A stretch of DNA of 64,000 nt, from positions 5,088,001-5,152,000 of the forward strand of contig OZ220741.1 in assembly GCA_965116885.1 (NCBI GenBank). The letters are read 5' to 3'. Shown here in pieces: positions 1 to 64,000 of the stretch (position 1 is its first letter; every line of letters starts with the position of its first letter). A program made the translations under genes and the position numbers. This DNA comes from Candidatus Latescibacterota bacterium. Its GTDB lineage: Bacteria; Latescibacterota; UBA2968. The notes beneath the pieces were generated by a model. That model saw only the letters and a program-made list of their open reading frames with translations, ran no database searches and was not told the DNA's origin.

Positions 1-2
1 GC

Positions 3-737
3 GATGGTTTTAATTCAATGGTCGCGCGCAAAGCGGGATTATACGCCCATGAATCCGTGCATTGGGTCGTAGCAATTCGGCGTTATTACGAAAATGTGGC
101 GGGTCTGGGAGATCAAATTGAGTTGCATTTTGTGGATGAAGTCTTGCCGGGCTATTTCTGGATTTTCCCACTGGAAAATGGGACAGCAAATGTGGGGATT
201 GGCATGCGTCACGATGTATTGAAAAAGCGGCGTGTGGATCTGAAAGTAGCACTGAATGAAGTAATCAACCGCTCGCCTTATGCCCATCGGTTCAAAAATG
301 CGCGTCCAACAGAAGACCCGGTGGGATGGAATCTGCCAGTGGGAAGTACCCGTCGAAAAAGTTATGGAAATGGCGTATTGCTTCTGGGCGATGCCGCGGG
401 ATTGATCGACCCCTTTACGGGCGAGGGAATTGGCAATGCCCTGTATTCCGCGCGTTTCGCCGTTAATGCCGTGCAGGAAGCCATTGCCGCAGACAATTAT
501 TCAGCGGCTTTTTTGAAGCGATATGAAGACCGATTATGGGATGCAATAGGCGATGAATTGGCAACAAGCACGCGAATGCAAAAATTGGGACAATGGCGTC
601 CCCTCCTCAATTTTACCATCAACAAAGCCGCCCACAACGACAAAGTCCGAGACCTAATCTGCGGCATGATGGCCAATGCCGTCCCCAAAAAACAACTCAC
701 CAATCCCCTGTTTTATTTGAAGCTATTGTTTAGTTGA
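3..737 (+). CDS. Geranylgeranyl reductase-family FAD-dependent oxidoreductase (5'-truncated by window edge)
   Basis: Frame open from the window start (DGFNSMVARK...). Motifs PGYFWIFP, ANVGIG and LLGDAAGLIDPFTGEGIGNAL are typical of the GGR/FixC family. Confidence 0.85.
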   Translation, partial: DGFNSMVARKAGLYAHESVHWVVAIRRYYENVAGLGDQIELHFVDEVLPGYFWIFPLENGTANVGIGMRHDVLKKRRVDLKVALNEVINRSPYAHRFKNARPTEDPVGWNLPVGSTRRKSYGNGVLLLGDAAGLIDPFTGEGIGNALYSARFAVNAVQEAIAADNYSAAFLKRYEDRLWDAIGDELATSTRMQKLGQWRPLLNFTINKAAHNDKVRDLICGMMANAVPKKQLTNPLFYLKLLFS

Positions 738-747
738 ACAAGCTGAC

Positions 748-2253
748 CTAACCAAACGCCTTTTGCAAATACCCCAAATCGAGTTCGGGATAAACCGGAA
801 ACCGCGCGAGGAGATTGGCGATCCTCTGTTGGGCGTCTTCGAGCACACCGTCCTGGACTCTGTATTGGACCTTGCTAAACTGGCCCGCACTTCTGCCTTT
901 CGTGAACCTCAATGGCCGCGCATGGGTCAGCACATTGCCCATGACCGCGCCGATCTCCTGCATCTCTTCCGTCCCCATACCAAGCGTCGTAAGCGCCGGT
1001 GTCCCCACCCTGAGACCACTGGTGTACCATGGACCATTGGGATCAAAGGGAATGGTATTTTTATTCAGCGTAATCCCGGCATCGCGGAGCAGGGTTTCGG
1101 CCTGGCGCCCCGTGAGATTAAAAGGCGTAACATCAATCTGCAACAAATGATTGTCAGTCCCCCCAGTAAGAACTGTAAGCCCCGCATCCATACACGCCTG
1201 TGCGAGCACCCGGGCATTATCGACAATACTGGCGGCATAAGCCCGAAATTCGGGCGTACTCGCCTCCTCAAACGCGACAGCTTTGGCCGCCATCACATGA
1301 GGCAGTGGACCGCCGAGCACCATTGGGCAGCCCTTATCGACCTGTTCTGCAAATTCTTCCGTACACAAAACCATACCTCCTCTGGGACCGCGCAGGGTTT
1401 TGTGTGTGGTCGTTGTAACGACATGGGCATGGGCAACAGGATCAAAATCGCCCGCGAAAACTTTGCCAGCAACCAGCCCGGCAAAATGCGCCATATCCAC
1501 CATAAAAACAGCCCCCACTTCATCGGCAATCTCCCGGAAAATGCGGAAGTTAATTTTGCGCGGATAAGCACTATAACCCGATAGAAGAATCAAAGGTTTA
1601 ACCGCTCTGGCTTGATCGCGGACTTCATCGTAGTCAATCAGACCAGATTCCTTATTCACCGTGTATGCATGCGCCTCAAACATACGCCCGGACACATTGA
1701 TGCGATAGCCATGCGTGAGATGTCCCCCGGATGAAAGATCCAGCCCCAGAAGCCTTTGATTGCCCAATTGCGTGCGAAGCGCATCCCATGCTTTAGTCGA
1801 AAGATCAAATGGCGATTTTTTCCCCATTTTTTCGAGTGCAACATCTTGAACGCGCCCCGAAAGAATCGCCCAAAAAGCGACCATATTGGCATCTGCACCC
1901 GAATGGGGTTGAACATAAGCGTGATCCGCACCAAAGAGATCGCACGCCAGTTTTGCAGCCTGGCTTTCGATCGCATCTACATTGTCGCAACCGGCGTAAA
2001 ATCGGTGATCGGGAATCCCCTCGGCGTATTTGTCAGTAAGCAAATTGCCCATAGCCAGTTGCGTGGGCAAAGAACAATAATTTTCGCTCGCAATCATCTT
2101 GAGATTCGAACGCTGGTCGGCCAACTCGCCCACAATATTTTTTGCCACATCGGGCGATACGGAAGCGACTTGCTCCAGCGCAGCCAAATAGGCGATAAAT
2201 CCGGGATTTGGAGTGGAATTTTGAGACAGATAGTTGGCAAGGGTGCTGGACAT
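748..2253 (-). CDS. glyA: Serine hydroxymethyltransferase (long form with insertion)
   Basis: [38 protein letters not shown] and the PLP lysine motif [13 protein letters not shown]; preceded by a ZTP riboswitch. Confidence 0.97.
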
Positions 2254-2281
2254 GGATGTTCTCCTCGTATTTGGCCCGATA

Positions 2282-2322
2282 CAAAAATAGCCCGGGCTGT
2301 GTGGATTTTCATAAGCCCAGGC
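2282..2322 (-). terminator. Intrinsic terminator forming the ZTP riboswitch expression platform
   Basis: Minus strand GCCUGGGCU...AGCCCGGGC followed by UAUUUUUGU; the 5' arm overlaps the aptamer's 3' hairpin. Confidence 0.75.
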
Positions 2323-2396
2323 GATCGGCTATCGGATAAAGAGCACTGCGCTTCCCCGTGGTCGATTCCACGTTCATTCGCCAGTCACGCAGACCC
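2314..2396 (-). promoter_or_regulatory. ZMP/ZTP (pfl) riboswitch upstream of glyA
   Basis: Minus strand reads GCGUGACUGGCGAA...GUGG...CCACGGGGAAGCGC...GCCGAUCGCCUGGGC, matching the pfl consensus 5' core and 3' hairpin; glyA is a canonical target. Confidence 0.9.
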
Positions 2397-2443
2397 TTGT
2401 CAAAAATCAATATACAGAATTGCAGACCAAAGTCAACGGTTTG

Positions 2444-3871
2444 TTAGGGCGTAAAAAAACGCCAGCCCCACAGAATAAGGGGATATCCCGCAACAAAAAT
2501 GACACGCGCAATAACACCCTCTATTGACGTATCGTGGAGATGAGGTGATAAAACGACAAAAACCACCGCCCCCGCAATACATATTTTCCCCAAACGCCCG
2601 TACTCGTAGGGAACCGGATAAAACCGACGCACGATGAGATAAAGCAAAACCGCCATTAAAACATGCGCGATAAGCGTACTATAAGCAGCGGCAATAAATC
2701 CAATTTTGGGCAAAAGAAAAATATTGATAGCGATATTCACACACGCCCCCGTCCCCACAATAAACGGCAGAGATCCCGCGCGACCTTCGGCATATACACC
2801 CGCGGTGAGAATGATATAAAGACCGTGAAAGAAAAATGCCAGCCCCACCAGGGGCACAACCCGTATGCCTTCGAGATAAGTCTGTGCATTGTCACCGGCA
2901 ATCAGAACGATTATTTCGCGTGCAAAAGTGGCTAAAATTAGACAGCCAAAAATGCCGAATAATGTGAAATACGTGGTGACACGCGCACACATCTGACGCG
3001 TGTCATCCTCTGTATTTTCATCATCGGTTTCATCGAGCACAGCAGGTGCCCAGGCCGAGCGAAACGCTTTAACCACAAAAAAGATGGGCAGGCCGAGTTT
3101 ATACGTAATACCGTAAATACCCAGATCGTCGAGATCGAGAAAAAATCGGATCAGAAAGCGGTCAGACAGACTGATCATGAGGAAGGAAAAAGCTGAAGGT
3201 ACAAAGGGCAGGCCAAAACGCAGAAGCTCGCGCAACGCGCGCATATCAAAAGTTGGACGAATTAAGCGCAGTCCAATGGGAAACATGACAATAAGTGCAA
3301 AGAGAGAACTGATGAGATTGGCTTCAAAAACCGCGATTGGCCCACGTCCGAGACCTGCGATAAAATAAGCGGTGAGACCGAGTTGTAGCGTGTGTTGAAT
3401 CACCCGCACAATCGCATAGTGAAAAGACCGCTGTCGGGCGCGACAAAGCGTGAAAAGGGGTTCTGACAGCGCGTCCAAAAGGACAACGGCGGCAATAAGT
3501 TCGAAGATCGCACTGTAATCCGAACTGCCCAAAAGATGATGCGCGAGACTCTCCGCATTGATCCAGACCAGACTCGACAGAATAACACCTGTGGCAAACA
3601 GTGCCAAAAATGCAGAGCTAAATGCTGCGCGATATTTGCCGAGATCGGCCTTGCCAGATAAGAGGCGGACCAGCGCGGGATTGAGACCGAGAGAATAAAA
3701 AACCGCGCTAAATCCGATAAATGCAAATGCCAGGGACAAAATGCCATTATCAGCAGGTGTGAGATGTCTGGCATAGATGGGTACGAGCAAAATGGACACA
3801 GCGCGACCGAGCAGATCGCCCATGCCATAGACCGCCGTGTGTCGTGCGAGGGATTTAATTCGAGAGAACAT
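2444..3871 (-). CDS. Polysaccharide biosynthesis flippase (Wzx/MOP superfamily)
   Basis: Highly hydrophobic 475 aa; N-terminal 'ARHTAVYGMGDLLGRAVSILLVPIYARHL', 'ELLRFGLPFVP' and 'SDRFLI' are typical of O-antigen/EPS flippases. Confidence 0.85.
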   Translation of the reverse strand: MFSRIKSLARHTAVYGMGDLLGRAVSILLVPIYARHLTPADNGILSLAFAFIGFSAVFYSLGLNPALVRLLSGKADLGKYRAAFSSAFLALFATGVILSSLVWINAESLAHHLLGSSDYSAIFELIAAVVLLDALSEPLFTLCRARQRSFHYAIVRVIQHTLQLGLTAYFIAGLGRGPIAVFEANLISSLFALIVMFPIGLRLIRPTFDMRALRELLRFGLPFVPSAFSFLMISLSDRFLIRFFLDLDDLGIYGITYKLGLPIFFVVKAFRSAWAPAVLDETDDENTEDDTRQMCARVTTYFTLFGIFGCLILATFAREIIVLIAGDNAQTYLEGIRVVPLVGLAFFFHGLYIILTAGVYAEGRAGSLPFIVGTGACVNIAINIFLLPKIGFIAAAYSTLIAHVLMAVLLYLIVRRFYPVPYEYGRLGKICIAGAVVFVVLSPHLHDTSIEGVIARVIFVAGYPLILWGWRFFTP

Positions 3872-3881
3872 AATTCACCGC

Positions 3882-6326
3882 TCAAAGCATCGACATCGGA
3901 TCGACATTGATCGCCAGGGTGACACCACGAGACCGGCGTTTGTTGGGAGCAAATTGCGAGGCGGCACTGCGGGCGGCGGCATTGAGATGACTGTGCGAAT
4001 CGGACTTGAGCAAAACCTGCCAGCGGTAAGTGCCCTGGATGCGTGCGAGAGGAGCCTGTACAGGTCCCAGAATTTCGACATCGGGGGGTGTTTGTCCGCG
4101 CAAATTCTGCGCGATTATGCCAGCCGCACGCGCGACTTCGTGTTCATCTTTGCCCTTAAAAAGCAAAAGCACCACGCGCCCAAAGGGCGGGTAACCGAGG
4201 CTCTGACGCGCATTGAGTTCGCGTTGTGCAAAAGTTTCAAAATCGTGACCCTGCGCGCATTGCACGGCTTCGCCATCGGGCATATAAGTTTGAATAACGA
4301 CCTCCCCCGGAATCTCGCCCCGCCCGGCGCGTCCACTGACCTGAGTCAACAATTGGAATGTGCGTTCGCTGGCGCGAAAATCCGGCAGATGGATACTCGT
4401 ATCCGCAGAAATAACACCGACGAGTGTCACGCCGGGAAAATCGAGTCCCTTGGCGATCATCTGCGTACCGAGCAAAATATCGGCTTCACCTCGAGAAAAG
4501 CGATCGAGGATGCGGTCATGCGCGCCCTTGCGGCTCGTGGTATCCACATCCATTCGCAAAACGCGCACCCCGGGAAATTGCGCTTCGAGGGTCTCTTCAA
4601 CGCGCTGCGTCCCCACACCGAGAAAATGAAAATTGCTGCTGTGACACGACGGACACGTCGAGGGCGATGGCTCAATATAACCGCAATAATGGCATAGCAT
4701 CAGGCGTCGGGTCGCGTGATAGGTCAGAGTAACCTGGCAGTGATCACACTGGAAACTTTCTCCACAGTCAGCGCATTGAACCGCAGGCGCGTACCCGCGC
4801 CGGTTTTGAAGCAAAATGGTGCGTTGACCCTTTTCAATGCGTTCGCGCATCTTTTCCCGAAGCGGACGAGAAAATAAGCTGCCACCTTCGTGTCGCATAT
4901 CCACGAGTGTGACAGTAGGCAATGGGCGATTATCGATGCGCTCTGGCAATATGAGTTCGTTGAATTTTTCCGTCTGTGCATTGTGATGCGACTCGAGAGA
5001 AGGGGTTGCCGATCCCAGTACAATGGGCAAATTTTGCAGATGGGCGCGCATCACAGCCACATCCCGCGCATTGTAGCGAGGTGCGGGATCGTCTTGTTTG
5101 TACGAACCATCGTGTTCTTCGTCGATGATGATAAGACCCAGATTTTCCACAGGTGCAAAAATAGCTGAGCGCGCACCAATAACAACGGCGCGTTTCCCTT
5201 TGCGAACCTCGCGCCAGGCATCGTAGCGTTCCCCAGGGGACAATGCACTGTGCAAAACTGCGACGCGATCGCCAAAATGGGTGCGAAAACGGCGGACGGT
5301 CTGCGGCGTCAGAGTGATTTCCGGCACCAGAACAATCGCGCCTTTTCCCGATGCGAGTGCGTGTGCAACCGCCCGAATATAAACCAGCGTTTTGCCGCTA
5401 CCCGTCACCCCGCGCAAAAGGTGAACCCGAAAGACATTTTCATCAATGCTTTGGCCAATCGCCTGGATACCCCGCGCTTGATGGGGCGTAAGCGTTACAT
5501 CCTCTGGCTGAGGAAGATCGGCATCGGCATAAGGGTCACGCACCACTTCGCGGTCCATAAAACAGATCAAATTGCGCTTGGCCATTTCTCTCAGTACACC
5601 CGACGAAATCCCTTCTGCGGACAGTTGTGCGGTCAACAGAGGGCGATTTGCCGAACGCAGAAGACGAATACATTGCGCCTGACGGGGAGCGCGTTTTTCC
5701 AGTGTGGGCAATTCCAGATCAAACCAGCGCGGATCATTGGGCACAAGTGCCACTGCGCGCTGGGTTTTTGTTTTTACTTTTGGTGCTGACATCTTTTGAA
5801 ACGCGACCAGAACGCCCCGCCTCAAAAGGCCGTATATCGCGGGCTGTACGCCCTGTTTGCCCAATCGGTTTTGAAGTTGACGCATCGATGCCGAACCGAG
5901 TTCGCCCAATGCAGTGACGACCTCGCGCTGGCGTGGGGAAAGCAGGCGACTGATCGCGTCGTCAAAGTTTTTTTCAAGGGCAAAATGCTGCCCACTATCC
6001 AGGTGAATACCCGATGGAAGAGCCGCAGAAAGCACTTCCGAGAGACTGCATAGATAATACCAGGCCATCCACTTGCACAATTCGAGCATCGGCGGTATTA
6101 CAAGCGGGTAGGAATCGAGGATTTGGGCAATGGTCTTGACGCGATTGGAGGGCAGATCACACGTTTCGCAAAAGCCGACGACAATACCCGTAACCCAGCG
6201 TTCTCCAAAAGGAACGAGAACGCGGTAGCCCGTTTGCAGATCGTTCTGGAGATCGTCGGGAATGCGGTAGGTAAATGTATCGAGGGACGTGCCCAGAGGA
6301 ACGATGTGTGCAAAGGGATGCGCCAT
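3882..6326 (-). CDS. priA: Primosomal protein N'
   Basis: GVTGSGKT, LVPEITLTPQ, DEEHD, four CxxC zinc ligand pairs, GTQMIAKGLDFP, QVSGRAGR. Confidence 0.97.
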   Translation of the reverse strand: MAHPFAHIVPLGTSLDTFTYRIPDDLQNDLQTGYRVLVPFGERWVTGIVVGFCETCDLPSNRVKTIAQILDSYPLVIPPMLELCKWMAWYYLCSLSEVLSAALPSGIHLDSGQHFALEKNFDDAISRLLSPRQREVVTALGELGSASMRQLQNRLGKQGVQPAIYGLLRRGVLVAFQKMSAPKVKTKTQRAVALVPNDPRWFDLELPTLEKRAPRQAQCIRLLRSANRPLLTAQLSAEGISSGVLREMAKRNLICFMDREVVRDPYADADLPQPEDVTLTPHQARGIQAIGQSIDENVFRVHLLRGVTGSGKTLVYIRAVAHALASGKGAIVLVPEITLTPQTVRRFRTHFGDRVAVLHSALSPGERYDAWREVRKGKRAVVIGARSAIFAPVENLGLIIIDEEHDGSYKQDDPAPRYNARDVAVMRAHLQNLPIVLGSATPSLESHHNAQTEKFNELILPERIDNRPLPTVTLVDMRHEGGSLFSRPLREKMRERIEKGQRTILLQNRRGYAPAVQCADCGESFQCDHCQVTLTYHATRRLMLCHYCGYIEPSPSTCPSCHSSNFHFLGVGTQRVEETLEAQFPGVRVLRMDVDTTSRKGAHDRILDRFSRGEADILLGTQMIAKGLDFPGVTLVGVISADTSIHLPDFRASERTFQLLTQVSGRAGRGEIPGEVVIQTYMPDGEAVQCAQGHDFETFAQRELNARQSLGYPPFGRVVLLLFKGKDEHEVARAAGIIAQNLRGQTPPDVEILGPVQAPLARIQGTYRWQVLLKSDSHSHLNAAARSAASQFAPNKRRSRGVTLAINVDPMSML

Positions 6327-6335
6327 AGAAACAAA

Positions 6336-7283
6336 CTATCGGCCGATCTGCGGGCCATCGTCGAGTTCTTCGACTTTGATAAGAGTGCGGGAAATGGTCA
6401 AGCGAAGGTCGCGATCGGGTGGGCTGGCAAATTCGAGAGGCTGGTTCTGCAGTGAAAGCGAAATTGAGCCAGCACGCTGTATCTCCACTTGAAAGTGGTC
6501 ATGGGCCAGCCAGCGTTGCTCCATGCCGGGTGAAAGCACACCAGCAAAAACCCCGCGACCATCGGCAGTAATGGATAAATGCACGGTTTCACTTGCAACG
6601 CCAGAAAGAGTCATGATTTCCTCCGCGGCAATGACGCTGGGAATAGGCAAATTATATGTGGATAGCACAGCGAGTGCTGGTTGGGAAGTTGGCGTCTCCT
6701 CCACAATATCCGATGGCGTCACCTGATTTTCCGATAGAGGTTGAGATGGCATAACAGACTCCGTGCTATCTCGTAGTTGCATCTCTTGCACGAATTTCTC
6801 ACTGTCCTTCTCTTCTTCGGAAATATTTATTTGTTCGGGTAAGATAACCGATTCCGTACTATCTGGTATTGGAAGTCGTGATGTGGTTGTATCAAGCGGC
6901 GCTGTGAGCGGTGTTTCTTCACGCGAGTTGAGAATGATGATCACCACTGCAATCACCGCGAATGCGAGCAATGAAATAAATATTGCGCTGCGGTTTATCC
7001 CGCGTTCTGGAGAGGACGGCACTGGGGGCCGCTCACGCGGTAGCGCAACACTTCTGTCAAAGCGAAACAGGATATCCTGAACGTCGAGGTTGAGTTCTTG
7101 GGCATATGTCTTGAGAAACAAACGCGCGTAAGCTACGGGCAATAAATTGAATTGTCCCGCTTCGAGCACTTTGATAAACTCGGGATTAATCCGCGTGTGT
7201 TCATAAATATCACCGATACTCAAACCCAAATTTTCGCGCTGCGTTTTGAGTAATTCACCAATGTCTTGTTTTTTATCTGTCAT
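6336..7283 (-). CDS. rodZ: RodZ-like cell-shape protein (HTH, TM, DUF4115-like)
   Basis: N-terminal HTH (IGELLKTQRENLGLS...YARLFLKTYAQELNLD), one TM helix, low-complexity linker, beta-rich C-terminus. Confidence 0.8.
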   Translation of the reverse strand: MTDKKQDIGELLKTQRENLGLSIGDIYEHTRINPEFIKVLEAGQFNLLPVAYARLFLKTYAQELNLDVQDILFRFDRSVALPRERPPVPSSPERGINRSAIFISLLAFAVIAVVIIILNSREETPLTAPLDTTTSRLPIPDSTESVILPEQINISEEEKDSEKFVQEMQLRDSTESVMPSQPLSENQVTPSDIVEETPTSQPALAVLSTYNLPIPSVIAAEEIMTLSGVASETVHLSITADGRGVFAGVLSPGMEQRWLAHDHFQVEIQRAGSISLSLQNQPLEFASPPDRDLRLTISRTLIKVEELDDGPQIGR

Positions 7284-7911
7284 AGATGGTTGTATTCCCG
7301 TTATTTGTTAGATCTATTTCGGGTATAATCGCCCAAAGCGATTGCCCGACCAGACGGTGATAAAGGCTCCAAAAGCTGGCAAGCGGCAAGCCCACCACAT
7401 TGTAGAAGCAGCCAGAGATGGATTGAATAAATGCAGATGCACGCCCCTGCGCACCATAAGCACCGGCTTTGTCCATAGAATCTCCAGTGGCGACATAGCG
7501 CGAGATATCCTCCGATGAGAGCACGCGCATGGTGACGTGAGTAGTAGCAACCTCTGTGAGGGTCTGTCCAGTTTCCGTATCTGTGAGAGCCAACCCTGTA
7601 TAAACCTGATGGGTTTTTCCCGAAAGTTGCGCCAGCATGTCTTCGGCGTGTTTGGCGTCATTCGGTTTCTCAAAAATCGCATTTTCCAATACCACAACAG
7701 TATCGGCACCCAAAATGAGCGCGTGGTCAAAACGATGGGCAACTGCCTGTATTTTGCGCTGTGCGATTTCCCGCACATATTCATCGGGTGGCAAAATGGT
7801 ATCCAAAGACTCATTCGCATTGCTCGGCGCGATCTCAAATGGAACATCCAACAAACGCAACAAATGCGCACGCCTGGGCGAGGCAGACGCGAGAATCAGT
7901 CTCTTATTCAT
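7273..7911 (-). CDS. maf: Maf nucleoside triphosphate pyrophosphatase
   Basis: [36 protein letters not shown]. Confidence 0.95.
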
Positions 7912-8363
7912 ATCTCTGAGTCAATCATCAATGTAACGGGGCCTGTATTGTGAATTTCGACCTGCATATACGCGCCAAAAACGCCGGTTTCAGTATGAAT
8001 GCCAAGAGCGCAGAAGCGCTGGATAAATTGCTCGTACAGGGATTTGGCAATATCTGGCGGAGCAGCCCGATTAAAACTCGGACGGCGACCTTTGCGGGTG
8101 TCGGCGTGCAGGGTAAATTGTGAAACCACCAGCGCCTGCCCACCCGTGTCGAGCAGGGATCTATTCATTTTTCCACGATCGTCCTCAAAAATTCTCAAAT
8201 TTGCACATTTCTCAGCAACATATTCCATATCCGGCAGACCATCGGTATCGCTAATACCCAGCAAAATCAAAAGACCGCCATCAATTTGCCCAACAATTTG
8301 TTCTTCAACGCGAACCGTTGCCACACACACCCGCTGAATCAATGCCCGCACGCTACCCTCCAT
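7908..8363 (-). CDS. dtd: D-aminoacyl-tRNA deacylase
   Basis: RALIQRV, LRIFED, SQFTL, KGRRPSF, GPVT. Confidence 0.96.
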
Positions 8364-8385
8364 TGCTTAAGATGCATGTATCATT

Positions 8386-8422
8386 TATAACTTATTTATG
8401 GCATGTGTGCAAGGTGAAAGAT
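8386..8422. repeat. Left copy of 37-bp imperfect direct repeat (overlaps a putative minus-strand promoter of dtd)
   Basis: tataacttatttatggcatgtgtgcaaggtgaaagat; 32/37 identical to 16125-16161. Minus strand TTGCAC-17 nt-TATAAA. Confidence 0.8.
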
Positions 8423-8506
8423 GTAGGAGGAGTGAAATGTGAAGTTGTCATCGCGGCATGGTGTTGAGCCGCGATCCATTAACGGGAACACAACGAGCCA
8501 AACGGC

Positions 8507-8535
8507 TTGTCTTTTATTTCAGATATTCATATTAT
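8507..8535 (+). promoter_or_regulatory. Putative sigma70 promoter of the RND-P450-SMT unit
   Basis: TTGTCT (8507-8512), 17 nt spacer, TATTAT (8530-8535). Confidence 0.5.
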
Positions 8536-8605
8536 GGACAGCCATAAGATTTTAGAATCTGTTGTAAAACAAATTCTCAGGGTTATTCAGCCTGAATGAG
8601 GAAAA

Positions 8606-11600
8606 ATGAACACAGATGACAATTTCCACGGGGAACGCCCCGGACCGATAGCCTACATGGCTGGCAACAGTGTAGCCGCCAATCTATTGATGTGGGCTAT
8701 CATCGCCGCCGGGCTGGTATCGCTGACCGGACTCGACCGGGAAGCGTGGCCCACCACTCCCTTCTACCATATTGAAGTGTCGATGGCCTATCCCGGCGCC
8801 ACACCGGAGGAGATCGAGGAGTCGATCGTCGTCAAGATCGAAGACCAGGTCAGTGGATTGGATGACGTGAAGGCGGTCAAGTCCGTATCGGCTCCGGGTA
8901 TCGCATCCGTGCGGGTTCAAATGGATTTCGATACGGACATGGCTCGGGCGTTAAACGATATCGAGTCTGCCGTCAATCGCATACAGTCTTTCCCTGCCAG
9001 TGCCGAACGTCCCAGTTTCAAGGAGATGACCAACCGCATGAGCATGATGCGACTCATTGTTTATGGCGATGTGCCCGAGCGTGCGCTGAAGGAATTGGCG
9101 TATCAGATCAAGGATGAACTCACGGCTCTTCCCTCCGTCTCCCAGGTCGAGGTCAGCGGTATTCGGAAATACGAGATCTCTATCGAGGTACCGCTTCATC
9201 GGCTAAGAGCACTTGGACTCACCCTCACCGACATAGCCAACACGATTCGTCGCAGTTCCCTGGACTTGTCTGCCGGCAGTATCAATACCCGGGAATCCCA
9301 GGTGCGGGTCAGGACCCTGGGGCAGAACTACGACCAACAGGATTTCGAAGATATCGTCCTTCTCAGCAGCAGCGATGGCACAGTCCTGCGGCTTGGCGAT
9401 ATCGCCGAGGTTCGCGACGGCTTTCAGGAAACCGACCTGATTGTCCGGCACCAAAATCATCCCGCTGTGTTCGTCGAGGTCTTCCGGGCCGATGGTGAGC
9501 AAGTGATGGATGTCGCCACGACCGTTCGGGAGCACCTGGCGAACGAGGTGATCCCGTCCCTGCCCGACGAGGTGGGCGTCAGCATGTGGAATGACGAATC
9601 CCAGGTCTATGAGGAACGCGCCGATCTTCTCCTCAAGAACGGTATTCTGGGCCTGTTGCTGGTCTTGATCGCCCTGAGCCTGTTTCTCGAAATCCGGCTC
9701 GCGCTTTGGGTCGCCGTGGGCCTCGCCGTTTCGGGAATCGGCGCCCTCGCCATCATGATGGCATTCGACGTGGCGATCAACACCATCAGCCTGTTCTCCT
9801 TTGTCCTCGCCATAGGAATCATCGTCGACGATGCCATCGTCGTGGCCGAGCACATTCAATACGAACGCAAGCGGGGAACACCCGGAGTCACGGCCGCGAT
9901 TCGCGGCGTACGGCGGATCAAGGTGCCGTTGACGTTCGCAGTTCTGACGTCGGTGGTGGCCTTCGTCCCGTTGCTGTTCATTCCCGGCGGCGTCGGTGAG
10001 GTGTGGCGGGCCCTGCCGATCATCATGATCGCCATGCTGCTGGTTTCCCTGGTCGAATCGCTGCTGGTGCTGCCCAACCATCTGTCCCACCTGCACGGCC
10101 CGGAGTGGGTGCCGGCCAATGCCTTCGACCGGTTCTTCGCGCGGCTCCAAGGGCGCGTTGACGCGCTGCTGAACAGGTTCGTCCAAGGCCCGCTGGACCG
10201 GGCCCTGCAGTTCGCCACCGACCAGCCCGCGGTGACGATGTCGGGGGCTGTGGGAATGCTCGTGCTGAGCATCTCCCTATTGCCCGCGGGAATCGTTCCT
10301 ACCACGCTGGCCGCTGACGTGGAGGGGGATATCGCGACGGTCGTCCTGGAGATGCCCGATGGGGCGACCGCTCCGAGGACGTACGAAGTGGCCCAGGAAC
10401 TGGAGGCCGCCGGCCACCGGGTCATCGAACGACTCTCGCGCGACCGGCCCGGGGACGCGCCACCGCTGCTGACCGGCGTAACGGTGACCGTCGGACAGGG
10501 CTCGAGACTCGCGGGCGGGCTCAATCCGGAGCCGACCCTCAATCCGCAAGCCAACATCGCCACCATTGAGTTCAAACTCCTGGGCGCCCAACAGAGAGAA
10601 ATCTCCACCGGAGAGGTCGTGCAGGCATGGCGGGAAGAGGTGGGGGTGCTGCCCTACGTACGCGGCATCACCTTCAGCGGCGAGGCCTTCGACTTGGGCA
10701 ACCCGGTGGAGGTTGTGTTGTCGCATCCGGACCCGGAGCACCTTGCCCGGATTGCAAACTCCGTGGTCAATGGACTCCGCGGGGTGGGAGGCGTTTTCGA
10801 CATACGTTCAGACCACACCCCGGGCATCCCGGAAGTTCAACTCGGGTTGCGGCCAGAAGCGCGAACCCTCGGTCTCACACTCGACGATCTGGCCGGGCAG
10901 GCGCGAGCCGCATTCTTCGGCGCAGAGGCCATCCGGATACAGCGCGGTCGGGAGGAGGTCCGGGTCTATGTGCGCCTGCCCTCCGATGAACGAAAATCCA
11001 TCACCGATGTCGAAGGATACCTGCTCCGTACGCCGGGCGGGGCCGAGGTCCCGGTCCTGAGTGTGGCCTCCCTGAACCCGGGGGTGTCGCCGCCGGCCAT
11101 TCGACGGAAGGACGGCCAGCGCGTCGTCACGGTCACTGCGGACGTGGATGCTTCGGTGATTTCAGGCGACGAAGCCAACGACATCCTGACCAATTCGATC
11201 CTCGCGGATTTGACCACCCTGCACCCGGACCTGACATACAGCTTCGGAGGGGAACAACAACAGCAGCTCGAATCCCTGGATGCGCTGTATCGCGGATTTG
11301 CGATTGCCCTGCTCTTGATCTTCGCGCTGCTCGCCATCCCCCTCCGATCCTATACAAAGCCGTTCATCATCATGGCCGTCATCCCCTTCGGGTTCATCGG
11401 AGTGATCCTGGGGCACTGGGTCCTGGGAGTAGCTCTGAGTGCCGTATCTTTCATGGGTATCTTCGGCCTGAGTGGGGTGGTCGTGAACGATTCCCTGGTC
11501 ATGATCGATTTCATCGATCAGAGAATCGGAGAAGGTACCTTGGCAAGGACGGCGATCGTGGAGGGCGCCAAGGGGCGCTTTCGTCCGATCATGCTCACTT

Positions 11601-11800
11601 CCGTGACTACGTTCCTCGGCTTCACTCCCCTTATTCTGGAACGCGCCATCCAAGCCCAGTTCCTGATCCCCTTTGCCGCCTCGCTCGGTTGCGGCATTCT
11701 CTTTACTACGGCTATACTCATGATGATCGTTCCCGCACTTTACACCATCCATCTGCGTCTGATTGCTTCGCGGGGCCGTTCCGGCGCCGGTACCGGGTAA
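8606..11800 (+). CDS. RND transporter permease subunit (AcrB/AcrD/AcrF family)
   Basis: 1064 aa; YPGATPEEIEESIV, TM4 GIIVDDAIVVAEHI, TM10 GVVVNDSLVMIDFI, RFRPIMLTSVTT. Confidence 0.93.
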   Translation: MNTDDNFHGERPGPIAYMAGNSVAANLLMWAIIAAGLVSLTGLDREAWPTTPFYHIEVSMAYPGATPEEIEESIVVKIEDQVSGLDDVKAVKSVSAPGIASVRVQMDFDTDMARALNDIESAVNRIQSFPASAERPSFKEMTNRMSMMRLIVYGDVPERALKELAYQIKDELTALPSVSQVEVSGIRKYEISIEVPLHRLRALGLTLTDIANTIRRSSLDLSAGSINTRESQVRVRTLGQNYDQQDFEDIVLLSSSDGTVLRLGDIAEVRDGFQETDLIVRHQNHPAVFVEVFRADGEQVMDVATTVREHLANEVIPSLPDEVGVSMWNDESQVYEERADLLLKNGILGLLLVLIALSLFLEIRLALWVAVGLAVSGIGALAIMMAFDVAINTISLFSFVLAIGIIVDDAIVVAEHIQYERKRGTPGVTAAIRGVRRIKVPLTFAVLTSVVAFVPLLFIPGGVGEVWRALPIIMIAMLLVSLVESLLVLPNHLSHLHGPEWVPANAFDRFFARLQGRVDALLNRFVQGPLDRALQFATDQPAVTMSGAVGMLVLSISLLPAGIVPTTLAADVEGDIATVVLEMPDGATAPRTYEVAQELEAAGHRVIERLSRDRPGDAPPLLTGVTVTVGQGSRLAGGLNPEPTLNPQANIATIEFKLLGAQQREISTGEVVQAWREEVGVLPYVRGITFSGEAFDLGNPVEVVLSHPDPEHLARIANSVVNGLRGVGGVFDIRSDHTPGIPEVQLGLRPEARTLGLTLDDLAGQARAAFFGAEAIRIQRGREEVRVYVRLPSDERKSITDVEGYLLRTPGGAEVPVLSVASLNPGVSPPAIRRKDGQRVVTVTADVDASVISGDEANDILTNSILADLTTLHPDLTYSFGGEQQQQLESLDALYRGFAIALLLIFALLAIPLRSYTKPFIIMAVIPFGFIGVILGHWVLGVALSAVSFMGIFGLSGVVVNDSLVMIDFIDQRIGEGTLARTAIVEGAKGRFRPIMLTSVTTFLGFTPLILERAIQAQFLIPFAASLGCGILFTTAILMMIVPALYTIHLRLIASRGRSGAGTG

Positions 11801-11831
11801 TGCACTTCATGATGCAGGGAGGCAGAAACCG

Positions 11832-13865
11832 ATGGCTAATAATACCGAGGATTTGACGCCCCAATCGCTAAGTCTCACCGAAGAGCTCATCCTGATGCTC
11901 CTCAACGAGGAGACTGGCTACTTTCACCAGGTACCCGGCTGGCATTTGAACTGCGCCGTGGTCGGTGCCGTGCTCGCGGAGCTTTCACTCAGATCGCGCA
12001 TCGACACGGACCTGGAATCCCTGTTCCTCGTGGACGAGTCGGAAACGGGGAGACCTACCCTGGACCCCATTCTGAAAGAAATCGCAGCCGAATCTGTTCA
12101 ACGGAACGCCCAGTACTGGATCGAACGGCTCGCTCCCCGTGCGGAATCGATCATTGATTCAGTTCTGGACCGCCTGGTTGACCTGAAGATCCTGGAATAT
12201 CACGACGGTGAATTCTGGACACTGGCTCCTACCGTCTGGCGTGGGGAACTGTCCAGCAAGTCGGAAGAGGGCACTGCAGGCCAGTTCATAAAAACGCGGA
12301 TCAGCAAGGTCATCTTCACCGACGAGATTCCCGATCCGAGAGATGTCATCATTATCTGCCTCGTCAATACCTGCGATGTCTTTCGTTTCATATTCCAGCT
12401 CGACGACGAGGCGGAGGAGCGCATCGAGTTCATCTGCAAGATGGATCTGATCGGCCGCTCCCTGGCCTCTGCGGTCTCTCAGAACCTCGCTGGCCCAGCC
12501 CTCCGACGTCCTGCCCTTGCCAGAAAAATTCCGACGGTTTCGCTGCCCAAGCTGCTGCTGAACCCGCATAGTCGAGACGGCAACCTGAACGCGCTCTTCG
12601 GAAACCTTGCAGAGGAGTACGGTCCGGTGTTCCAGATCCGCCCTCCCTTCTCGAAGCCCATGATCTTCCTGGCCGGGCTCGAGACAAACCGCTGGGTGCA
12701 CAAGCGCGGGCGCATGTACCTGAGAGCCAGGGACTACTTCAGCGACTTCGAGAAGGTCTACGGCGCGTCCGGCGTCCTGCCCGCCCTGGACGGAGCCGAT
12801 CACTTCCGGCTTCGCCGGTCCCTGTCGCCCGCCTATTCTGCCGTGAGGCTGGGAGGGCAACTGGACCAGCTCTACAATCAGGGGCGCAAGTACATGGCGA
12901 GCTTGACTGTTGGGGACTCATACCGCGCCACGTCCATGTGCCGGGAGATGGTGAACGCCCAGCTCTCCCCACTGTTCATCGGCGTCGATACCCAGGACCT
13001 CATGGACGACCTGATGGCGTACAAGGAACGGGCCCTCAGCGTTCACGTCGCCAAGCTCCTGCCCAGATTCACGCTGAACACCCCGGGCATGAGACGCCGG
13101 GCTAAAGCCCTGGACACACTGATGCAGCGGGTCCAGGACATCCATACCCCTGCCCAACGGGCGGACAGCCCGCGGGACCTGGTGGACGATTACCTCAGCC
13201 TGCACGCGAGCGACCCGCAGTTTCTCCCAGAGTCCAACCTGCTGTTCTCCTTTTCCGCGGCCTTGATTGCCAGCGTGTACCTCGGCGATACGTTCAGCCT
13301 CGTAGTCTATGCCATGGTGTCGCAGCCCGACCTCTACGCCAGAATCCAGGCCGAAGCAGATGCCCTGTTCGCCAAGGGAGACCCCGAGAGAGAGGATTTC
13401 ACCCCCGCCAACATTGACGTTACCCACCGCTTCCTCATGGAGTGCATGCGCATGTACCCGATCGTCTCCATGTCCATTCGGAACGTGATGAATACGTGCG
13501 TGGTCGAGGACTACGAGCTGCCCATGGGGGAACGGATCCACATCGCCATGACCGCCACGCATTACATGAGCGAGGTCTTTCCCGACCCCTACAAGTTCGA
13601 CATCGACCGCTACCTGCCGTCGCGCCATGAGCATCGCAGCCCCGGGTACGCCCCGTACGGGCTGGGCACGCACAAGTGTCTCGGCACCCGGTGGATGGAG
13701 CTGCACCTGGCGGCCAACTTGTTGATGCTGGCGCACTACTTCACGATTGAGGTGTCGCCGGCGAAGTACAAGCACAAGCTCCGTTTCAGTCCGTTCCCGT
13801 CGCTGAAACCGAGCAAGAAGCTGAAGTTCCGCATCTCCCAGCAGAGACGGGAGCTGTTCACCTGA
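11832..13865 (+). CDS. GOLPH3/Vps74 (GPP34)-like domain fused to cytochrome P450
   Basis: RBS GGGAGG before ATG 11832. N-terminal 'LSLTEELILMLLNEETG...AVVGAVLAELSLRSRI...LDRLVDLKIL' resembles GPP34. C-terminal P450 has ExxR (MECMRMYP), 'FPDPYKFDIDRY' and the heme motif PYGLGTHKCLG. Confidence 0.85.
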   Translation: MANNTEDLTPQSLSLTEELILMLLNEETGYFHQVPGWHLNCAVVGAVLAELSLRSRIDTDLESLFLVDESETGRPTLDPILKEIAAESVQRNAQYWIERLAPRAESIIDSVLDRLVDLKILEYHDGEFWTLAPTVWRGELSSKSEEGTAGQFIKTRISKVIFTDEIPDPRDVIIICLVNTCDVFRFIFQLDDEAEERIEFICKMDLIGRSLASAVSQNLAGPALRRPALARKIPTVSLPKLLLNPHSRDGNLNALFGNLAEEYGPVFQIRPPFSKPMIFLAGLETNRWVHKRGRMYLRARDYFSDFEKVYGASGVLPALDGADHFRLRRSLSPAYSAVRLGGQLDQLYNQGRKYMASLTVGDSYRATSMCREMVNAQLSPLFIGVDTQDLMDDLMAYKERALSVHVAKLLPRFTLNTPGMRRRAKALDTLMQRVQDIHTPAQRADSPRDLVDDYLSLHASDPQFLPESNLLFSFSAALIASVYLGDTFSLVVYAMVSQPDLYARIQAEADALFAKGDPEREDFTPANIDVTHRFLMECMRMYPIVSMSIRNVMNTCVVEDYELPMGERIHIAMTATHYMSEVFPDPYKFDIDRYLPSRHEHRSPGYAPYGLGTHKCLGTRWMELHLAANLLMLAHYFTIEVSPAKYKHKLRFSPFPSLKPSKKLKFRISQQRRELFT

Positions 13866-13906
13866 CGACTTGGCTCCTTGTGGAGCCAGGGGGGAAATAC
13901 CACGAA

Positions 13907-14941
13907 ATGCGGCTGTGCAAACTATCGAGAGAGCTGAGAGATGCGTACCGGGAATCGGACGTCGCACGTCGAGTGCAGCACTTCGACGGCTGGCTCGACC
14001 GGGCGGCGCTGGAGCCCGGTGGCGCGGGCGGGTACGATCACACGGAAACAGTGAAAGACTATTACGACCTTTGCAGCGGGTTCATGGTGTGGGGCTGGGG
14101 CCAGTCCCTGCACTTCGCGCCCCTCACGCCTCATGAGAGTCTGGAGGAGTCCAAGATCCGGCATCAGCGGCTGATGATTTCCAAGTTGGAACTGCAACAG
14201 GGTATGACGGTGATCGACGTTGGTTGTGGAGTCGGCGCCCCCATGCGCCGCGTCGTCCGTGAGGCTGGTGTCAGGGTTGTAGGAATCAACATCAATGAGA
14301 TCCAGTTGGAAGAGGCGAAGAGGTTGAACGCCGAGGCGGGGCTTGATCACATGGTCGATTTCGAGACGTGCAGCTTCATAGACATGAGCACCATCGAGGA
14401 CGGCACCTTCGACCGGGGTTATGCCATAGAGTCAACGTGCCATGCACCGGACAAGCAACGCGCCTTCGAGGAGGTATTCCGCGTACTGAAACCCGGTGCC
14501 CTGTTCTGGGGGCAGGAAATGTGTCTGACGGGCAAGTTCGATCCGAAGGACGACCGGCATCGGGCCATCAAGGAGGATCTCATGCGCGGCATTGCGCTGA
14601 AGGACATCGCCACCTTCGGGGAAGTGAATCACGCGCTCGAAGCCGCGGGATTCCAAGTCATGGAAGGGATGGACCGGGCGATCCAGGAAGGACCCTCCAC
14701 ACCTTGGTATCAACCCATGGAGAATCGCCATGGGACGGTCGGAAACGCCTTGCGCAGGCTTCCGTGGGGTCGTAAAGCCGTCATCACAGGATCGAAGCTG
14801 GCTGAAGTACTGCGGCTTTTTCCGAAGGGCTCCGCGGAAGTCATCCGACTCCTGGATCGGACCGCGGAGGCTTATATCGCGGGCGGCAAGGCGGGTATCT
14901 TTACGCCGCTGTACTGTTTCTTGGCTCGCAGGCCTCTTTAG
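13907..14941 (+). CDS. Sterol 24-C-methyltransferase (ERG6/SMT-like); alternative GTG start at 13880
   Basis: SMT region I YYDL...WGWGQSLHFAP, SAM motif VIDVGCGVGAP, YAIESTCHAP, RVLKPGA, C-terminal GIFTPLYCFLARRP. Confidence 0.88.
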   Translation: MRLCKLSRELRDAYRESDVARRVQHFDGWLDRAALEPGGAGGYDHTETVKDYYDLCSGFMVWGWGQSLHFAPLTPHESLEESKIRHQRLMISKLELQQGMTVIDVGCGVGAPMRRVVREAGVRVVGININEIQLEEAKRLNAEAGLDHMVDFETCSFIDMSTIEDGTFDRGYAIESTCHAPDKQRAFEEVFRVLKPGALFWGQEMCLTGKFDPKDDRHRAIKEDLMRGIALKDIATFGEVNHALEAAGFQVMEGMDRAIQEGPSTPWYQPMENRHGTVGNALRRLPWGRKAVITGSKLAEVLRLFPKGSAEVIRLLDRTAEAYIAGGKAGIFTPLYCFLARRPL

Positions 14942-14969
14942 GCCCGCCTGGCGCGCCTTCGCGCGGGCC
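14941..14969. terminator. GC-rich hairpin between the convergent SMT and Rieske genes
   Basis: ggcccgc...gcgggcc inverted repeat in the short intergenic gap. Confidence 0.45.
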
Positions 14970-14973
14970 CCTC

Positions 14974-16062
14974 TTAGTCGGAGACCGAGTCCCCACTTCC
15001 CTTCGAAATCGTCGGATCGGGATAGAACTGCCGGCAATACCGGCGGTACTTCCCTATGGGGCCATCTGCCCGACACAGCCTGGGGACAGACCGATACTGC
15101 TTCCTTTCCCAGATCACCACATCCTGCAGGACATCCCGTTTCTGTTGTGACATCAAAATGCGATTCATCAGCCTGTGGCGCAGCATCATCGGCAGAAACC
15201 CCAGACCTGAGATAAATCGCCGGGGCTTGCGGATTTCCCGCATCTGGCTGACCAGTGCAAGATCGATGAGGGTGCCGTCAATGGGGGTTGCGAGTACCCA
15301 CAATCTCGCATTCATATCAATAGTTTTCTCGTGGATCTCGACGAAGGAATAGCCCAGGCCATAGACGTGGGTGATAGCTGAGGTTTCGTACACGAGGTCC
15401 TTTACACCCAGGATCCTGCGAACGCGTTTGAAGTCGAAGCAACTCTTCAAATAGGCACCATCTACCGTTACCGAACCGATCGGATTCACATTGTCGTAAC
15501 CATGCACGTAGCGCAGGTGTCCCAGATCTACAGAGTTCTCTGTGGTTTCCTGGGGATGGCCGCGGAACCGGAGTATGTTGAATCCCAGTTCACCCCACTC
15601 TTGTCCAGTGGTTGGCTCGGCTGGCAAATCCCACTGCGACGGCCGACCGCCGCTCCCGAACCAGGCGAAGACCATGCCGAGAATCTCTCTGGTCTCATAT
15701 ACCTTCAGTTTCGCGGCTCTGGGTGCCGGGGCATTCGGCGTCGCAACGCATTGTCCGGTCGTATCGAACTCAAACCCGTGGAACGGACAAACGAGCCGAC
15801 CATTGTATATCTTCCCACCGACCTCCGGCCCCAGGTGCGAACCCAGGTGCGGACATACCGCGTCGGCCACGCAGACACGGCCTGCATCGTCGCACCAGAC
15901 AACGATTTCTTCGCCCAGCCACGTCTTCTCGATCAGTTTCTCTCGCAGAACGGATTCGCGGCTTGCGACGAAATACCACCCCTCGGGGAAAGGCGGTAGC
16001 GCATCAGCGACATTCCTGATCCGTCGATTAGTTCGCAAGCCTGCTGATTCCGTCAAAGACAT
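14974..16062 (-). CDS. Rieske [2Fe-2S] sterol oxygenase/desaturase (Neverland/DAF-36/KshA-like)
   Basis: FPEGWYFV, CPHLG...CPFHGFEFD, mononuclear-iron motif ENSVDLGHLRYVH, C-terminal DVVIWERKQY...P.LC..DGPI..YRR...QFY. Confidence 0.85.
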   Translation of the reverse strand: MSLTESAGLRTNRRIRNVADALPPFPEGWYFVASRESVLREKLIEKTWLGEEIVVWCDDAGRVCVADAVCPHLGSHLGPEVGGKIYNGRLVCPFHGFEFDTTGQCVATPNAPAPRAAKLKVYETREILGMVFAWFGSGGRPSQWDLPAEPTTGQEWGELGFNILRFRGHPQETTENSVDLGHLRYVHGYDNVNPIGSVTVDGAYLKSCFDFKRVRRILGVKDLVYETSAITHVYGLGYSFVEIHEKTIDMNARLWVLATPIDGTLIDLALVSQMREIRKPRRFISGLGFLPMMLRHRLMNRILMSQQKRDVLQDVVIWERKQYRSVPRLCRADGPIGKYRRYCRQFYPDPTISKGSGDSVSD

Positions 16063-16124
16063 AAAGATCTCACCCTCAGAAGTTTTTTAAATGAGCTTGC
16101 CAGCCAGCTTGTTGCTCGAAAACC

Positions 16125-16161
16125 TATAAGCTATTTACGGCAGGTGGGCAAGGTGAAAGAT
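16125..16161. repeat. Right copy of 37-bp imperfect direct repeat
   Basis: tataagctatttacggcaggtgggcaaggtgaaagat; abuts the stop codon of the lptD-like gene (16163). Minus strand TTGCCC-17 nt-TATAGG faces the Rieske gene. Confidence 0.8.
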
Positions 16162-16162
16162 T

Positions 16163-18514
16163 TTATATCCCAAATCCCCCGCGTCGGTGTTCAAACTTTA
16201 TTTGCGGGATGTCCTTAATATTGATTTTGAAAAAGAACCCCTTATTAAAACCCGCGGGATACCACGAAAACCGAGCCTCCCAACAGTGGAGGTCGCGGTA
16301 AAGCGATAGGCTTTGCGCCGAGATTTTGGCATCGGGCAGAACATCGATATTGATCGAATAGTCAATTCTTATGAATTGGCGAGGATTGATGCCAACATCT
16401 GCTTTGACCCAGGATGTTTTGCTCGTTGTATTGCCGAACCGCCGCATCGCAATATAGTGAGAAAGATTGAATCGCCACGGCTGGCTGGCACCGCCGAAAT
16501 CGCTGTACAGATCGCGTTCAAAGCCAAAATCTGCGCCATATCCCCCCCTGTATCCACCGCCATATCCAGCATCATACCCAGGATCGTATCCATCGGGGAG
16601 AGCGGACTGGACAACCATATTGCCTCGTCCACCTTGACCACCGGAAAAACGAAAATTGGAGGTAATGGTCAAGTTCTGCATGCGCGGATGAAAAAGCGAT
16701 CGCTGGCCTGTACTGTCATAGAGCGTATGGGTCATCGCAATGCGAACATCCACGCGGCGATCTGGTTTGAGAGACGCGCTGGTGCGAAGCGGACGCCATT
16801 TTTGCCTCGGTGCGTCAAAATTGTATCCCATTGACAGATTGAGAGTCGCCAGAGTAAAGCGACGCACATCGTCGTCGCGCTGAGTTTTGAGTTCAAAAGT
16901 ATTGCCGATATTAAAATTTATGCTGCGTCTGGCATCGTCCCATCTGCGATTGCCTCCAAAACCCATTGTTCCCTGAAAAATACTTCCCGATTGGTTGTAA
17001 TTGAAATTGATTCGAGGCTGAAAGCGATGCCGAATACCGCGCAACCGGCCGATTTGCGGTTGGAAAATGCCGTATAATGTCGTGCCCGAAGTCAGTGTCG
17101 CATTGTAAGACGTGCGGCGGGTTGTCGAATCGGTATCGCTATATATAAACTCTTCGCCAAAATTAAAGCCCGGTGTGAGATTCAGCCACCCCATGGGGCG
17201 GTGTTGGCTGTTGACTGTGACGCGGTTTTGAAGAGAGACGCGCTCCGTATTGGGTGCAGGATCGGGATTGCGCGCAAAGTTATTCGACAAGGTACTCGAA
17301 AAACCGTAATAAAAGGCGCGATACCACGGTCCCGTAACAGATGTGGGTTCATTACCTCCAAATATGCGGCGTCTGTTTTGCCGAAAGCTGAGACGAGGAA
17401 AGCCCTGAAAACTATTATTTTTTGTCCTTAGATCGCGGTAATACGTCAGACTACCGTCAATGCTACGCCCGGATTCTGTCCAGCGTTTGTCAAAAGAAAA
17501 ACTGGACCTCAGTTGCCGATTGAGATAGCGATAGAGATTATTGCTATTGCGTCGATCAAAGTTGGTACTGGTCGAAAACTGCCCGCTCCCCCTGATATTG
17601 GTCGTGGCGTTGAGGCGTTGCTGGTGTTGCAAATTAAAGCGCCAATTGTGAGCCGTAGCATCGCCAGAGGTATCGTGGTCGTATCCGATATCCATTGATC
17701 CACTGAATCGATTGCGTCTGGCATAGGCAAATCGCGATTCGAGCAAAAATCCACCGCGCTCACGCAAAGTACTCTTAACCGTGGCATCCCAGTATTCACT
17801 CGGTGCGAAATAATACCCCACATTGTGGACAAAAATGCCATCGCGGCTGTTGCTACCCACACCCGGCGTTAGCAATCCCGATTGCCGCCCGCGCTTGACT
17901 GGAAAAACGAAAAAAGGAACCCAGAAAACGGGAATCGGGCCAATGCGAAAAGTAACAGACCGTCCAATCGCTTTATCGTCTTGCAAAATACGCACATTTT
18001 TGCACAAAAAATCGTAGTGTACATGGTCGCGATCACAGGTACTCAAAGAGAGATCCAGAGCATTCAGCGCTTTTTGACCATCGAGTGCAATGCGGGCACC
18101 GCGATAGTGTTTGCGCTGATGTGACGCGCGTCCATCTCGCACCCTACCGCGTTCTGTATCCAGGTTATAGACCATGTACTCACCCGATATCTTTTCGCTA
18201 CCGCGGGTAAATTGGGGCGGTCCCACAGTTTTTGCTCCGGTGGAATCGGGCAATGCCCGTGCCGTAACGTGCCGCGTGTTTTGATCGTACGTAATATGAC
18301 CGGCTTTGAGTTGTAAATCGCGATAGCGCAAGGTGGCATTACCGATCAATTCGACGCGTCTGGTCTGTACGTAATAAACAACCTCGGCGGCGTCAAATGT
18401 TATGGAATCGCCAGCAGTTTTTTGCGGCAAAACGGGTTGGCACCATCCCGGCGTAATCGCAAATAGCAGGAACAAAACGAGCCACACGGCTTGTGTTTTA
18501 TTACGAGTCTTCAT
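16163..18514 (-). CDS. lptD: LptD-like outer-membrane assembly protein
   Basis: Signal peptide; OstA-like N-domain (ITFDAAEVVY...LIGNATLRY); STCD; GRQSGLLTP; beta-barrel-like C-terminus with RDLHCWE. ATG 18514 preferred over TTG 18550. Confidence 0.8.
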   Translation of the reverse strand: MKTRNKTQAVWLVLFLLFAITPGWCQPVLPQKTAGDSITFDAAEVVYYVQTRRVELIGNATLRYRDLQLKAGHITYDQNTRHVTARALPDSTGAKTVGPPQFTRGSEKISGEYMVYNLDTERGRVRDGRASHQRKHYRGARIALDGQKALNALDLSLSTCDRDHVHYDFLCKNVRILQDDKAIGRSVTFRIGPIPVFWVPFFVFPVKRGRQSGLLTPGVGSNSRDGIFVHNVGYYFAPSEYWDATVKSTLRERGGFLLESRFAYARRNRFSGSMDIGYDHDTSGDATAHNWRFNLQHQQRLNATTNIRGSGQFSTSTNFDRRNSNNLYRYLNRQLRSSFSFDKRWTESGRSIDGSLTYYRDLRTKNNSFQGFPRLSFRQNRRRIFGGNEPTSVTGPWYRAFYYGFSSTLSNNFARNPDPAPNTERVSLQNRVTVNSQHRPMGWLNLTPGFNFGEEFIYSDTDSTTRRTSYNATLTSGTTLYGIFQPQIGRLRGIRHRFQPRINFNYNQSGSIFQGTMGFGGNRRWDDARRSINFNIGNTFELKTQRDDDVRRFTLATLNLSMGYNFDAPRQKWRPLRTSASLKPDRRVDVRIAMTHTLYDSTGQRSLFHPRMQNLTITSNFRFSGGQGGRGNMVVQSALPDGYDPGYDAGYGGGYRGGYGADFGFERDLYSDFGGASQPWRFNLSHYIAMRRFGNTTSKTSWVKADVGINPRQFIRIDYSINIDVLPDAKISAQSLSLYRDLHCWEARFSWYPAGFNKGFFFKINIKDIPQIKFEHRRGGFGI

Positions 18515-18712
18515 AATTTTAAAGTGTGTTGTGGATTTTGTGGAGTACAAACGTAAATTCGGGATTGGAAAAAGTCAACAGAGGCCCCACAGCGGAATCT
18601 GCTGGAATAATCTTTGCGTCATGCCCTGTACAAACAAGGGAATATCCCAGTTGTTCCGTTTTTATTGATATATTTCAGCGGAATCTGTATCTTTAGTTTT
18701 CGCAACAGATAT

Positions 18713-18799
18713 GCGGACGTGGTGGAATTGGCAGACACGCCAGATTTAGGATCTGGTGGGGTAAAACCCGTGGGGGTTCGAGTCCCCCCGTCCGCACCA
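18713..18799 (+). tRNA. tRNA-Leu (anticodon TAG)
   Basis: GCGGACG acceptor stem, D-loop GGAATTGGCAGAC, anticodon arm CCAGA-TTTAGGA-TCTGG, long variable arm, GGTTCGAGTCC, CCA end. Confidence 0.97.
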
Positions 18800-18849
18800 A
18801 AGAACAATCAGACGGTTCGAGGCTCAACGCCTTGAATCGCTGGCGCGAG

Positions 18850-18880
18850 AACTCCCTTTGGGGAGCTTTTTTATTTTTTT
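18850..18880 (+). terminator. Intrinsic terminator after tRNA-Leu
   Basis: ctccc-tttg-gggag followed by a long T-run. Confidence 0.6.
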
Positions 18881-18918
18881 AACAGATCCGATAAGAACAA
18901 CGTGAAAGCGAGGAATTT

Positions 18919-20190
18919 GTGGCAGCATTTTTGAATCACGATCAAGTGCGAACAATTCGAGCGGAATTTGGCTCCCCTGTATATGTTTACGACCAGCGTA
19001 CGCTGGAAGCACAGGCCGAGGCAGTATTGAATTTTCCCAATGCCTTTGGACTTACTGCGCGCTACGCGATGAAAGCATTGCCCAACAGCACCGTAATTCG
19101 CATCTTAACGCAAAAGGGATTGCACATCGACGCCAGCAGTGGATATGAGGCCGAGCGCGCCATGCGGGCCGGTGTACCTGGTCCGCACATCATGCTTACG
19201 GCGCAGCAGATACCCAAAAATTTGAAACACCTGATCGATCGTGGTGTAATCTTTAACGCGTGTTCCCTGAACCAGCTGCAAACATTTGGCGACCTGTTCC
19301 CCGGGCGATCTCTTTCCATACGCATCAATCCCGGCATGGGATCTGGGCACAGCAAGCGCACCAACGTGGGGGGACCTGCGGCGAGTTTTGGGATCTGGCA
19401 TGAATATATCTCCGATGTGCACAAAATTTGCAAACAGCGCGATTTGACAATAACGACCATGCACACGCATATCGGGTCGGGCAGCGATCCCGAAGTGTGG
19501 GAACGCGTCGCATTGATGTCATTGAAAATTTGCGTTGGATTTGAAAACACCACCACATTGAGCTTGGGGGGTGGATACAAAGTCGGACGCCTGCAGGGCG
19601 AAGTATCGACGGATTTGCAGGTGATCGGGCAACATGTGGCCGAAGCCTTTGAAATGACCGCAAGACAAACCGGACGCGCGTTGCGCTTAGAAGTAGAACC
19701 TGGAACATACCTGGTGGCAAATGCCGGCGCAATCGTCGCAACGGCGATTGATGTGGTAGATACTGGGATAGACGGGTACAAATTTATCAAAACCGATACC
19801 GGGATGACCGAAGTGATTCGACCGAGCATGTACGGGGCGCAGCACCCCATTGCCGTGGTATCCGCCGAGGAAGAAGAACGCGGATTTAACGAATATATTG
19901 TAGTGGGACATTGTTGTGAAAGCGGCGACGTATTAACCCCTGCGCCCGATGACCCCGAAGGATTACTGCCCCGGTTATTGACAAAAACGAAAGTGGAAGA
20001 TGCCGTAGTCATTGGTGGAGCGGGCGCGTATTGTGCGGGCATGTCCTCTAAAAATTACAATTCCTTTCCCGAAGCAGCCGAAGTATTATTGGACAGAGAC
20101 GGCGCATTGCACTTAATTCGGAAACGTCAGACACTGGATCAGATTTTAGAAAATGAAATTGTACCGGATTTCTTGACTACTAAGAGCTAA
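18919..20190 (+). CDS. lysA: Diaminopimelate decarboxylase
   Basis: GSPVYVYD, YAMKA (PLP lysine), HTHIGSG, LGGG, EPGTYLVA, GHCCESGD, GAYCAGMSSKNYNS. Confidence 0.92.
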   Translation: MAAFLNHDQVRTIRAEFGSPVYVYDQRTLEAQAEAVLNFPNAFGLTARYAMKALPNSTVIRILTQKGLHIDASSGYEAERAMRAGVPGPHIMLTAQQIPKNLKHLIDRGVIFNACSLNQLQTFGDLFPGRSLSIRINPGMGSGHSKRTNVGGPAASFGIWHEYISDVHKICKQRDLTITTMHTHIGSGSDPEVWERVALMSLKICVGFENTTTLSLGGGYKVGRLQGEVSTDLQVIGQHVAEAFEMTARQTGRALRLEVEPGTYLVANAGAIVATAIDVVDTGIDGYKFIKTDTGMTEVIRPSMYGAQHPIAVVSAEEEERGFNEYIVVGHCCESGDVLTPAPDDPEGLLPRLLTKTKVEDAVVIGGAGAYCAGMSSKNYNSFPEAAEVLLDRDGALHLIRKRQTLDQILENEIVPDFLTTKS

Positions 20191-20193
20191 TCT

Positions 20194-21333
20194 ATGACTT
20201 ATGACGCAATTGTATTGGGCGCAGGAATCAATGGATGTGGCATTGCGCGTGAACTCGCCGAGCGAGGGCAACGGGTGCTGGTGCTGGACAAGGGAGCGAT
20301 TGGCGGGGGCACATCGTCCAAATCATCGCGATTGATCCACGGTGGGCTGCGCTATTTGGAAACGCGGCAATTTGGGCTGGTACGCGAGGCTTTAAGTGAT
20401 CGTCTGGAACTTTTGGGACGCTACCCCGAACTGGTCTCAATGCGACCGTTTTATCTGCCAATTTATCGCAAGAGTCCGCGTCCCGTCTGGCGGTTGTGGA
20501 CGGGTATCAAGCTCTACGATGCACTGGCTGGGCGGCACAATATCTATCGGTCACGCAAGGTATCTCGGAAGCGATTTACGCGTGAATTCCCCGCATTAAA
20601 GCGAGAGGGAATTCGGGCGGTACTGCGCTATTACGACGGCAAGACAAACGATCTCGCACTCACAAAGCGCGTAGCAGAAGATGCGCAAGAACTGGGATGT
20701 GTATTTCGCGAAGGGGTTGGCGTGCAACACATAGCCTGGGATGAAACCGGGTTTGCCGTATCGGTCGGCGAGACAAAATACCGCAGTCACATCCTGATCA
20801 ATGCAACGGGACCGTGGATTGATGAAGTCGCAGAGCGTTATCAATTGCCATCGCGATTTCAGATTCGCAAAGTGAGTGGCATTCACATTTTTGTAGATGG
20901 ACTACTCACACCCCATCCCCTGTTTTTGCAAACCGAAAGCAAGCGAGTCTTCTTTGTCATACCCGAGCCAGAACGCGACCAGACAATGATCGGCACAACC
21001 GAGCGCGAAGAGCGCGGACGGGTAGATGACGTGGCGATTCATGAGGAAGATCTCGATTATATAATACGGCAAGTAAATTCGTACCTGGTTTCAGACTGCC
21101 AACTTCGACGCACAGATATAACAGATGCTATTGTGGGAGTTCGTCCTCTTGTAGAAAAAAAAGGCGACGCAACCGCGCTCTCGCGGGAATACGAACTGGA
21201 CTTGCACACGCGCGGGCAAACCCAATTCCTCAATATATTCGGCGGAAAACTGACGACGTACTTATCGCTATCGCGTCGAGTCGCCAAAACACTCGGCATC
21301 AAAGAAATTGTGTCGATAGCACTGCGGGCTTAA
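20194..21333 (+). CDS. FAD-dependent glycerol-3-phosphate dehydrogenase-like oxidoreductase (short form)
   Basis: GAGINGCGIA, GTSSKSSRLIHGGLRYLE, INATGPW, GTTE, GVRPL, GGKLTTY. Confidence 0.85.
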   Translation: MTYDAIVLGAGINGCGIARELAERGQRVLVLDKGAIGGGTSSKSSRLIHGGLRYLETRQFGLVREALSDRLELLGRYPELVSMRPFYLPIYRKSPRPVWRLWTGIKLYDALAGRHNIYRSRKVSRKRFTREFPALKREGIRAVLRYYDGKTNDLALTKRVAEDAQELGCVFREGVGVQHIAWDETGFAVSVGETKYRSHILINATGPWIDEVAERYQLPSRFQIRKVSGIHIFVDGLLTPHPLFLQTESKRVFFVIPEPERDQTMIGTTEREERGRVDDVAIHEEDLDYIIRQVNSYLVSDCQLRRTDITDAIVGVRPLVEKKGDATALSREYELDLHTRGQTQFLNIFGGKLTTYLSLSRRVAKTLGIKEIVSIALRA

Positions 21334-21345
21334 CCGGAGGAATAG

Positions 21346-22761
21346 ATGCTAAAAAAATTGGACAATTTCAAAACGGCCGTTCTACCCGAACGCAAATCGG
21401 GCTTCTGGCAGATGGCGGGACCGGGTGCCATCCTGGTCGGGCTATCCATCGGCGCAGGCGAGATCATTGTGTGGCCTCTTGTAGTCGCTGAGTACGGGGC
21501 GAGCATGATCTGGGCTGCGGTACTCGGTGTATTTTTGCAAATGTGGATCAACTTTGAGGTCGGTCGATGGACAATTGCCACGGGTGAAACAGTATATACG
21601 GGATTTGCGCGTGTGTGGCGCGGTTTTGCACCGCTATTTATTCTAATCACATTATTCTCCTGGATCGCCCCGGGATGGGGACGCGCCTCGGGATTGGCTC
21701 TCAAAGCACTGCTGGTCGGCCCCCAGGGTTGGGGCTCGGACACATTTTGGACCATAATTACATTTATCGGCGTCGCACTGATATTGTTTGGTCCCAAACT
21801 CATTTACAATTCAATGGAAAAAGCCGTTGAACTGATGGTGGCGATTGTCACCATAGGATTAATCATGGTGGCTTTTGCCGTGGGCACGGCAGAAACCTGG
21901 ATCGACCTGGGGAAAGGTATCGCGAACATTGGGTACAAAGATCCAAACATGTCGGTAAAGGCGCTATTCATCGCCATCGTATTTGCCGGCGCTGGAGGAA
22001 CGGCAAATTTGTTTTACACCTTTTATTTGCGCGACAAACACATTGGCATGGGCGCGCATGTGCCAATCATGCAAAATCCATTGCGGAGCCGCACAGAAGC
22101 CATTCCATCAACCGGATTTGTATTTGAAGAAACAGAAGAAAACGCGACGAGGTTCAAGGCCTGGTGGGATTATATAAAAAAAGATCAGATGTTGTTTTTC
22201 TGGGGATTAAACTCCATTACAATGATGCTGTTCATCTTTGGATCGCTCGCAGTCCTGCATCCCCAGGGCATCGTGCCCGCACAAGGCACGCTGATTTGGG
22301 ACGAAGCCGCTATTCTGGGCGAAATTTGGGGCGACATAGGCCGCGTGATCTTTCTCCTGGTGGGGCTGGCAACGCTGTTTGGCACACAACTCGCCCTCGT
22401 GGATGGGGTCTCACGATCAATCGCAGACATTATATATACCAATTTTAAGGGCGCGCAAAAACGAGAACTAAGCTGGTGGTACCTCCTCGTTGCGGGAATA
22501 TGGATTGTGGCCGGATGTGTGATCACTTTTGTGATGGAACAATACGGTGTAAGCGAATTGGGCTTTCTGTTTAATGCGGCCTACATGGGCGGATTTGCCA
22601 TGGCGATTTACGTGCCACTGATGCTGTACATCAATTATCGCTATTTGCCAAAAACCGCCCGACCGGGCAAGGAATGTACCGCGATGATGGTAATTGCATC
22701 ACTGGTATATGTAGTATTTGCAATAGCCTGTATTTTGTGGGAAGTGGGTATTTTGGCTTAA
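21346..22761 (+). CDS. Nramp/APC-superfamily transporter
   Basis: Multiple TM helices; N-terminal GPGAILVGLSIGAGE and 'GRWTIATGE'. Confidence 0.75.
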   Translation: MLKKLDNFKTAVLPERKSGFWQMAGPGAILVGLSIGAGEIIVWPLVVAEYGASMIWAAVLGVFLQMWINFEVGRWTIATGETVYTGFARVWRGFAPLFILITLFSWIAPGWGRASGLALKALLVGPQGWGSDTFWTIITFIGVALILFGPKLIYNSMEKAVELMVAIVTIGLIMVAFAVGTAETWIDLGKGIANIGYKDPNMSVKALFIAIVFAGAGGTANLFYTFYLRDKHIGMGAHVPIMQNPLRSRTEAIPSTGFVFEETEENATRFKAWWDYIKKDQMLFFWGLNSITMMLFIFGSLAVLHPQGIVPAQGTLIWDEAAILGEIWGDIGRVIFLLVGLATLFGTQLALVDGVSRSIADIIYTNFKGAQKRELSWWYLLVAGIWIVAGCVITFVMEQYGVSELGFLFNAAYMGGFAMAIYVPLMLYINYRYLPKTARPGKECTAMMVIASLVYVVFAIACILWEVGILA

Positions 22762-22775
22762 AAAGGAAGAGACCA

Positions 22776-23816
22776 ATGGACAGACGCAAACGCTTCTTCT
22801 CGCCTTATGAATCTGTTTTTGCGTGGATGCAAGCGACAGAGTCCGAGTTGGCATTTGATGGACAGAATGTGGATGACTGGCGTCTATGGCGTCGAAAATT
22901 CCGCGCGCGATTGACGAAAAATCTGGGACCAATGCCAGAACGCGTGCTCCTTCAGGCAGAAGTGCTACGCCGGGACGACATGGGGGATTACGTGCGCGAA
23001 AAAGTCGCGTTTGACACAGAGCAGTTTGCCAGCGTCCCCGCATTTGTACTGGTGCCAAAGGGACTGAAGCGCGACGAAAAGCGTCCGGGAATTCTGGCGG
23101 CACACGGACATGGAATAGGCAAAAATCCACTCGTGGGTTTGGATGCAGATGAAAAGCCACACGAGGATTATCAGAAGCAGTTGGGTGTCCAACTCGTGCA
23201 GCGGGGCTATGTGGTCATCGCACCGGATTGGCGCGGATTTGGCGAGCGGATGAGTCCCGAAGATTGGGTGCGCCAAACGCGCGACAAGTGCAACGTAAAT
23301 TACATGGCAGAAGGATATCGCGGGTATCACTTTTTGGCATTGCAAATCTGGGATGGATTTCGCACACTGGATTACCTACAGGCGCGCCGAGAAGTGAATG
23401 AGAAGCAAATAGGATGTTTGGGCGTATCATTCGGCGGCACAATGACGACCTATTTGACAGCTCTGGATCAGCGGATCAAATGCGCGTGTATCAGTGGGTA
23501 TCTCAGCACATTGCGAGAAGGCGCGATGCCCGGAAGAGCAAATTTTTGTGGTGCACAATATATGCCGGGGTTGATGGCGATCGGCGATATTCCCGATGTT
23601 GCGGGTTTGATCGCGCCTCGACCTCTCGTCGTGGAGATGGGCGAACGCGATCCGGGCTTTCAAATCTCAGATGCTGAACGGGCATTTCGCCACCTATCAA
23701 AAATCTATCGCGCAGCAGATGCACGCGATCAGTTGGTAAAAGATCGATTTGATGGGGTCCACGAATTTAGTGGCCACAAGTGTTTGGATATATTTGACAA
23801 ATATTTGAAGGGATAA
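22776..23816 (+). CDS. Alpha/beta hydrolase (dienelactone hydrolase/acetylxylan esterase-like)
   Basis: HGHG, APDWRGFGER, nucleophile motif GVSFGG, APRPL, late His (GVHEF). Start at ATG 22776 after the upstream gene's stop. Confidence 0.8.
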   Translation: MDRRKRFFSPYESVFAWMQATESELAFDGQNVDDWRLWRRKFRARLTKNLGPMPERVLLQAEVLRRDDMGDYVREKVAFDTEQFASVPAFVLVPKGLKRDEKRPGILAAHGHGIGKNPLVGLDADEKPHEDYQKQLGVQLVQRGYVVIAPDWRGFGERMSPEDWVRQTRDKCNVNYMAEGYRGYHFLALQIWDGFRTLDYLQARREVNEKQIGCLGVSFGGTMTTYLTALDQRIKCACISGYLSTLREGAMPGRANFCGAQYMPGLMAIGDIPDVAGLIAPRPLVVEMGERDPGFQISDAERAFRHLSKIYRAADARDQLVKDRFDGVHEFSGHKCLDIFDKYLKG

Positions 23817-23844
23817 GACAGCGTATCGTTATCAGGAGATCTTT

Positions 23845-24996
23845 ATGCCCAGAGAGCCAGAAGCATCGTGGGAAAATGGGGTTCGCAGTGTGCGCCGAGA
23901 TGAAATGGGGCGTTTGTGTCAGCTACTCGACAACGTATTTTTCGAGGGGCTGTCAGATATGCAACCACACGCCTTCAATGACGATAATATGCACAATTTG
24001 CGCGTGGTCGTAGAAAACGGCGAAGTCGTATCGCACATCGGCACAATTCGGCGGAACATATCCATTATGGGATGCACACTCCGCGTAGCCTCTCTGGGAG
24101 GGGTAGCGACTTACGAAGCCCATCGGGGCAAGGGCCATGCCACGGCACTCTTGCGAGATACCATGCGTCACTGCCGCAAAGATGGCGTGGATTATATCAT
24201 GGTATCGGGCTATCGCAACATGTACCACAGATATGGGTGTCGATATGTAGGGCGAGATAGGATATTTCACATCGCGCGTGAGCGGGCAAACGATTTTGAC
24301 GATACAACCTGGGCGATAACACGGGCATCAAAAGCAGATGTAGAAACGATTGGAGCCATCTACCGACGAGAACCCGTGCGCTGGCTGCGCCCGCCTTCGG
24401 ACATCGCCTTTGGCATAGATGGATGGGTGCAGAACCGTCCGGCAAAAACCTATCTGATCCATCGGGGCAATCAACCCGTTGCTTTTGGAGTTATACAACA
24501 GGCACGAGAACGAGATGCAGGGCAAGTATATTTGCTCGATTACGCAGGTGAGCGGTCTGCAATCGTCGGCGCATTGGGCAAGTTTATCGAAAAGCAGCAA
24601 TTGAATCGGCTATCATTGCACGTCAAGGGATTCGATACCGTATTGCGCGGCTTGCTTGAAGCGCGCGGTTTTACAGGTGAGCCTGCCAATTTACCCGGTA
24701 CGACGATGATCATTCATTTCGAACAATTACTCGAAAAAATGCGTCCCTATTTTGTCGAACGTGTCGGAGAACACGCTGCCCGGGGGCTGGTATTTCGGGA
24801 AGACGGTGACGAATACCACATCTACTACGGCGGCGACCGCGTAGTGGCCGAAAGCCGCGGTGCAGCGGCACAACTGATTTTTGGAACGCTGGAAGAATCT
24901 GAAAATGCTATGTTGGATGCAGGCGGACTCGCCGGTGAAGTCTTGCGCGCCTGCCTGCCGATTCCGGGGGTTTGGTACGGGGTGAATCATCTCTGA
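23845..24996 (+). CDS. GNAT N-acetyltransferase (Eis-like architecture)
   Basis: LGGVATYEAHRGKGHA (motif A), 'MYHRYG'; RBS AGGAG upstream. Confidence 0.8.
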   Translation: MPREPEASWENGVRSVRRDEMGRLCQLLDNVFFEGLSDMQPHAFNDDNMHNLRVVVENGEVVSHIGTIRRNISIMGCTLRVASLGGVATYEAHRGKGHATALLRDTMRHCRKDGVDYIMVSGYRNMYHRYGCRYVGRDRIFHIARERANDFDDTTWAITRASKADVETIGAIYRREPVRWLRPPSDIAFGIDGWVQNRPAKTYLIHRGNQPVAFGVIQQARERDAGQVYLLDYAGERSAIVGALGKFIEKQQLNRLSLHVKGFDTVLRGLLEARGFTGEPANLPGTTMIIHFEQLLEKMRPYFVERVGEHAARGLVFREDGDEYHIYYGGDRVVAESRGAAAQLIFGTLEESENAMLDAGGLAGEVLRACLPIPGVWYGVNHL

Positions 24997-25109
24997 GTTC
25001 GCCAAATAACTGTTCCGAATCTCAAACTCTATTTTATCTTGCTATCTGGTATTGCGTGCCTTATACTTACGGTGCATATTGAATACTCACAAACAGTAAG
25101 GATATTTTT

Positions 25110-25523
25110 ATGACAGCTCCAGATGGTGATTCCGCAGATATACTCTATGAGCAAGTCCTCGATAATGCGCGTCGAGAAATTGAAGATGCATTGGCTATAA
25201 TAGACGAATTGCGCCAATCAATCCGTCAGGTGGAAGCTCGAGTTGAAGCCGCCCAATCGATTTATAACGCCGTTACCGCGAGATTGAACCTGGAAGATGA
25301 ACTGACCGAAGAAATACACCTGGACACTCTGCCCAATATACCGCCAGTTGAGCCATCTGAGGTAGCGTCAGAACCGTCGCCACCATCCGAGCCTTCCATA
25401 CCAGAAGAACCCCTGGAGGTCGATGAGGCAGAATCTCCATCCGAACAAAATGATGCACCAGTGCTCTCTGAGGCCGAACGCGCGCTTATCAGCGAGCATC
25501 TGCGATCAAAACGCAAAGGATAA
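25110..25523 (+). CDS. Hypothetical protein (coiled coil plus acidic Pro-rich tail)
   Basis: RBS AAGGA; promoter-like TTGCTA-17-TATACT upstream; downstream hairpin agaacaggg...ccctgttct. Confidence 0.65.
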   Translation: MTAPDGDSADILYEQVLDNARREIEDALAIIDELRQSIRQVEARVEAAQSIYNAVTARLNLEDELTEEIHLDTLPNIPPVEPSEVASEPSPPSEPSIPEEPLEVDEAESPSEQNDAPVLSEAERALISEHLRSKRKG

Positions 25524-25642
25524 GCACCTACATACTTATCATATTAACAGAACAGGGCTTCGCATCTTGCAGAAATCCCTGTTCTTTGTATTTTAGGGGA
25601 TGGCTTTTAGAAAATGCAAACACGCCAACCGAAGGAATTTTT

Positions 25643-27085
25643 ATGAGCATGTGTGACACGGAGAAATCCGTTGACGAGATGGACGCCCGGGAACGGGCAC
25701 GCTATATCGACGATCTGACGCCCAGAGGTGGTTTATATACCGAAGTACAGCGCGAGGTGCATCCGCAATCGAACAGTTCGTGGCGCGTATCGCCCGACCC
25801 GTGGTGGCTACCTCCCCCGGTTCTATCACACCTCGAGGCATTGGGACAGCATCTCTATCAGTTTTACAAAGCACTGAATCTATTGTATTCGCAAAGTATA
25901 AGGGGTATTCAGCCCACATGGGTCTCGCGGTATCTGGATCTGGGCAAATCGGAAGAAGTGATCAAATTTGGGCAAATGAGCCGATTCAAAAGCCATGTAC
26001 CCCTCGTGATTCGGCCCGATGTGATACCCACGCGATCGGGAATGATTGCGACGGAATTGGATTCGGTGCCTGGTGGAATTGGATTTACGGCAAGCCTGGC
26101 AGAGCGATATGCCAAACTCGGCGATCAAATTGTGGGCGGCGCAAATGGGATGGTCACTGGATTTGCACAGATGGTCCGTGACGTTGCCGGCACAGATGCG
26201 CCTGTGTTGGGCGTGGTGGTCTCGGAAGAAGCATCGGCTTATCGGCCTGAAATGTCGTACCTGGGCGACCGATTAAATGCCGCCGGTCTGGAAACTTATG
26301 TCATTGGACCCGAAGAACTATCTTTTGTCGAAGATGGGCTATTTATCGATGGGGCAAATGGTCGCCGACGCATAGACGTGATATACAGATTTTTTGAGTT
26401 ATTCGATTTGAGGAACCTGCCCCAAATAGATTTGATTTTATACGCAGTACGCAAAGGGCTCGTCAAGATCACACCCCCCTTAAAAGCATATCACGAAGAA
26501 AAGATGATGATGGCCCTATTCCACCATCCCTTGCTATCGAATTTCTGGCATCAACACCTGGGCAAAAAATCCGTGGCCTTTTTGCGGCAAACCTTTCCCA
26601 AAACGTGGATCTTAGACCCTGCACCTTTGCCTCCCCATGGCGTTATTGCCAGCTTGGAAATCGCCGGTCAATCCTTTTCCGATTGGCGTGTACTGGGGCA
26701 CCTGGGGCAAAAACACCGACAACTGGTCATCAAACCCTCGGGATATTCTGAAATGGCCTGGGGCAGTCGCGGTGTAACCATTGGACACGACATGGCCGAG
26801 CGAGATTGGCAAGGCGTGATCGACGAGGCATTACGCGCCTTTGAGCAAACGCCCCATATCATGCAGGAATTTCACAATGGCGCGACTTTTTCTGTATCGT
26901 ATTACAATTACGAAACCGATCAAATCGAAACATTCAGAGGACGGGTGCGATTACAACCCTATTATTTTGTCATTAAAGACAAAGCAGTGCTCTCGGGCTT
27001 ACAGGCGACAGTCTGTCCAGCAGACAAAAAAATATTGCACGGAATGGTGGATGCAGTGGTGATACCTGGCGCGGTTAAGAAGTGA
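25643..27085 (+). CDS. Glutathionylspermidine-synthase-like / circularly permuted ATP-grasp protein
   Basis: IRPD...TELDSVPGG, DVIYRFFELFD, EEK, PKTW, VIKPSG...WGSRGV.IG, IMQEF, RVRLQPYYF. Confidence 0.65.
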   Translation: MSMCDTEKSVDEMDARERARYIDDLTPRGGLYTEVQREVHPQSNSSWRVSPDPWWLPPPVLSHLEALGQHLYQFYKALNLLYSQSIRGIQPTWVSRYLDLGKSEEVIKFGQMSRFKSHVPLVIRPDVIPTRSGMIATELDSVPGGIGFTASLAERYAKLGDQIVGGANGMVTGFAQMVRDVAGTDAPVLGVVVSEEASAYRPEMSYLGDRLNAAGLETYVIGPEELSFVEDGLFIDGANGRRRIDVIYRFFELFDLRNLPQIDLILYAVRKGLVKITPPLKAYHEEKMMMALFHHPLLSNFWHQHLGKKSVAFLRQTFPKTWILDPAPLPPHGVIASLEIAGQSFSDWRVLGHLGQKHRQLVIKPSGYSEMAWGSRGVTIGHDMAERDWQGVIDEALRAFEQTPHIMQEFHNGATFSVSYYNYETDQIETFRGRVRLQPYYFVIKDKAVLSGLQATVCPADKKILHGMVDAVVIPGAVKK

Positions 27086-27100
27086 GCGAGGACGGAAAAC

Positions 27101-27931
27101 ATGACACTTGATGAGAAACTCACACGGCTGAATGATTTGCTCAAAGACATGGGCAGTGTGGTTGTGGCATTTTCGGGCGGGGTTGACAGCGCGTTTTTGG
27201 CAGCAGCAGCACATCGGGTCCTGGGCGACCACGCGCTGGCTGTTACCGCAATCTCTGCGAGCTATGCGTCTGGTGAACGCGAAAAGGCTCAAGCACTGGC
27301 CGAGCTAATTGGCATTCGACTCGACATTGTCTATACCCGAGAGATGGAAAACCCCGACTACGTAAAAAACGATCCCGATCGGTGTTTTCACTGCAAAAGC
27401 GCGCTGGCGGATAAGCTGGACGAAGTAATCGAACGCTATACAGGACAATTCGAGTATTTGCTCTACGGCGCAATAGCCGACGATGTTGGCGACTATCGCC
27501 CGGGCATGGCTGCCGCCGAATCCCGGGGTATTCGCGCACCAATGGTCGAATTGGGATTCACCAAAGACGACGTCAGAACATTGTCAAAGCGATGGCACCT
27601 GCCCACCTGGGACATGCCCGCATCGGCGTGTTTGTCTTCTCGAATACCCTATGGCACAGCCGTCACAGAGGAAGCATTACATAAAATTGATCGCGCCGAA
27701 CAATTTTTGAAAGCGCGTGGATTTGTGCAAGTGCGCGTTCGGCATCACGAAGACATTGCCCGAATTGAAGTTCCACCTGAAGATCTGGCGCGGTTTTTTC
27801 AGGATGGTACAAACGAAGCTGTGGCTCAGGCACTCAAAAATATCGGGTATCGCTATGTCACTTTGGATCTTCAGGGGTATCGCACGGGCAGCTTGAATGA
27901 AGTGTTAATGAAAATAGAGACTAAGGACTAA
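27101..27931 (+). CDS. larE: ATP-dependent sulfur transferase LarE family
   Basis: PP-loop AFSGGVDS, RCFHCK, DYRPG, SACLSSRIPYG, RVRHH, GYRTGSLN. Confidence 0.9.
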   Translation: MTLDEKLTRLNDLLKDMGSVVVAFSGGVDSAFLAAAAHRVLGDHALAVTAISASYASGEREKAQALAELIGIRLDIVYTREMENPDYVKNDPDRCFHCKSALADKLDEVIERYTGQFEYLLYGAIADDVGDYRPGMAAAESRGIRAPMVELGFTKDDVRTLSKRWHLPTWDMPASACLSSRIPYGTAVTEEALHKIDRAEQFLKARGFVQVRVRHHEDIARIEVPPEDLARFFQDGTNEAVAQALKNIGYRYVTLDLQGYRTGSLNEVLMKIETKD

Positions 27932-27941
27932 ACTGATAAAT

Positions 27942-28478
27942 ATGGCCTTACTCGAAATAAAAAAATTCGGTTGTCCAATATTGCGAAAAAAAGCAACTCC
28001 CGTTCAAGATATAACCGATGAAGTGCGGCAACTTGTCGAGGACATGTTCGAAACAATGTATGAGGCCGAAGGGGTTGGCCTGGCAGCGCAACAGGTGGGC
28101 TTTACAGGACGACTTCTGGTAATGGATGTGCGCCCGCGCGACCCCATGTCGGAACCTCTGGCATTTATCAATCCGGAAATTTTATGGGCAGAGGGTGAAT
28201 GTGTTGGCGAAGAAGGTTGTTTGAGCCTCCCGGAAATTGTCGGAGATGTCAAACGCCCGGCACGGGTGCGTGTACGCGCACTCAATGAGAATGGAAGTGT
28301 GCTTGAGATGACAATGGATGGCATTGCCGCCAAAGCACTTCAACACGAAATTGATCACCTAAATGGCGTGCTCATCCTCGAACATTTTAATGCGATCAAG
28401 CGCAATTTGTTGCGCGGTCAATTGCGCAAACTACAGCGCGAAGGCAAAAAACAGGCACCGGAGTTGGCGTACGTATAG
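27942..28478 (+). CDS. def: Peptide deformylase
   Basis: GVGLAAQQVG, EGCLS, QHEIDHLNG. Confidence 0.97.
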   Translation: MALLEIKKFGCPILRKKATPVQDITDEVRQLVEDMFETMYEAEGVGLAAQQVGFTGRLLVMDVRPRDPMSEPLAFINPEILWAEGECVGEEGCLSLPEIVGDVKRPARVRVRALNENGSVLEMTMDGIAAKALQHEIDHLNGVLILEHFNAIKRNLLRGQLRKLQREGKKQAPELAYV

Positions 28479-28498
28479 CACTGACCACTGACTTTTCT

Positions 28499-29320
28499 AT
28501 GGCATCTTATATTGATTTGCATCTGCATTCGACGCAATCGGATGGCACATTCTCTCCAACTCAGGTTGTTCAGCGGGCAGCCGAATTGGGAGTATCGGCC
28601 ATCAGTCTGACGGATCACGATTCGGTTGCCGGCGTGCAAGAGGCTCAGAATATCGGTCGAGATATTGGCGTAGAAGTAATTCCCGGCATCGAATTGAGCG
28701 CGCAGGAAGCTGGCATAGACATTCACATCCTGGGCTATTTTATCGATCCTACAAATTCGGATTTACTGGCATATATACAGAAATTTCAAGATGCGCGGCG
28801 CAACCGCGCAGAAAAAATAGTGGCCAGGCTCAATCGCCTGGGCGTACGAATCACAATAGCGCAGGTGTTACACAAAGCGGGAGATGCTACTATCGGACGC
28901 CCCCATATAGCGGATGTACTGGTCGAAGAGGGATTTGTGTTTTCCCACGATCACGCATTCCAAAAATATCTGGGATATGGCAAACCCGCGTACCAACCCA
29001 AATATGTATTGACGCCGCGCGAAGCGGTAGAAGTCATTCACGCGGCTGGTGGATTGGCCAGTCTGGCACATCCCGTTTTATATCGCCGCGATGCTCTTAT
29101 TCCCGACCTGATCAAACAGGGGTTAGATGGCCTCGAAGTGATGCATGTCAAACACGACCACGCAGATGTGCGTCGCTATTCAGATATGGCACAACACTAT
29201 GATCTACTCACAACGGGTGGATCAGATTGCCACGGCGATGGTCGCGGTCAAGCCGTAATGGGAACTGTTCGGATTCCCTTGACATTTTTGGCTGCAATGA
29301 AGAAAAAATTGGCGCAGTAG
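28499..29320 (+). CDS. PHP-domain phosphoesterase (YciV/TrpH-like)
   Basis: DLHLHSTQSDG, LTDHD, GIELS, HILGY, GRPH, LAHP, GGSDCHG. Confidence 0.92.
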   Translation: MASYIDLHLHSTQSDGTFSPTQVVQRAAELGVSAISLTDHDSVAGVQEAQNIGRDIGVEVIPGIELSAQEAGIDIHILGYFIDPTNSDLLAYIQKFQDARRNRAEKIVARLNRLGVRITIAQVLHKAGDATIGRPHIADVLVEEGFVFSHDHAFQKYLGYGKPAYQPKYVLTPREAVEVIHAAGGLASLAHPVLYRRDALIPDLIKQGLDGLEVMHVKHDHADVRRYSDMAQHYDLLTTGGSDCHGDGRGQAVMGTVRIPLTFLAAMKKKLAQ

Positions 29321-29333
29321 AGGCGACGCTTAT

Positions 29334-30356
29334 GTGCCTGCCCACCCCATATTTTTAGATATGAATGACATCCCGTTCCTGGACAGAAACCGGGCAGACC
29401 AGTATTTTTTAAATACCCTTGAGATACTCCAGGCCGAAAGCCGCAATCCATCGGTAGTTATGGAGGTATTTCCCAATGCCGACGGCCTCTTGTGCGGCAT
29501 CCGAGAGGTCCTGGATATTTTGCGCGAGACATTGCCTGAAAATACAGAGGTCTGGTCGCTGGATGAAGGATCGGCAATGGCGCGCAAAGAAGTGGTACTG
29601 CGCCTTCACGCAGATTACTGCGCCGTCGGAATTTTTGAAACGGCGCTACTGGGCACGCTCGCGCATGGTAGCGGCTGGGCCACTGCGGCGCGAGCCTGTG
29701 TAGAAGCTGCGGGAGAGATACCCGTGATCAGTTTTGGCGCACGGCACGTACATCCCGCCGTATCAGACCGCATGGAATACGCCGCATTAATCGGAGGATG
29801 TGTTGGCTGTGCAACACCGGCAGGTGCTGCCCTATCCGATCAAAAAGCATCGGGTACCATGCCACACGCTCTGATGTTGATTTACGGCGATACAGTAGCC
29901 GCTACCCGAGCTTTTGATACCCACATGCCCGATTCCGTGCGGCGTGTTGTGCTGGTAGATACATTTCGCGACGAAGCCGAAGAAAGCGTGCGCGTCGCGC
30001 GTGCAATGGCCGGGCGATTGTGGGGCGTACGCCTGGATACACCCTCGGAATTGGGTGGCGTCACACCCGATCTGGTCTGGCGCGTACGCAGAGCATTGGA
30101 TAGCGCGGGCTTTGACCAGGTGGGTATTTTTATAAGTGGTGGGTTAACGCCCGAGCGGATTTCAGAATTTGTGCGGTTGAAGTGTCCGATTGTCGGTTTT
30201 GGCGTGGGCAGTGCAATCAGCGGCGCATCGCCAATTGATTTTACGGCAGATATTAAACAAATTGATGGCAAACCCATCGCCAAACGCGGTCGCAAAGCGG
30301 GTATCCAGAATAACCCGAGGCTTAAAAAAAATCGTCTCTTGTGGAGTGAAAATTGA
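29334..30356 (+). CDS. pncB: Nicotinate phosphoribosyltransferase (short type)
   Basis: DQYF, SFGARHVHP, GTMPHAL, LVDTF, GVRLDTP, SGGL, FGVGSAI, AKRG. Confidence 0.85.
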   Translation: MPAHPIFLDMNDIPFLDRNRADQYFLNTLEILQAESRNPSVVMEVFPNADGLLCGIREVLDILRETLPENTEVWSLDEGSAMARKEVVLRLHADYCAVGIFETALLGTLAHGSGWATAARACVEAAGEIPVISFGARHVHPAVSDRMEYAALIGGCVGCATPAGAALSDQKASGTMPHALMLIYGDTVAATRAFDTHMPDSVRRVVLVDTFRDEAEESVRVARAMAGRLWGVRLDTPSELGGVTPDLVWRVRRALDSAGFDQVGIFISGGLTPERISEFVRLKCPIVGFGVGSAISGASPIDFTADIKQIDGKPIAKRGRKAGIQNNPRLKKNRLLWSEN

Positions 30357-30598
30357 ATATCAAAGTACTCTTTTTTGCATCTTGTCGCGATTTGATTGGC
30401 ACTGGTGAGCGGGAAATGACACTGCCAGACAGCGCGACAGTAACGGATTTGATATCAAAGCTCGCATTGGAACAGGCGCGGTTTATAGACATGGCACCGA
30501 GTTTGATGGTGTCGATCAATCAAGCGTATGTGGAACGGGATGCGGAACTTCAAGATGGCGATGAGGTGGCATTTATCCCGCCTGTGAGTGGCGGATAG
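30353..30598 (+). CDS. moaD: Molybdopterin synthase sulfur carrier subunit
   Basis: IKVLFFA...DGDEVAFIPPVSGG with C-terminal GG. Confidence 0.95.
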   Translation: MNIKVLFFASCRDLIGTGEREMTLPDSATVTDLISKLALEQARFIDMAPSLMVSINQAYVERDAELQDGDEVAFIPPVSGG

Positions 30599-30630
30599 GT
30601 GCTACCTGTTCATCTTTAGAGGAAATTATT

Positions 30631-31074
30631 ATGGCTGGTGATGTGTATAAAATCCAGGATAAAAAAATAAAACCAGATGCATTATACAATGCTGTACTGG
30701 CGGATTCGGACGGCGCAGTAACCACATTTGCGGGCGTGGTGCGAGACAATACAAAAGGGCGTGGAACCTCCTATCTCGTCTATGATGCGTATAGAGATAT
30801 GGCTGAAAAGAAAATGCGGGAAATCGGAGATGAAATAAAAGAAAAGTGGGAGGTGGATTGCGTGGGAATACTGCACCGCGTAGGACGGTTGGAAATTGGG
30901 GAAATCAGCGTCCTAATTGCGGTTTCTTCTCCACATCGCAAAGCGTCTTTGAAAGCGTGTCACTACGCGATTGATCGGTTAAAACAGACCGTGCCGATTT
31001 GGAAAAAAGAAGTGTGGACAGACGGAGGTGAAGCCTGGATCGAGGGCGACCCATCTGCTCTGGCTTCGCGTTGA
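30631..31074 (+). CDS. moaE: Molybdopterin synthase catalytic subunit
   Basis: GAVTTFAGVVRD, HRVGRL, SSPHR, IDRLKQTVPIWKKE. Confidence 0.95.
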   Translation: MAGDVYKIQDKKIKPDALYNAVLADSDGAVTTFAGVVRDNTKGRGTSYLVYDAYRDMAEKKMREIGDEIKEKWEVDCVGILHRVGRLEIGEISVLIAVSSPHRKASLKACHYAIDRLKQTVPIWKKEVWTDGGEAWIEGDPSALASR

Positions 31075-31140
31075 GAAATGCGATGCTGTTCCTGACCATA
31101 TAAGCTATAGGACGTTCCCGTGCGGAGCCATCTTCCCGCT

Positions 31141-32364
31141 TCATGGATCACCTCTAACCGCAGTCTGCACCACCATGCCTTCAGTTGCAAACTGAATCCC
31201 GCCTATGACGACCGCCTGTCCGGCTTCCAGAGTGCCGGTTACGAACACCTTATCATCGGAACGCTGAAGGACGCGCACCGGGACGATGGTCAATAGTTTG
31301 TCATCGCGCACTGCCCAAATCTCGTTGCCTGGCCTGAGTGCTGACCGTCGCAAGATGAAGTACCGGTCTGGGATGATCCCCTCAATTCGTACTTTCACAA
31401 ACTTACCCACAAGAAGGGGCGGGCCAGGATCAGCATTTGCATCATCGCCATCTGCTCCAGCCCAGGTGCCGCTTGCAAAGGGGTCCGGAACGCGTACGAT
31501 AGCGTTGATGGTACGCGTCTGTTCGTCCAGAGATGCCTCCGCTCGGTCCACGTAGCCCTCCCAGGCGTAGCTCCTTTCGCCGTATTCAGCAATGACGCGA
31601 GCCTTGACCCGCCTGTCTCCGTCGCCCGCTTCCAACTCCCATAGGCCGGGGATGAGAACCGCGTTGGCGTCGGACAGGGGAACCACTACTTCGACAGCGT
31701 CGGCCGCGTAAAGTCGCCCTACGCTCTGGCCAGCTACCACGAATTGCCCCACATCTATCGACTCGATCCGCACGATTCCGCTGAAAGGCGCGCGCACCTC
31801 TGTGCGGGACAAAGCCAACTCAGCGTCAGCGAGCATGGCACTATCTCTGCCTAAAGCGGCTTGGGCAGCCTCGAGCTGAGGCTGCCGCAATACCAGAGGG
31901 CCAGCCTCCTTCAGCGACGTGCTATCCGCCTGACGGCGTTTATATTGCGCGTACTCAGCGCGTGCGATCCGGGACTCTTCCTCCTCCTGGAGAAGTACTA
32001 CCTGCTGTGCGGCCACGTTGGCCTGTGCCTGCTGAACTCTGTTGCGGTAGTCAGCGTCCTCAATGCGGAAGATAACCTGCCCTTTGCGAACGCGTCCGCC
32101 ACTCTGAAAGGCCGGATCCACCCAAACAACCTTACCATTGATTTCGGCAGCGACATCTATCTCTGCGACAGGTCGAACCGTCCCGGCTCCGTACACGGGG
32201 ATTGCACTGGCACCAGCCACTGCAGGAGTTGTGGTTACGAAGGGAATCTGGGTGGGAAGAGGCCGAAGTTCCGGCTCGGGCTTCAGCCAGACCATAAGGC
32301 TGGCAAAAAACAAGGATGTGAGAAGAACGGCACCGGCCATGAGTAAGTTTCTTCCTCGATTCAT
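31141..32364 (-). CDS. RND periplasmic adaptor subunit (membrane fusion protein), orphan
   Basis: N-terminal TM; GTVRP...AEINGKV; helical hairpin; RTEVRAPFSG; IDVGQFV; DEQTRT. GC-rich relative to flanks. ATG 32364 preferred. Confidence 0.9.
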   Translation of the reverse strand: MNRGRNLLMAGAVLLTSLFFASLMVWLKPEPELRPLPTQIPFVTTTPAVAGASAIPVYGAGTVRPVAEIDVAAEINGKVVWVDPAFQSGGRVRKGQVIFRIEDADYRNRVQQAQANVAAQQVVLLQEEEESRIARAEYAQYKRRQADSTSLKEAGPLVLRQPQLEAAQAALGRDSAMLADAELALSRTEVRAPFSGIVRIESIDVGQFVVAGQSVGRLYAADAVEVVVPLSDANAVLIPGLWELEAGDGDRRVKARVIAEYGERSYAWEGYVDRAEASLDEQTRTINAIVRVPDPFASGTWAGADGDDANADPGPPLLVGKFVKVRIEGIIPDRYFILRRSALRPGNEIWAVRDDKLLTIVPVRVLQRSDDKVFVTGTLEAGQAVVIGGIQFATEGMVVQTAVRGDP

Positions 32365-32522
32365 CTCTTTTCTCTTTTCAGTACAGGCTGATTCGATGTG
32401 CGGCTTGGCATTGATAAGCCCCACAAAAAAGGGAATACTTATCCCCATACACCATAGCATACACTTTTACAAAATGCAAGAATTTTTAAATTTGATTAGT
32501 ATTTAGAATATCTTGAGGTTTT

Positions 32523-33965
32523 TTATAGTTTTTGCAATGCGGTGTGGAAGGTCCAGAGACGCCATTGGGCATTGTCGAAATTTGAAAGTTTGATGCGTAT
32601 TTCCGAAGGCCCAATGGGAAGTTCACATGGAATATGGTCAATGGCGAATCCATTGTCATGTTGCCCCGCGTGGATCTCTGCGCCATTGAGCCACACGCGG
32701 ATCCAGTCGTCATACCCCACAACGAGAGTGTAAGCTCCCGCTTCAGGCGGAGTGATTTGTCCCACCGCATAAGCGGAGACATTGACGGGTTGGGTGCCCA
32801 CATTGGTGCGTTTGCGACCTCGGAAGTAGCGCGTGAAATCGCACCAGCCGCGTTCTGAATCCGTTTGAATGGGCATAGAAAATGTGGCGGACGCACTCTC
32901 GCCCATGTAGATATCAAAATCAGCAGTGTGCGTGTTGGGCCAATCGACGATGGAATTCTCTGCCCATTCAGGCCGATTGAAATCCTCGCGTGTATTGCAG
33001 CGAAAAGGTCCTGCGATTTGCCATTGATCTGGCGTGAGAATAGCTGGCGGGTCAACGGGATTGACATAGGCGTAGATAACGCTTTCCACATCATTCCCAC
33101 GAGACCCGAAACGAATAATTGCCGAGTGATCAAACCATATTGGATCGGGACCAAAAAAGCGGTACATCACCCCTTCGTAACCAGAGCCTCCCGCTGTGTG
33201 TTCAGTGCTCCGATGAATGTGCGGCGCACCGACCCAGTCGGTTTGTACCTTCCATATCCCAAAGCTCATATTAAAAATATCCTCTCCACCAATGCCGCGC
33301 AGGACATGGGGATCGCTTTCCCCATCGAGCAACCACAGGTCTCCACCGGTATGATACCAAGCATCAGCGCGATCTCTTACGACCACGCCTTTGACCATGC
33401 CCGCGATAAATCCATTGCCCGAATAGTCAGCCATCAGCATACTGCCCAGCGATTGAGCGGGATATTCGCCACGGTGTGTGACGTGGAGGCGCAATGGAGT
33501 TAATTCGGTATTGGCATACGACGCCCAATCGGCCATGAACCAGAGCGGAATCGCGTGATCGCTATTATTTATAATTTCGAGACGCAGCGATTTGAAAGGG
33601 ATGGGCAAATAACAATTGAGCGCGTTTTTGGGAAGGATTTTGATAGCCGCGCTATCAATGGGATAAATATCGTGTTCGAAGAGAATGGCAAAAAAACGAG
33701 CGATGGGGAGATCGACAGTGGGATCGTCCTCCCCATCGCAATAGAGGCGGAGTTGCAAATCGTGGATGGGATCGCGCGCATCGCCTTCGCGCTTATACCC
33801 ATAAGTGAGCCACCAGTGATGGATACACCCTGGACCTTCTTCATCAAAGAGAACTGCCGTTTCGCCAGGCGCAACATTGGGACGACGGGTAACGCGTTGA
33901 CTTTTGCCGCGAATGGGCAATTCGAGCTCTGCGTGAAAAAGGCGATTCATCACTGAATTTTTCAA
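32523..33965 (-). CDS. DUF2961 / GH172-like glycoside hydrolase with C-terminal beta-sandwich (PA14-like)
   Basis: GPGCIHHWW.T, LRLYCDGE..PTVD.PI..FF, NCYLPIPF, GIGGEDIFN, YRFF..DPI.F; C-terminal DDWIRVWLNG. Confidence 0.75.
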   Translation of the reverse strand: MKNSVMNRLFHAELELPIRGKSQRVTRRPNVAPGETAVLFDEEGPGCIHHWWLTYGYKREGDARDPIHDLQLRLYCDGEDDPTVDLPIARFFAILFEHDIYPIDSAAIKILPKNALNCYLPIPFKSLRLEIINNSDHAIPLWFMADWASYANTELTPLRLHVTHRGEYPAQSLGSMLMADYSGNGFIAGMVKGVVVRDRADAWYHTGGDLWLLDGESDPHVLRGIGGEDIFNMSFGIWKVQTDWVGAPHIHRSTEHTAGGSGYEGVMYRFFGPDPIWFDHSAIIRFGSRGNDVESVIYAYVNPVDPPAILTPDQWQIAGPFRCNTREDFNRPEWAENSIVDWPNTHTADFDIYMGESASATFSMPIQTDSERGWCDFTRYFRGRKRTNVGTQPVNVSAYAVGQITPPEAGAYTLVVGYDDWIRVWLNGAEIHAGQHDNGFAIDHIPCELPIGPSEIRIKLSNFDNAQWRLWTFHTALQKL

Positions 33966-34066
33966 TCAGATTTGTGTTCCGAAGAAATAACAATAAAACC
34001 AATGACGAACAGAGTCACTATAAACGTCATAAACAGAACCATACCAATAGGAATACCACCAATCAT
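33962..34066 (-). CDS. Small single-pass membrane protein (34 aa), absent from the ORF track
   Basis: MIGGIPIGMVLFMTFIVTLFVIGFIVISSEHKSD*; RBS AAAGGAG 7 nt upstream; its TGA overlaps the TTG start of the DUF2961 gene. Confidence 0.7.
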   Translation of the reverse strand: MIGGIPIGMVLFMTFIVTLFVIGFIVISSEHKSD

Positions 34067-34107
34067 TGTGTGTCTCCTTTGGGCTTAATGAATTTTAGAG
34101 AATCCCC

Positions 34108-35832
34108 TTACGCGGTGAAGAAAGCGACCACGGTCCAGCAAATTGCAGCGAGGCCAGCGGCAATGGAGGCTTGCGGAATTTGCGTTTTGACGTGATCCAT
34201 CAGGTCGCAACCCGTACACATAGAACTGAGCACCGTAGTATCTGAAATAGGCGAGCACTGATCGCCGTAAACGCTACCATCAATAACAGCGGCAAAACAC
34301 AGCGTCATAAATAGTTCGGGGTGTGACAGGCCATTTGCCGTGGCAACCGCCCAGGCCAGTGGCATAGCCAGTGGAAAAGCAACCGCATACGTGCCCCAAC
34401 TCGTACCTGTGGAAAAGGCAATCGACATCGTGAGAAGCTGGAGCAAAACCGGCAAAATGAAATATGGAATGGTATCCCCGAGTTGCTCGACCAAAAAGAT
34501 GCCCCCACCCGTTTCTTTACTGATGCCACCAATAGTAATAGCCAGCAAGAGAATAACCGAGCCGAGCACCACGCCTTTGAGACCATCGTGAAATCCCGAG
34601 ACAATATCCTTAAGCGACATGCCCTTGGCAAGAGCCATACCCACGGCTAAAAGAAGCGCGATGCCAAAAGCCCATTGCACATTCGGAGATCCGCTGATAA
34701 TAAAAGTCCCGATAGCAATGGCGATAAGCGCGCCCAGAGGCAGGAAAAATTCGAGAACATGCGGCGTGTAGCCTTCGGGCACATTGCTTCCCTGCAGTTC
34801 TTTGGCACTCAAAGGATCGGCATCGTCGGCGTCGAGTTGCCCCGTCTCTCGAGAGCGCTGCATAGCTTCCTTGAGTTGCTTGCCCAAAAAGAGAGGTTTT
34901 TCAATACTGAGCAAGAACGTGCCCAACACGGCGAAAATGGCGTAGAAGCAGAAGGGAACACTCTTAAAAAAGAAGAGAAGACGGTCGGCTTCGGTAGCTA
35001 AAAAACTGACGCCAGCGACAAAAATAAAAGCCTGAACATAGCCGGGCCAGGCATTGAAAGCGAGTTGTGAAGCAATCGGTGAAGCGGTCGAATCGACGAT
35101 GTACGCAAGTTCTTCGTGGCTGATTTTTTCCTCGTCGGCAATGGGTTTGACAGTTGTACCGACCAGCACTGTACTGACAGTGCCGCCCTGAAAAAAGATG
35201 ACACCGAGCATCCAGGCGACGAGCTTGGCACTCTTGGGACCGCGCACAAAACGCACAGTCATAAATTCGGCAAAAGCTTGCGCTGCACCCGTGCGCGACC
35301 ATATCCCCATAAGCCCACCCAGGAGCCACAAATAGAGCAATAATATACTCGCGGCATTTGTCGTTGATAATGAGGGAATTAAAACCTCGCCCGTAAAGTC
35401 ATATCGCGTCAAAATAAGCGCGCCCGAAATAATACCGCCCAACAGAGCTGTAACGGGTTCTTTGGTAATCCAGCACAATAGCACGGCCACTATCGCCGGC
35501 AGCAGTGACCAGTAGCCCCAGTGGTGTTTTGCAAGAAGCTGTTTGTATTTTGTTTCTCCGTTTTCCACGAATGAGACAAATTCCTCTTTGATGGGAGGCG
35601 TTTCATTCGAGCCGTGTATCCTTGAGGGATTGAGTTCGGCTTGTTCAATCGGCACCGCATCGAAATAGGCGGGTTTGCCTCTGTAGATGTAATACAGATT
35701 GCCGCTATCGTCTGTGAGCGCGTGTAAGGTAATTTGTTCAACGGTCCATGTGGGCGGCACAGTTGACCCCACAATCCACGATACAATTATGGCAACGACA
35801 AAAATGACAAAATTGCGAATACCTGTAGGCAT
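34108..35832 (-). CDS. NhaC-family / ion-transporter superfamily antiporter
   Basis: [59 protein letters not shown] before ATG 35832. Confidence 0.88.
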
Positions 35833-36085
35833 ATACTCCCTCCAGAATAAGGATATAAAAAATGCGACGAGAAGGCGCCCCAAAATAAGGCGGTAAAATG
35901 TACTTGTCAATTGCTTTGACGCGGGATGAACATAGAAAAATGGGATAAAACAAGTTGACTTTGTACATAAGTTTGTTACATTATCTTTAAATTTACCCCT
36001 TGGCCATGACCACCCCTATTTATGGCCGAAAGGGTTGTGTGCATGGCGAGATTTTTTTAAAGACGCCAGTGGCGAGGAGGGTTTT

Positions 36086-36277
36086 ATGGAGCAAGCGTTT
36101 CCACAGTGTTTGAAGTGCAACACGGGTATTTTGCTACCGCTGTCGGATTATGGGCGCGATGGGGCATCTATCATGTACAAAGCATGGGTATGCAACAATC
36201 CCAACTGCGGATTTAATTTGCGGATTGACAACGGTGAAATTAGCACGGGCCGGGATATTACCGAGTCCTACAAGTAG
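36086..36277 (+). CDS. Small zinc-ribbon-like protein (63 aa)
   Basis: RBS GAGGAGG; CLKC...WVCNNPNCGF; own promoter-like TTGACT...TACATT and own terminator. Confidence 0.8.
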   Translation: MEQAFPQCLKCNTGILLPLSDYGRDGASIMYKAWVCNNPNCGFNLRIDNGEISTGRDITESYK

Positions 36278-36282
36278 AGCTC

Positions 36283-36323
36283 CCATTTCGGTGGGGTATT
36301 CCTCACCGAAATGGTTGTTTTTT
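36283..36323 (+). terminator. Intrinsic terminator
   Basis: ccatttcggtgggg-tatt-cctcaccgaaatgg followed by ttgtttttt. Confidence 0.8.
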
Positions 36324-36439
36324 CCCTCACCGGTTTGCCGTTTCACCTTCTCCCAAAAAGGGCGGCACCGGTTTCTTTCTTTTTTCCCCTTCGTATGCCG
36401 ATACACTCCCCTTAATTTTCCAACAACTGATACATACTT

Positions 36440-37489
36440 ATGAGCATTTCTGATCGGCCCATTTTAGGTATTGAAACATCCTGCGACGAAACTGCAGCTG
36501 CCGTGGTAGCCGATGGACATATCTATTCCAACACAATTTTTTCCCAAACAGAACACAGCCTCTACGGCGGCGTGGTGCCCGAATTGGCATCTCGCAACCA
36601 CATACGAACACTCCTGCCCGTCGTCGATCGGGCACTTTCAGAAGCCGACCTGAAACTGGACGACTTAGGTGGTATTGCTGTGACCCAGGGACCCGGCCTG
36701 GTGGGTTGCCTGCTTGTGGGCATTTCCGTGGGCAAAGGGCTTGCACTCGGTTCGGGGTTGCCCCTTGTGGGTGTGCATCACATCGAAGGACATTTATTTG
36801 CAGGCAGTATGGCGCATCCCGACCTGGTGCCGCCTTTTATGGCACTGGTGGCTTCGGGAGGGCATACGGAATTGATTTATGTCTGTGCATGGGGTAATTA
36901 CGAGCGTTGGGGACGCACGCGCGACGATGCCGCAGGTGAAGCATTTGATAAAGTGGCTAAAATACTGGGGCTATTGCGCGAAGGGGAGGTCACCATGGGC
37001 GGACCGCGTATTTCGATGCTTGCCGAAGAGGGAAATCCCGATGCCTTTGATTTTCCGCGTGCAATGATCAACGATCCGGGATTTGATTTTAGTTTTAGCG
37101 GGTTAAAAACGTCTGTACTCTATCGGATTCGCGATCTCGCCGTAGAGGATATTGAAGCTATCGGAGCAAATATTGCGGCGAGTTTTCAGGCGGCTGTAGT
37201 CGATGTGCTGGTGGATAAGACAATCAGAGCAGCGCGGGAAGCAGGTACAGAGCGGGTATTGCTTTCGGGTGGAGTCGCCGCCAACCGCGCGCTACGGGCG
37301 CAACTCGATGGCAGAGCCTCCAAACTTGGGATGGGTGTATTTTATCCGCCGACAGCCCTGTGTACAGATAATGCGGCGATGATTGCTGGCGCAGGTGCTT
37401 TTCGCCTGGCCCGAGGTGAAGTTGCCAGAGGTAATTTGAATGCGGCCCCGCGGTTACCGCTGCCTGGATTGCGCGAGCGGCAGGTATAA
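36440..37489 (+). CDS. tsaD: tRNA N6-threonylcarbamoyltransferase
   Basis: ILGIETSCDET, GGVVPELASRNH, GPGL, HHIEGH, SGGHT, DDAAGEAFDK, SFSGLKT, CTDNAAMI. Confidence 0.97.
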   Translation: MSISDRPILGIETSCDETAAAVVADGHIYSNTIFSQTEHSLYGGVVPELASRNHIRTLLPVVDRALSEADLKLDDLGGIAVTQGPGLVGCLLVGISVGKGLALGSGLPLVGVHHIEGHLFAGSMAHPDLVPPFMALVASGGHTELIYVCAWGNYERWGRTRDDAAGEAFDKVAKILGLLREGEVTMGGPRISMLAEEGNPDAFDFPRAMINDPGFDFSFSGLKTSVLYRIRDLAVEDIEAIGANIAASFQAAVVDVLVDKTIRAAREAGTERVLLSGGVAANRALRAQLDGRASKLGMGVFYPPTALCTDNAAMIAGAGAFRLARGEVARGNLNAAPRLPLPGLRERQV

Positions 37490-37491
37490 CA

Positions 37492-39636
37492 ATGCTGCGC
37501 GATATTGGGTTTTCCATCTCAGACGGATGGCTGCTATTACTCGTTGGCTGCGCCGGGATTTATCTCGCTTTTTTAATGTATCGCTCGCGCCTTACGGGCA
37601 TACATCAATTGTTGTTGAGCTTACGCGTCGCGGCACTCGTTTTGTTAATAGGCCTTTTAATAGAACCGATTCTTTCGCTGACGTTGCACACGCAGCGTTT
37701 GCCTTTAGTCGCCGTGCTCATCGACGATAGCGAAAGCATGAAAATTGCAGATGGCGATACCGCGCGTTTTGAAGTTGCAAAAGCCGTGCTGACCGATCCC
37801 ACACTCAAAAATTTGCGCGCGCGCGCACGGGTGATGCAGTTTCGGTTTGCCGATGTTTTAACGCCCCTGCGAGATAAAGAAGAACTTACCTGGGCGGGAC
37901 GAGCGACTGATCTGGCAGGTGCATTAGATGGATTGCGCGAGCGTACAATGGGTGAAGGGCTTGCTGCAGTAGTGCTCATCTCAGACGGCGGACAAAATTT
38001 GGGTGGGCGCCCCGAGCGGGCAGCGGTCGATCTGGGCGCGCCTGTACTCGCGGTGGGAACAGGTGACCCGGTTCCCCCTAAAGACGTGTCCATTGTATCG
38101 GTGGTTATCGATCCTCTGGGCTATGTGGGCAGGTCGCTTGTGATGCAAGTCCGCGTGCTTTCTTCCGGATTTGAACGGGTGCGCGAGCAGGTGCGCGTGC
38201 TCTTGAATAATCGGGAAGTGAGTGCCAAAACCATTGCGCTGGCCGATGGCGAACAGACCCTTGAATTTGAGATTAGACCCGAGCGATCCGGGCGGCATGC
38301 ATTTTCAGTACAGATTGCGGCACAGGCAGGTGAGCGCACAGTGGGTAACAACCGCGTAGTAGCCTCGACTGATGTGCTCGAAAGTCGCGTGAGAATTTTA
38401 ATACTTGCAGGCAGTCCGAGTGCCGATCTGGGCTATTTGCGACGCGTACTGCAGGAAGATGTCAATCTGGAAGTTGAAGTGCTGGTACGCACATTGACGG
38501 CCGGGTGGCAAAAAGATGTGCATCGCGCGTTGCGCTCATTGGACGAGCGCGATATTGTCGCGTTGATCAACGCGCCCTACGAAGTACTTGCAGGTCTGCC
38601 AGAGCAGGCACTTGTCGCCTTTGTGCAAAAAGGCGGGGGACTGTTGACCCTGGGGGGCAATGCCGCTTTTGGTGATGGGTATGCGCGCTCGGCATTGGCC
38701 GATGTTTTGCCCGTGCAGTTTTTGGGATCGTCAGACACATTTCAAGAACGCGCTTTTGCCCTTTCGTTTCCCGATTCTCGCCACCCCATCTTGCGCGTAT
38801 CCGACGATCCACTAAGCGACCGCGATGCCTGGGAGGCATTGCCGCCACTTCTGTCTTATAATCGCGTGGGAACTGCTGTTCCCAACGCAACTGTATTAGC
38901 GCATCATCCCACAGAGCGCATTGATGGTAAATCAATGCCCTTACTGGCAATTCGCCGCGTAGGCGCGGGAAAAACTGCGGCTGTAGCGTATCAAACATTT
39001 TGGCGTCACGGGCTGATGATGTGGGGCGATGGCAAGACCGATGCCGTGGCACGCGCATTTTGGAAAAATATGGTGCGCTGGCTGGTCACGCGCGACGAGG
39101 TCTCACGTCTAAAAATCATGACTGAAAAGCCTGCGTATCGAAGCGGTGAGGCAGTCGCGGTACATGCAAGCGTTTTTGACCGTCTATTGCAGCCGCGTCC
39201 AGGCGCGCGGGTTCTCGCGCGAGTCGGCGACAGCCTGGGGGTAAGAGAAGTTCTCCTGCGTGATTTGGGCGGTGGACGGTATGCTGGCAATTTGGGACGT
39301 TTCCCACAAGGCGATTACGAGCTTCAAGTACAGGCACGGGCCGATGATGGTGATCTGGGTACGGGTATGGGGCGTTTTACTGTGGGAAGATACAGCCTGG
39401 AATACGAAACCGTGCGCATGCGCGCCGAACTGCTCGGCGATATTGCTACGCGCAGTGGCGGGCAATATGTGAGACCGGGTGATCTGAAGACGGCGCTCGA
39501 TTCGCTTATTCTGGCTCCTGAGCCTGTTATCACCCACCACCGGTTCAGGTTGTGGGGGCATGAGTGGCCGCTATTTTTGCTGGTAGGGCTGCTGGTATTT
39601 GAATGGACTATTCGACGAAGATTGGGGATGATATAA
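37492..39636 (+). CDS. Membrane protein with vWA and GATase1-like domains
   Basis: N-terminal TMs, DDSESM MIDAS-like motif, TDL, ISDG, 'FVQKGGGLL', 'GAGK', C-terminal EWTIRRRLG. Confidence 0.75.
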   Translation: MLRDIGFSISDGWLLLLVGCAGIYLAFLMYRSRLTGIHQLLLSLRVAALVLLIGLLIEPILSLTLHTQRLPLVAVLIDDSESMKIADGDTARFEVAKAVLTDPTLKNLRARARVMQFRFADVLTPLRDKEELTWAGRATDLAGALDGLRERTMGEGLAAVVLISDGGQNLGGRPERAAVDLGAPVLAVGTGDPVPPKDVSIVSVVIDPLGYVGRSLVMQVRVLSSGFERVREQVRVLLNNREVSAKTIALADGEQTLEFEIRPERSGRHAFSVQIAAQAGERTVGNNRVVASTDVLESRVRILILAGSPSADLGYLRRVLQEDVNLEVEVLVRTLTAGWQKDVHRALRSLDERDIVALINAPYEVLAGLPEQALVAFVQKGGGLLTLGGNAAFGDGYARSALADVLPVQFLGSSDTFQERAFALSFPDSRHPILRVSDDPLSDRDAWEALPPLLSYNRVGTAVPNATVLAHHPTERIDGKSMPLLAIRRVGAGKTAAVAYQTFWRHGLMMWGDGKTDAVARAFWKNMVRWLVTRDEVSRLKIMTEKPAYRSGEAVAVHASVFDRLLQPRPGARVLARVGDSLGVREVLLRDLGGGRYAGNLGRFPQGDYELQVQARADDGDLGTGMGRFTVGRYSLEYETVRMRAELLGDIATRSGGQYVRPGDLKTALDSLILAPEPVITHHRFRLWGHEWPLFLLVGLLVFEWTIRRRLGMI

Positions 39637-40493
39637 TGGGTAGAATACAGAATTTAGCAAACAAAATGTACTCAGTAGTTCTCGCATTGTTTTGCTGTAC
39701 GACCCTGCTGACTGTGGAAGTCTCCGCACAGGTGATGATCAACGAAGTGATGGCACGACCCGTCGATGGGCCAGAGTGGGTAGAGCTGTACAACCGTTCG
39801 TCAGACGCAGTTCATCTATCCGGGTGGACGCTATCCGATTTGCGAACAACGGGACAATTTAAAGCAGGTGCAGTCATTGATGGCGGAGGATATGTGATTG
39901 TCGCAGAGGACGTAGATGCTATTGGCCTGCAATTCCCCAACCTCGATGTTCCCATCTTGTCGCTTACCCGCTGGCCCCGGCTAAATAATGGAGGCGATGG
40001 CCTTATTTTGCGCGATGCGATGGCAACACTTGTCGATAGTATCTTTTATCCAGCGCAAGAGGCTTCTATAAGTCTGGAACGCATTGATCTCACTGTAGCA
40101 GGCGATCAGGACAACTGGCTCGACAGCCAGGATCCGAGGGGGGCGACCCCTGGGGCTGCAAATAGCGTTCAGTTTAACGACGACATAGCGGAGTTATCTG
40201 TGGCGGTTGCCCCCAATCCCTTTGTCGATCAAGTCGCCATTACATATCGGGTGCCCTCCCCCAGACTCCACGCAAATTTGTGGGTGTTTGACCGCACGGG
40301 TAGGCGCGTGGCATCCTTACTTGAAAGTGTTGGAAGTGGCAGTCAGCGCGTTGTAAATTGGGATGGGAGCGACGATAATGGACAAATTTTGAAGCCAGGT
40401 ATTTATGTTATCTATCTGGAAGTTGGCACGCCAGAAGGCAAATTATTCCGCGCCCGAAAGCCCGTGGTGCTGGCAAGAGGAATAAGTCAATAA
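39636..40493 (+). CDS. Secreted lamin-tail-domain protein with C-terminal FlgD-Ig-like domain
   Basis: Signal peptide; INEVM..P, EWVELYN, LNNGGD, ATPGAANS; PNPF...WDG.DDNG....PGIY. Confidence 0.78.
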   Translation: MGRIQNLANKMYSVVLALFCCTTLLTVEVSAQVMINEVMARPVDGPEWVELYNRSSDAVHLSGWTLSDLRTTGQFKAGAVIDGGGYVIVAEDVDAIGLQFPNLDVPILSLTRWPRLNNGGDGLILRDAMATLVDSIFYPAQEASISLERIDLTVAGDQDNWLDSQDPRGATPGAANSVQFNDDIAELSVAVAPNPFVDQVAITYRVPSPRLHANLWVFDRTGRRVASLLESVGSGSQRVVNWDGSDDNGQILKPGIYVIYLEVGTPEGKLFRARKPVVLARGISQ

Positions 40494-40548
40494 AACCGAT
40501 GTCCCCACATCGGATATATTCTCCCCTTTGATGCTGTGAGGAACAGAT

Positions 40549-43080
40549 ATGGAACAGTCATCGAAGGCATTACCTGAGACACAAAAAGATCGGCTAGCAT
40601 TACCCTTTCAAATTTTAGGTGTGTGCTTGATTGCTATCGCACTATTGATGGCTTTGAGCTTGCTATCGCACTCGCCAGAGGACCCGCCCAATTCGACGCG
40701 CCCCAACGAGTTGGCACAAAACCTGGTCGGATGGCTCGGCGCGCACGTCTCCTACCACTTGCTATTTAGCGTGGGCTATGGTGCTTACGCACTGATTGTG
40801 TTGGCAGTTGTATGTGGATGGAACCACCTCAGGATGTCGAGCGTCAGATCGCTTGTGATGTACAGTGTCATCCTGTTTTCACTAATGGTGATCTACTGTG
40901 GCGCGACAGGCGTACTTTTTTGGGAGAGGCCCACAATGGCCTGGAAGTTGGGAGGTTGGCTGGGCTTTATGCTATCGTCTTCCCTGCTGGTGCCCTATTT
41001 AGGTACTGTTGGTTCCTATATTTCTTTGATAACGCTATTTGTGGTGTTGTTAATGGTTGCCACCGATATTCCGTTTAACCGAATTCCCGAATGGACTTTT
41101 TTCAAAAAGCGTGAGGAGAAATCCGACAATAACGGGATACCCCCCGAAGTGGTACAAGTTGAGGACACCGATCAAATCGAGGACACCGATCAAAAAAAAA
41201 ATATAATTGAAGAAGAAATTGTTGCCGATCCCATTTTAAATAATGGGGAAAAGGACGAATTGGCCGAGGTACCCAACCCCGAGATGGCCGATGACATCAA
41301 TGAAGAAAACATTGATGAATTATTAGAGAAGCACACAAAAGAGACAGTTGCCGACCCCGTTCCAGATGTGGATCAAGTTGATTCGGAAGAAAACCAATTG
41401 GTTGAGGCACCCACATCCGAGATCGCCGATGACGATTCAGAAAACCAAGAAAAAAAAGAAGCAGTTGGTACTGACCCCATTCCAGATGTGGCACGAGTTG
41501 AGCGAGAAGAAACCGAATTATCTGAGATAGAATTTGAAATTGTAGATAAAACGCCTGAGCCAGAACCAGAACCTGTTCCTTCAAAACCCAAAAAGAAAAT
41601 TGTGCGTAAGCCATCTTCGACATATCTGTTACCCAATTTGAAGTTGCTGGAAGATCCTCCTCCGGGTGATGGGATTATAGACCGCGAAACTCTGTTTAAA
41701 GGGGCACAGGCATTGGAACAAAGCCTGAGCAATTTTGGCGTTCAGGGCAAAGTAGTACAAGTCAACCCTGGACCTGTTATTACGACATACGAAGTTGCAC
41801 CTCCCCCAGGCGTGAAAGTCAGCAAAATTGTCGGTCTTGCAGACGATCTCGCCCTCGTGATGAAAGCGCAGAGTATTCGCATTCAGGCTCCCATTCCCGG
41901 CAAGGCTGCGGTTGGCATTGAAGTGCCCAATCCAGAACCTTATACAGTCTTCTTAAAAGAAATTTTGGAATCGCGCGCATTTGAGCAGTCCGATTCAAAA
42001 TTGATGCTCGGGTTCGGCAAAACAGCTTCGGGTGATCCCTATTGTGCCGATCTGGCAAAAATGCCGCATTTGTTAATTGCCGGCGCGACCGGGGCTGGTA
42101 AATCGGGGTGTATCAATGCGTTGATTTCCAGTATTTTGTTCCGCTGCACCCCAGAAGAAGTGCGTTTTATTATGGTGGATCCCAAAATGCTGGAATTGTC
42201 AATTTACAACGATATTCCACATCTCTTAGCCCCTGTTGTCGTCGATCCCAAAATGGCGTCGGGTGCGCTCAAGTGGGCGGTGTCAGAGATGGAGAACCGC
42301 TATCGCACGATGGCGCAGTTTACAGCGCGCAATATTACTGATTTTAATGCCAAGATGGCGCGGCTGCGACAGGAAGCACCCACCGAGGAAGACCGCGACG
42401 AGGTTCCCGATGCCTTGCCCTATATTGTCGTGGTGATCGATGAATTGGCCGACTTGATGATGACTGCACCGAGCGATATTGAAAGCTCACTGGCGCGATT
42501 GGCACAAATGGCCCGCGCTGTGGGCATCCATCTCATTATTGCAACCCAGCGTCCTTCAGTAAATGTGATTACTGGTACAATCAAAGCCAATTTCCCAACG
42601 CGTATTGCATTTCGCGTGGCATCCAAGGTCGATTCGCGCACGATTATTGACGCCAATGGCGGTGAAAAACTCCTTGGGCGAGGTGATATGCTATTCTTGC
42701 CCCCTGGACAACCAGAACCCATTCGCCTTCACGGGGCGTGGATCGATACTGAAGAAACCGAACAATTAGTGGCCTGGGTGCGCGATCAGGGCGTCGAACT
42801 CGATAGCGTTGAATTTGAGGGCGAAAATAGCGATCTTTCTGTTGTCGATAACGAGCGCGATGCCCGATTTGATGAGGCATTGCGATTGGTGGTTATCCAC
42901 CAACAAGGCTCGGCATCGCTCCTGCAGCGCCGGATGAAGGTGGGATACTCGCGGGCTGCCCGCCTTGTTGACGAACTCGAAGCCGCCGGGATTGTTGGCC
43001 CGCCCAATGGGTCGAGCAAGGGGCGCGAAGTCCTCGTTGACGAAGATTATTTAGAGGAACTCGAGGAGTTGGATGTATGA
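40549..43080 (+). CDS. ftsK: DNA translocase FtsK
   Basis: N-terminal TM domain, acidic linker, GPVIT.YE, PHLLIAGATGAGKS, DELADLMM, ATQRPS, gamma domain SLLQRRMKVGYSRAARL. Confidence 0.97.
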   Translation: MEQSSKALPETQKDRLALPFQILGVCLIAIALLMALSLLSHSPEDPPNSTRPNELAQNLVGWLGAHVSYHLLFSVGYGAYALIVLAVVCGWNHLRMSSVRSLVMYSVILFSLMVIYCGATGVLFWERPTMAWKLGGWLGFMLSSSLLVPYLGTVGSYISLITLFVVLLMVATDIPFNRIPEWTFFKKREEKSDNNGIPPEVVQVEDTDQIEDTDQKKNIIEEEIVADPILNNGEKDELAEVPNPEMADDINEENIDELLEKHTKETVADPVPDVDQVDSEENQLVEAPTSEIADDDSENQEKKEAVGTDPIPDVARVEREETELSEIEFEIVDKTPEPEPEPVPSKPKKKIVRKPSSTYLLPNLKLLEDPPPGDGIIDRETLFKGAQALEQSLSNFGVQGKVVQVNPGPVITTYEVAPPPGVKVSKIVGLADDLALVMKAQSIRIQAPIPGKAAVGIEVPNPEPYTVFLKEILESRAFEQSDSKLMLGFGKTASGDPYCADLAKMPHLLIAGATGAGKSGCINALISSILFRCTPEEVRFIMVDPKMLELSIYNDIPHLLAPVVVDPKMASGALKWAVSEMENRYRTMAQFTARNITDFNAKMARLRQEAPTEEDRDEVPDALPYIVVVIDELADLMMTAPSDIESSLARLAQMARAVGIHLIIATQRPSVNVITGTIKANFPTRIAFRVASKVDSRTIIDANGGEKLLGRGDMLFLPPGQPEPIRLHGAWIDTEETEQLVAWVRDQGVELDSVEFEGENSDLSVVDNERDARFDEALRLVVIHQQGSASLLQRRMKVGYSRAARLVDELEAAGIVGPPNGSSKGREVLVDEDYLEELEELDV

Positions 43081-43757
43081 TGCGTAGAATACACCACAGG
43101 CGTAGCCTGCATACCTTTCTCGCTATTCTCAGTATTTTACTTTACACGGGAACTGTACAGGCAGATACGCGCGGCTCAGAGGTAGTTGCGAAATTGCAAA
43201 AAAAATTTGCGGATCTCGAGACGCTTTCCGCTCACTTTGTCAAGCAACACTACTGGCGCGTGATGGACCAGCATCAAGAAGTCAAAGGCAAGTTGCTGGT
43301 TCAGCGCCCCGATCAGTTTCGAATGGATTCGGATGTACAGGTAGTGGTGAGCGATGGCAAAACCGTGTGGCATTACGCGCCTGCCAATGCCCAGGTGCTG
43401 GTGAGCGATTACACTGCGATGGAAAATGATCGAAACTATGAGAAATTGTTATTTGATCTGATTTTTTGGGGTGGATACGACGAAAATTATGTACCCGTTT
43501 ATATGGGCGAAGAAAAGATACATCGCAAAACGTGTTACGCGGTTGATCTATTGGCAAAAAAAGAAGATACGTATATCCATAAAATTCGCATGTGGATAGA
43601 CAAACGCCTCTATCTGGTACGGCAGGTAGAGTATCGCAATATTCACGAAGATGTGACAACATTTGTGTTGTCGGATTTGAAGGTCAATAAAAAAGCCAAG
43701 CCCGATCAATTTACATTTCACGTACCCAGCGGGGTGGAATTGATCGATTTGCGCTGA
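43077..43757 (+). CDS. lolA: Outer-membrane lipoprotein carrier LolA
   Basis: Signal peptide; A.F.Q...G....RP..FR, VVSDGKTVW.Y, F.F.VP.GVE; follows ftsK. Confidence 0.85.
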   Translation: MMRRIHHRRSLHTFLAILSILLYTGTVQADTRGSEVVAKLQKKFADLETLSAHFVKQHYWRVMDQHQEVKGKLLVQRPDQFRMDSDVQVVVSDGKTVWHYAPANAQVLVSDYTAMENDRNYEKLLFDLIFWGGYDENYVPVYMGEEKIHRKTCYAVDLLAKKEDTYIHKIRMWIDKRLYLVRQVEYRNIHEDVTTFVLSDLKVNKKAKPDQFTFHVPSGVELIDLR

Positions 43758-43793
43758 TGTGTCGTTATGAATACAATGGGAAAGGAACAAATA

Positions 43794-44910
43794 ATGGCTG
43801 TGGAAATTCAGGTGCGTGAAATACAAGACGCGCTATCCGATTATAGCACGCGCGTGGATAAGCTTGGGAGGTATCTTTGACCTCGATCAAAGACGGGTCA
43901 AAATTGCCAAATTTGAAAAACTAATGGAAGCACCAGATTTCTGGAATGATCGCGAAAATGCACAGCGGATTATCGACGCCTGTAATGCGGAGAAATACTG
44001 GGTTGAAAGTTGGGAAAGTTTAAATGCACAAGCGGAAGATCTGGACGTACTTTTTCAATTGGCCAGTGAAGAAGACGATGACGAATCTCTATCGGAAGTC
44101 GCCGCCGAATTGCCCGATGTTGGCGCAGCTTTAGACGCCCTTGAATTGCAGCACATGTTGGGCGATCGAGAAGATCGCAATGACGCGATCTTGACTATTC
44201 ACCCAGGTGCTGGAGGTACTGAAGCGGCAGATTGGGCGCAAATGTTGATGCGTATGTACACGCGATGGGCAGAGCGGCGCGGGTTTCAAACCAATGTTCT
44301 GGATACGCTTCCAGGCGAAACAGCAGGGATTAAGAGTGCGACAATTGAAGTGAAGGGCGATTACGCTTTTGGCTATCTCAAGTCCGAATCAGGCGTACAC
44401 AGATTGGTGCGAATTTCGCCTTATGATTCCAACAGTCGCCGCCATACATCATTCGCATCCGTTTTTGTCTATCCCGACGCCGAGGGCGATATCGAGGTGG
44501 AGATCAATCCCAACGATTTGAAAGTAGATACCTATCGCGCTGGGGGTGCCGGCGGACAACACGTGAACAAAACTGATTCTGCGGTGCGTATTACCCACGA
44601 GCCCACGGGGATTGTAGTGCAATGTCAGAACGAGCGTTCTCAGCACAAGAACCGCAATACGGCCCTGAAAATTCTCAAGGCGCGATTGTATCAACACCTG
44701 CGGGAAGAAGAAGACAAAAAGCGTGCCGAACTCGAAAGCACCAAAAAGCGCATTGAATGGGGTAGTCAAATCCGCAATTACGTTTTCCAGCCCTATCAGA
44801 TGGTGAAAGACGCGCGAACCGGCTTTGAGACATCGGATGTTTCGGGAGTTATAGATGGCGATCTCGACCCGTTTATCCGCGCGTATTTACTGACGTCGGA
44901 CGCTACGTAA
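43794..44910 (+). CDS. prfB: Peptide chain release factor 2, +1 programmed frameshift
   Basis: ATG 43794 reads 28 codons to CTT-TGA-C (43875-43881) with internal SD GGGAGG. The +1 frame carries GGTEA.DW, LVRISPY, RRHTSF and GGQHVN. Confidence 0.95.
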
Positions 44911-45036
44911 ACTGAGTTTTAATCGGCGATCGCAAGTGGGCAACGCGCTTGACTTGAATATACATATTGGTTATAGTTTTATGACCTTCATAACGTTTAA
45001 TCTTATAGATATTAGAGGGGTTGGGAGGCTCCAATT

Positions 45037-46569
45037 TTGACTCGGGTTGTGGGACAAACGCCAGAATCTCAATTAATCGAACAGCGCCTGCAAAAACTCG
45101 ACACCATTCGAGATTTGGGCATTGAGCCTTATCCGTATCGCTTTGAGCCCACGCACTATTCTGCGGATATTGTCGCGTCTTTTGATGCGCTGAACGAATC
45201 GGGCGAAGAGGTGCGGGTTGCCGGTCGATTGATTGTTACGCGCGGTCATGGCAAAGCGGCCTTTGCCGATTTGCGAGATGCCGTGGGCCGCCTTCAAATT
45301 TATGTGCGGCTCGACAATGTTGGCGATGATGCTTTCGCGCTGTGGAAGTTGCTGGATATCGGCGATTTTATCGGCGTATCTGGCCGGGTTTTTAAGACGC
45401 GCACGGGTCAAATATCCGTTCAGGTTCAAACGCTCGCATTGTTGACCAAAGCCATTCGTCCGCTACCCGTTCCCAAAGAAGAAATACGCGATGGCGAGCG
45501 CGTAGTACACGATCAATTTAGCGACAAAGAACTGCGATATCGCCGTCGTTATCTGGACCTGGCACTCAACCCCGATGTGCAGGCGGTGTTTCGCAAGCGC
45601 AGCGCGGTCGTATCTGCGATTCGCGAATTTTTAGATGCACGCGGTTTTCTCGAAGTCGAGACACCGGTGTTGCAGCCGCTCTACGGCGGGGCTTCGGCCC
45701 GTCCTTTTGTCACACATCACAACGTGCTGGACATGCCGCTGTACCTGCGGATATCCGATGAATTATATCTCAAGCGTTTGATTGTGGGTGGGCTTGAGCG
45801 GGTGTATGAAATCGGCAAAAATTTTCGCAATGAAGGCATCGACCGAACTCATAACCCCGAGTTTTCGATGCTCGAATTGTATCAGGCTTATGCCGATTAC
45901 TCAGATATGATGGCAATATCCGAGACACTCTACGCCTTTGTGGCCGAAAAGGTAAATGGTGCAACAACACTCGAATATCAGGGTCGAGAAATCGATCTTA
46001 CCCCTCCCTGGCCGCGCATTCCCATGCTCGACGCCATCGAAAAATACGGCGGTATCAATGTGGCGCGTTCCTCAGATGCCGACTTGCGTGCTGCGTGCAA
46101 GCGTTTTGATTCCGATATCGAACCGGATGCAGAGCGAGGCTTGTTGATCAACGCATTGTTCGAAGCGTGTGTCGAACCTGAATTGATTCAACCGACCTTT
46201 ATTACCGACTACCCCATTGCAGTGTCTCCCCTGGCCAAACGCCATCGGACCGAAAAAGACCTCACCGAACGATTTGAATTTTTTATCAATGGTTGGGAAG
46301 CGGGCAATGCATTTTCGGAGTTAAACGATCCGATTGATCAGCGACAGCGGTTCGCCCATCAAAAAACCTTGCGCGATCAAGGCGACGACGAGGCACAAGT
46401 TCTCGACGAAGATTTTTTAATGGCTCTGGAACACGGGATGCCGCCGACGGGTGGGTTGGGCATTGGTGTTGACCGGATGGTGATGTTGCTCGCAGACGTG
46501 CCTTCGATTCGAGACGCAATTCTCTTTCCGCACATGCGCCCAAAAGAGGGCCTTGACGACCATGAATAA
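45037..46569 (+). CDS. lysS: Lysine--tRNA ligase (class II)
   Basis: YRRRYLDL, EVETP, FRNEGID..HNPEF, ELNDP, GMPPTGGLGIGVDR. Confidence 0.97.
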   Translation: MTRVVGQTPESQLIEQRLQKLDTIRDLGIEPYPYRFEPTHYSADIVASFDALNESGEEVRVAGRLIVTRGHGKAAFADLRDAVGRLQIYVRLDNVGDDAFALWKLLDIGDFIGVSGRVFKTRTGQISVQVQTLALLTKAIRPLPVPKEEIRDGERVVHDQFSDKELRYRRRYLDLALNPDVQAVFRKRSAVVSAIREFLDARGFLEVETPVLQPLYGGASARPFVTHHNVLDMPLYLRISDELYLKRLIVGGLERVYEIGKNFRNEGIDRTHNPEFSMLELYQAYADYSDMMAISETLYAFVAEKVNGATTLEYQGREIDLTPPWPRIPMLDAIEKYGGINVARSSDADLRAACKRFDSDIEPDAERGLLINALFEACVEPELIQPTFITDYPIAVSPLAKRHRTEKDLTERFEFFINGWEAGNAFSELNDPIDQRQRFAHQKTLRDQGDDEAQVLDEDFLMALEHGMPPTGGLGIGVDRMVMLLADVPSIRDAILFPHMRPKEGLDDHE

Positions 46570-47236
46570 GTTGCTTCGCGCAACAGGTATTTGCAAGCAC
46601 TATGTCATGGGGGATACCCACATTGAGGTACTCAAAGGTGTTGACCTCGGGGTTGTTCGCGGCGAAATTGTAGCAGTGGTTGGGGCTTCCGGTGTTGGAA
46701 AAAGTACTTTGTTGCACATTATGGGCGGGTTAGACCATCCGGTTTCAGGGACGGTTGTCATCGATGGCGTCGATATATTTGCCCTTTCAGATACTGATCG
46801 CGCCAAATTTCGCAACCGTCAGATTGGGTTTGTTTTTCAGTTTCACCACTTACTGCGCGATTTTACCGCGCTTGAAAACGTGATGATGCCCCTGATGATT
46901 GCAGGTGTTTCGCCCGATGAAGCGCGAGCATCTGCGCAAAAACTGCTGCTTGATGTGGGTCTGGAAAAACGGCTTGCACATTTGCCTTCCGAGCTTTCTG
47001 GTGGAGAAGCACAGCGCGTTGCTGTTGCGCGGGCATTGGTGACACAACCCGCTGTCGTTCTGGCCGACGAACCTTCTGGTAATCTCGATGTCGCGCGCAG
47101 TGCAGAACTTCACGCACTAATATGGGAACTTGCCAGAACCCGACATCAAACGTGCATTATTGTAACACACGACCAGCATTTGGCCGCTCGCGCTGATCGG
47201 GTGGTCGAGATGGAAGACGGTCGTCTCGTTGCTTAA
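46562..47236 (+). CDS. lolD: Lipoprotein-releasing ABC ATPase LolD
   Basis: GASGVGKSTLL, GFVFQFHHLL, LSGGEAQRVA, LADEPSGNLD, VTHD. Confidence 0.85.
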   Translation: MNKLLRATGICKHYVMGDTHIEVLKGVDLGVVRGEIVAVVGASGVGKSTLLHIMGGLDHPVSGTVVIDGVDIFALSDTDRAKFRNRQIGFVFQFHHLLRDFTALENVMMPLMIAGVSPDEARASAQKLLLDVGLEKRLAHLPSELSGGEAQRVAVARALVTQPAVVLADEPSGNLDVARSAELHALIWELARTRHQTCIIVTHDQHLAARADRVVEMEDGRLVA

Positions 47237-47352
47237 ATAACAAAGCGTGTGGGACCAAAAGAAACAGTGTTGAGTTTTCCTTTATAAACTGTTATACTGG
47301 GAATCAACATCACGCTTCGCCAGATTTCTCGTCAGGCGAGAGGAGTATTTCG

Positions 47353-49944
47353 ATGAATAGTATGTTTTCAGACCAGGTAAAGCAGGTCATGCAACTCGCT
47401 CGAGAAGAGGCAGCGCGCCTGGGACACAATTACATCGGTACCGAGCATCTGCTGCTGGGCATCATACGCGGGGGCAAAAGTACGGCCGTTCAGGTGTTGA
47501 CAAATCTAAATTTAAATCTCGAAAGTATCAAGCAATCCATCGACGATTTTGTCGCTTCTTCTGGCAGTTCAATGACAATGGGCGAAGTGCCTTTTACGCC
47601 CCGTGCAAAACAAATTCTCGAAATCGCTGCCAATGAAGCCAAAGAAATGAAAAGCCGAGTCGTGAGAACCAGCCATCTGCTGTTGGCACTATTAAAAGAT
47701 AAAGACGGGGTTGCCGCACAGATTTTGGTCACATTCGGCGTAGATCACAGAACCGCCAAAGAGGAGGTGATTGCCGTGTTGCAGGGAAAATCTTCAGGTA
47801 GTAAACGTGAAAAAAGAAAAAGCAAAACGCCTTTCCTCGATCATTTCGGACGCGATTTAACCGATCTGGCGCGGCAGGGCAAATTGGATCCGACTATCGG
47901 TCGCGATCGCGAAATCGAACGGGTGTCACAGGTGCTGGCCAGACGCAAAAAGAACAACCCGGTGCTGGTAGGCGAACCCGGTGTGGGCAAAACGCAGATC
48001 ATCGAAGGATTGGCACAGCGCATTGTGGAACGGCGAGTCCCACAAATTTTGCTGGACAAGCGCGTGGTCACGCTCGATATGGGTGGCATTGTCGCCGGTA
48101 CAAAATATCGAGGGCAGTTTGAAGAGCGTCTTAAAGCCGTGATGAATGAACTGCAACAAAGCCAGAATGTGATCATTTTTATCGATGAGTTGCACACCAT
48201 TGTCGGCGCCGGTAGTGCCGAGGGTACGCTCGATGCTTCCAATATGTTTAAGCCCTCTCTCTCCCGCGGCGAATTGCAGTGCATTGGTGCAACGACCTTG
48301 GACGAATATCGAAAATATATTGAAAAGGATGGCGCGCTTGAGCGACGATTCCAGACGATTGTGGTCGATGCGCCTTCAGTGGATGAAACCATTGAAATCC
48401 TCAAGGGACTAAAAGACAGTTATGAAACACATCACAAAGTGTCTTTTTTACCTGAAGCGATCGAAGCAGCAGCGCAAATGGCCGACCGCTATATCAGTGA
48501 TCGCCACTTGCCCGACAAGGCCATTGATGTGATCGATGAAACGGGAGCGCGGGTGCGATTGTCTCGCCTCAACCCCCCCGAAGAGATCAAAGAAATCGAG
48601 ATGGCCATTGGTGAGATTACGCGAAAAAAGGATATGGCTGCCGAAAATCAGCAATTTGAAGAGGCGGCCAGCTTGCGCGACCGCGAAAGAGAACTCAAAA
48701 ACGAACTCGAAAATATGCGCCAGACGTGGGAAGCACAGGTGACAGATGACGTGGTCGAAGTAACAGAAGAACACATTGCCGAAGTGATTTCGAGCATGAC
48801 GGGCATCCCCGTGTTTCGGCTGGCACAGGCCGAGTCCGAAAGACTGATCAACATGGCGTCCGAGTTACAAAAGCGCGTGATCGGTCAAGAAGAAGCTGTT
48901 TCTACGGTGTGTCGCTCCATTCGGCGCACGCGCGCAGGTCTCAAAGATCCCAATCGCCCAATCGGCACGTTTTTGTTTCTGGGGCCCACGGGTATTGGCA
49001 AAACGTATTTGGCGCAAGCACTGGCGCAGTATCTGTTTGACGATGAAGACGCTCTCGTAACCGTAGATATGTCGGAATATATGGAGAAATTCGCGGTATC
49101 TCGGCTCGTGGGTGCACCACCGGGTTATGTGGGATACGATGAAGGCGGACAGCTAACGGAAAAAGTGCGCCGGCGTCCCTATTCAGTGGTTTTGCTCGAT
49201 GAAATTGAAAAAGCCCATCCCGATGTGTTCAATATCCTCTTGCAGGTATTGGATGAAGGGCGTTTGACAGATAGCTTTGGGCGCAAGGTAAATTTCAAAA
49301 ATACCATTTTGATTATGACATCCAACCTGGGAACCAAAGATCTGCAAAATGCAGGTGGCCTGGGATTTGGCCGATCAGACAAAAAATCAATTCGCGAAAA
49401 AATGGAAGAGCGCATCAACGAAGAGGTCAAAAAGACATTTAATCCCGAGTTTATCAACCGCTTAGATGAAACGGTAATTTTCAATCCGCTGGATCGAAAG
49501 GAAATTATTCAGATCGTCGATATCGAGCTTGAAAAAATTCTCGCTCGCGTTGCAGAACGCGATATCGAGGTACGCCTCACACAAGGAGCCAAGAGTTTAA
49601 TCGCCGAGAAGGGCTATGATCCGACTTATGGCGCGCGGCATTTGCGGCGCACCATTCAAAAGATGATTGAAGATCCCCTCGCCGAAGAGATCATTATGGG
49701 TCATTTTTCGGATGGATACAACGTTCGGGTGAGCAAAAAAGGCGATGTACTCAACTTTGAGGGACATTCTATCGCAAAAGAAGAATCGGAAGACACGGCC
49801 GAAGTGCAGATGAAAGAAAAAAATAATAATCTCAAATTCGCCGATGAGAGCGAAGCAAGTGATCTCAGTAAAAAGGTAGGAGATCAGGACAAATCGGGAG
49901 ATCCTGTCGGCGAAGAGGAAGTGGCAAACAAGGACAAAGCATGA
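47353..49944 (+). CDS. clpC: ATP-dependent Clp protease ATPase ClpC
   Basis: Clp N repeats, [11 protein letters not shown]-type middle domain ([11 protein letters not shown]), [13 protein letters not shown] ClpP-docking loop. Confidence 0.95.
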
Positions 49945-49970
49945 TCGTAAAGGTGCGGTCAATACCCAAA

Positions 49971-49997
49971 CGGCCCGGACGGCAGTCCGGGCTGTTT
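49971..49997 (+). terminator. Terminator after clpC
   Basis: cggcccggac-ggca-gtccgggctg followed by ttt. Confidence 0.65.
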
Positions 49998-50083
49998 GTC
50001 GTACGGTCGGAACATTTTTCCATGTTGGGCGTTTGAGGCTTACAAAGTCCCACATAATCTATTTCAGATAGGTATTTCGCAAC

Positions 50084-52378
50084 GTGAAAAGGTTTTGTAC
50101 ATACAATTTTTTGGTCCTCATTGTACTATTGGGCGGGCGCACGGGCGCACAAGAAGGCCCGGTGATTCAGGAGATCCGCATTCGAGGCAATGATTGGGTC
50201 GAGATTTCTTTTATCGAATCTCAAAGTGGCTTATTCAAAGGACAGAATCTGGTAGAAGGCGAAGCCGCGCGGGTGATTCGCAATCTTTATAAAAGCGGTC
50301 TGTTTTCCGACATAAAAATCTCTATAGATAAGGTGTCAGAGGGTGTGGCTGTTATTATTGATTTGAAAGCCGTGCCGCGTTTGGGTGAGGTGATCTTTAA
50401 GGGCAATCGCGCAATAAAGGATAAGACACTAAAGCGCGAGTCGAAATTGACTGAAGGTCAGTTAATAAAGCATCGAGAAAAAAAGAGAGCGGTCAACAAG
50501 CTGGTCGCGCTCTATCGCAAAAAAGGCTATTTGCTCGCCTCAGTAGATGTACAAGAAGAGGCGGTTGATAAAGATGGGCGATTGCCACTGACCTTTGAAA
50601 TTCACGAGGGTGAAAAGGTCAATTTGAAAAAGATTCGTTTTCACGGCAATACGGCATTGACCGGGAAGCAACTGCGCAAACAAATGAAAGAGACCAAACA
50701 GGATGGCTGGTGGTTTGGGGGAGGCAAATACAGCGAGGAGACTTATCCCGACGACAAAGAATTGGTCTTGGCCTTTTACCGGCAAAAAGGATATCGGGAA
50801 GCGGCAATTGTATCCGATAGCTTGTCCTATGGCCCTGTGAAAAAAAATATGTACCTCGATATCACGATCGAAGAAGGGCCGCTTTATCGCTTTGGCGCAG
50901 TGAGCTGGTCGGGCAATGAGAAAATCACCGATGCCGGTTTTTCTCACTTTATTGTAGTCGATTCAGGCGCGGTCTATAACGAAGAGCGCGTCTTAAAATC
51001 GCGAGAGCAATTGCAAAATGCCTATATGGACATCGGGCATATTGGCGCGCAAGTTTTTCCACAACAAAAACCCATTGAAGGTCACGTCGTCGATGTGCAT
51101 TTTGACGTAGTCGAAAAAGATCCGTGGACAATTCGCAAAATTTTGATTACGGGCAATACCAAAACCAAAGACCGCGTGATTCGACGCGAATTGCGCGTGC
51201 GGCCAGGCGATACGTTTAGCCGCGCACTTTTGGAACGCAGCGTGCGCGAAGTCATGCAACTCAACTTTTTCACCAATGTGTTGCCCGAACCTATCGCGGT
51301 AGAAGAAACATCAGAGATTGACCTCGAGTTTACCATAGAAGAAAAGTCAACGGGTACGGCGTCTATTGGGGCGGGGTATAGCGAACGCGACAAGCTCATT
51401 GGCACCATTGGGTTGCAAATTCCCAATTTTAGAGGCAATGGACAGCAGCTTGATTTCCAGTGGGAGTTTGGATCGCGCCGCGAAACCTTTAGCATAGGGT
51501 TTACCGAACCGTGGTTCCGCAACACCCCCACGAGTATATCGGCATCGCTGTTCCGAAGCACCATACGACTGGCAACTTATGGTGTAGCGGACTTTGACCA
51601 GCGCACAGAAGGCGGTGCATTTCGCCTCGGACGCCGACTCCGCTGGCCCGATTATTCGCGCATTTCTGGAGGGTATCGCATCGAGAAGGTTGCTTTTATC
51701 AATTTTTCCGACAGTACAGATGTAAACAATCCCTTTTACCAGGACAATATAACCAGCAGCATCAGCGCGAACTTGACCCGCGACAGCCGTGATTTGCCGG
51801 TTTTTCCCACATCTGGAGGCGTAATTTCCTATTCGCCCGCATTGGCTGGCGGATTTTTGGGCGGTAATAGAGATTTTCACAAGCACGATATTGTCACGAG
51901 CTTTTACTTTCCTATATTCTGGCGATTGGCCTTAAATGTGCGGTCACAATTGGGCTTTGTCGCCAGTTATGGCACCGAGCGTGTCCCATATCAGGAATTG
52001 TATCTGCCGGGTGGCGTTGACATTTTTGAAGGCACCATGTTGCGCGGTTATCCCGACCGCTCAATTGGCCCCCGTAATATTGGAGGGGAGCCAACTGGGG
52101 GTGTCGCGCAGTTGTTGTTTAACGCAGAGATCAGTATCCCCATTGTGCCCAATCAGTTTTACGGCCTCATTTTTGCCGATGCGGGTAATGCCTGGGACAA
52201 TCTGGATCGGATCAGCCTGACAGATATGCGCCGATCGGCCGGTTTTGGCATTCGGATTGTAGCACCTGTAGTGGGTATTATGGGATTTGATTTTGCATGG
52301 GGATTTGACCGTCGGCGTGTCGATGGTCAGTCCGTACAGATGATGACGCATTTCCAATTCGGTCCGCAATTTTATTAG
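50084..52378 (+). CDS. bamA: Outer-membrane protein assembly factor BamA
   Basis: POTRA repeats (I.I.GN, GNTKTKDRVIRRE), FTEPW, LRGY, DAGNAW, terminal aromatic residue (QFY). Confidence 0.95.
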   Translation: MKRFCTYNFLVLIVLLGGRTGAQEGPVIQEIRIRGNDWVEISFIESQSGLFKGQNLVEGEAARVIRNLYKSGLFSDIKISIDKVSEGVAVIIDLKAVPRLGEVIFKGNRAIKDKTLKRESKLTEGQLIKHREKKRAVNKLVALYRKKGYLLASVDVQEEAVDKDGRLPLTFEIHEGEKVNLKKIRFHGNTALTGKQLRKQMKETKQDGWWFGGGKYSEETYPDDKELVLAFYRQKGYREAAIVSDSLSYGPVKKNMYLDITIEEGPLYRFGAVSWSGNEKITDAGFSHFIVVDSGAVYNEERVLKSREQLQNAYMDIGHIGAQVFPQQKPIEGHVVDVHFDVVEKDPWTIRKILITGNTKTKDRVIRRELRVRPGDTFSRALLERSVREVMQLNFFTNVLPEPIAVEETSEIDLEFTIEEKSTGTASIGAGYSERDKLIGTIGLQIPNFRGNGQQLDFQWEFGSRRETFSIGFTEPWFRNTPTSISASLFRSTIRLATYGVADFDQRTEGGAFRLGRRLRWPDYSRISGGYRIEKVAFINFSDSTDVNNPFYQDNITSSISANLTRDSRDLPVFPTSGGVISYSPALAGGFLGGNRDFHKHDIVTSFYFPIFWRLALNVRSQLGFVASYGTERVPYQELYLPGGVDIFEGTMLRGYPDRSIGPRNIGGEPTGGVAQLLFNAEISIPIVPNQFYGLIFADAGNAWDNLDRISLTDMRRSAGFGIRIVAPVVGIMGFDFAWGFDRRRVDGQSVQMMTHFQFGPQFY

Positions 52379-52447
52379 CGGTCAGACTCCTCCTGTACCC
52401 ATGGATGGCAAGGGAGGGCCAAAAGTTTATTCACGGAGGGAATTTTG

Positions 52448-52996
52448 ATGACACGCTGTCGCTTACTTTATGTCGCGCTATCTCTGGCACTAACTGGTAT
52501 AGCCAGTACTGCTGGCGCGGAGCTAAAGATAGGGTATATTGATTCGCAGAAAATTTTGGATCAATACAAGCCCTATCAAGATGCTTTGAGAGAATATAGC
52601 CGTTACGAAGACGAACTCCAGCGCGAGATGAGCACCATGCAAAACGATCTCGCCAAGATGCAGGACACCTACGAACGCCAATCTCTACTTTTGAGTGACA
52701 AACGCAAACAAGAAGAGCAGCAAGCTATTATAAAAAAACAGCAGGAACTGCAGCGGTTTGTGCAAGACACCACCTCTCCGCAAGGCAGTCTCGCGCGCAA
52801 GACCGCGGAATTGTCTGAACCTATTATTCAAACAGTGAATGCGGTTATCAAACAAGTGGCAGAAGACGAAGGCTTTGATTTTGTACTCAATTCGACGGCT
52901 CTGGCCTATGCGAAAGAGGCACACGATTTGACCGATAAGGTCCTCGAAGCACTTGCCAAAGATCTCGAGACCAAAGCGAAAACTGAGAGCCCATAG
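52448..52996 (+). CDS. skp: Skp/OmpH periplasmic chaperone
   Basis: Signal peptide, KIGYIDSQKIL, coiled coil, VAEDEGFDFVL, DLTDKVL. Confidence 0.92.
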   Translation: MTRCRLLYVALSLALTGIASTAGAELKIGYIDSQKILDQYKPYQDALREYSRYEDELQREMSTMQNDLAKMQDTYERQSLLLSDKRKQEEQQAIIKKQQELQRFVQDTTSPQGSLARKTAELSEPIIQTVNAVIKQVAEDEGFDFVLNSTALAYAKEAHDLTDKVLEALAKDLETKAKTESP

Positions 52997-53089
52997 TAGA
53001 TCATCTATATATGTTGTTTTCTATTGAAAGTCTCTGATTTACTCCGCGGAGTGACCGGAGACTTTTTAATGTAAACGTTGGAGGATGCC

Positions 53090-53527
53090 GTGACTCTGGA
53101 TATTAGAGATATTGAAAAAATTCTTCCGCATCGTTATCCTTTTCTGCTCGTTGATCGCGTAACCGAGTTAGTACCTGGCGAGCGGCTGGTCGCGTACAAA
53201 AATGTGTCGGCTAATGAGCCATTTTTCCAGGGACATTTTCCCGGCAATCCCGTGATGCCGGGCGTGCTCATTATCGAAGCGCTGGCTCAGGCCGCTGCAA
53301 TTTTGATGAGTGATGGGCAGGAAAGCGATTTGATCCCATTGTTTATGGGCATTGACAAAGCGCGTTTCCGCAGACAAGTTGTGCCCGGTGATCAACTTCA
53401 GCTAAAAGTCAAAGTAGGCCAAAAACGCCGCAATGTGTGCAAAGGGATTGGCGAAGCCACAGTGGATGGCGATGTCGCTGCACAGGCAGAATTGATGGCG
53501 ATGTTTGCAAAGCGCGAAGATTTGTAG
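53090..53527 (+). CDS. fabZ: 3-hydroxyacyl-ACP dehydratase (stand-alone, no LpxC fusion)
   Basis: [50 protein letters not shown] before GTG 53090. Confidence 0.95.
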
Positions 53528-53546
53528 CACCCCCTATCCTCGTTCT

Positions 53547-53590
53547 AAAAAAAACTCGGCGCGAATATAAAAGCCGAGTTTTTTGTTTTA
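53547..53590. terminator. Bidirectional terminator between fabZ and the ABC-F gene
   Basis: aaaaaactcggc...gccgagtttttt with A and T runs on both sides. Confidence 0.75.
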
Positions 53591-53623
53591 TAAAGTTTTC
53601 AGCGGAAAATATCCGCATACCGC

Positions 53624-55495
53624 TCATTTTTCTTTTTCCAAAATTTCCCATTCTTCAAATAAGTGATCCATTCTATTTTGAATCTCTTCTTTTTCTTGCG
53701 CCAGTTCTTTCAGGCGATGCCAATCGGTGGCCTGGTCTTCTCGCGCCATTTCTTTAGCTATCTGATCGGCCTGGTCTTCGAGTGTTGCTATTGCTTCTTC
53801 TATTTCGGCCAAGCGGCGTTCCCGTCTTTGCTGCTGCCGCATTGCGCGCTTGCGATTTTTATAGTCGGTTTGCGTTTGAGGTGCATTCTGTACGGTCGGT
53901 ATTTCTACAACCTGCATCTGGCGCTGGTAAGCATCGTAATTGCCGTCCACCAGTTGCCACTTTCCGTCGCCAAGCACGATCAGGCGATTGACCAGACGAT
54001 TGAGAAAGTATCGGTCGTGTGAAACCGCGATTACAGTCCCCTCAAAAGTCTCAAGCGCGTTTTCCAGCACATGGCGGGAGGCGATATCCAGGTGGTTGGT
54101 GGGTTCGTCAAGCACCAGCAGATTGAGGGGTGCGCGCATGAGTTTAGCCAGGGCAACGCGACTTTGTTCTCCCCCACTGAGCGAACGCGTCTCGCGTTCC
54201 ACGTCGTCCCCAGAAAAGAGAAAAGCACCCAGAAAGTTTCTAATCTCAACCTCTGGAACATTGGGCGTAAGTGACCATATCTCTTCGAGAACGCTCAAAT
54301 TGGGATTCAGGTCCTGACGGGTTTGCGCATAATATCCAATCTCGAGACCTTTGCCCGGAATAACGCGTCCCGAGTCCGGTGCGAGTTGTTCCATAAAAAT
54401 TTTCAAAAGTACGGATTTGCCCGAACCATTGGGACCTATAATTCCAAGGCGCTCGCCCCACCACAACGTGAAGTTGAGATCGGCAAATAAAGGGCGATCA
54501 GGATAGGCTTTGGTAAGATTTTCAACCTGTAAAACGCGATCTCCCCCCCGTGTGGTGGTATTAAATTTGAGCGCGATATCGCGTTGTTGTACAACGCGTT
54601 CTACGCGATCGAGTTTTTCAAGTGCCCTGCGTCGGCTCTGCGCCTGCCTGGTCTTTTGTCCGGCGATATTCCGGCGGATATACTCTTCGGTTCTCTCAAT
54701 ATGCGCTTGCTGCGCACGATAGGCTTTTTGCTGCTGCGCACGGCGCTGTTCTTTTTCGTGGATATAAAAGGAATATGTTCCCGAATACTGTTCGACCACG
54801 CCTTGTTCCAGATCTACAATTTTGGTCACTGTGCGCTCGAGAAAAGTGCGGTCATGGGAAATAATGACAAAGGCTTTGGCATAATCCGAAAGAAAGTACT
54901 CGAGCCACTCTATAGCCTGCAGATCGAGATGATTGGTAGGTTCATCCAGAAGCAACAAATCGGGTTCTCTTGCGAGCAATTGGCCAAGGGCCAGGCGATT
55001 TTTCTGCCCGCCACTGAGCACTTGCGTTGACAATTTCAGATCGGCTTCGCAAAAACCAAGTCCGAAAAGAATGGCCTTGGCACGGGCTTCTGTCGCATAC
55101 CCTCCCATGTGCTCATACTGGTCGCGGAGATGCCCGTAATCATCGAGTACAGCATCGGAATTTTCACCCTCAGCCATGGTTTTTTCCAAATCCTGAAGGC
55201 GGTGTTGCAGAGCCAGAATATCGGCAAAAGCATCGAGTGCCGCATCCATAACTGTGCAATCTGAATCAAATGTGGGTTCCTGAGTTAGAAATCCAATATT
55301 GAGACCGCGCTGCCTGTGCAGTTGCCCTCGATCGGGCAGGCTTTCTTCGGTTATGAGCCGAAGCAACGTGGTTTTGCCACACCCGTTGGGACCGACAAGC
55401 CCGATGCGATCACCTGGATCAATTTGCCAATGAATACCAGTGAGCACATCGTACGCGCCGAAAGATTTCCAGATATCTTTGAGTTGGATAATCAC
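53624..55495 (-). CDS. ABC-F family ATPase (Uup/YheS-like)
   Basis: Two ABC domains (GPNGCGKTT, LSGGQ, DEPTNHLD; GPNGSGKS, LSGGE, DEPTNHLD), no TM helices, C-terminal coiled coil. Confidence 0.92.
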   Translation of the reverse strand: MIIQLKDIWKSFGAYDVLTGIHWQIDPGDRIGLVGPNGCGKTTLLRLITEESLPDRGQLHRQRGLNIGFLTQEPTFDSDCTVMDAALDAFADILALQHRLQDLEKTMAEGENSDAVLDDYGHLRDQYEHMGGYATEARAKAILFGLGFCEADLKLSTQVLSGGQKNRLALGQLLAREPDLLLLDEPTNHLDLQAIEWLEYFLSDYAKAFVIISHDRTFLERTVTKIVDLEQGVVEQYSGTYSFYIHEKEQRRAQQQKAYRAQQAHIERTEEYIRRNIAGQKTRQAQSRRRALEKLDRVERVVQQRDIALKFNTTTRGGDRVLQVENLTKAYPDRPLFADLNFTLWWGERLGIIGPNGSGKSVLLKIFMEQLAPDSGRVIPGKGLEIGYYAQTRQDLNPNLSVLEEIWSLTPNVPEVEIRNFLGAFLFSGDDVERETRSLSGGEQSRVALAKLMRAPLNLLVLDEPTNHLDIASRHVLENALETFEGTVIAVSHDRYFLNRLVNRLIVLGDGKWQLVDGNYDAYQRQMQVVEIPTVQNAPQTQTDYKNRKRAMRQQQRRERRLAEIEEAIATLEDQADQIAKEMAREDQATDWHRLKELAQEKEEIQNRMDHLFEEWEILEKEK

Positions 55496-56310
55496 CTTTT
55501 ACTGCCTCTTGCGCCATTAAGCATCTGACGCAGATCTTCCGCAGATTGTCGAGCGGCGTCTGCAAAATCGGTACCACTGGAAGCGTAGAGGATGCTGCGC
55601 GACGAGTTGACGAGAATACCGCTGCCTTTTCCGTTCAGACCATTTTGGACAATTGCATTAGTCTGACCACCTTGCATTCCCACGCCGGGTAAAAGGATGG
55701 GGAGGTCAGTGGCAATCGCGCGAATAATTTTTAAGTCGTTGGGATGTGTTGCACCCACAACGAGACCGCAAGGTCCTTTTTCCGACCATTTCACAGCTTT
55801 TTGCGCGAGCACCTCATACAACACGCCCTGGTCTGTGTTGAGGCGCAAAATATCAGCCGACCCGGGATTGGATGTGAGGCACAAAAGGAAAGCACAACCG
55901 TTTTGATAAGCCAAAAAGGGGGCAATAGCATCTGTTCCCATCAGAGGGTTGACAGTCACTGCGTCAACGCCGAGTTGGCAGTATGCCATGTATGCATAGT
56001 GTTCTGCTGTATTGCCAATGTCGCCAGCTTTGAAATCGAGTATAATTGGCATATCGTTGGGAATAGCATGGATCGCGCCTTGAAGTGCCTCCCAACCCGC
56101 TATACCCTGCGCACCAAAAAATGCAAAATTGGGTTTATACACACAGGCAATATCTCTCGTAGCGGCTATAATTTCCTTGAGAAAAGCAAGTGTGGGATTG
56201 GATTTTCCTTTGAGGTGTTCGGGCAGTTTTGCTGGATCGGGATCGAGCCCCACGCACACAAAACTATCGTTGCGTTGTACTGTATCGCTGTATTTTTCTA
56301 AAAAAGACAT
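55492..56310 (-). CDS. pyrF: Orotidine-5'-phosphate decarboxylase
   Basis: CVGLDPD, KPNFAFF, DFKAGDIGNT, TSNPG, VVGAT, PGVG.QGG, SSRSI. Confidence 0.95.
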   Translation of the reverse strand: MSFLEKYSDTVQRNDSFVCVGLDPDPAKLPEHLKGKSNPTLAFLKEIIAATRDIACVYKPNFAFFGAQGIAGWEALQGAIHAIPNDMPIILDFKAGDIGNTAEHYAYMAYCQLGVDAVTVNPLMGTDAIAPFLAYQNGCAFLLCLTSNPGSADILRLNTDQGVLYEVLAQKAVKWSEKGPCGLVVGATHPNDLKIIRAIATDLPILLPGVGMQGGQTNAIVQNGLNGKGSGILVNSSRSILYASSGTDFADAARQSAEDLRQMLNGARGSKR

Positions 56311-56393
56311 TCAATCTCTCCATTAAGCAAATGGCGGACCCCTCGTGGGAATCCGCCGTTACTGAATAACACCGCTCCAGCACATGCTTTGAA

Positions 56394-56763
56394 ACAAGCG
56401 GGCCTGTAAGCCGAGTTCTGTCGTTTGGTATCCCAAACGGATGGTCATTTATCTGGGACGCCGGTTACCCGACGCCTCTTGCGGCCTACCCGAGCGTAAT
56501 AGCGAGACGGGCTATCTCTTCGCTCCTATTCGGCCTTGCTCCAAATGGGGTTTACCGTGCCGCGCTCGTCGCCGAGTCGCGCGGTGGGCTCTTACCCCAC
56601 CGTTTCACCCTTGCCCGCAGCGCGAATCATCACGCCCGCTGGCGGTCTGTTCTCTGTGGCACTTTCCATCGGGTCGCCCCGCCTGGGTGTTACCCAGCAT
56701 TTTGCCCTGTGGAGCTCGGACTTTCCTCATCCCGAAAGGGACGCGACCACCCAGCCCACTTGT
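56394..56763 (-). ncRNA. rnpB: RNase P RNA (bacterial type A)
   Basis: Minus strand GAGGAAAGUCCGAGCUCC, GGAAAGUGCCACAGAGAACAGACCGCC, GGUGAAACGGUGGGGUAAGAGCCCACC, ACAGAACUCGGCUUAC; the ends pair as P1. Confidence 0.97.
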
Positions 56764-56770
56764 AATATTT

Positions 56771-57193
56771 TTATTTTTTAGACGTATCGGCACTGTCTTT
56801 TGTTGCAATGCCCTGATTTGCCAATCGGTCAGCTTCTCTATTTTGCTCTCGGCGCACATGTTTGATCTGAAAGCCATCAAAAATCCTACTCTGCATCCGG
56901 GCGGTTTGATAAAGCGGCAAAAGCCCACCGCTTTTGACTTTGTACGTCCCATTCATCTGGCGAACCACGAGTTCGCTGTCGGAAAAAACTATCACCCGAT
57001 TGGCTTTGAACTGTGCCGCTATTTCGAGCCCCTTGATCAGCGCGCGATACTCTGCGACATTATTGGTCGTACAACCAATATATTCACAGTGTTCTGTGAG
57101 CAACTCTCCACCTGCTTCAATGCGAATGCCAATACCAGCATGCCCGGGATTGCCCCTGGATGCCCCATCAATAAATAGAGTCAATTCGGTCAA
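56771..57193 (-). CDS. rnhA: Ribonuclease HI (short type)
   Basis: DGASRGNPG, TNNVAEY, DSELVVRQ, HVRREQNREADRLAN. Confidence 0.92.
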   Translation of the reverse strand: MTELTLFIDGASRGNPGHAGIGIRIEAGGELLTEHCEYIGCTTNNVAEYRALIKGLEIAAQFKANRVIVFSDSELVVRQMNGTYKVKSGGLLPLYQTARMQSRIFDGFQIKHVRREQNREADRLANQGIATKDSADTSKK

Positions 57194-57912
57194 ACCGCAG
57201 CCTCTTCGTCACTCCACACCAGAAGGCGACCACAACTTTCGCAGCGCATGATGCTATCGGCGCGTCTGACTTCCACCAGGCGTTGAGGGGATAATTGGCG
57301 GTAACAGCCGCCACAGGACCCTTTGCGAATGGGTACAATAGCAATACCGCCTTTGACAACTTTGCGAATGCTATTGTATATGCTTAAAGGGCGGCGTTCC
57401 ACACCGGGTTCGATGGCTGACCGCTTCTTTTGCCAGGCACCCACATCTTTTTCTACAGAATTGAGTTTGACCGTTAATTCGTCAATGCGTTTTTGCCGGT
57501 CTTCTTCAATCTCCCGGTAGTAATTTTCGTCTTCGCGGAGTTTTTCCACAATTTTTTCAACCGTATCGATACTTTCCAAAATGGCGGTTTCGTGTTGGTC
57601 CTTGCGGTCGTTGAGGGTCGCGATTTCGATTTGTAAGGCATCGTATTCTTTGTTCGTTTTTACTTCGTAGAGACGGTCTTGATGTTTTTTCAGGTCTTCT
57701 TCTATTGCGCCGAGTTCTCTTTCGAGTGCCCGGCGATCTTTTTCCAGTTCTTCACTGCGCTGCTGTTGGGCATCGAGTTGATCGCGTGCATCTTGCAGTT
57801 CACCTTTGAGACTGTTGATTTCTTTGGGATAATCGGTTTGAGATTGGTGCAACGCATTGATTTCTTTGTCGATTTCTTGTAGTTTCAGCAAATTAACCAA
57901 ACTCTCTCTCAT
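57190..57912 (-). CDS. Coiled-coil protein with C4 zinc ribbon (DUF164/CT398-like)
   Basis: L..LQEID, VKTNKEY.AL..EI, CGGC...CESCGRLL. Confidence 0.88.
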   Translation of the reverse strand: MRESLVNLLKLQEIDKEINALHQSQTDYPKEINSLKGELQDARDQLDAQQQRSEELEKDRRALERELGAIEEDLKKHQDRLYEVKTNKEYDALQIEIATLNDRKDQHETAILESIDTVEKIVEKLREDENYYREIEEDRQKRIDELTVKLNSVEKDVGAWQKKRSAIEPGVERRPLSIYNSIRKVVKGGIAIVPIRKGSCGGCYRQLSPQRLVEVRRADSIMRCESCGRLLVWSDEEAAV

Positions 57913-57935
57913 GCGCGGGTCTCCTTGTGAAGCGT

Positions 57936-57973
57936 AAAAAGAAAAGGTGCTACCCTGAGCAGGTGCACCTTTC
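57936..57973 (-). terminator. Intrinsic terminator downstream of tRNA-Val
   Basis: Minus strand AAAGGUGC...GCACCUUU followed by UCUUUUU. Confidence 0.65.
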
Positions 57974-58022
57974 TATGGCCGTCTTTGCTACAACTTGAAC
58001 CTCTTGATCAGAGGCATTGTAA

Positions 58023-58099
58023 TGGTGGGCGATACTGGATTTGAACCAGTGACCTCCGGTATGTGAAACCGGCACTCTAACCAACTGAGCTAATCGCCC
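58023..58099 (-). tRNA. tRNA-Val (anticodon CAC)
   Basis: GGGCGAT acceptor stem, AGCTCAGTTGGTTAGAG, CCGGT-TTCACAT-ACCGG, GGTTCAAATCC, CCA end. Confidence 0.97.
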
Positions 58100-58251
58100 A
58101 ATTTCGCAATAATACCGCACAGAACGACCGACCTATTTTTTAAAAATTAAGAGCAGGACAGAAAATTTTACAACGCATTTTAATTAACAAAAGATAGTTT
58201 GGGATGTCAAGCCCGATTCCTGAAATCAGGCTCTGGCTACCCCCTCCACAT

Positions 58252-59022
58252 TTACGCATTTTCTTTCAACTGCACAGTATCGGGCCGCCGACCTATTGAC
58301 GGTGGCGCCATTAAGCGAACCTGTTGTGCCGTCAAATTTTCATAATCATCGACATTGTAATACGTATTTGCCCACGATGAATGTCCGGGGCTGTATTTAT
58401 ACAGAAATGCGCGTCGCTCGTGATCGGCTGTCCACGGCATCGTTCCGTGTACCAGCGCCTCTGTAAAAATCAACGCATCTCCCGCGTTCACTTCGGGCTG
58501 TACCACATAGTGAGGTACCCGTTCATACTCCCGCACATCCTGTGGAATGCTATTTAAAAAATTGGTCTTGTGCGTGCCGGGAATACAACAAAACCCACCA
58601 TCGCCTTTGCGTGCAGGCATCGTAAAAAAGGTTACCACCGTCAACCCGGTTCGAATAACACCATCGCGGTATTTGTACCAATGATCGCCCTCGCGCCCAT
58701 TATCGCCCCCGTGCAATCGCCCCCGCCGCCCACCTTTTTGCATAAAAATGCTGTAATCGTGATCAATGCGCACCTTTGACCCCAAAAATGTCAGCAGATA
58801 AGGCATAATCTTCGGGTGATCCAGCAACTTTTGAAAAGGCAACCCCCACGTTGAAGGCCGCCCCACATTGCGATATCCACCATTGCCATCTACCGCCTTC
58901 ATCTTCTCATCGGCAATTGCATTGAGCTCATCAACTTCCCGCTCTGAAAGCACATTCTCAATGACAATATAGCCATCTAAATCAAATACGAACTTATCTT
59001 CAATATCCACCGATAACGGCAT
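58252..59022 (-). CDS. Phytanoyl-CoA dioxygenase (PhyH) family protein
   Basis: FDLDGYIVIENVL, LHGG, GGFCCIPGTHK, GDALIFTEALVHG, RR. Confidence 0.85.
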   Translation of the reverse strand: MPLSVDIEDKFVFDLDGYIVIENVLSEREVDELNAIADEKMKAVDGNGGYRNVGRPSTWGLPFQKLLDHPKIMPYLLTFLGSKVRIDHDYSIFMQKGGRRGRLHGGDNGREGDHWYKYRDGVIRTGLTVVTFFTMPARKGDGGFCCIPGTHKTNFLNSIPQDVREYERVPHYVVQPEVNAGDALIFTEALVHGTMPWTADHERRAFLYKYSPGHSSWANTYYNVDDYENLTAQQVRLMAPPSIGRRPDTVQLKENA

Positions 59023-59229
59023 GCTTCACTCCTTTAGATATGGACACAAAACAATCGAATTTTGAAAAAGATAATAGTCTCAATAACCCTCGTCAATGAA
59101 GTTCCTTTAAGTGAGGTTCCAGGATACAGAATGCTTTGTTCCTTGCCTATGTCGATAAACTGAAGTATTTTTTAGGAAAAGACCCAAAAAACCGGAGCGC
59201 AATCAAGATTGTTATTGAGGAATAACAAA

Positions 59230-59520
59230 ATGAAACAAACTACACTTAAAATGCAGTTTCACCTTCCGATAGAAAACATCTCTAAAAAACATCAAACGGA
59301 AGCGACAAAAAAGGCAAAAGTTGCCTTCGTACTTGAACTTCTCCGACAAGGGGACATCAGTGCGGGAAAAGCGGCAGAACTTCTCAACGTTTCCCGATGG
59401 AAACTTTCAGAGTTAATGGCTGATGCGGGAATTTCCGCCTTTGATGAAAGCCAGACAGCAGAAACCTTACAAGCAGAAGTTGATAACGCACTGAAAGATT
59501 TCGAAAATTCCACACCATGA
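59230..59520 (+). CDS. UPF0175-family antitoxin
   Basis: L.QGDISAGKAAELLNVSRW.L.EL....GI HTH; ATGA overlap with the PIN gene. Confidence 0.8.
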   Translation: MKQTTLKMQFHLPIENISKKHQTEATKKAKVAFVLELLRQGDISAGKAAELLNVSRWKLSELMADAGISAFDESQTAETLQAEVDNALKDFENSTP

Positions 59521-60005
59521 AAGTTGTTACAAATAGTACGCCGTTAATTGAACTTTCAAAAATCCGCCAATTGGAACTCCTTCGGGATGTATATGGCTCA
59601 ATCATCATTCCAGAAGAAGTGTACACCGAAGTGGTCATTGATGGTGCTGGTGAATCGGGAGCTGCAGAAGTGGCAGCGGCACAGTGGATTTCGCGCCAGG
59701 CGGTAACAGATAAAAATCAAGTCCTGATACTTCACAACAGCACGCCACTCGGTTTGGGGGAATGTGGAACTATTGTGCTTGCTGAAGAAATTGATGCACA
59801 ACGCGTAATAATTGATGACCGCACCGCACGACGGGTAGCAATGACACGGGGCCTACCCATTATCGGTATAGTCGGTGTTCTCCTTGTTGCCAAAACCCGC
59901 CACATCATTCCCGATGTCAAACCCATACTCGATAATCTTCGGGACCATGGTACGCGAATTAGCCAAAGACTCTATCACCAAACACTCACAACCGCAGGAG
60001 AATAA
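59517..60005 (+). CDS. DUF3368-family PIN-domain toxin
   Basis: VVTNSTPLI.L, IP.EVY.E, LGLGE, IDDR.AR..A...GL..IG..GVL..AK. Confidence 0.85.
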   Translation: MKVVTNSTPLIELSKIRQLELLRDVYGSIIIPEEVYTEVVIDGAGESGAAEVAAAQWISRQAVTDKNQVLILHNSTPLGLGECGTIVLAEEIDAQRVIIDDRTARRVAMTRGLPIIGIVGVLLVAKTRHIIPDVKPILDNLRDHGTRISQRLYHQTLTTAGE

Positions 60006-60022
60006 AAACAAAAGGAGCATTG

Positions 60023-61810
60023 ATGCAGAAGGATTATTCTGAAGTCAAAGGTCAACTGCGAAGTCAAGAGTGGTTCAACAACCCGCACAACATGGGCATG
60101 ACAGCCGTCTATGTCGAACGCTACATGAACTATGGCTGGACGCGCGAAGAACTCCAATCGGGCAAACCCGTTATCGGCATCGCGCAAACGGGTGGCGACC
60201 TCACCCCCTGCAATCGCATTCACGTCGAACTGGTCGATCGCGTCAAAGCAGGTATCCGCGACAACGGCGGCATACCCTTTGAATTTCCCGTACACCCCAT
60301 TGCCGAACAGGGCAAACGGCCCACGGCTGCCCTCGACCGCAACCTCGCCTACCTCGGGCTGGTCGAAATCCTGCACGGCTATCCCATCGACGGCGTCGTC
60401 CTCACCACCGGATGCGACAAAACCACACCCGCCTGCATCATGGCAGCCTGCACCATGAACCTGCCCGCCATCGTACTCTCTGGCGGTCCCATGCTCGATG
60501 GGCACTGGCGCGGACGTCTGGCCGGATCGGGTACAGTTGTCTGGGAAGCTCGCGAACGCTACGCGGCTGGTGAAATCGACTACGATGGCTTCATGGATAT
60601 CGTCACATCATCCTCGCCCAGTGTGGGCCACTGCAACACAATGGGAACCGCCCTATCCATGAACGCATTGGCCGAAGCACTTGGATTATCGCTTACCGGA
60701 TGTGCGGCCATCCCCGCACCCTATCGCGCCCGCAAGCAAATGGCCTATCGCACGGGTCTGCGCATCGTCGATATGGTCAAAGAAGATCTCACCCCCGACA
60801 AGGTCCTCACACCAGAAGCCTTCCAAAACGCCATTGTCGTCAACTCAGCGCTCGGCGGTTCGACCAATGCGCCAGTCCACATCACTGCCATGGCGAGACA
60901 CATCGGGCTGGAACTGCCAGCAAAAGACTGGCAAACCCATGGTCACCATATCCCCCTGCTCGTCAACTGTCAGCCCGCAGGTGAATACCTGGGCGAAGCA
61001 TTTTACCGCGCTGGCGGTGTACCCGCTGTCATGGCCGAACTCGTCAAAGCTGGCAAACTCCACACCCACTGCCAGACCGTCACAGGCAAAACCATAGGCG
61101 AAAATCTCAAAGACATCGCCATTGAAGACGAACGCGTCATCAAACCCTATGATCAACCCTTAAAAGAAAGCGCTGGATTCATCGTACTCAGCGGCAACCT
61201 CTTTGAAGCGGGCTTGCTCAAAACCTCTGTAATTGGTGACGACTTTCGCAAAAAATATCTCCAGCGCGAAGGCGATGAAAACGCCTGGGAAGGCACAGCT
61301 GTGGTCTTCGATGGCCCCGAAGATTATCACCATCGCATCAACGACCCCGATTTGCCCATCGACGAAAATGCCCTGCTCTTCGTGCGCTATTGCGGACCCG
61401 TGGGCTATCCCGGCTCAGCCGAAGTCGTCAACATGCTCCCACCCGACCGCCTCGTGCAGGCTGGCATTTCCGAACTGCCCTGCATCGGAGATGGGCGTCA
61501 AAGCGGCACTTCTGCCAGTCCATCCATACTCAACGCCTCACCCGAAGCCACAGTGGGCGGTGGGCTTGCCTTTCTCAAAACGGGCGACCGCGTGCGCATC
61601 GACCTCAACACATGCACGGCCAATGTCCTCATCAGCGATCGGGAACTCGCCCAGCGCAGAAAAGACTGGAAACAACCCGATCTGGTCCACCAGACGCCAT
61701 GGCAGGAAATCTATCGCCAAAATGTGGGACAACTCGCCGATGGCGCATGTATGGAACTGGCAGTCAAATACCAGAATGTGCGCGACAATACCCCGCGTCA
61801 TTCGCATTAA
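60023..61810 (+). CDS. IlvD/Edd-family dehydratase (sugar-acid dehydratase clade likely)
   Basis: PCN, CDKTTP, GHCNTMGTA, GGSTNA, GP.GYPG.AE, DGRQSGTS. Confidence 0.9.
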   Translation: MQKDYSEVKGQLRSQEWFNNPHNMGMTAVYVERYMNYGWTREELQSGKPVIGIAQTGGDLTPCNRIHVELVDRVKAGIRDNGGIPFEFPVHPIAEQGKRPTAALDRNLAYLGLVEILHGYPIDGVVLTTGCDKTTPACIMAACTMNLPAIVLSGGPMLDGHWRGRLAGSGTVVWEARERYAAGEIDYDGFMDIVTSSSPSVGHCNTMGTALSMNALAEALGLSLTGCAAIPAPYRARKQMAYRTGLRIVDMVKEDLTPDKVLTPEAFQNAIVVNSALGGSTNAPVHITAMARHIGLELPAKDWQTHGHHIPLLVNCQPAGEYLGEAFYRAGGVPAVMAELVKAGKLHTHCQTVTGKTIGENLKDIAIEDERVIKPYDQPLKESAGFIVLSGNLFEAGLLKTSVIGDDFRKKYLQREGDENAWEGTAVVFDGPEDYHHRINDPDLPIDENALLFVRYCGPVGYPGSAEVVNMLPPDRLVQAGISELPCIGDGRQSGTSASPSILNASPEATVGGGLAFLKTGDRVRIDLNTCTANVLISDRELAQRRKDWKQPDLVHQTPWQEIYRQNVGQLADGACMELAVKYQNVRDNTPRHSH

Positions 61811-61821
61811 ATCTTTACCTC

Positions 61822-62502
61822 GTGATCTTTCCAACACCCGAAGAATACACCGTCCTCTTTCTATCGCTTAAAGTGGGTCTGCTCTGCGTGGTTATAAGCC
61901 TGCCCTTTGCCGTATTGTTGGGCTGGGTGCTGGCGCGCAAAAACTTTCGCGGCAAGCTCGTCCTCGACGGTTTGTGTCACTTGCCACTTGTATTGCCACC
62001 TGTGGTTGTCGGGTATCTACTCCTCCTCCTGTTGGGTCGCCGGGGTTTTCTGGGTCAAATTTTGAGCGACTGGTTTGGATTGCAAATCGCATTTACCTGG
62101 CGAGGTGCTGTATTAGCCGCTGCTGTAGTGGGTTTTCCACTCATGTTAAGAGCCGTTCGCCTCGCCATCGAAAGTGTTGACCCCCGCCTCGAGCGCGCTG
62201 CCCGCACCCTGGGTGCCAATCCACTTCGCGCCTTTTTTTCCATAACGCTACGCCTGGCCACCCCGGGCGTACTCGTTGGCTCTCTCCTCGCATTTGCGCG
62301 CAGCCTGGGCGAATTTGGCGCCACCATCACCTTTGTCTCCAATATCGCTGGCGAAACCCGCACACTCCCACTCGCCATTTTCACGTACATCAACCAGCCC
62401 GACGGTGAAGCTGCTGCCGCACGCCTCGTCTTACTCTCCATCATCCTATCTCTGGGCGCGCTCATCGCCAGTGAGGGCATCGCCCGCAAAATGAAAAATT
62501 AA
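61822..62502 (+). CDS. modB: Molybdate ABC transporter permease
   Basis: LSLKV, LPLVLPPVVVGY.LL, FPLM, ARTLGA, FARSLGEFGAT, GETRTLP. Start GTG 61822; the longer ORF overlaps the dehydratase. Confidence 0.92.
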   Translation: MIFPTPEEYTVLFLSLKVGLLCVVISLPFAVLLGWVLARKNFRGKLVLDGLCHLPLVLPPVVVGYLLLLLLGRRGFLGQILSDWFGLQIAFTWRGAVLAAAVVGFPLMLRAVRLAIESVDPRLERAARTLGANPLRAFFSITLRLATPGVLVGSLLAFARSLGEFGATITFVSNIAGETRTLPLAIFTYINQPDGEAAAARLVLLSIILSLGALIASEGIARKMKN

Positions 62503-62507
62503 CCACC

Positions 62508-63569
62508 ATGCTCACCCTTTGTGTACACAGGCAACTCGCCGAATTTACCCTCGAAATCAATGTGACGTGCGCCTATCCCGTCACCGCGATATTTGGACCT
62601 TCGGGCTGCGGCAAAACCACCCTCTTGAATCTCATAAGCGGTCTGATGCGACCAGATAGCGGCCAAATCAGCATTGATGACACCATTTTATTCGACGCTG
62701 AAAAAGGCATTGACCTGCCTCCGGAAAAGCGACGCATCGGCCATGTATTTCAAGACGATTTGCTTTTTCCACACCTGAACGTGCGCCAAAATCTCCTGTA
62801 CGGGTACCAATTTCTCGCGCCATCAAAACGCAAATTTCATCCCAATGCCATTATCGACCTGCTCGAATTAAACACCCTGCTCGACCGCCTCCCAAATCTC
62901 CTCTCAGGTGGTGAACGCCAGCGCGTCGCCCTGGGCCGAGCCATCCTGACTTCTCCCAGACTGCTCATCATGGATGAACCCTTGACCGCGCTCGATCAAG
63001 AGCTCAAAGACCGCATCATGCCCTATCTGCGCCACATTCGCACGGATCTGGGCATCCCCATGCTCTACGTCAGCCACGCAATTGGTGAAATTCTGCAACT
63101 CACCGGACAAGTCATCGTACTCAACCGCGGGCAAGTACTCGCGCATGGAGACTTCTTTTCTATCGCTCACCAGCCCAAAATTCTACCCCTGCTCGAAGCG
63201 CATGGTTTTGAAAATGTCCTGCCCGTTGAAGTCATCTCATCCAATCGCGTACAATACAACAATCAAATCCTCCATATCCCTCCCTGTGACCGCAGACCGG
63301 GCACGCATATCTTCATAGGCATCCGGGCAAACGACATTATTTTGTCCCGGCAGCGACCTGAGGGTTTAAGCATTCGCAACGCCCTCTCCGGACGGATTCT
63401 CGACATCGTTGAAACGCATGGGCGACGCCTCGTGTATATCGACGTGGGCAAACGCCTCGCCGCTGAAGTTACGCCCGAAGCGATAGAGGAATTGGCCTTA
63501 AAAATCGGCGACCCCGTAATTTGCCTGATAAAAACACACGCCATTCGCATAGGTCCAGATATCTCTTGA
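62508..63569 (+). CDS. modC: Molybdate ABC transporter ATPase
   Basis: FGPSGCGKTT, LPPEKRRIG.VFQ, LSGGERQRVA, YVSH, TOBE domain (LSIRN.L.G, IKT). Confidence 0.93.
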   Translation: MLTLCVHRQLAEFTLEINVTCAYPVTAIFGPSGCGKTTLLNLISGLMRPDSGQISIDDTILFDAEKGIDLPPEKRRIGHVFQDDLLFPHLNVRQNLLYGYQFLAPSKRKFHPNAIIDLLELNTLLDRLPNLLSGGERQRVALGRAILTSPRLLIMDEPLTALDQELKDRIMPYLRHIRTDLGIPMLYVSHAIGEILQLTGQVIVLNRGQVLAHGDFFSIAHQPKILPLLEAHGFENVLPVEVISSNRVQYNNQILHIPPCDRRPGTHIFIGIRANDIILSRQRPEGLSIRNALSGRILDIVETHGRRLVYIDVGKRLAAEVTPEAIEELALKIGDPVICLIKTHAIRIGPDIS

Positions 63570-63741
63570 GACCCTCGCCACCTCCATTTTGAAAAAAAAT
63601 TAAAATTTCTGAAACCCATTCACAACCTGCACTGTCTATTTATGTGACATTGGGTAACTATTTTATCACTTTTTGTTTCAAAGTGCATCCAAAGGGATGT
63701 AACAGTGAAGATGAAATTTGCAAAAAATTCCGATTTCTTCC

Positions 63742-63770
63742 TTGACGTATCGGAGTTCTCTAACTATCTT
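63742..63770 (+). promoter_or_regulatory. Putative sigma70 promoter for a gene beyond the window
   Basis: TTGACG-17 nt-TATCTT; the window ends at an RBS-like GGAGAGGA. Confidence 0.5.
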
Positions 63771-64000
63771 TTTAAAGCTAAACAGTATTGTTGCAATCCA
63801 TCAATCTCAAACAGGGAATCCATCGTGTATATTCGTAAACCCGCACCACAGGGCTGAGTTTCCTGGAACGACATCCAGGGTAACACCTTTACACAAGAGA
63901 TTTTCGTGTTCAATCTCGCCATTGTTGCCTTTAACAGTCCTATCCAGGATAGCTCGCAATTTGATTGCACGCGCTCTTATTGCGCCTGGAGAGGACTATA

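Follow-up and report, generated by a model that had tools for sequence, protein, structure and literature searches.

A horizontally spread bacterial gene cassette proposed to tailor and export a sterol-like lipid in sponge symbionts

Introduction

The closest described relatives of the locus reported here come from separate lines of work on sponge symbionts. The GPP34_L proteins, which join a GPP34 domain to a cytochrome P450 and are spread over many phyla in this habitat, have been proposed to be secreted effectors that bind phosphatidylinositol-4-phosphate (PtdIns4P) (Microbiome 2025;13:4, PMC11706023). Sterol methyltransferases (SMTs) with Methyltransf_11 and Sterol_MT_C domains are also known from sponge symbionts. 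Of the SMT homologues assayed in vitro, 8 of 10 from sponge symbionts and 12 of 14 environmental ones methylated sterols (Brown et al. 2023, PMC10070321). Supplementary file 1 of the same study lists de novo sterol clusters with SMO-OSC, ERG11, ERG24, sdmA and sdmB. The ERG24-CYP51-LSS clusters of Ircinia symbionts are sponge-enriched, under purifying selection and horizontally transferred across about ten phyla, and the main text describing them mentions P450 once and a Rieske protein never (Kelly et al. 2022, PMC9531527).

Among oxygenases, KshA, Neverland/DAF-36 and SdmA share the Rieske [2Fe-2S] and non-haem iron motif. Lipid and drug export is represented by HpnN/MmpL exporters with LppX-type lipoproteins, families that place lipids in the cell envelope, and by tripartite pumps of the AcrAB-TolC type. 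Conceptually near are the Methylococcus sterol transporters BstA-C and the host-sterol reductases of Coxiella.

Results and Discussion

Organization and insertion history of the cassette

The window analyzed here, 64,000 nucleotides of the closed, 98% complete genome of a Candidatus Latescibacterota bacterium (contig OZ220741.1), carries four intact GC-rich genes between Dtd and LptD. The first-pass annotation of this DNA had described four GC-rich genes in one insert, and all four ORFs are present at the coordinates it gave. The features of the locus are as follows.

8386..8422, no strand: left 37-bp direct repeat, adjoining the Dtd start and corresponding to the single copy of the empty sites
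8423..8605, + strand: cassette leader, with a hairpin at 8493-8510 and a weak promoter-like site at 8507-8535
8606..11800, + strand: AcrB-type (HAE1-like) RND permease, 1064 aa (Pfam ACR_tran E 3e-160, full length)
11832..13865, + strand: fusion of a GPP34 (GOLPH3-like) domain and a cytochrome P450 (GPP34_L), 677 aa (Pfam)
13880..14941, + strand: SMT-family SAM methyltransferase of a divergent conserved subfamily (Pfam; Met81, Leu89, Ala218 and Leu219 in ERG6 numbering)
14942..14973, no strand: GC-rich inverted repeat (GGCCCGC...GCGGGCC), read from the sequence, in the gap separating the stop codons of the convergently oriented SMT and Rieske genes
14974..16062, - strand: Rieske non-haem iron oxygenase with a KshA_C-type catalytic domain, 362 aa (Pfam Rieske E 2e-17, KshA_C E 1.5e-21)
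16125..16161, no strand: right 37-bp direct repeat, adjoining the LptD stop, with 32 of 37 positions identical to the left copy
31165..32364, - strand: orphan HlyD-type adaptor (MFP) of the cassette family (HlyD_3 domain; ORF 31141-32460)

The GC content of the cassette is 0.600 against 0.508 for the rest of the window and 0.511 for the genome, and rises per kilobase to 0.57-0.66 over 9-16 kb from 0.49-0.51 on both sides. The inserted unit exceeds the gene span and is bounded by the 37-bp repeats, which are the only two copies in the 5.56-Mb genome. Five genomes of the same genus have an empty site, with a Dtd-LptD gap of 100-130 bp, and the empty-site genomes L090 and L091 hold one repeat copy each. 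The cassette occupies the site in the window and in five relatives, in three forms, and the right-hand repeat copies in L007 and L020 are variants of the same kind as that of the window. Taken together, the empty sites and repeats identify the four genes as one horizontally acquired unit.

The window carries a reduced version of this unit, from which an adaptor and a flavoenzyme have been lost; in relatives, the part of the leader around 8480-8550 sits upstream of the adaptor gene (alignment with L020 and L007). A promoter and terminator scan was not above chance (one promoter-like site against 2.7 expected), and the inverted repeat at 14942..14973, which from its sequence could be a two-way terminator, is not among the sites listed by the terminator scan. 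The genes are intact and under purifying selection, with dN/dS of 0.12-0.15 for the permease, 0.08-0.26 for the fusion, 0.24-0.32 for the SMT and 0.12-0.21 for the Rieske protein, an overall range of 0.08-0.32 that is similar to that of flanking housekeeping genes.

Spread and co-conservation

A cassette-type fusion occurs in 11 of the 21 genomes of the genus. Fusions of 67-99% identity mark 80 loci, in MAGs whose record titles read Latescibacterota, Gemmatimonadota/Palauibacter/Longimicrobiales, Dehalococcoidia/SAR202/Chloroflexota, Binatia, Vicinamibacteria, Rhodothermales and Gammaproteobacteria; these titles are unreliable as taxonomy, the 'Gemmatimonadota' MAG RHO1_bin_28, for example, belonging to the window's own order. 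A core of fusion, SMT-family methyltransferase and KshA_C-type Rieske protein is common to MAGs of at least seven labelled phyla or classes at 60-99% identity. The GC content of the fusion gene stays at 0.56-0.63 irrespective of flanks at 0.51-0.70. In the tree, a Vicinamibacteria row is nested in Longimicrobiales with 100% support, and the Chloroflexota clade takes in Binatia, Gammaproteobacteria and a single Latescibacterota row. The cassette has thus spread horizontally across phyla.

The neighbourhoods of the 63 loci with full 10-kb flanks bear out the expectation that the families are conserved together, with the SMT present in 53, the Rieske protein in 56 and both in 47. An RND permease is found in 28 and an MMPL protein in 30, never together; a third MMPL type in four further loci brings the RND-superfamily transporters to 62 of 63. 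The exporter type follows the host group: the AcrB-type RND exporter is carried by Latescibacterota-, Gemmatimonadota-, Rhodothermales- and Acidobacteriota-labelled hosts and an MMPL protein with a sterol-sensing domain by Chloroflexota- and Binatia-labelled hosts, with MMPL in 30 and RND in none of the 30 Chloroflexota-labelled loci. In six Chloroflexota-labelled loci, one or two genes for ERG4/ERG24-family sterol reductases lie 4-7 kb from the fusion.

Of 24 listed runs, 20 contained the cassette DNA, in 11 studies, and 13 of these 20 runs carry the label sponge metagenome; near-identical DNA is present in runs so labelled. RNA-library contigs of three studies fall on all four genes; as assembled contigs they report presence only, with DNA carry-over possible.

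Transporters

The permease, assigned a transport role in the first-pass annotation, matches ACR_tran over its full length. Among PDB structures it is most similar to multidrug RND pumps (E 2e-71), and its score with NCBIfam RND_permease_2 is 432 bits, under the cut-off of 1250. The window copy has no adjacent adaptor or outer-membrane factor. The orphan adaptor 15 kb from the cassette, a local GC spike of 0.588, is 79% identical to the cassette adaptor of L007 and 72% identical to that of the genome's second RND pair, and is a possible in-trans partner of the permease. The permease is proposed to export the modified lipid. RND and MMPL pumps are families without sterol specificity.

The transporters also bear on whether the cassette serves defence, the same chemistry being used to mark invading membrane-active host sterols or steroidal metabolites for expulsion, with no useful membrane lipid or host product. 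Detoxification is the classical role of AcrB-type pumps, the cassette is accessory within its genus, and the more complete cassettes have all parts of a tripartite efflux pump (of the 63 loci, 13 have OEP, 24 MFP and 28 RND). SAM-dependent C-methylation, on the other hand, is unusual for detoxification, Chloroflexota-labelled hosts pair an HpnN/MmpL-like transporter with an LppX-like lipoprotein, and the window copy lacks an adjacent adaptor while all its enzymes remain under purifying selection. We regard a defensive role as doubtful.

The GPP34-P450 fusion

The fusion ORF (11763-13865) matches GPP34 at E 1e-28 and p450 at E 5e-34 (Pfam). Its most likely start is the ATG at 11832, since homologues (75-99% identity) have 673-686 aa, mostly 675-677. 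The ExxR motif and the haem loop GLGTHKCLG are present, in what we take to be their consensus forms. The AlphaFold model has a pLDDT of 73.6, and the nearest solved folds of the P450 are the M. capsulatus CYP51 structures 6mcw and 7snm, including a lanosterol-bound one, at 20% identity. This likeness is weak and non-specific, as the Foldseek list is flat (E 4e-14 to 4e-12 across the first 49 ranks) and the ESM Atlas neighbours are generic P450s. Orthology to CYP51 was rejected on these grounds, as was orthology to CYP61/CYP710; nothing links the protein to the C-22 desaturases suggested for it earlier, and the ergosterol-like delta-5,7,22 product proposed with them is speculation.

In the published reading of GPP34_L, the protein would bind host PtdIns4P and block phagosome maturation, and its neighbours here would be functionally unrelated. 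GPP34_L is reported from sponge symbionts only, with GPP34 plus P450 in 656 of 663 long forms (PMC11706023), eukaryotic GOLPH3 and Vps74 bind PtdIns4P (PMC2806290), and eukaryote-like LRR proteins are abundant in the present genome, adjoining one paralogous fusion. Nevertheless, the fusion travels with both enzymes in 47 and with a transporter in 62 of the 63 loci, no N-terminal signal sequence was seen by eye, and a P450 depends on haem and cytoplasmic reducing partners. In the column matching the pocket residue Arg97 of Vps74, none of the 72 aligned fusions has a basic residue; they carry V, A, I or S there, in an alignment that is itself weak (E 0.07). The flank analysis of the published study, as far as its main text goes, concerns the short form in Actinobacteriota only, and that text mentions no sterol, methyltransferase or RND protein (PMC11706023). 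An effector function therefore appears very improbable for the cassette fusion.

The SMT-family methyltransferase

The methyltransferase matches Methyltransf_11 (E 4e-17), CMAS (E 5e-18) and Sterol_MT_C (E 2e-14; 53.9 bits, above the cut-off of 21.7) and contains the motifs GWGQSLHF and DVGCGVGAP. Its proposed membership of the SMT family is thereby upheld. The further assignment as a canonical ERG6-type C-24 SMT was rejected: among 54 cassette SMTs in ERG6 numbering, Met81 and Leu89 are each found in 53, and 53 lack Thr78, with Ser, Asn or Gly instead. Positions 89 (F89) and 78 (T78) belong to the 25 residues described as common to all functional SMTs (Brown & Welander, 10.64898/2025.12.19.695621). 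The sterol-binding Region I (Met81, Leu89) and Region IV (Ala218, Leu219) are remodelled and kept so in 52-53 of the 54, G132 is replaced by Ala in the window, and the catalytic His90 and Glu195 are invariant, with SAM-binding residues kept. By sequence, the cassette SMTs form a conserved but non-canonical subfamily deviating at published functional residues.

This remodelling raises the alternative that the SMT was recruited to a new substrate and that the cassette tailors and exports a non-sterol lipid, such as a sponge or bacterial terpenoid, a squalene-type hydrocarbon or a polyene chain. Consistent with this, each of the eight SMT models of the preprint has residue 81 no more than 5 Å from the docked sterol (10.64898/2025.12.19.695621), the P450 has no specific sterol-family assignment, and other P450, RND and oxygenase clusters of the genome look terpenoid-related. 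The accessory flavoenzyme of fuller cassettes has LkcE as its nearest match (E 2e-29) and 2b9w, which is not known to be a steroid enzyme, as a distant one. Against it, four independent sterol-associated families come together (Sterol_MT_C, KshA_C, CYP51 as nearest fold and, in six loci, ERG4/ERG24), the catalytic residues of the SMT are unchanged, and the carriers inhabit sterol-rich sponge tissue. A non-sterol substrate seems unlikely to us.

The Rieske oxygenase

The metal motifs of the Rieske protein (CxH...CxxH and ExxxDxxHxxxxH, presumably the consensus forms) are intact. It had been described as Neverland/KshA-type, of which the KshA part agrees with the KshA_C domain and the best PDB match, KshA 4qdc (E 5e-23); the Neverland-like part comes down to shared domains and automatic cluster names ('cholesterol 7-desaturase') and is kept as a lead. 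Identity with SdmA was rejected (equivalog score 32.7 bits against a cut-off of 600, NCBIfam). No ferredoxin or reductase partner lies inside the cassette.

The KshA likeness, together with divergent sponge-MAG-specific KshA homologues that have been read as catabolic (PMC5790920), could indicate a 3-ketosteroid 9-alpha-hydroxylase with which the bacterium would open the steroid nucleus and so grow on host sterols. The 4qdc alignment is limited to residues 14-187, the N-terminal half, and no second KshA-like gene was found in the genome. Genome searches for 9,10-seco degradation genes gave no HsaC/BphC-type extradiol dioxygenase at E 0.001 or better and, for HsaD, a single generic hydrolase that scores 37.9 bits where the cut-off is 462, extending the reported absence of ring-degradation genes and placing the Rieske protein outside such a pathway. 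The conserved partners, a methyltransferase and an exporter, fit tailoring and not breakdown, and steroid catabolism is scarcely credible here.

Substrate supply and proposed pathway

The absence of a sterol-making apparatus from the window extends to the whole closed genome, in which neither OSC/SHC (PF13243) nor squalene epoxidase (PF08491) has a match; the genome is unable to make sterols or hopanoids. No squalene/oxidosqualene cyclase match is found in the 21 genus genomes, and a full-length cyclase is present in only two of ten other carriers, both Dehalococcoidia-labelled, one of them in a hopanoid-type context (one neighbourhood examined). For a genome without these genes, the most economical reading is that a sterol-like substrate is supplied from outside and transported, as first suggested.

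We infer, with moderate confidence, a sponge-symbiont-specific, horizontally spread cassette that tailors an externally obtained sterol or closely sterol-like lipid and moves it outward. The source would be the sponge host or sterol-making co-symbionts. The sterol may enter the cytoplasmic membrane of the symbiont by partitioning, where the GPP34 domain could hold the signal-less fusion at the membrane or hand over the lipid for oxidation by the P450. The Rieske oxygenase would then hydroxylate or desaturate the ring system, and the divergent SMT would methylate the side chain, with SAM as the donor. In fuller cassettes the LkcE-like flavoenzyme may add one more step, and the RND-superfamily exporter would pass the product on to the outer membrane or out of the cell.

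Comparison with known systems

The first-pass annotation knew of no characterization of the four-gene combination. Among the papers searched, none has the whole cassette; its components have been published in PMC11706023 (GPP34-P450 fusions), PMC10070321 (symbiont SMTs) and PMC5790920 (sponge-specific KshA homologues). The GPP34_L fusion and symbiont SMTs, published separately with no joining paper found, are here joined in one cassette. The window protein is a member of GPP34_L, of which one clade is embedded in an SMT/Rieske/exporter cassette and does not conserve one arginine of the PtdIns4P pocket, whereas long-form neighbours lie outside the analysis in the main text of PMC11706023. The cassette SMT shares domains, catalytic residues and SAM-binding residues with the described symbiont SMTs but differs at F89 and T78 of the 25 'functional' residues and at 81, 218 and 219, and the cassette has none of the de novo cluster genes listed in PMC10070321. 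The Ircinia clusters are cyclase-centred and sterol-making, whereas the present cassette provides tailoring and export without a cyclase. The Rieske protein has the KshA_C-type domain, shown for it and KshA only, but aligns with KshA in its N-terminal half, in a genome without the seco pathway. The transporters belong to the HpnN/MmpL and AcrAB-TolC-type families, with the adjacent adaptor missing in the window, and differ from those systems in being coupled to sterol-type tailoring enzymes.

Cassette genes and base composition

The cassette is a real, transferable gene set specific to sponge symbionts. Its four open reading frames are present as the first-pass annotation described them, by ORF check and by Pfam, and lie on a closed host chromosome of 5.56 Mb that is 98% complete.

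8606-11800, + strand: RND permease of AcrB type, 1064 aa (Pfam ACR_tran E 3e-160, full length)
11763-13865 (ORF), + strand: GPP34-P450 fusion (Pfam GPP34 E 1e-28, cytochrome P450 E 5e-34)
13880-14941, + strand: SMT-family methyltransferase (Methyltransf_11 E 4e-17, CMAS, Sterol_MT_C E 2e-14; 53.9 bits, cut-off 21.7)
14974-16062, - strand: Rieske oxygenase (Pfam Rieske E 2e-17, KshA_C E 1.5e-21)

The ACR_tran match extends over model positions 9-1019 of 1021 and thus identifies a full-length AcrB-type permease. The fusion probably starts at ATG 11832 (677 aa), because its homologues are mostly 675-677 aa long. The translations have all catalytic motifs intact: in the Rieske protein the cluster ligands and the motif for non-haem iron, in the P450 the ExxR and the haem-Cys loop, and in the SMT the SAM site. 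The GC content of the cassette is 0.600, against 0.508 for the remaining window and 0.511 for the genome, and a promoter and terminator scan gave no signal beyond chance. The dN/dS ratios of the four cassette genes are 0.08-0.32 and those of the neighbouring Maf, Dtd and LptD genes 0.08-0.24, the LptD values excluding two same-site relatives (L007 and L031) with a fragmented BLAST match.

The stretch is present in 20 of the 24 listed sequencing runs, from 11 studies, and 13 of these 20 are labelled sponge metagenome; record titles of other carriers include Candidatus Palauibacter irciniicola and rhopaloidicola. Contigs from RNA libraries of three studies, some of them mismatch-free, fall on all four cassette genes, which documents presence in RNA libraries only. 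Some cassette stretches have no RNA-contig cover and cover of LptD is low, which is evidence neither way. The RNA-library contigs of all four runs stop with loose ends at a tRNA-Leu gene (18713-18799, + strand) that sits between LptD and a PLP-dependent decarboxylase gene, as expected of a conserved tRNA common to other organisms.

Insertion site and reduced state of the window's copy

By Pfam, housekeeping genes surround the cassette, with PriA, RodZ, Maf and Dtd upstream and LptD downstream. In five same-genus genomes (G001, G006, G014, G016, G019) the site is empty, with a Dtd-LptD gap of 100-130 bp, and the window and five relatives from the genus have the cassette exactly between these two genes. 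A 37-bp element occurs as a single copy in the empty sites and on both sides of the cassette (8386-8422 and 16125-16161), with no further copy elsewhere in the window's genome. The left and right copies are identical at 32 of 37 positions, and the right-hand copies of two relatives (L007, L020) carry the same kind of variant, which suggests that one copy came in with the element. At two further insertion sites (L008, L009), Pfam identified neither an integrase nor a transposase in the 11 flank ORFs that were scanned. The tRNA-Leu gene does not coincide with the cassette junction.

The fullest form at this site (L029, L031) has the order periplasmic adaptor (MFP), RND permease, fusion, SMT, LkcE-like flavoenzyme, Rieske oxygenase. 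In L007 and L010 the flavoenzyme is missing, giving MFP-RND-fusion-SMT-Rieske, and the most reduced form, that of the window and L020, is without both flavoenzyme and adaptor. The distance from Dtd to the RND gene is 240 bp in these two, and the MFP gene occupies that spot in L007, L010, L029 and L031. Part of the leader 5′ of the window's RND gene corresponds to the DNA ahead of the adaptor gene in L007, and the adaptor therefore appears to have been deleted. The window's RND gene has neither an adjoining periplasmic adaptor nor an adjoining outer-membrane factor, and no flavoenzyme homologue was found in the window's whole genome. One orphan adaptor gene is present in the window:

31165-32364 (ORF 31141-32460), - strand: HlyD-type adaptor (MFP), sharing 79% identity with the L007 cassette adaptor

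It lies in a local GC spike (0.588), with MoaE and a DUF2961 gene as its neighbours and no adjoining RND gene, and might partner the adaptor-less RND permease in trans. A second MFP-RND pair lies elsewhere on the chromosome (L089:5852-14536, G000:C1 about 3.162-3.171 Mb), beside a P450, an MpaB/Lcp-like oxygenase and a sulfatase; its RND protein is 61% identical to that of the window and its MFP 78% to the cassette MFP of L007.

Spread across host groups

Cassette-type fusions are found in 11 of the 21 genomes of the window's genus, and near-identical cassettes (fusion 99% identical) occupy other chromosomal sites, for example at L009. A protein search returned 2213 relatives of the fusion, the best 120 of which are 75-99% identical and all carry GPP34 and P450. 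A scan of the genome collection gave 80 loci with fusions 67-99% identical, in records titled Latescibacterota, Gemmatimonadota/Palauibacter/Longimicrobiales, Dehalococcoidia/SAR202/Chloroflexota, Binatia, Vicinamibacteria, Rhodothermales and Gammaproteobacteria. These host labels are MAG record titles and imperfect, one 'Gemmatimonadota' bin belonging to the window's own order; many of the 80 records are titled whole chromosomes, so those copies are not binning artefacts. The GC content of the fusion gene stays at 0.56-0.63 irrespective of host flanks that range from 0.51 to 0.70.

A tree of 70 fusions resolves an RND-type and a Chloroflexota-type clade, each with 100% support. A Vicinamibacteria row is nested in Longimicrobiales (100%), and Binatia, one Gammaproteobacteria row and one Latescibacterota row fall inside the Chloroflexota clade. 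A locus titled Latescibacterota (L083, scaffold_1316) is a mosaic, its fusion belonging to the Chloroflexota-type clade (70% identical to the window's) and its RND and Rieske proteins being 81-82% identical to the window's; taken with its flavoenzyme, they share 81-85% identity with the queries of RND type. Synonymous divergence of the window from its same-site kin is 0.06-0.19 for fusion and SMT and 0.14-0.49 for RND and Rieske. This two- to four-fold lower divergence is a hint that fusion and SMT were exchanged more recently, and it also fits an exchange of cassette parts.

Conserved partners and exporter exchange

The proposal of the first-pass annotation that these families belong together is borne out beyond the window by a neighbourhood survey, in which SMT and Rieske genes both accompany the fusion at most loci.

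Genes within 10 kb of the fusion (63 loci with full 10-kb flanks; at least 45% identity over at least half of the query)
SMT: 53/63 loci
Rieske oxygenase: 56/63 loci
SMT and Rieske both: 47/63 loci
LkcE-like flavoenzyme: 32/63 loci
AcrB-type RND: 28/63 loci
MMPL with sterol-sensing/Patched-SSD matches: 30/63 loci
HlyD adaptor (MFP): 24/63 loci
TolC-like outer-membrane factor (OEP): 13/63 loci

The RND and MMPL transporters are mutually exclusive, occurring together at none of the 63 loci, and the loci labelled Chloroflexota have MMPL in 30/30 and RND in 0/30 cases. Nine of these 30 additionally have an LppX_LprAFG lipoprotein and an MFS protein. Their transporter has HAE3, MMPL and HpnN as its nearest NCBIfam models, each below cut-off. 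A further, more distant MMPL/SSD transporter is found at three Binatia-labelled loci and a Gammaproteobacteria-labelled locus, so that an RND-superfamily transporter of some type is present at 62 of the 63 loci. The enzymes remain constant while the exporter differs by host group, as would be expected for a pathway whose product is moved outward through different envelopes, and this exchange is a clean example of a modular, transferable pathway.

Probable sterol substrate and its proposed source

Several mutually independent signals associate the cassette with sterols, namely the Sterol_MT_C domain of the SMT, the KshA_C domain of the Rieske protein and, by a small margin, the position of M. 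capsulatus CYP51 as the solved structure nearest to the P450. In addition, six Chloroflexota-labelled loci (L046, L048, L052, L055, L066, L076) have one or two genes for ERG4/ERG24-family sterol reductases 4-7 kb from the fusion (at about 3.2-6.6 kb within the respective locus). They are arranged in tandem where there are two, and in this Chloroflexota-labelled subclade they lie upstream of the Rieske-fusion-SMT core. Published SMT homologues methylate Δ24 sterols in 8 of 10 cases from sponge symbionts and 12 of 14 from the environment (PMC10070321).

The absence of oxidosqualene cyclase and squalene epoxidase, first reported for the window, holds genome-wide, with no match to squalene-hopene/oxidosqualene cyclase (PF13243) or squalene epoxidase (PF08491) in the closed genome. 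A de novo sterol biosynthesis cluster is ruled out, since cyclase and epoxidase are missing from both cluster and genome. None of the genus's 21 genomes gave a cyclase match. A check of ten further carriers covered, by title, two Latescibacterota, three Dehalococcoidia and one each of Rhodothermales, Gemmatimonadota, Longimicrobiales, Vicinamibacteria and Binatia; a full-length cyclase is present in only two of them, which are both Dehalococcoidia. In the one Dehalococcoidia neighbourhood examined, the cyclase adjoins a squalene/phytoene synthase, an HpnG-like phosphorylase and a polyprenyl synthase, a hopanoid-type context. Squalene epoxidase is missing in four of five carriers tested and marginal in the fifth, at 20.1 bits, exactly the cut-off. 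With no cyclase match in the genus and a full-length cyclase in only two of the ten other carriers, most carriers are unable to make the ring system and would have to obtain it from outside.

Use of received sterols for catabolism was considered and rejected on a search of the window's genome for HsaC-, HsaD- and KshA-like genes. There is no match to the HsaC/BphC-type dioxygenase (TIGR03213), the best HsaD-like match (TIGR03343) scores 37.9 bits against a cut-off of 462 and is a generic hydrolase, and no second KshA-like gene is present.

Identity of the Rieske oxygenase and the P450

The Rieske translation carries CPH...CPFH and ENSVDLGHLRYVH, the cluster ligands and the non-haem iron motif expected of Neverland/DAF-36 enzymes. 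Its KshA_C match covers residues 134-347, and phmmer aligns it with KshA (4qdc) over residues 14-187 only, the N-terminal half (E 5e-23). The protein is a member of a large family, of which 442 representatives match at E ≤ 1e-30. Among these relatives, a name look-up of 10 representatives gave generic names only, and a relative with a 290-aa N-terminal extension (P0147) has no match to GPP34. In the ESM Atlas, the neighbours of the Rieske protein (score 0.97) are bacterial clusters to which automatic annotation gives the name 'cholesterol 7-desaturase', which is a lead rather than a test. Identity with SdmA was rejected, as model NF052579 gives 32.7 bits against an equivalog cut-off of 600.

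By both sequence and fold, the nearest solved P450 is, by a small margin, Methylococcus capsulatus CYP51, including its lanosterol-bound structure. Orthology to CYP51 was rejected; this best PDB match (E 7e-18) covers the C-terminal half only, and in a Foldseek search with the predicted fusion structure CYP51 stands at 20% identity within a flat list, the listed matches all being P450s. The P450 is without a specific family assignment: no P450 equivalog in NCBIfam comes near its cut-off, and an ESM Atlas search with the P450 domain returned generic P450 clusters only.

A divergent SMT subfamily

The SMT has the canonical domain layout of Methyltransf_11 followed by Sterol_MT_C. A recent preprint (Brown & Welander, 10.64898/2025.12.19.695621) names 25 residues that every functional SMT shares, among them those of 84-GWGxxFHF-91 and 125-DxGxGxxGP-133 in ERG6 numbering. 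These were mapped on 54 cassette SMTs by exact spacing from the motifs, ERG6 itself being outside the alignment. The essential residues H90, D125, G129, P133 and E195 are all conserved in 54/54, and the full invariant set is H90, F91, D125, G127, G129, P133, E195 and G217. The description of the window's enzyme as an ERG6-type SMT thus stands for its domains and essential residues and fails at three of the 25 positions, F89 being replaced by Leu, T78 by Ser and G132 by Ala. In the subfamily as a whole, Met81, Leu89 and Ala218 are each found in 53 of the 54 proteins and Leu219 in 52, Thr78 is retained in only one and Ala132 occurs in 13. At the remaining mapped positions, 52 or more of the 54 proteins have the conserved residue, except at G86 (41/54) and L341 (37/54).

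Residue 81 lies within 5 Å of the docked sterol in all SMT models of the preprint, and 7 of its 11 enzymes inactive on desmosterol and 24-methylenecholesterol deviate from the 25 residues. In view of these departures from the functional residues, canonical C-24 methylation cannot be assumed for the cassette enzymes, and activity on another sterol, or attack at another position, would be equally likely. The conserved residue set, together with dN/dS ratios of 0.24-0.32, argues for a selected SMT subfamily with a putatively remodelled sterol pocket rather than a decaying gene. A pocket unlike those of all enzymes so far shown to be active bears on which organisms make the unusual sterols of sponges, and also on the reading of sterane biomarkers for early animals.

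The GPP34 domain

The fusion ORF (700 aa) has PF05719 at residues 38-239 followed by PF00067 at residues 445-687, which is the GPP34_L architecture. This fusion has been described as exclusive to sponge symbionts and proposed to be a secreted effector that binds PI4P (PMC11706023). Flanking genes are analysed in that account only for the short GPP34 form in Actinobacteriota, and its main text mentions neither sterol, methyltransferase nor RND. In yeast Vps74, the basic PtdIns4P pocket is formed by W88, R97, K178 and R181, with Arg97 a pocket residue (PMC2806290). The half of this pocket comprising W88 and R97 is alignable with the fusions and the half comprising K178 and R181 is not. By this weak match (E 0.07), the R97 column holds V, A, I or S in 72 of 72 aligned fusions and the W88 column holds Pro, with a Trp two residues on. 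The function of a P450 requires haem and cytoplasmic reductants. Together with the conserved neighbours and, as partial evidence, the R97 column, this need favours a GPP34 domain that targets the protein to membranes or presents lipids, which is the more likely role, over a secreted effector. The cassette context thereby gives a testable alternative to the phagocytosis-evasion hypothesis for GPP34_L.

The window's genome also encodes two paralogous GPP34-P450 fusions (L087:8539-11642, G000:C1 about 600.5-603.6 kb; L088:7162-10295, G000:C1 about 4410-4413 kb), 35-37% identical to the cassette fusion and each directly 5′ of a Sulfotransfer_3 gene. Near the first are a methyltransferase, a GFO/IDH/MocA oxidoreductase, a PhyH dioxygenase and a CysQ-like Inositol_P phosphatase; the second lies between large LRR proteins. 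The pairing of fusion and sulfotransferase looks like a putative hydroxylate-then-sulfate lipid module. In another genome of the window's family, a contig (L096, G024:C410:1-10870) encodes a 655-aa triterpene cyclase, a GT2 glycosyltransferase, three P450s and an ABC transporter with a cNMP-binding domain, and looks like a candidate separate triterpenoid cluster in a related genus.

Relation to known bacterial sterol gene clusters

The cassette, with its predicted chemistry, adds a new variant to the bacterial sterol gene clusters. Sponge symbionts are already known for de novo sterol clusters (PMC10070321, PMC9531527), GPP34_L (PMC11706023) and sponge-specific KshA homologues (PMC5790920). 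A literature search, mostly outside subscription journals, found no paper joining GPP34_L with an SMT, a Rieske oxygenase or an exporter in one cyclase-less cassette, and the available part of the supplementary files of PMC10070321 does not mention Rieske, P450, Golgi, GPP34, efflux or Latescibacter. Three separate signatures of sponge symbionts, namely GPP34-P450 fusions, bacterial SMTs and divergent KshA-like oxygenases, are thus brought together as one mobile set with a lipid exporter. The inability of carriers to make sterols points to symbionts that edit the sterols they receive, a mode of sterol use that is neither de novo bacterial synthesis nor catabolism.

The most far-reaching reading, which we consider rather improbable, is that cyclase-less symbionts of many phyla use the mobile cassette to rewrite both rings and side chains of sterols made by the sponge or co-symbionts and then return them, with the conserved SMT subfamily (Met81, Leu89, Ala218, Leu219) performing an alkylation beyond the reach of canonical SMTs. 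Examples of such alkylation would be attack at the terminal carbon, giving 26-methyl sterols, or on already alkylated side chains. If true, bacteria would co-author the 'sponge-specific' sterols that serve as biomarkers for Neoproterozoic animals, and the GPP34-P450 protein, a hallmark of symbiosis, would perform sterol chemistry rather than phosphoinositide mimicry.

Follow-up and report, generated by a model that had tools for sequence, protein, structure and literature searches.

A GPP34-cytochrome P450 fusion in a Latescibacterota genome is encoded beside sterol-type methyltransferase, KshA-like Rieske oxygenase and RND efflux genes

Fusions of an N-terminal GPP34 domain to a cytochrome P450 have been described from sponge symbionts under the name GPP34_L (Ferreira et al. 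2025, Microbiome 13:4; PMC11706023). The protein analyzed here is a member of that published family with an identical architecture, and the fusion is not novel. The flanking-gene analysis found in that paper (section 18) deals with the short GPP34 form only. The eukaryotic member GOLPH3 serves as an adaptor by which enzymes are kept at a membrane, into which it inserts a beta-hairpin that is hydrophobic and spans residues 190-201, and it binds basic client tails via a negatively charged groove that includes D247, D258, D262, and E159 (PMC13408441). Its PI4P-contact residues are W81, R90, R171, and R174 (PMC3596250), and an R90L substitution abolishes PI4P binding (PMC3596250; PMC13408441). Sponge symbionts are also known to carry de novo sterol clusters, which contain SMO-OSC, CYP51 (ERG11), ERG24, sdmA, and sdmB (Brown et al. 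2023, PMC10070321, supplementary file 4). The main text of that study uses the terms P450, GPP34, and Rieske zero times, and its seven readable supplementary files likewise hold no instance of P450, cytochrome, Golgi, efflux, or Rieske. In the literature we found no link between the GPP34-P450 fusion and sterols.

The window analyzed is a stretch of 64,000 nucleotides from a Candidatus Latescibacterota bacterium (assembly GCA_965116885.1, contig OZ220741.1, positions 5,088,001 to 5,152,000). The fusion gene occupies positions 11832..13865 on the + strand and translates without interruption into 677 amino acids plus a stop codon. The longest frame begins at TTG 11763 and would encode 700 amino acids; ATG 11832 is the better start, because a Shine-Dalgarno-like GGGAGG (11817..11822, +), read directly from the sequence, lies 9 nt before it and 17 nt past the stop codon of the upstream RND gene, and because homologue lengths and coverage agree with it. 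Among the matches listed, 120 of 120 homologues were 664-686 aa long and covered 97-100% of the 677-aa query. Both the GPP34 and the p450 Pfam domains were present in all 120 of these homologue clusters, and the same genome encodes two more paralogous GPP34-P450 fusions, so the gene is not an assembly artifact. Translation and Pfam thus bore out the annotated reading of one continuous 677-aa frame with GPP34 at its N terminus and a P450 at its C terminus, and the architecture is not unique to this assembly. The AlphaFold2 model of the full-length protein had a mean pLDDT of 89.4 and a pTM of 0.87. Two eukaryotic-like LRR proteins lie on either side of one of the paralogous fusions.

The GPP34 domain spans residues 15-216 (11874..12479, +) and is acidic (pI 4.5-4.6). 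It matched Pfam PF05719 over profile positions 1-199 of 201 (E 1.2e-28; score 101 bits, cut-off 29.1). A single-sequence PDB search with the domain was weak, reaching Vps74 only at E 0.066, and profile and fold searches were therefore needed. A profile built from 34 bacterial GPP34 domains matched both GOLPH3 (3kn1; E 5e-14) and Vps74 (E 8.9e-14). The fold search with the full-length model had returned P450s only, and the domain was modelled separately (pLDDT 83.4); with this isolated model the top eight Foldseek matches in the PDB were all GOLPH3 or Vps74 (E 8.3e-9 to 7.2e-6, TM 0.59-0.71), the first match beyond them falling at E 0.077. The assignment of residues ~1-220 to GPP34 therefore stands. 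In an alignment of 49 fusions, the domain lies directly N-terminal to a proline-rich hinge with the consensus IPxxxGLPxLGN. In eukaryotic microsomal P450s, the membrane anchor is found just N-terminal to this kind of hinge, and in its location the domain does occupy the site of that anchor, as had been proposed. The N terminus of the fusion is polar, has no signal peptide, and leads straight into the first GPP34 helix. A Kyte-Doolittle scan gave a 19-residue window of at least 1.6 in 35 of the 49 fusions; in the focal protein the hydrophobic windows fall on helices in the core of the modelled folds (H169-180, the I-helix, and the L-helix), so the scan gives no indication of a transmembrane anchor.

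The P450 domain (approximately residues 232-677; 12525..13862, +) is basic (pI 9.2) and was identified from Pfam (PF00067, E 4.1e-34; score 118.6 bits, cut-off 22.8), a PDB match, and its motifs. These are ExxR (E537 and R540; 13440-13451, +) and the haem ligand Cys616 (codon 13677-13679, +), the latter within FxxGxxxCxG. All three residues were invariant in 49 of 49 aligned fusions, in agreement with the annotated P450. By Foldseek, the full-length model matched CYP184A1, CYP51, and CYP120A1 with TM (target) values of 0.80-0.84. In the focal clade, the I-helix sequence is A-S-V-(gap)-Y-L-G-D-T in place of the A-G-L-D-T found in most other fusions (canonical AGxDT), so that the canonical acid-alcohol pair (A/G-G-x-D/E-T) is missing and D-T sits approximately three residues off register. 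Because this pair is lacking, the chemistry of the focal-clade P450 may be atypical. The best PDB sequence match of the P450 half was Methylococcus CYP51 (E 6.5e-18), restricted to residues 406-651, and the two were ~20% identical by structural alignment. P450 families are defined at approximately 40% identity. An identity as CYP51 (sterol 14alpha-demethylase) was rejected, since the match is weak and partial, no NCBIfam CYP51-type family was matched, and the genome has no cyclase. The best NCBIfam rows for the fusion were far under their cut-offs (for example, pentalenene oxygenase, 62.6 bits against 800). The same genome carries a second, unrelated MFP-RND-P450 operon, whose stand-alone P450 was considered as a GPP34-less relative and rejected (23% identity over 126 residues). 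No P450-length match of this family was seen near 24 domain-only GPP34 loci (L071-L074, L076-L086, and L088-L095), a result that is a by-product of a filter at 40% or more of the query and not of a dedicated search.

The sequences do not support a PI4P mechanism like that of GOLPH3 for the bacterial domain. In a profile alignment, which reflects sequence alone and not structural superposition, W81, R90, R171, and R174 of GOLPH3 correspond in the focal protein to P35 (a Trp, W37, follows two residues later), V44, E105, and I108. The R90 equivalent was basic in none of 34 GPP34 domains and none of 49 fusions, and the R171 equivalent was acidic in 29 of the 34. The R174 equivalent was Arg in 19 of 34 domains but Ile in the focal clade, and by the same profile alignment the 10-residue GOLPH3 insert bearing W161 is missing. 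Nor does charge support electrostatic binding to anionic lipids: the GPP34 part of the 49 fusions had a median net charge of -14 and a median pI of 4.73 (net charge -16 in the focal domain), which does not favor binding to anionic bacterial membranes, while the median pI of the P450 part was 9.24. The AlphaFold2 model of the fusion has a beta-hairpin at residues 121-131, in which positions 128 and 129 (equivalent to F194 and L195 of GOLPH3) were bulky and hydrophobic in 32 of 34 and 34 of 34 domains, respectively; the focal residues F128 and W129 could be buried in this predicted structure. The domain keeps the fold of GOLPH3/Vps74 and the hydrophobic residues of the hairpin but, on sequence evidence, not the PI4P pocket. 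Parts of the GOLPH3 client groove have acidic equivalents at position 192 (33 of 34 domains) and position 196 (25 of 34), with the D247 equivalent being Asp in only 10 of 34 and Gly in 20 of 34. A complex prediction for the GPP34 and P450 halves scored 0.53, the highest of three controls scoring 0.00, with contact agreement between runs of at least 91% and partner pLDDT of at least 76; it returned no interface residues. In the calibration of this test, 116 of the 157 solved pairs reached the mark, as did 2 of the 215 mismatched ones, and only 18 of the 157 lay at or below 0.60. The prediction lends weak support to a specific interface between the halves.

The fusion gene is embedded among genes with operon-like spacing. 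Directly upstream in the same orientation is an AcrB/MdtB-type RND efflux permease of 1064 aa (8606..11800, +; Pfam ACR_tran, E 3.2e-160), separated from the fusion by 31 nt that include the Shine-Dalgarno motif. Its best PDB matches were multidrug RND pumps (E 2.4e-71), and nothing marks it as a hopanoid- or sterol-specific type, both the PDB and the NCBIfam matches being generic multidrug pumps. No MFP or OMF gene adjoins this pump in the window; the nearest MFP homologue (58% identical) lies ~17 kb away, at window positions 31141-32460. Downstream, 15-40 nt past the fusion stop, begins a sterol-type SAM methyltransferase gene (SMT; 13880..14941, +), with an alternative ATG at 13906 (+) read from the sequence behind an AGGGGGG motif. 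Among Pfam families, the product matched CMAS at E 4.8e-18 and Sterol_MT_C at E 2e-14 (score 53.9 bits, cut-off 21.7), and it was the sole Sterol_MT_C match in the genome; its PDB matches included no solved SMT structure, the best being generic methyltransferases. Convergent with it is a Rieske oxygenase gene with a KshA-type C-terminal domain (14974..16062, - strand; KshA_C, E 1.5e-21; Rieske, E 2.1e-17), whose best PDB matches were the 3-ketosteroid 9alpha-hydroxylase KshA (E 5.5e-23). An identity as SdmA was rejected for this protein (equivalog 32.7 bits against a cut-off of 600). Pfam searches of the neighbors found no redox partner gene within the cassette. These neighbors give the P450 a sterol-type genetic setting.

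In a tblastn survey, we compared 35 focal-type loci other than the window with 20 loci of the other fusion subfamily. An RND gene was found near 20 of the 35 focal-type loci, an SMT near 18, and a Rieske gene near 19; 26 loci had at least one of these genes nearby, and 12 had the complete trio. The remaining nine had none of them, some on short contigs, and four of the loci without any of the three (L025, L036, L038, and L041) had full 8-kb flanks. In the other subfamily, neither SMT nor Rieske genes were found near any of the 20 loci and RND near three, and a sulfotransferase was the partner in 10 of 20, as well as in 2 of 2 in this genome. A stricter census by ORF clustering, which covered 36 focal-type loci including the window, counted RND at 19, SMT at 15, Rieske at 15, MFP at 13, and OMF at 12. 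The focal-type loci with an SMT carry host labels of Latescibacterota, Palauibacter/Gemmatimonadota, Longimicrobiales, Dehalococcoidia, Gammaproteobacteria/Pseudomonadales, and Rhodospirillales. These conserved neighbors suggest that the fusion acts in the tailoring of a sterol-like lipid and not in the binding of phosphoinositides from the host.

No squalene or oxidosqualene cyclase was found in this closed, 98%-complete genome, either as a PF13243 match or by tblastn at E<=1e-3 with three cyclases from cassette-bearing genomes. The features of a de novo sterol cluster (cyclase, CYP51, and SdmA/SdmB) are lacking, the SMT alone being present. Adjacent genes for HpnC (324.8 bits, cut-off 250.45), HpnD (309.5, cut-off 278.6), and HpnE (407.4, cut-off 283.05) lie ~4.3 Mb from the cassette, from which the genome can be read as making squalene. 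Among five other cassette genomes, two had only a squalene-hopene cyclase, one an OSC-like gene, one a 34.7-bit fragment, and one nothing. Given HpnCDE without a cyclase, the candidate substrates are a host sterol or endogenous squalene; a sterol from the sponge host is most likely, with squalene as the main alternative. The locus was found in sponge-metagenome runs of 11 studies. Metatranscriptome contigs from four libraries in three studies, which may stem from contaminating DNA, covered 22-29 of 30 locus bins and spanned both the RND/fusion and the fusion/SMT junctions.

We put at about an even chance the reading that the fusion is a cytoplasmic P450 that tailors a lipid and carries a domain for docking, or an adaptor, independent of PI4P. 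The C-terminal half would be a functional class-II-like P450 that oxidizes a hydrophobic, sterol-like (triterpenoid) lipid, working inside a horizontally shared cassette with an RND exporter (accompanied in many genomes by MFP and OMF), a C-methyltransferase of sterol type, and a Rieske oxygenase resembling KshA. The cassette would tailor the lipid, in this genome most likely a sponge-host sterol or alternatively endogenous squalene, and then pump it out of the inner membrane. The GPP34 module, which stands where microsomal P450s carry an anchor, would pack against the basic P450 and bring it to the membrane or next to a partner. The first-pass interpretation is thus partly supported: the GPP34 fold, the sterol-type context, the anchor-like position, and the hydrophobic hairpin positions speak for it, whereas a PI4P mechanism, charge-driven binding, novelty of the fusion, and a CYP51 identity find no support. 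A more specific version, which we regard as unlikely, is that the cassette lets symbionts that cannot make sterols remodel those of the host by side-chain alkylation and oxidation and export the products, the GPP34-P450/SMT/Rieske/RND set being horizontally mobile, a paralogous module carrying out hydroxylation and sulfation, and GPP34 acting as a PI4P-independent enzyme-at-membrane adaptor, a prokaryotic counterpart of the role of GOLPH3 for Golgi enzymes.

The same cassette logic may instead apply to endogenous squalene or another acyclic isoprenoid, which would be methylated, oxidized, and exported. The genome makes squalene, as read from HpnCDE, which leaves room for a substrate other than a sterol, and the missing cyclase, together with the two of five other cassette genomes in which a squalene-hopene cyclase is the only one, fits this alternative. 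SMT-family enzymes that methylate squalene are also known from Botryococcus. However, the distance of HpnCDE from the cassette, the Sterol_MT_C domain of the methyltransferase, and the resemblance of the Rieske protein to an enzyme of steroid rings make it unlikely, as does the in vitro methylation of desmosterol and 24-methylenecholesterol by symbiont SMTs of this family (PMC10070321), although the enzymes assayed there belong to other clusters, of the de novo kind (supplementary file 4 of that study). That the GPP34 domain is not a membrane module but regulates the basic P450 within the molecule or serves it as a docking platform, gating the redox-partner face, for example, or recruiting a basic-tailed partner protein as the acidic groove of GOLPH3 does (PMC13408441), we consider quite unlikely as a replacement. 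The opposed pI values of the two parts, the acidic groove segment, the pTM of the full-length model, and, weakly, the two-halves score point toward it, but Asp is infrequent at the D247 equivalent, the complex prediction gave no interface residues, and the conserved hairpin hydrophobics fit membrane contact as well. The membrane-module and platform roles are not mutually exclusive.

Two further explanations give the locus a different purpose. It may be a detoxification module in which toxic hydrophobic sponge or microbial metabolites are modified by the P450, the methyltransferase, and the Rieske oxygenase and then expelled by the RND pump, the sterol-like annotations being family resemblance. 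The multidrug type of the pump, the second MFP-RND-P450 operon, and the lack of sterol synthesis genes in the cyclase searches of the genome are compatible with such a role, which is nonetheless decidedly improbable: recurrence of the trio of Sterol_MT_C methyltransferase, KshA-like Rieske protein, and P450 clade across labelled phyla points to a specific pathway and away from general detoxification, and the sulfotransferase association of the other fusion clade is a pattern of biosynthetic tailoring. Ferreira et al. (2025) proposed that sponge-symbiont GPP34 proteins act as effectors that are secreted, bind PI4P of the host, and thereby keep phagosomes from maturing; on this view the P450 half would be an accessory of the host manipulation. 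GPP34_L does occur in 92.6% of 54 sponge Gemmatimonadota (PMC11706023), the runs with our locus are sponge metagenomes, eukaryotic-like LRR proteins flank one paralogous fusion, and GOLPH3, whose fold the domain shares, is a PI4P effector. We find this proposal very improbable for the focal protein, in which none of the four PI4P residues aligns, including the position where R90L abolishes PI4P binding in GOLPH3, and the GPP34 charge and the acidic R171 equivalents oppose it as well. The protein has neither a signal peptide nor hydrophobic windows beyond the core helices of its two folds, a genome search for VirB4 (type IV) and VipB (type VI) gave no match, and the gene sits with operon-like spacing between an RND pump and an SMT.

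If cytoplasmic tailoring of a sterol-type lipid followed by export is the correct reading, a concrete, testable role is suggested for the large, uncharacterized family of bacterial GPP34 proteins; the only published idea found for GPP34_L is that of the secreted PI4P-binding host effector (PMC11706023), and sequence evidence speaks against it and favors tailoring and export. Should the more specific version on host sterols hold, it would give bacterial GPP34 proteins a first function, and the products would add to the unusual sponge sterols used as animal biomarkers. Alkylation or oxidation of host sterols by cyclase-less symbionts would in particular bear on 24-isopropyl and related steranes as biomarkers of sponges, and hence of animals. 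As the fusion is already catalogued, it is no new kind of protein, and its possible importance lies in the gene context.

Compared with known systems, the fusion resembles P450 BM3 (CYP102A1) in joining a soluble P450 and a second domain in one chain, and BM3 haem domains were among the structural neighbors of the full-length model (E ~2e-15). Unlike in BM3, the partner is N-terminal and a Pfam search gave no cofactor-binding family match in it, so GPP34 is not a redox partner. Methylococcus CYP51-ferredoxin (PDB 6MCW/7JJ1) is the best sequence match of the P450 half in the PDB. As in the sponge-symbiont sterol clusters (Brown et al. 2023, PMC10070321), an ERG6-type SMT adjoins oxygenases; unlike in the de novo clusters, there is no cyclase here, the Rieske protein fails SdmA, and the P450 has only ~20% identity to CYP51. 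With GPP34_L (PMC11706023) the focal protein shares the order of domains in a single protein of ~660-690 aa, an occurrence in sponge metagenomes and many phyla, and a short stand-alone GPP34 in the same genome. It differs from that paper's proposal of a secreted PI4P-binding effector; the word sterol occurs zero times in its main text, and the passages of it consulted mention neither the two gene contexts (SMT/Rieske/RND and sulfotransferase) nor that PI4P residues are lost. Relative to GOLPH3/Vps74 (PDB 3KN1, 9QPQ, and 2ZIH), W81/R90/R171/R174 and the W161 insert are not kept and the domain is far more acidic. The fold (TM up to 0.71) and the family by profile are the same, hydrophobic residues at the F194/L195 positions and part of the acidic groove are kept, and the "client" enzyme that GOLPH3 recruits at the Golgi, an organelle bacteria do not have, is here fused to the domain itself.

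A GPP34 domain and a cytochrome P450 share a single uninterrupted frame of 677 codons (11832-13865, + strand). The longest frame at this site starts at TTG 11763 and encodes 700 aa; we prefer ATG 11832 because a GGGAGG motif precedes it (11817-11822, +) and because homologues, among the matches listed, are 664-686 aa long and align with 97-100% of the 677 residues of the query (120 of 120). Pfam GPP34 (PF05719) matches residues 15-216 over nearly the whole profile (1-199 of 201; E 1.2e-28, 101 bits, cut-off 29.1), and p450 (PF00067) matches at E 4.1e-34 (118.6 bits, cut-off 22.8). Aligning 49 full-length fusions (24-92% identity) showed no variation in the ExxR motif (E537, R540) or the haem cysteine (C616). 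The one-frame architecture that the first-pass annotation had read from sequence is thus confirmed.

Structure prediction agrees with the assignment of the N-terminal domain. For the full-length protein, AlphaFold2 with a 49-row alignment gave a mean pLDDT of 89.4 and a pTM of 0.87, with low confidence only at residues 1-10, 141-150 and 223-227. Modelled alone, the GPP34 domain (pLDDT 83.4, 34-row alignment) gave eight significant Foldseek matches, all of them GOLPH3 or Vps74 (E 8.3e-9 to 7.2e-6, TM 0.59-0.71); the next match had an E value of 0.077. A single-sequence PDB search reached only E 0.066, and a profile of 34 domains matched GOLPH3 3KN1 (E 5e-14) and Vps74 (E 8.9e-14). The high pTM suggests that the modelled halves are held in a fixed arrangement. 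When the protein was split at the linker and the halves were run as a complex with the alignment and three controls, the outcome was 'weak support', with a score of 0.53 against 0.00 for the best control. In calibration, the mark set by the tool was reached by 116 of 157 solved pairs (just 18 of the 157 at 0.60 or under) and by 2 of 215 mismatches. Contact agreement between runs was at least 91%, and partner pLDDT at least 76; the output named no interface.

The P450 half is structurally closest to CYP184A1, Methylococcus CYP51 and CYP120A1 (Foldseek E ~4e-16 to 1.5e-15, target TM 0.80-0.84, ~20% identity). The top PDB sequence match was also Methylococcus CYP51 (E 6.5e-18); identity as a CYP51 was ruled out because this match spans residues 406-651 only and the structural alignment shows such low identity. 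The I-helix of the focal clade is non-canonical (A-S-V-Y-L-G-D-T), and that of the sulfotransferase-linked clade carries the usual A-G-L-D-T. Therefore, judging from this motif, the focal clade may use an atypical proton-delivery route or catalyze a reaction different from simple hydroxylation.

An AcrB-type RND permease (8606-11800, +) ends 31 nt ahead of the fusion ATG on the same strand, and a SAM methyltransferase with a Sterol_MT_C domain (13880-14941, +), the sole such match in this genome, starts 15-40 nt past the fusion stop. A Rieske oxygenase gene (14974-16062) runs convergent to the methyltransferase gene; its product has a C-terminal domain of KshA type, and the top PDB relatives are 3-ketosteroid 9alpha-hydroxylases (E 5.5e-23). 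With 32.7 bits where 600 are required, it was rejected as an SdmA equivalog. Farther off lie housekeeping genes (LptD, Dtd, Maf, RodZ, PriA). Genes for an adaptor (MFP) and an outer-membrane factor are not adjacent to the RND gene in this window. A HlyD-type MFP (31141-32460, -) about 17 kb from it is 58% identical to the in-cassette adaptor of a related locus (L016); for the outer-membrane factor, identity of the best homologues encoded in the genome is only 29-30%. The pump may be an orphan or paired with distant partners. Two ORFs of 471 and 499 aa (21346-22761 and 25586-27085, both +) matched no Pfam family at E<=0.001.

Full-length-fusion loci were sorted by the own-genome paralogue they more closely resemble, giving 35 focal-type and 20 other-type loci. 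Within about 8 kb, tblastn found RND near 20 of 35 focal-type and 3 of 20 other-type loci (27-41% identity), the sterol-type methyltransferase (SMT) near 18 and 0, and the Rieske gene near 19 and 0, respectively. At least one of the three was present at 26 focal-type loci, and all three at 12 of 35 as against 0 of 20. The nine focal-type loci with none include some short contigs, with full flanks at four (L025, L036, L038, L041). Sulfotransfer_3 showed the opposite distribution (0 of 35, with one 25% match at L042, against 10 of 20). A stricter, unbiased census by ORF clustering (36 focal-type versus 22 other-type loci) agreed in picture: RND 19 versus 2, SMT 15 versus 0, Rieske 15 versus 0, HlyD-type adaptor 13 versus 1, outer-membrane factor 12 versus 0, a flavin amine-oxidase-like gene 5 versus 0, and sulfotransferase 0 versus 11. 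The adaptor and outer-membrane-factor counts indicate that a complete tripartite pump precedes the fusion in many genomes.

The genome, a single 5.56-Mb contig that is 98% complete, carries three GPP34-P450 fusions and one stand-alone GPP34. At L011:8162-11295 (-, contig about 4.410-4.413 Mb) and L012:9539-12642 (+, about 0.600-0.604 Mb) lie the two paralogous fusions, of 661 and 655 aa, with 35-36% identity to the focal protein; a Sulfotransfer_3 gene overlaps the 3' end of each. This pairing, with its recurrence at half of the other-type loci, suggests a hydroxylate-then-sulfate lipid module. Upstream of the L012 fusion are genes for a methyltransferase, a GFO/IDH/MocA oxidoreductase and a PhyH dioxygenase; the inositol-monophosphatase-family gene downstream possibly encodes a PAP phosphatase. 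At L011, two large leucine-rich-repeat proteins (5740-7878 and 11690-14407, both -) bracket the pair, and outside these lie near-duplicate sigma-54 activators with Reg_prop/Y_Y_Y sensor domains (2150-5368 and 14840-18055, both +); this nesting looks like a duplicated or inserted block. Elsewhere, an operon (L014:9852-16937, -, about 3.162-3.169 Mb) combines genes for an MpaB/Lcp-type oxygenase, MFP and RND pump with one for a stand-alone P450. This P450, of 475 aa, shares 23% identity with the focal P450 over a stretch of 126 residues and begins with a PPGP-type hinge and no anchor. MMPL, LolA-like and sulfatase genes flank the operon.

The fusion is neither an artefact nor unique to this assembly: besides the paralogues, both Pfam domains are present in all 120 best clusters (75-99% identity, among the matches listed). 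An exhaustive search of 50%-identity representatives returned 378 proteins at E<=1e-30, the best 150 of which include dozens of full-length fusions (650-690 aa, 24-58% identity). With one genome scanned per species, 558 stretches were found to encode a relative. Of these, 80 loci were kept, with MAG labels of Latescibacterota, Palauibacter/Gemmatimonadota, Longimicrobiales, Dehalococcoidia, Bacteroidota, Gamma- and Alphaproteobacteria, Spirochaetia, Acidobacteriota, Acidimicrobiales and Binatia. Proteins 91-97% identical carry Candidatus Latescibacterota labels in genome records and Gemmatimonadota or Gemmatimonadaceae labels in protein names (locus L023), more likely reflecting inconsistent MAG taxonomy than recent inter-phylum transfer. 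The focal gene is a real, ordinary member of a published family, GPP34_L, described in the available text of Ferreira et al. (2025, Microbiome 13:4; PMC11706023) as a GPP34 domain plus P450. Of the 663 long GPP34 proteins there, 656 are GPP34_L; the authors report it from sponge symbionts exclusively, and 92.6% of 54 sponge Gemmatimonadota possess it. The 7.5-kb cassette is present in sponge-metagenome runs of 11 studies and partly present in six metatranscriptome runs of three. Contigs from four RNA libraries span 22-29 of 30 cassette bins, some pieces at 99-100% identity, and some cross the RND/fusion (11486-11902; 11759-11945) and fusion/SMT (13714-13997; 13825-14350) junctions, although RNA libraries can contain DNA and a two-gene contig is no proof of one transcript.

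With roughly even confidence, we read the focal protein as a cytoplasmic P450 in which the P450 half would tailor a sterol-type lipid, an export cassette would surround it, and the GPP34 domain would dock or adapt independently of PI4P. The sterol-P450 context and the idea that an N-terminal module stands in for a membrane anchor, both in the first-pass annotation, are reasonable. A regulatory or partner-docking role for the domain is unlikely, and detoxification as the function of the cassette quite unlikely. In the proposal of Ferreira et al. (PMC11706023, available text), GPP34 is secreted as an effector, binds PI4P of the host and keeps phagosomes from maturing, which for this protein we consider very improbable: its N-terminus is polar (MANNTEDLTPQS) and leads directly into the GPP34 domain's first helix, the hydrophobic windows of a Kyte-Doolittle scan fall on core helices of the two folds, and neither VirB4 (type IV secretion) nor VipB (type VI) had a match in the genome. 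The word 'sterol' does not occur in the available main text of that paper, and a search of the literature available outside subscription journals found no link between GPP34 proteins and sterols.

Endogenous squalene has a small probability of being the substrate. Adjacent HpnE, HpnD and HpnC genes (L099:6947-10354, -, contig about 823.9-827.4 kb), all above equivalog cut-offs, mean that the genome can make squalene, yet neither a squalene-hopene nor an oxidosqualene cyclase is encoded in this closed genome, PF13243 giving no match and three cyclase queries from other cassette-bearing genomes giving no tblastn match at E<=1e-3. Squalene-hopene cyclase is encoded by two of five other cassette genomes, both Dehalococcoidia (749 and 785 bits on TIGR01507); a third, a gammaproteobacterium, carries an OSC-like gene behind an FAD monooxygenase (TIGR03463, 722 bits, short of the 851 cut-off). 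Of the remaining two, one has no cyclase and the other only a 34.7-bit fragment. The cassette therefore mostly occurs without sterol synthesis. In G003, the sole cassette genome with an OSC-like gene, FAD monooxygenase and cyclase form one 1205-aa open frame (L098:2386-6000, -); this agrees with the shared gene id of ERG1 and ERG7 homologues in sponge-symbiont clusters (PMC10070321, supplementary file 4, as available) and suggests a squalene monooxygenase-OSC fusion.

In this the cassette is unlike the de novo clusters that Brown et al. described (2023, PMC10070321, supplementary file 4, as available), which have their own sterol synthesis (SMO-OSC, ERG11, ERG24, SMT, sdmA/B). Symbiont SMTs in that study, as far as its available text goes, methylate desmosterol and 24-methylenecholesterol. 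Its available main text does not mention P450, GPP34 or Rieske, nor do its seven supplementary files, as available, contain P450, cytochrome, Golgi, efflux, Rieske or Gemmatimon. In GOLPH3, W81, R90, R171 and R174 contact PI4P and R90L abolishes binding (PMC3596250; PMC13408441, available text). By a sequence-profile alignment next to an indel, none is matched in the focal protein: W81 aligns with P35 (Trp follows two residues on, W37, a position that is Trp in 22 of 34 domains), R90 with V44 (Arg/Lys in 0 of 34 domains and 0 of 49 fusions), R171 with E105 (Asp/Glu in 29 of 34) and R174 with I108 (Arg in 19 of 34, Ile/Val in the focal clade), so that a PI4P-like mechanism is unsupported. The GPP34 domains are strongly acidic (median net charge -14, range -23 to -7; median pI 4.71) and the P450 halves basic (median pI 9.24), with focal values of 4.5 and 9.19. 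The acidic groove of GOLPH3 (D247, D258, D262, E159) binds basic client tails (PMC13408441, available text); the position equivalent to D247 is Asp in just 10 of 34 bacterial domains. In the same type of alignment, bulky hydrophobic residues stand at the positions matching F194/L195 of the GOLPH3 hairpin (focal F128/W129; 32 and 34 of 34), and the segment equivalent to D258-D262 is acidic (position 192 in 33 and position 196 in 25 of 34).
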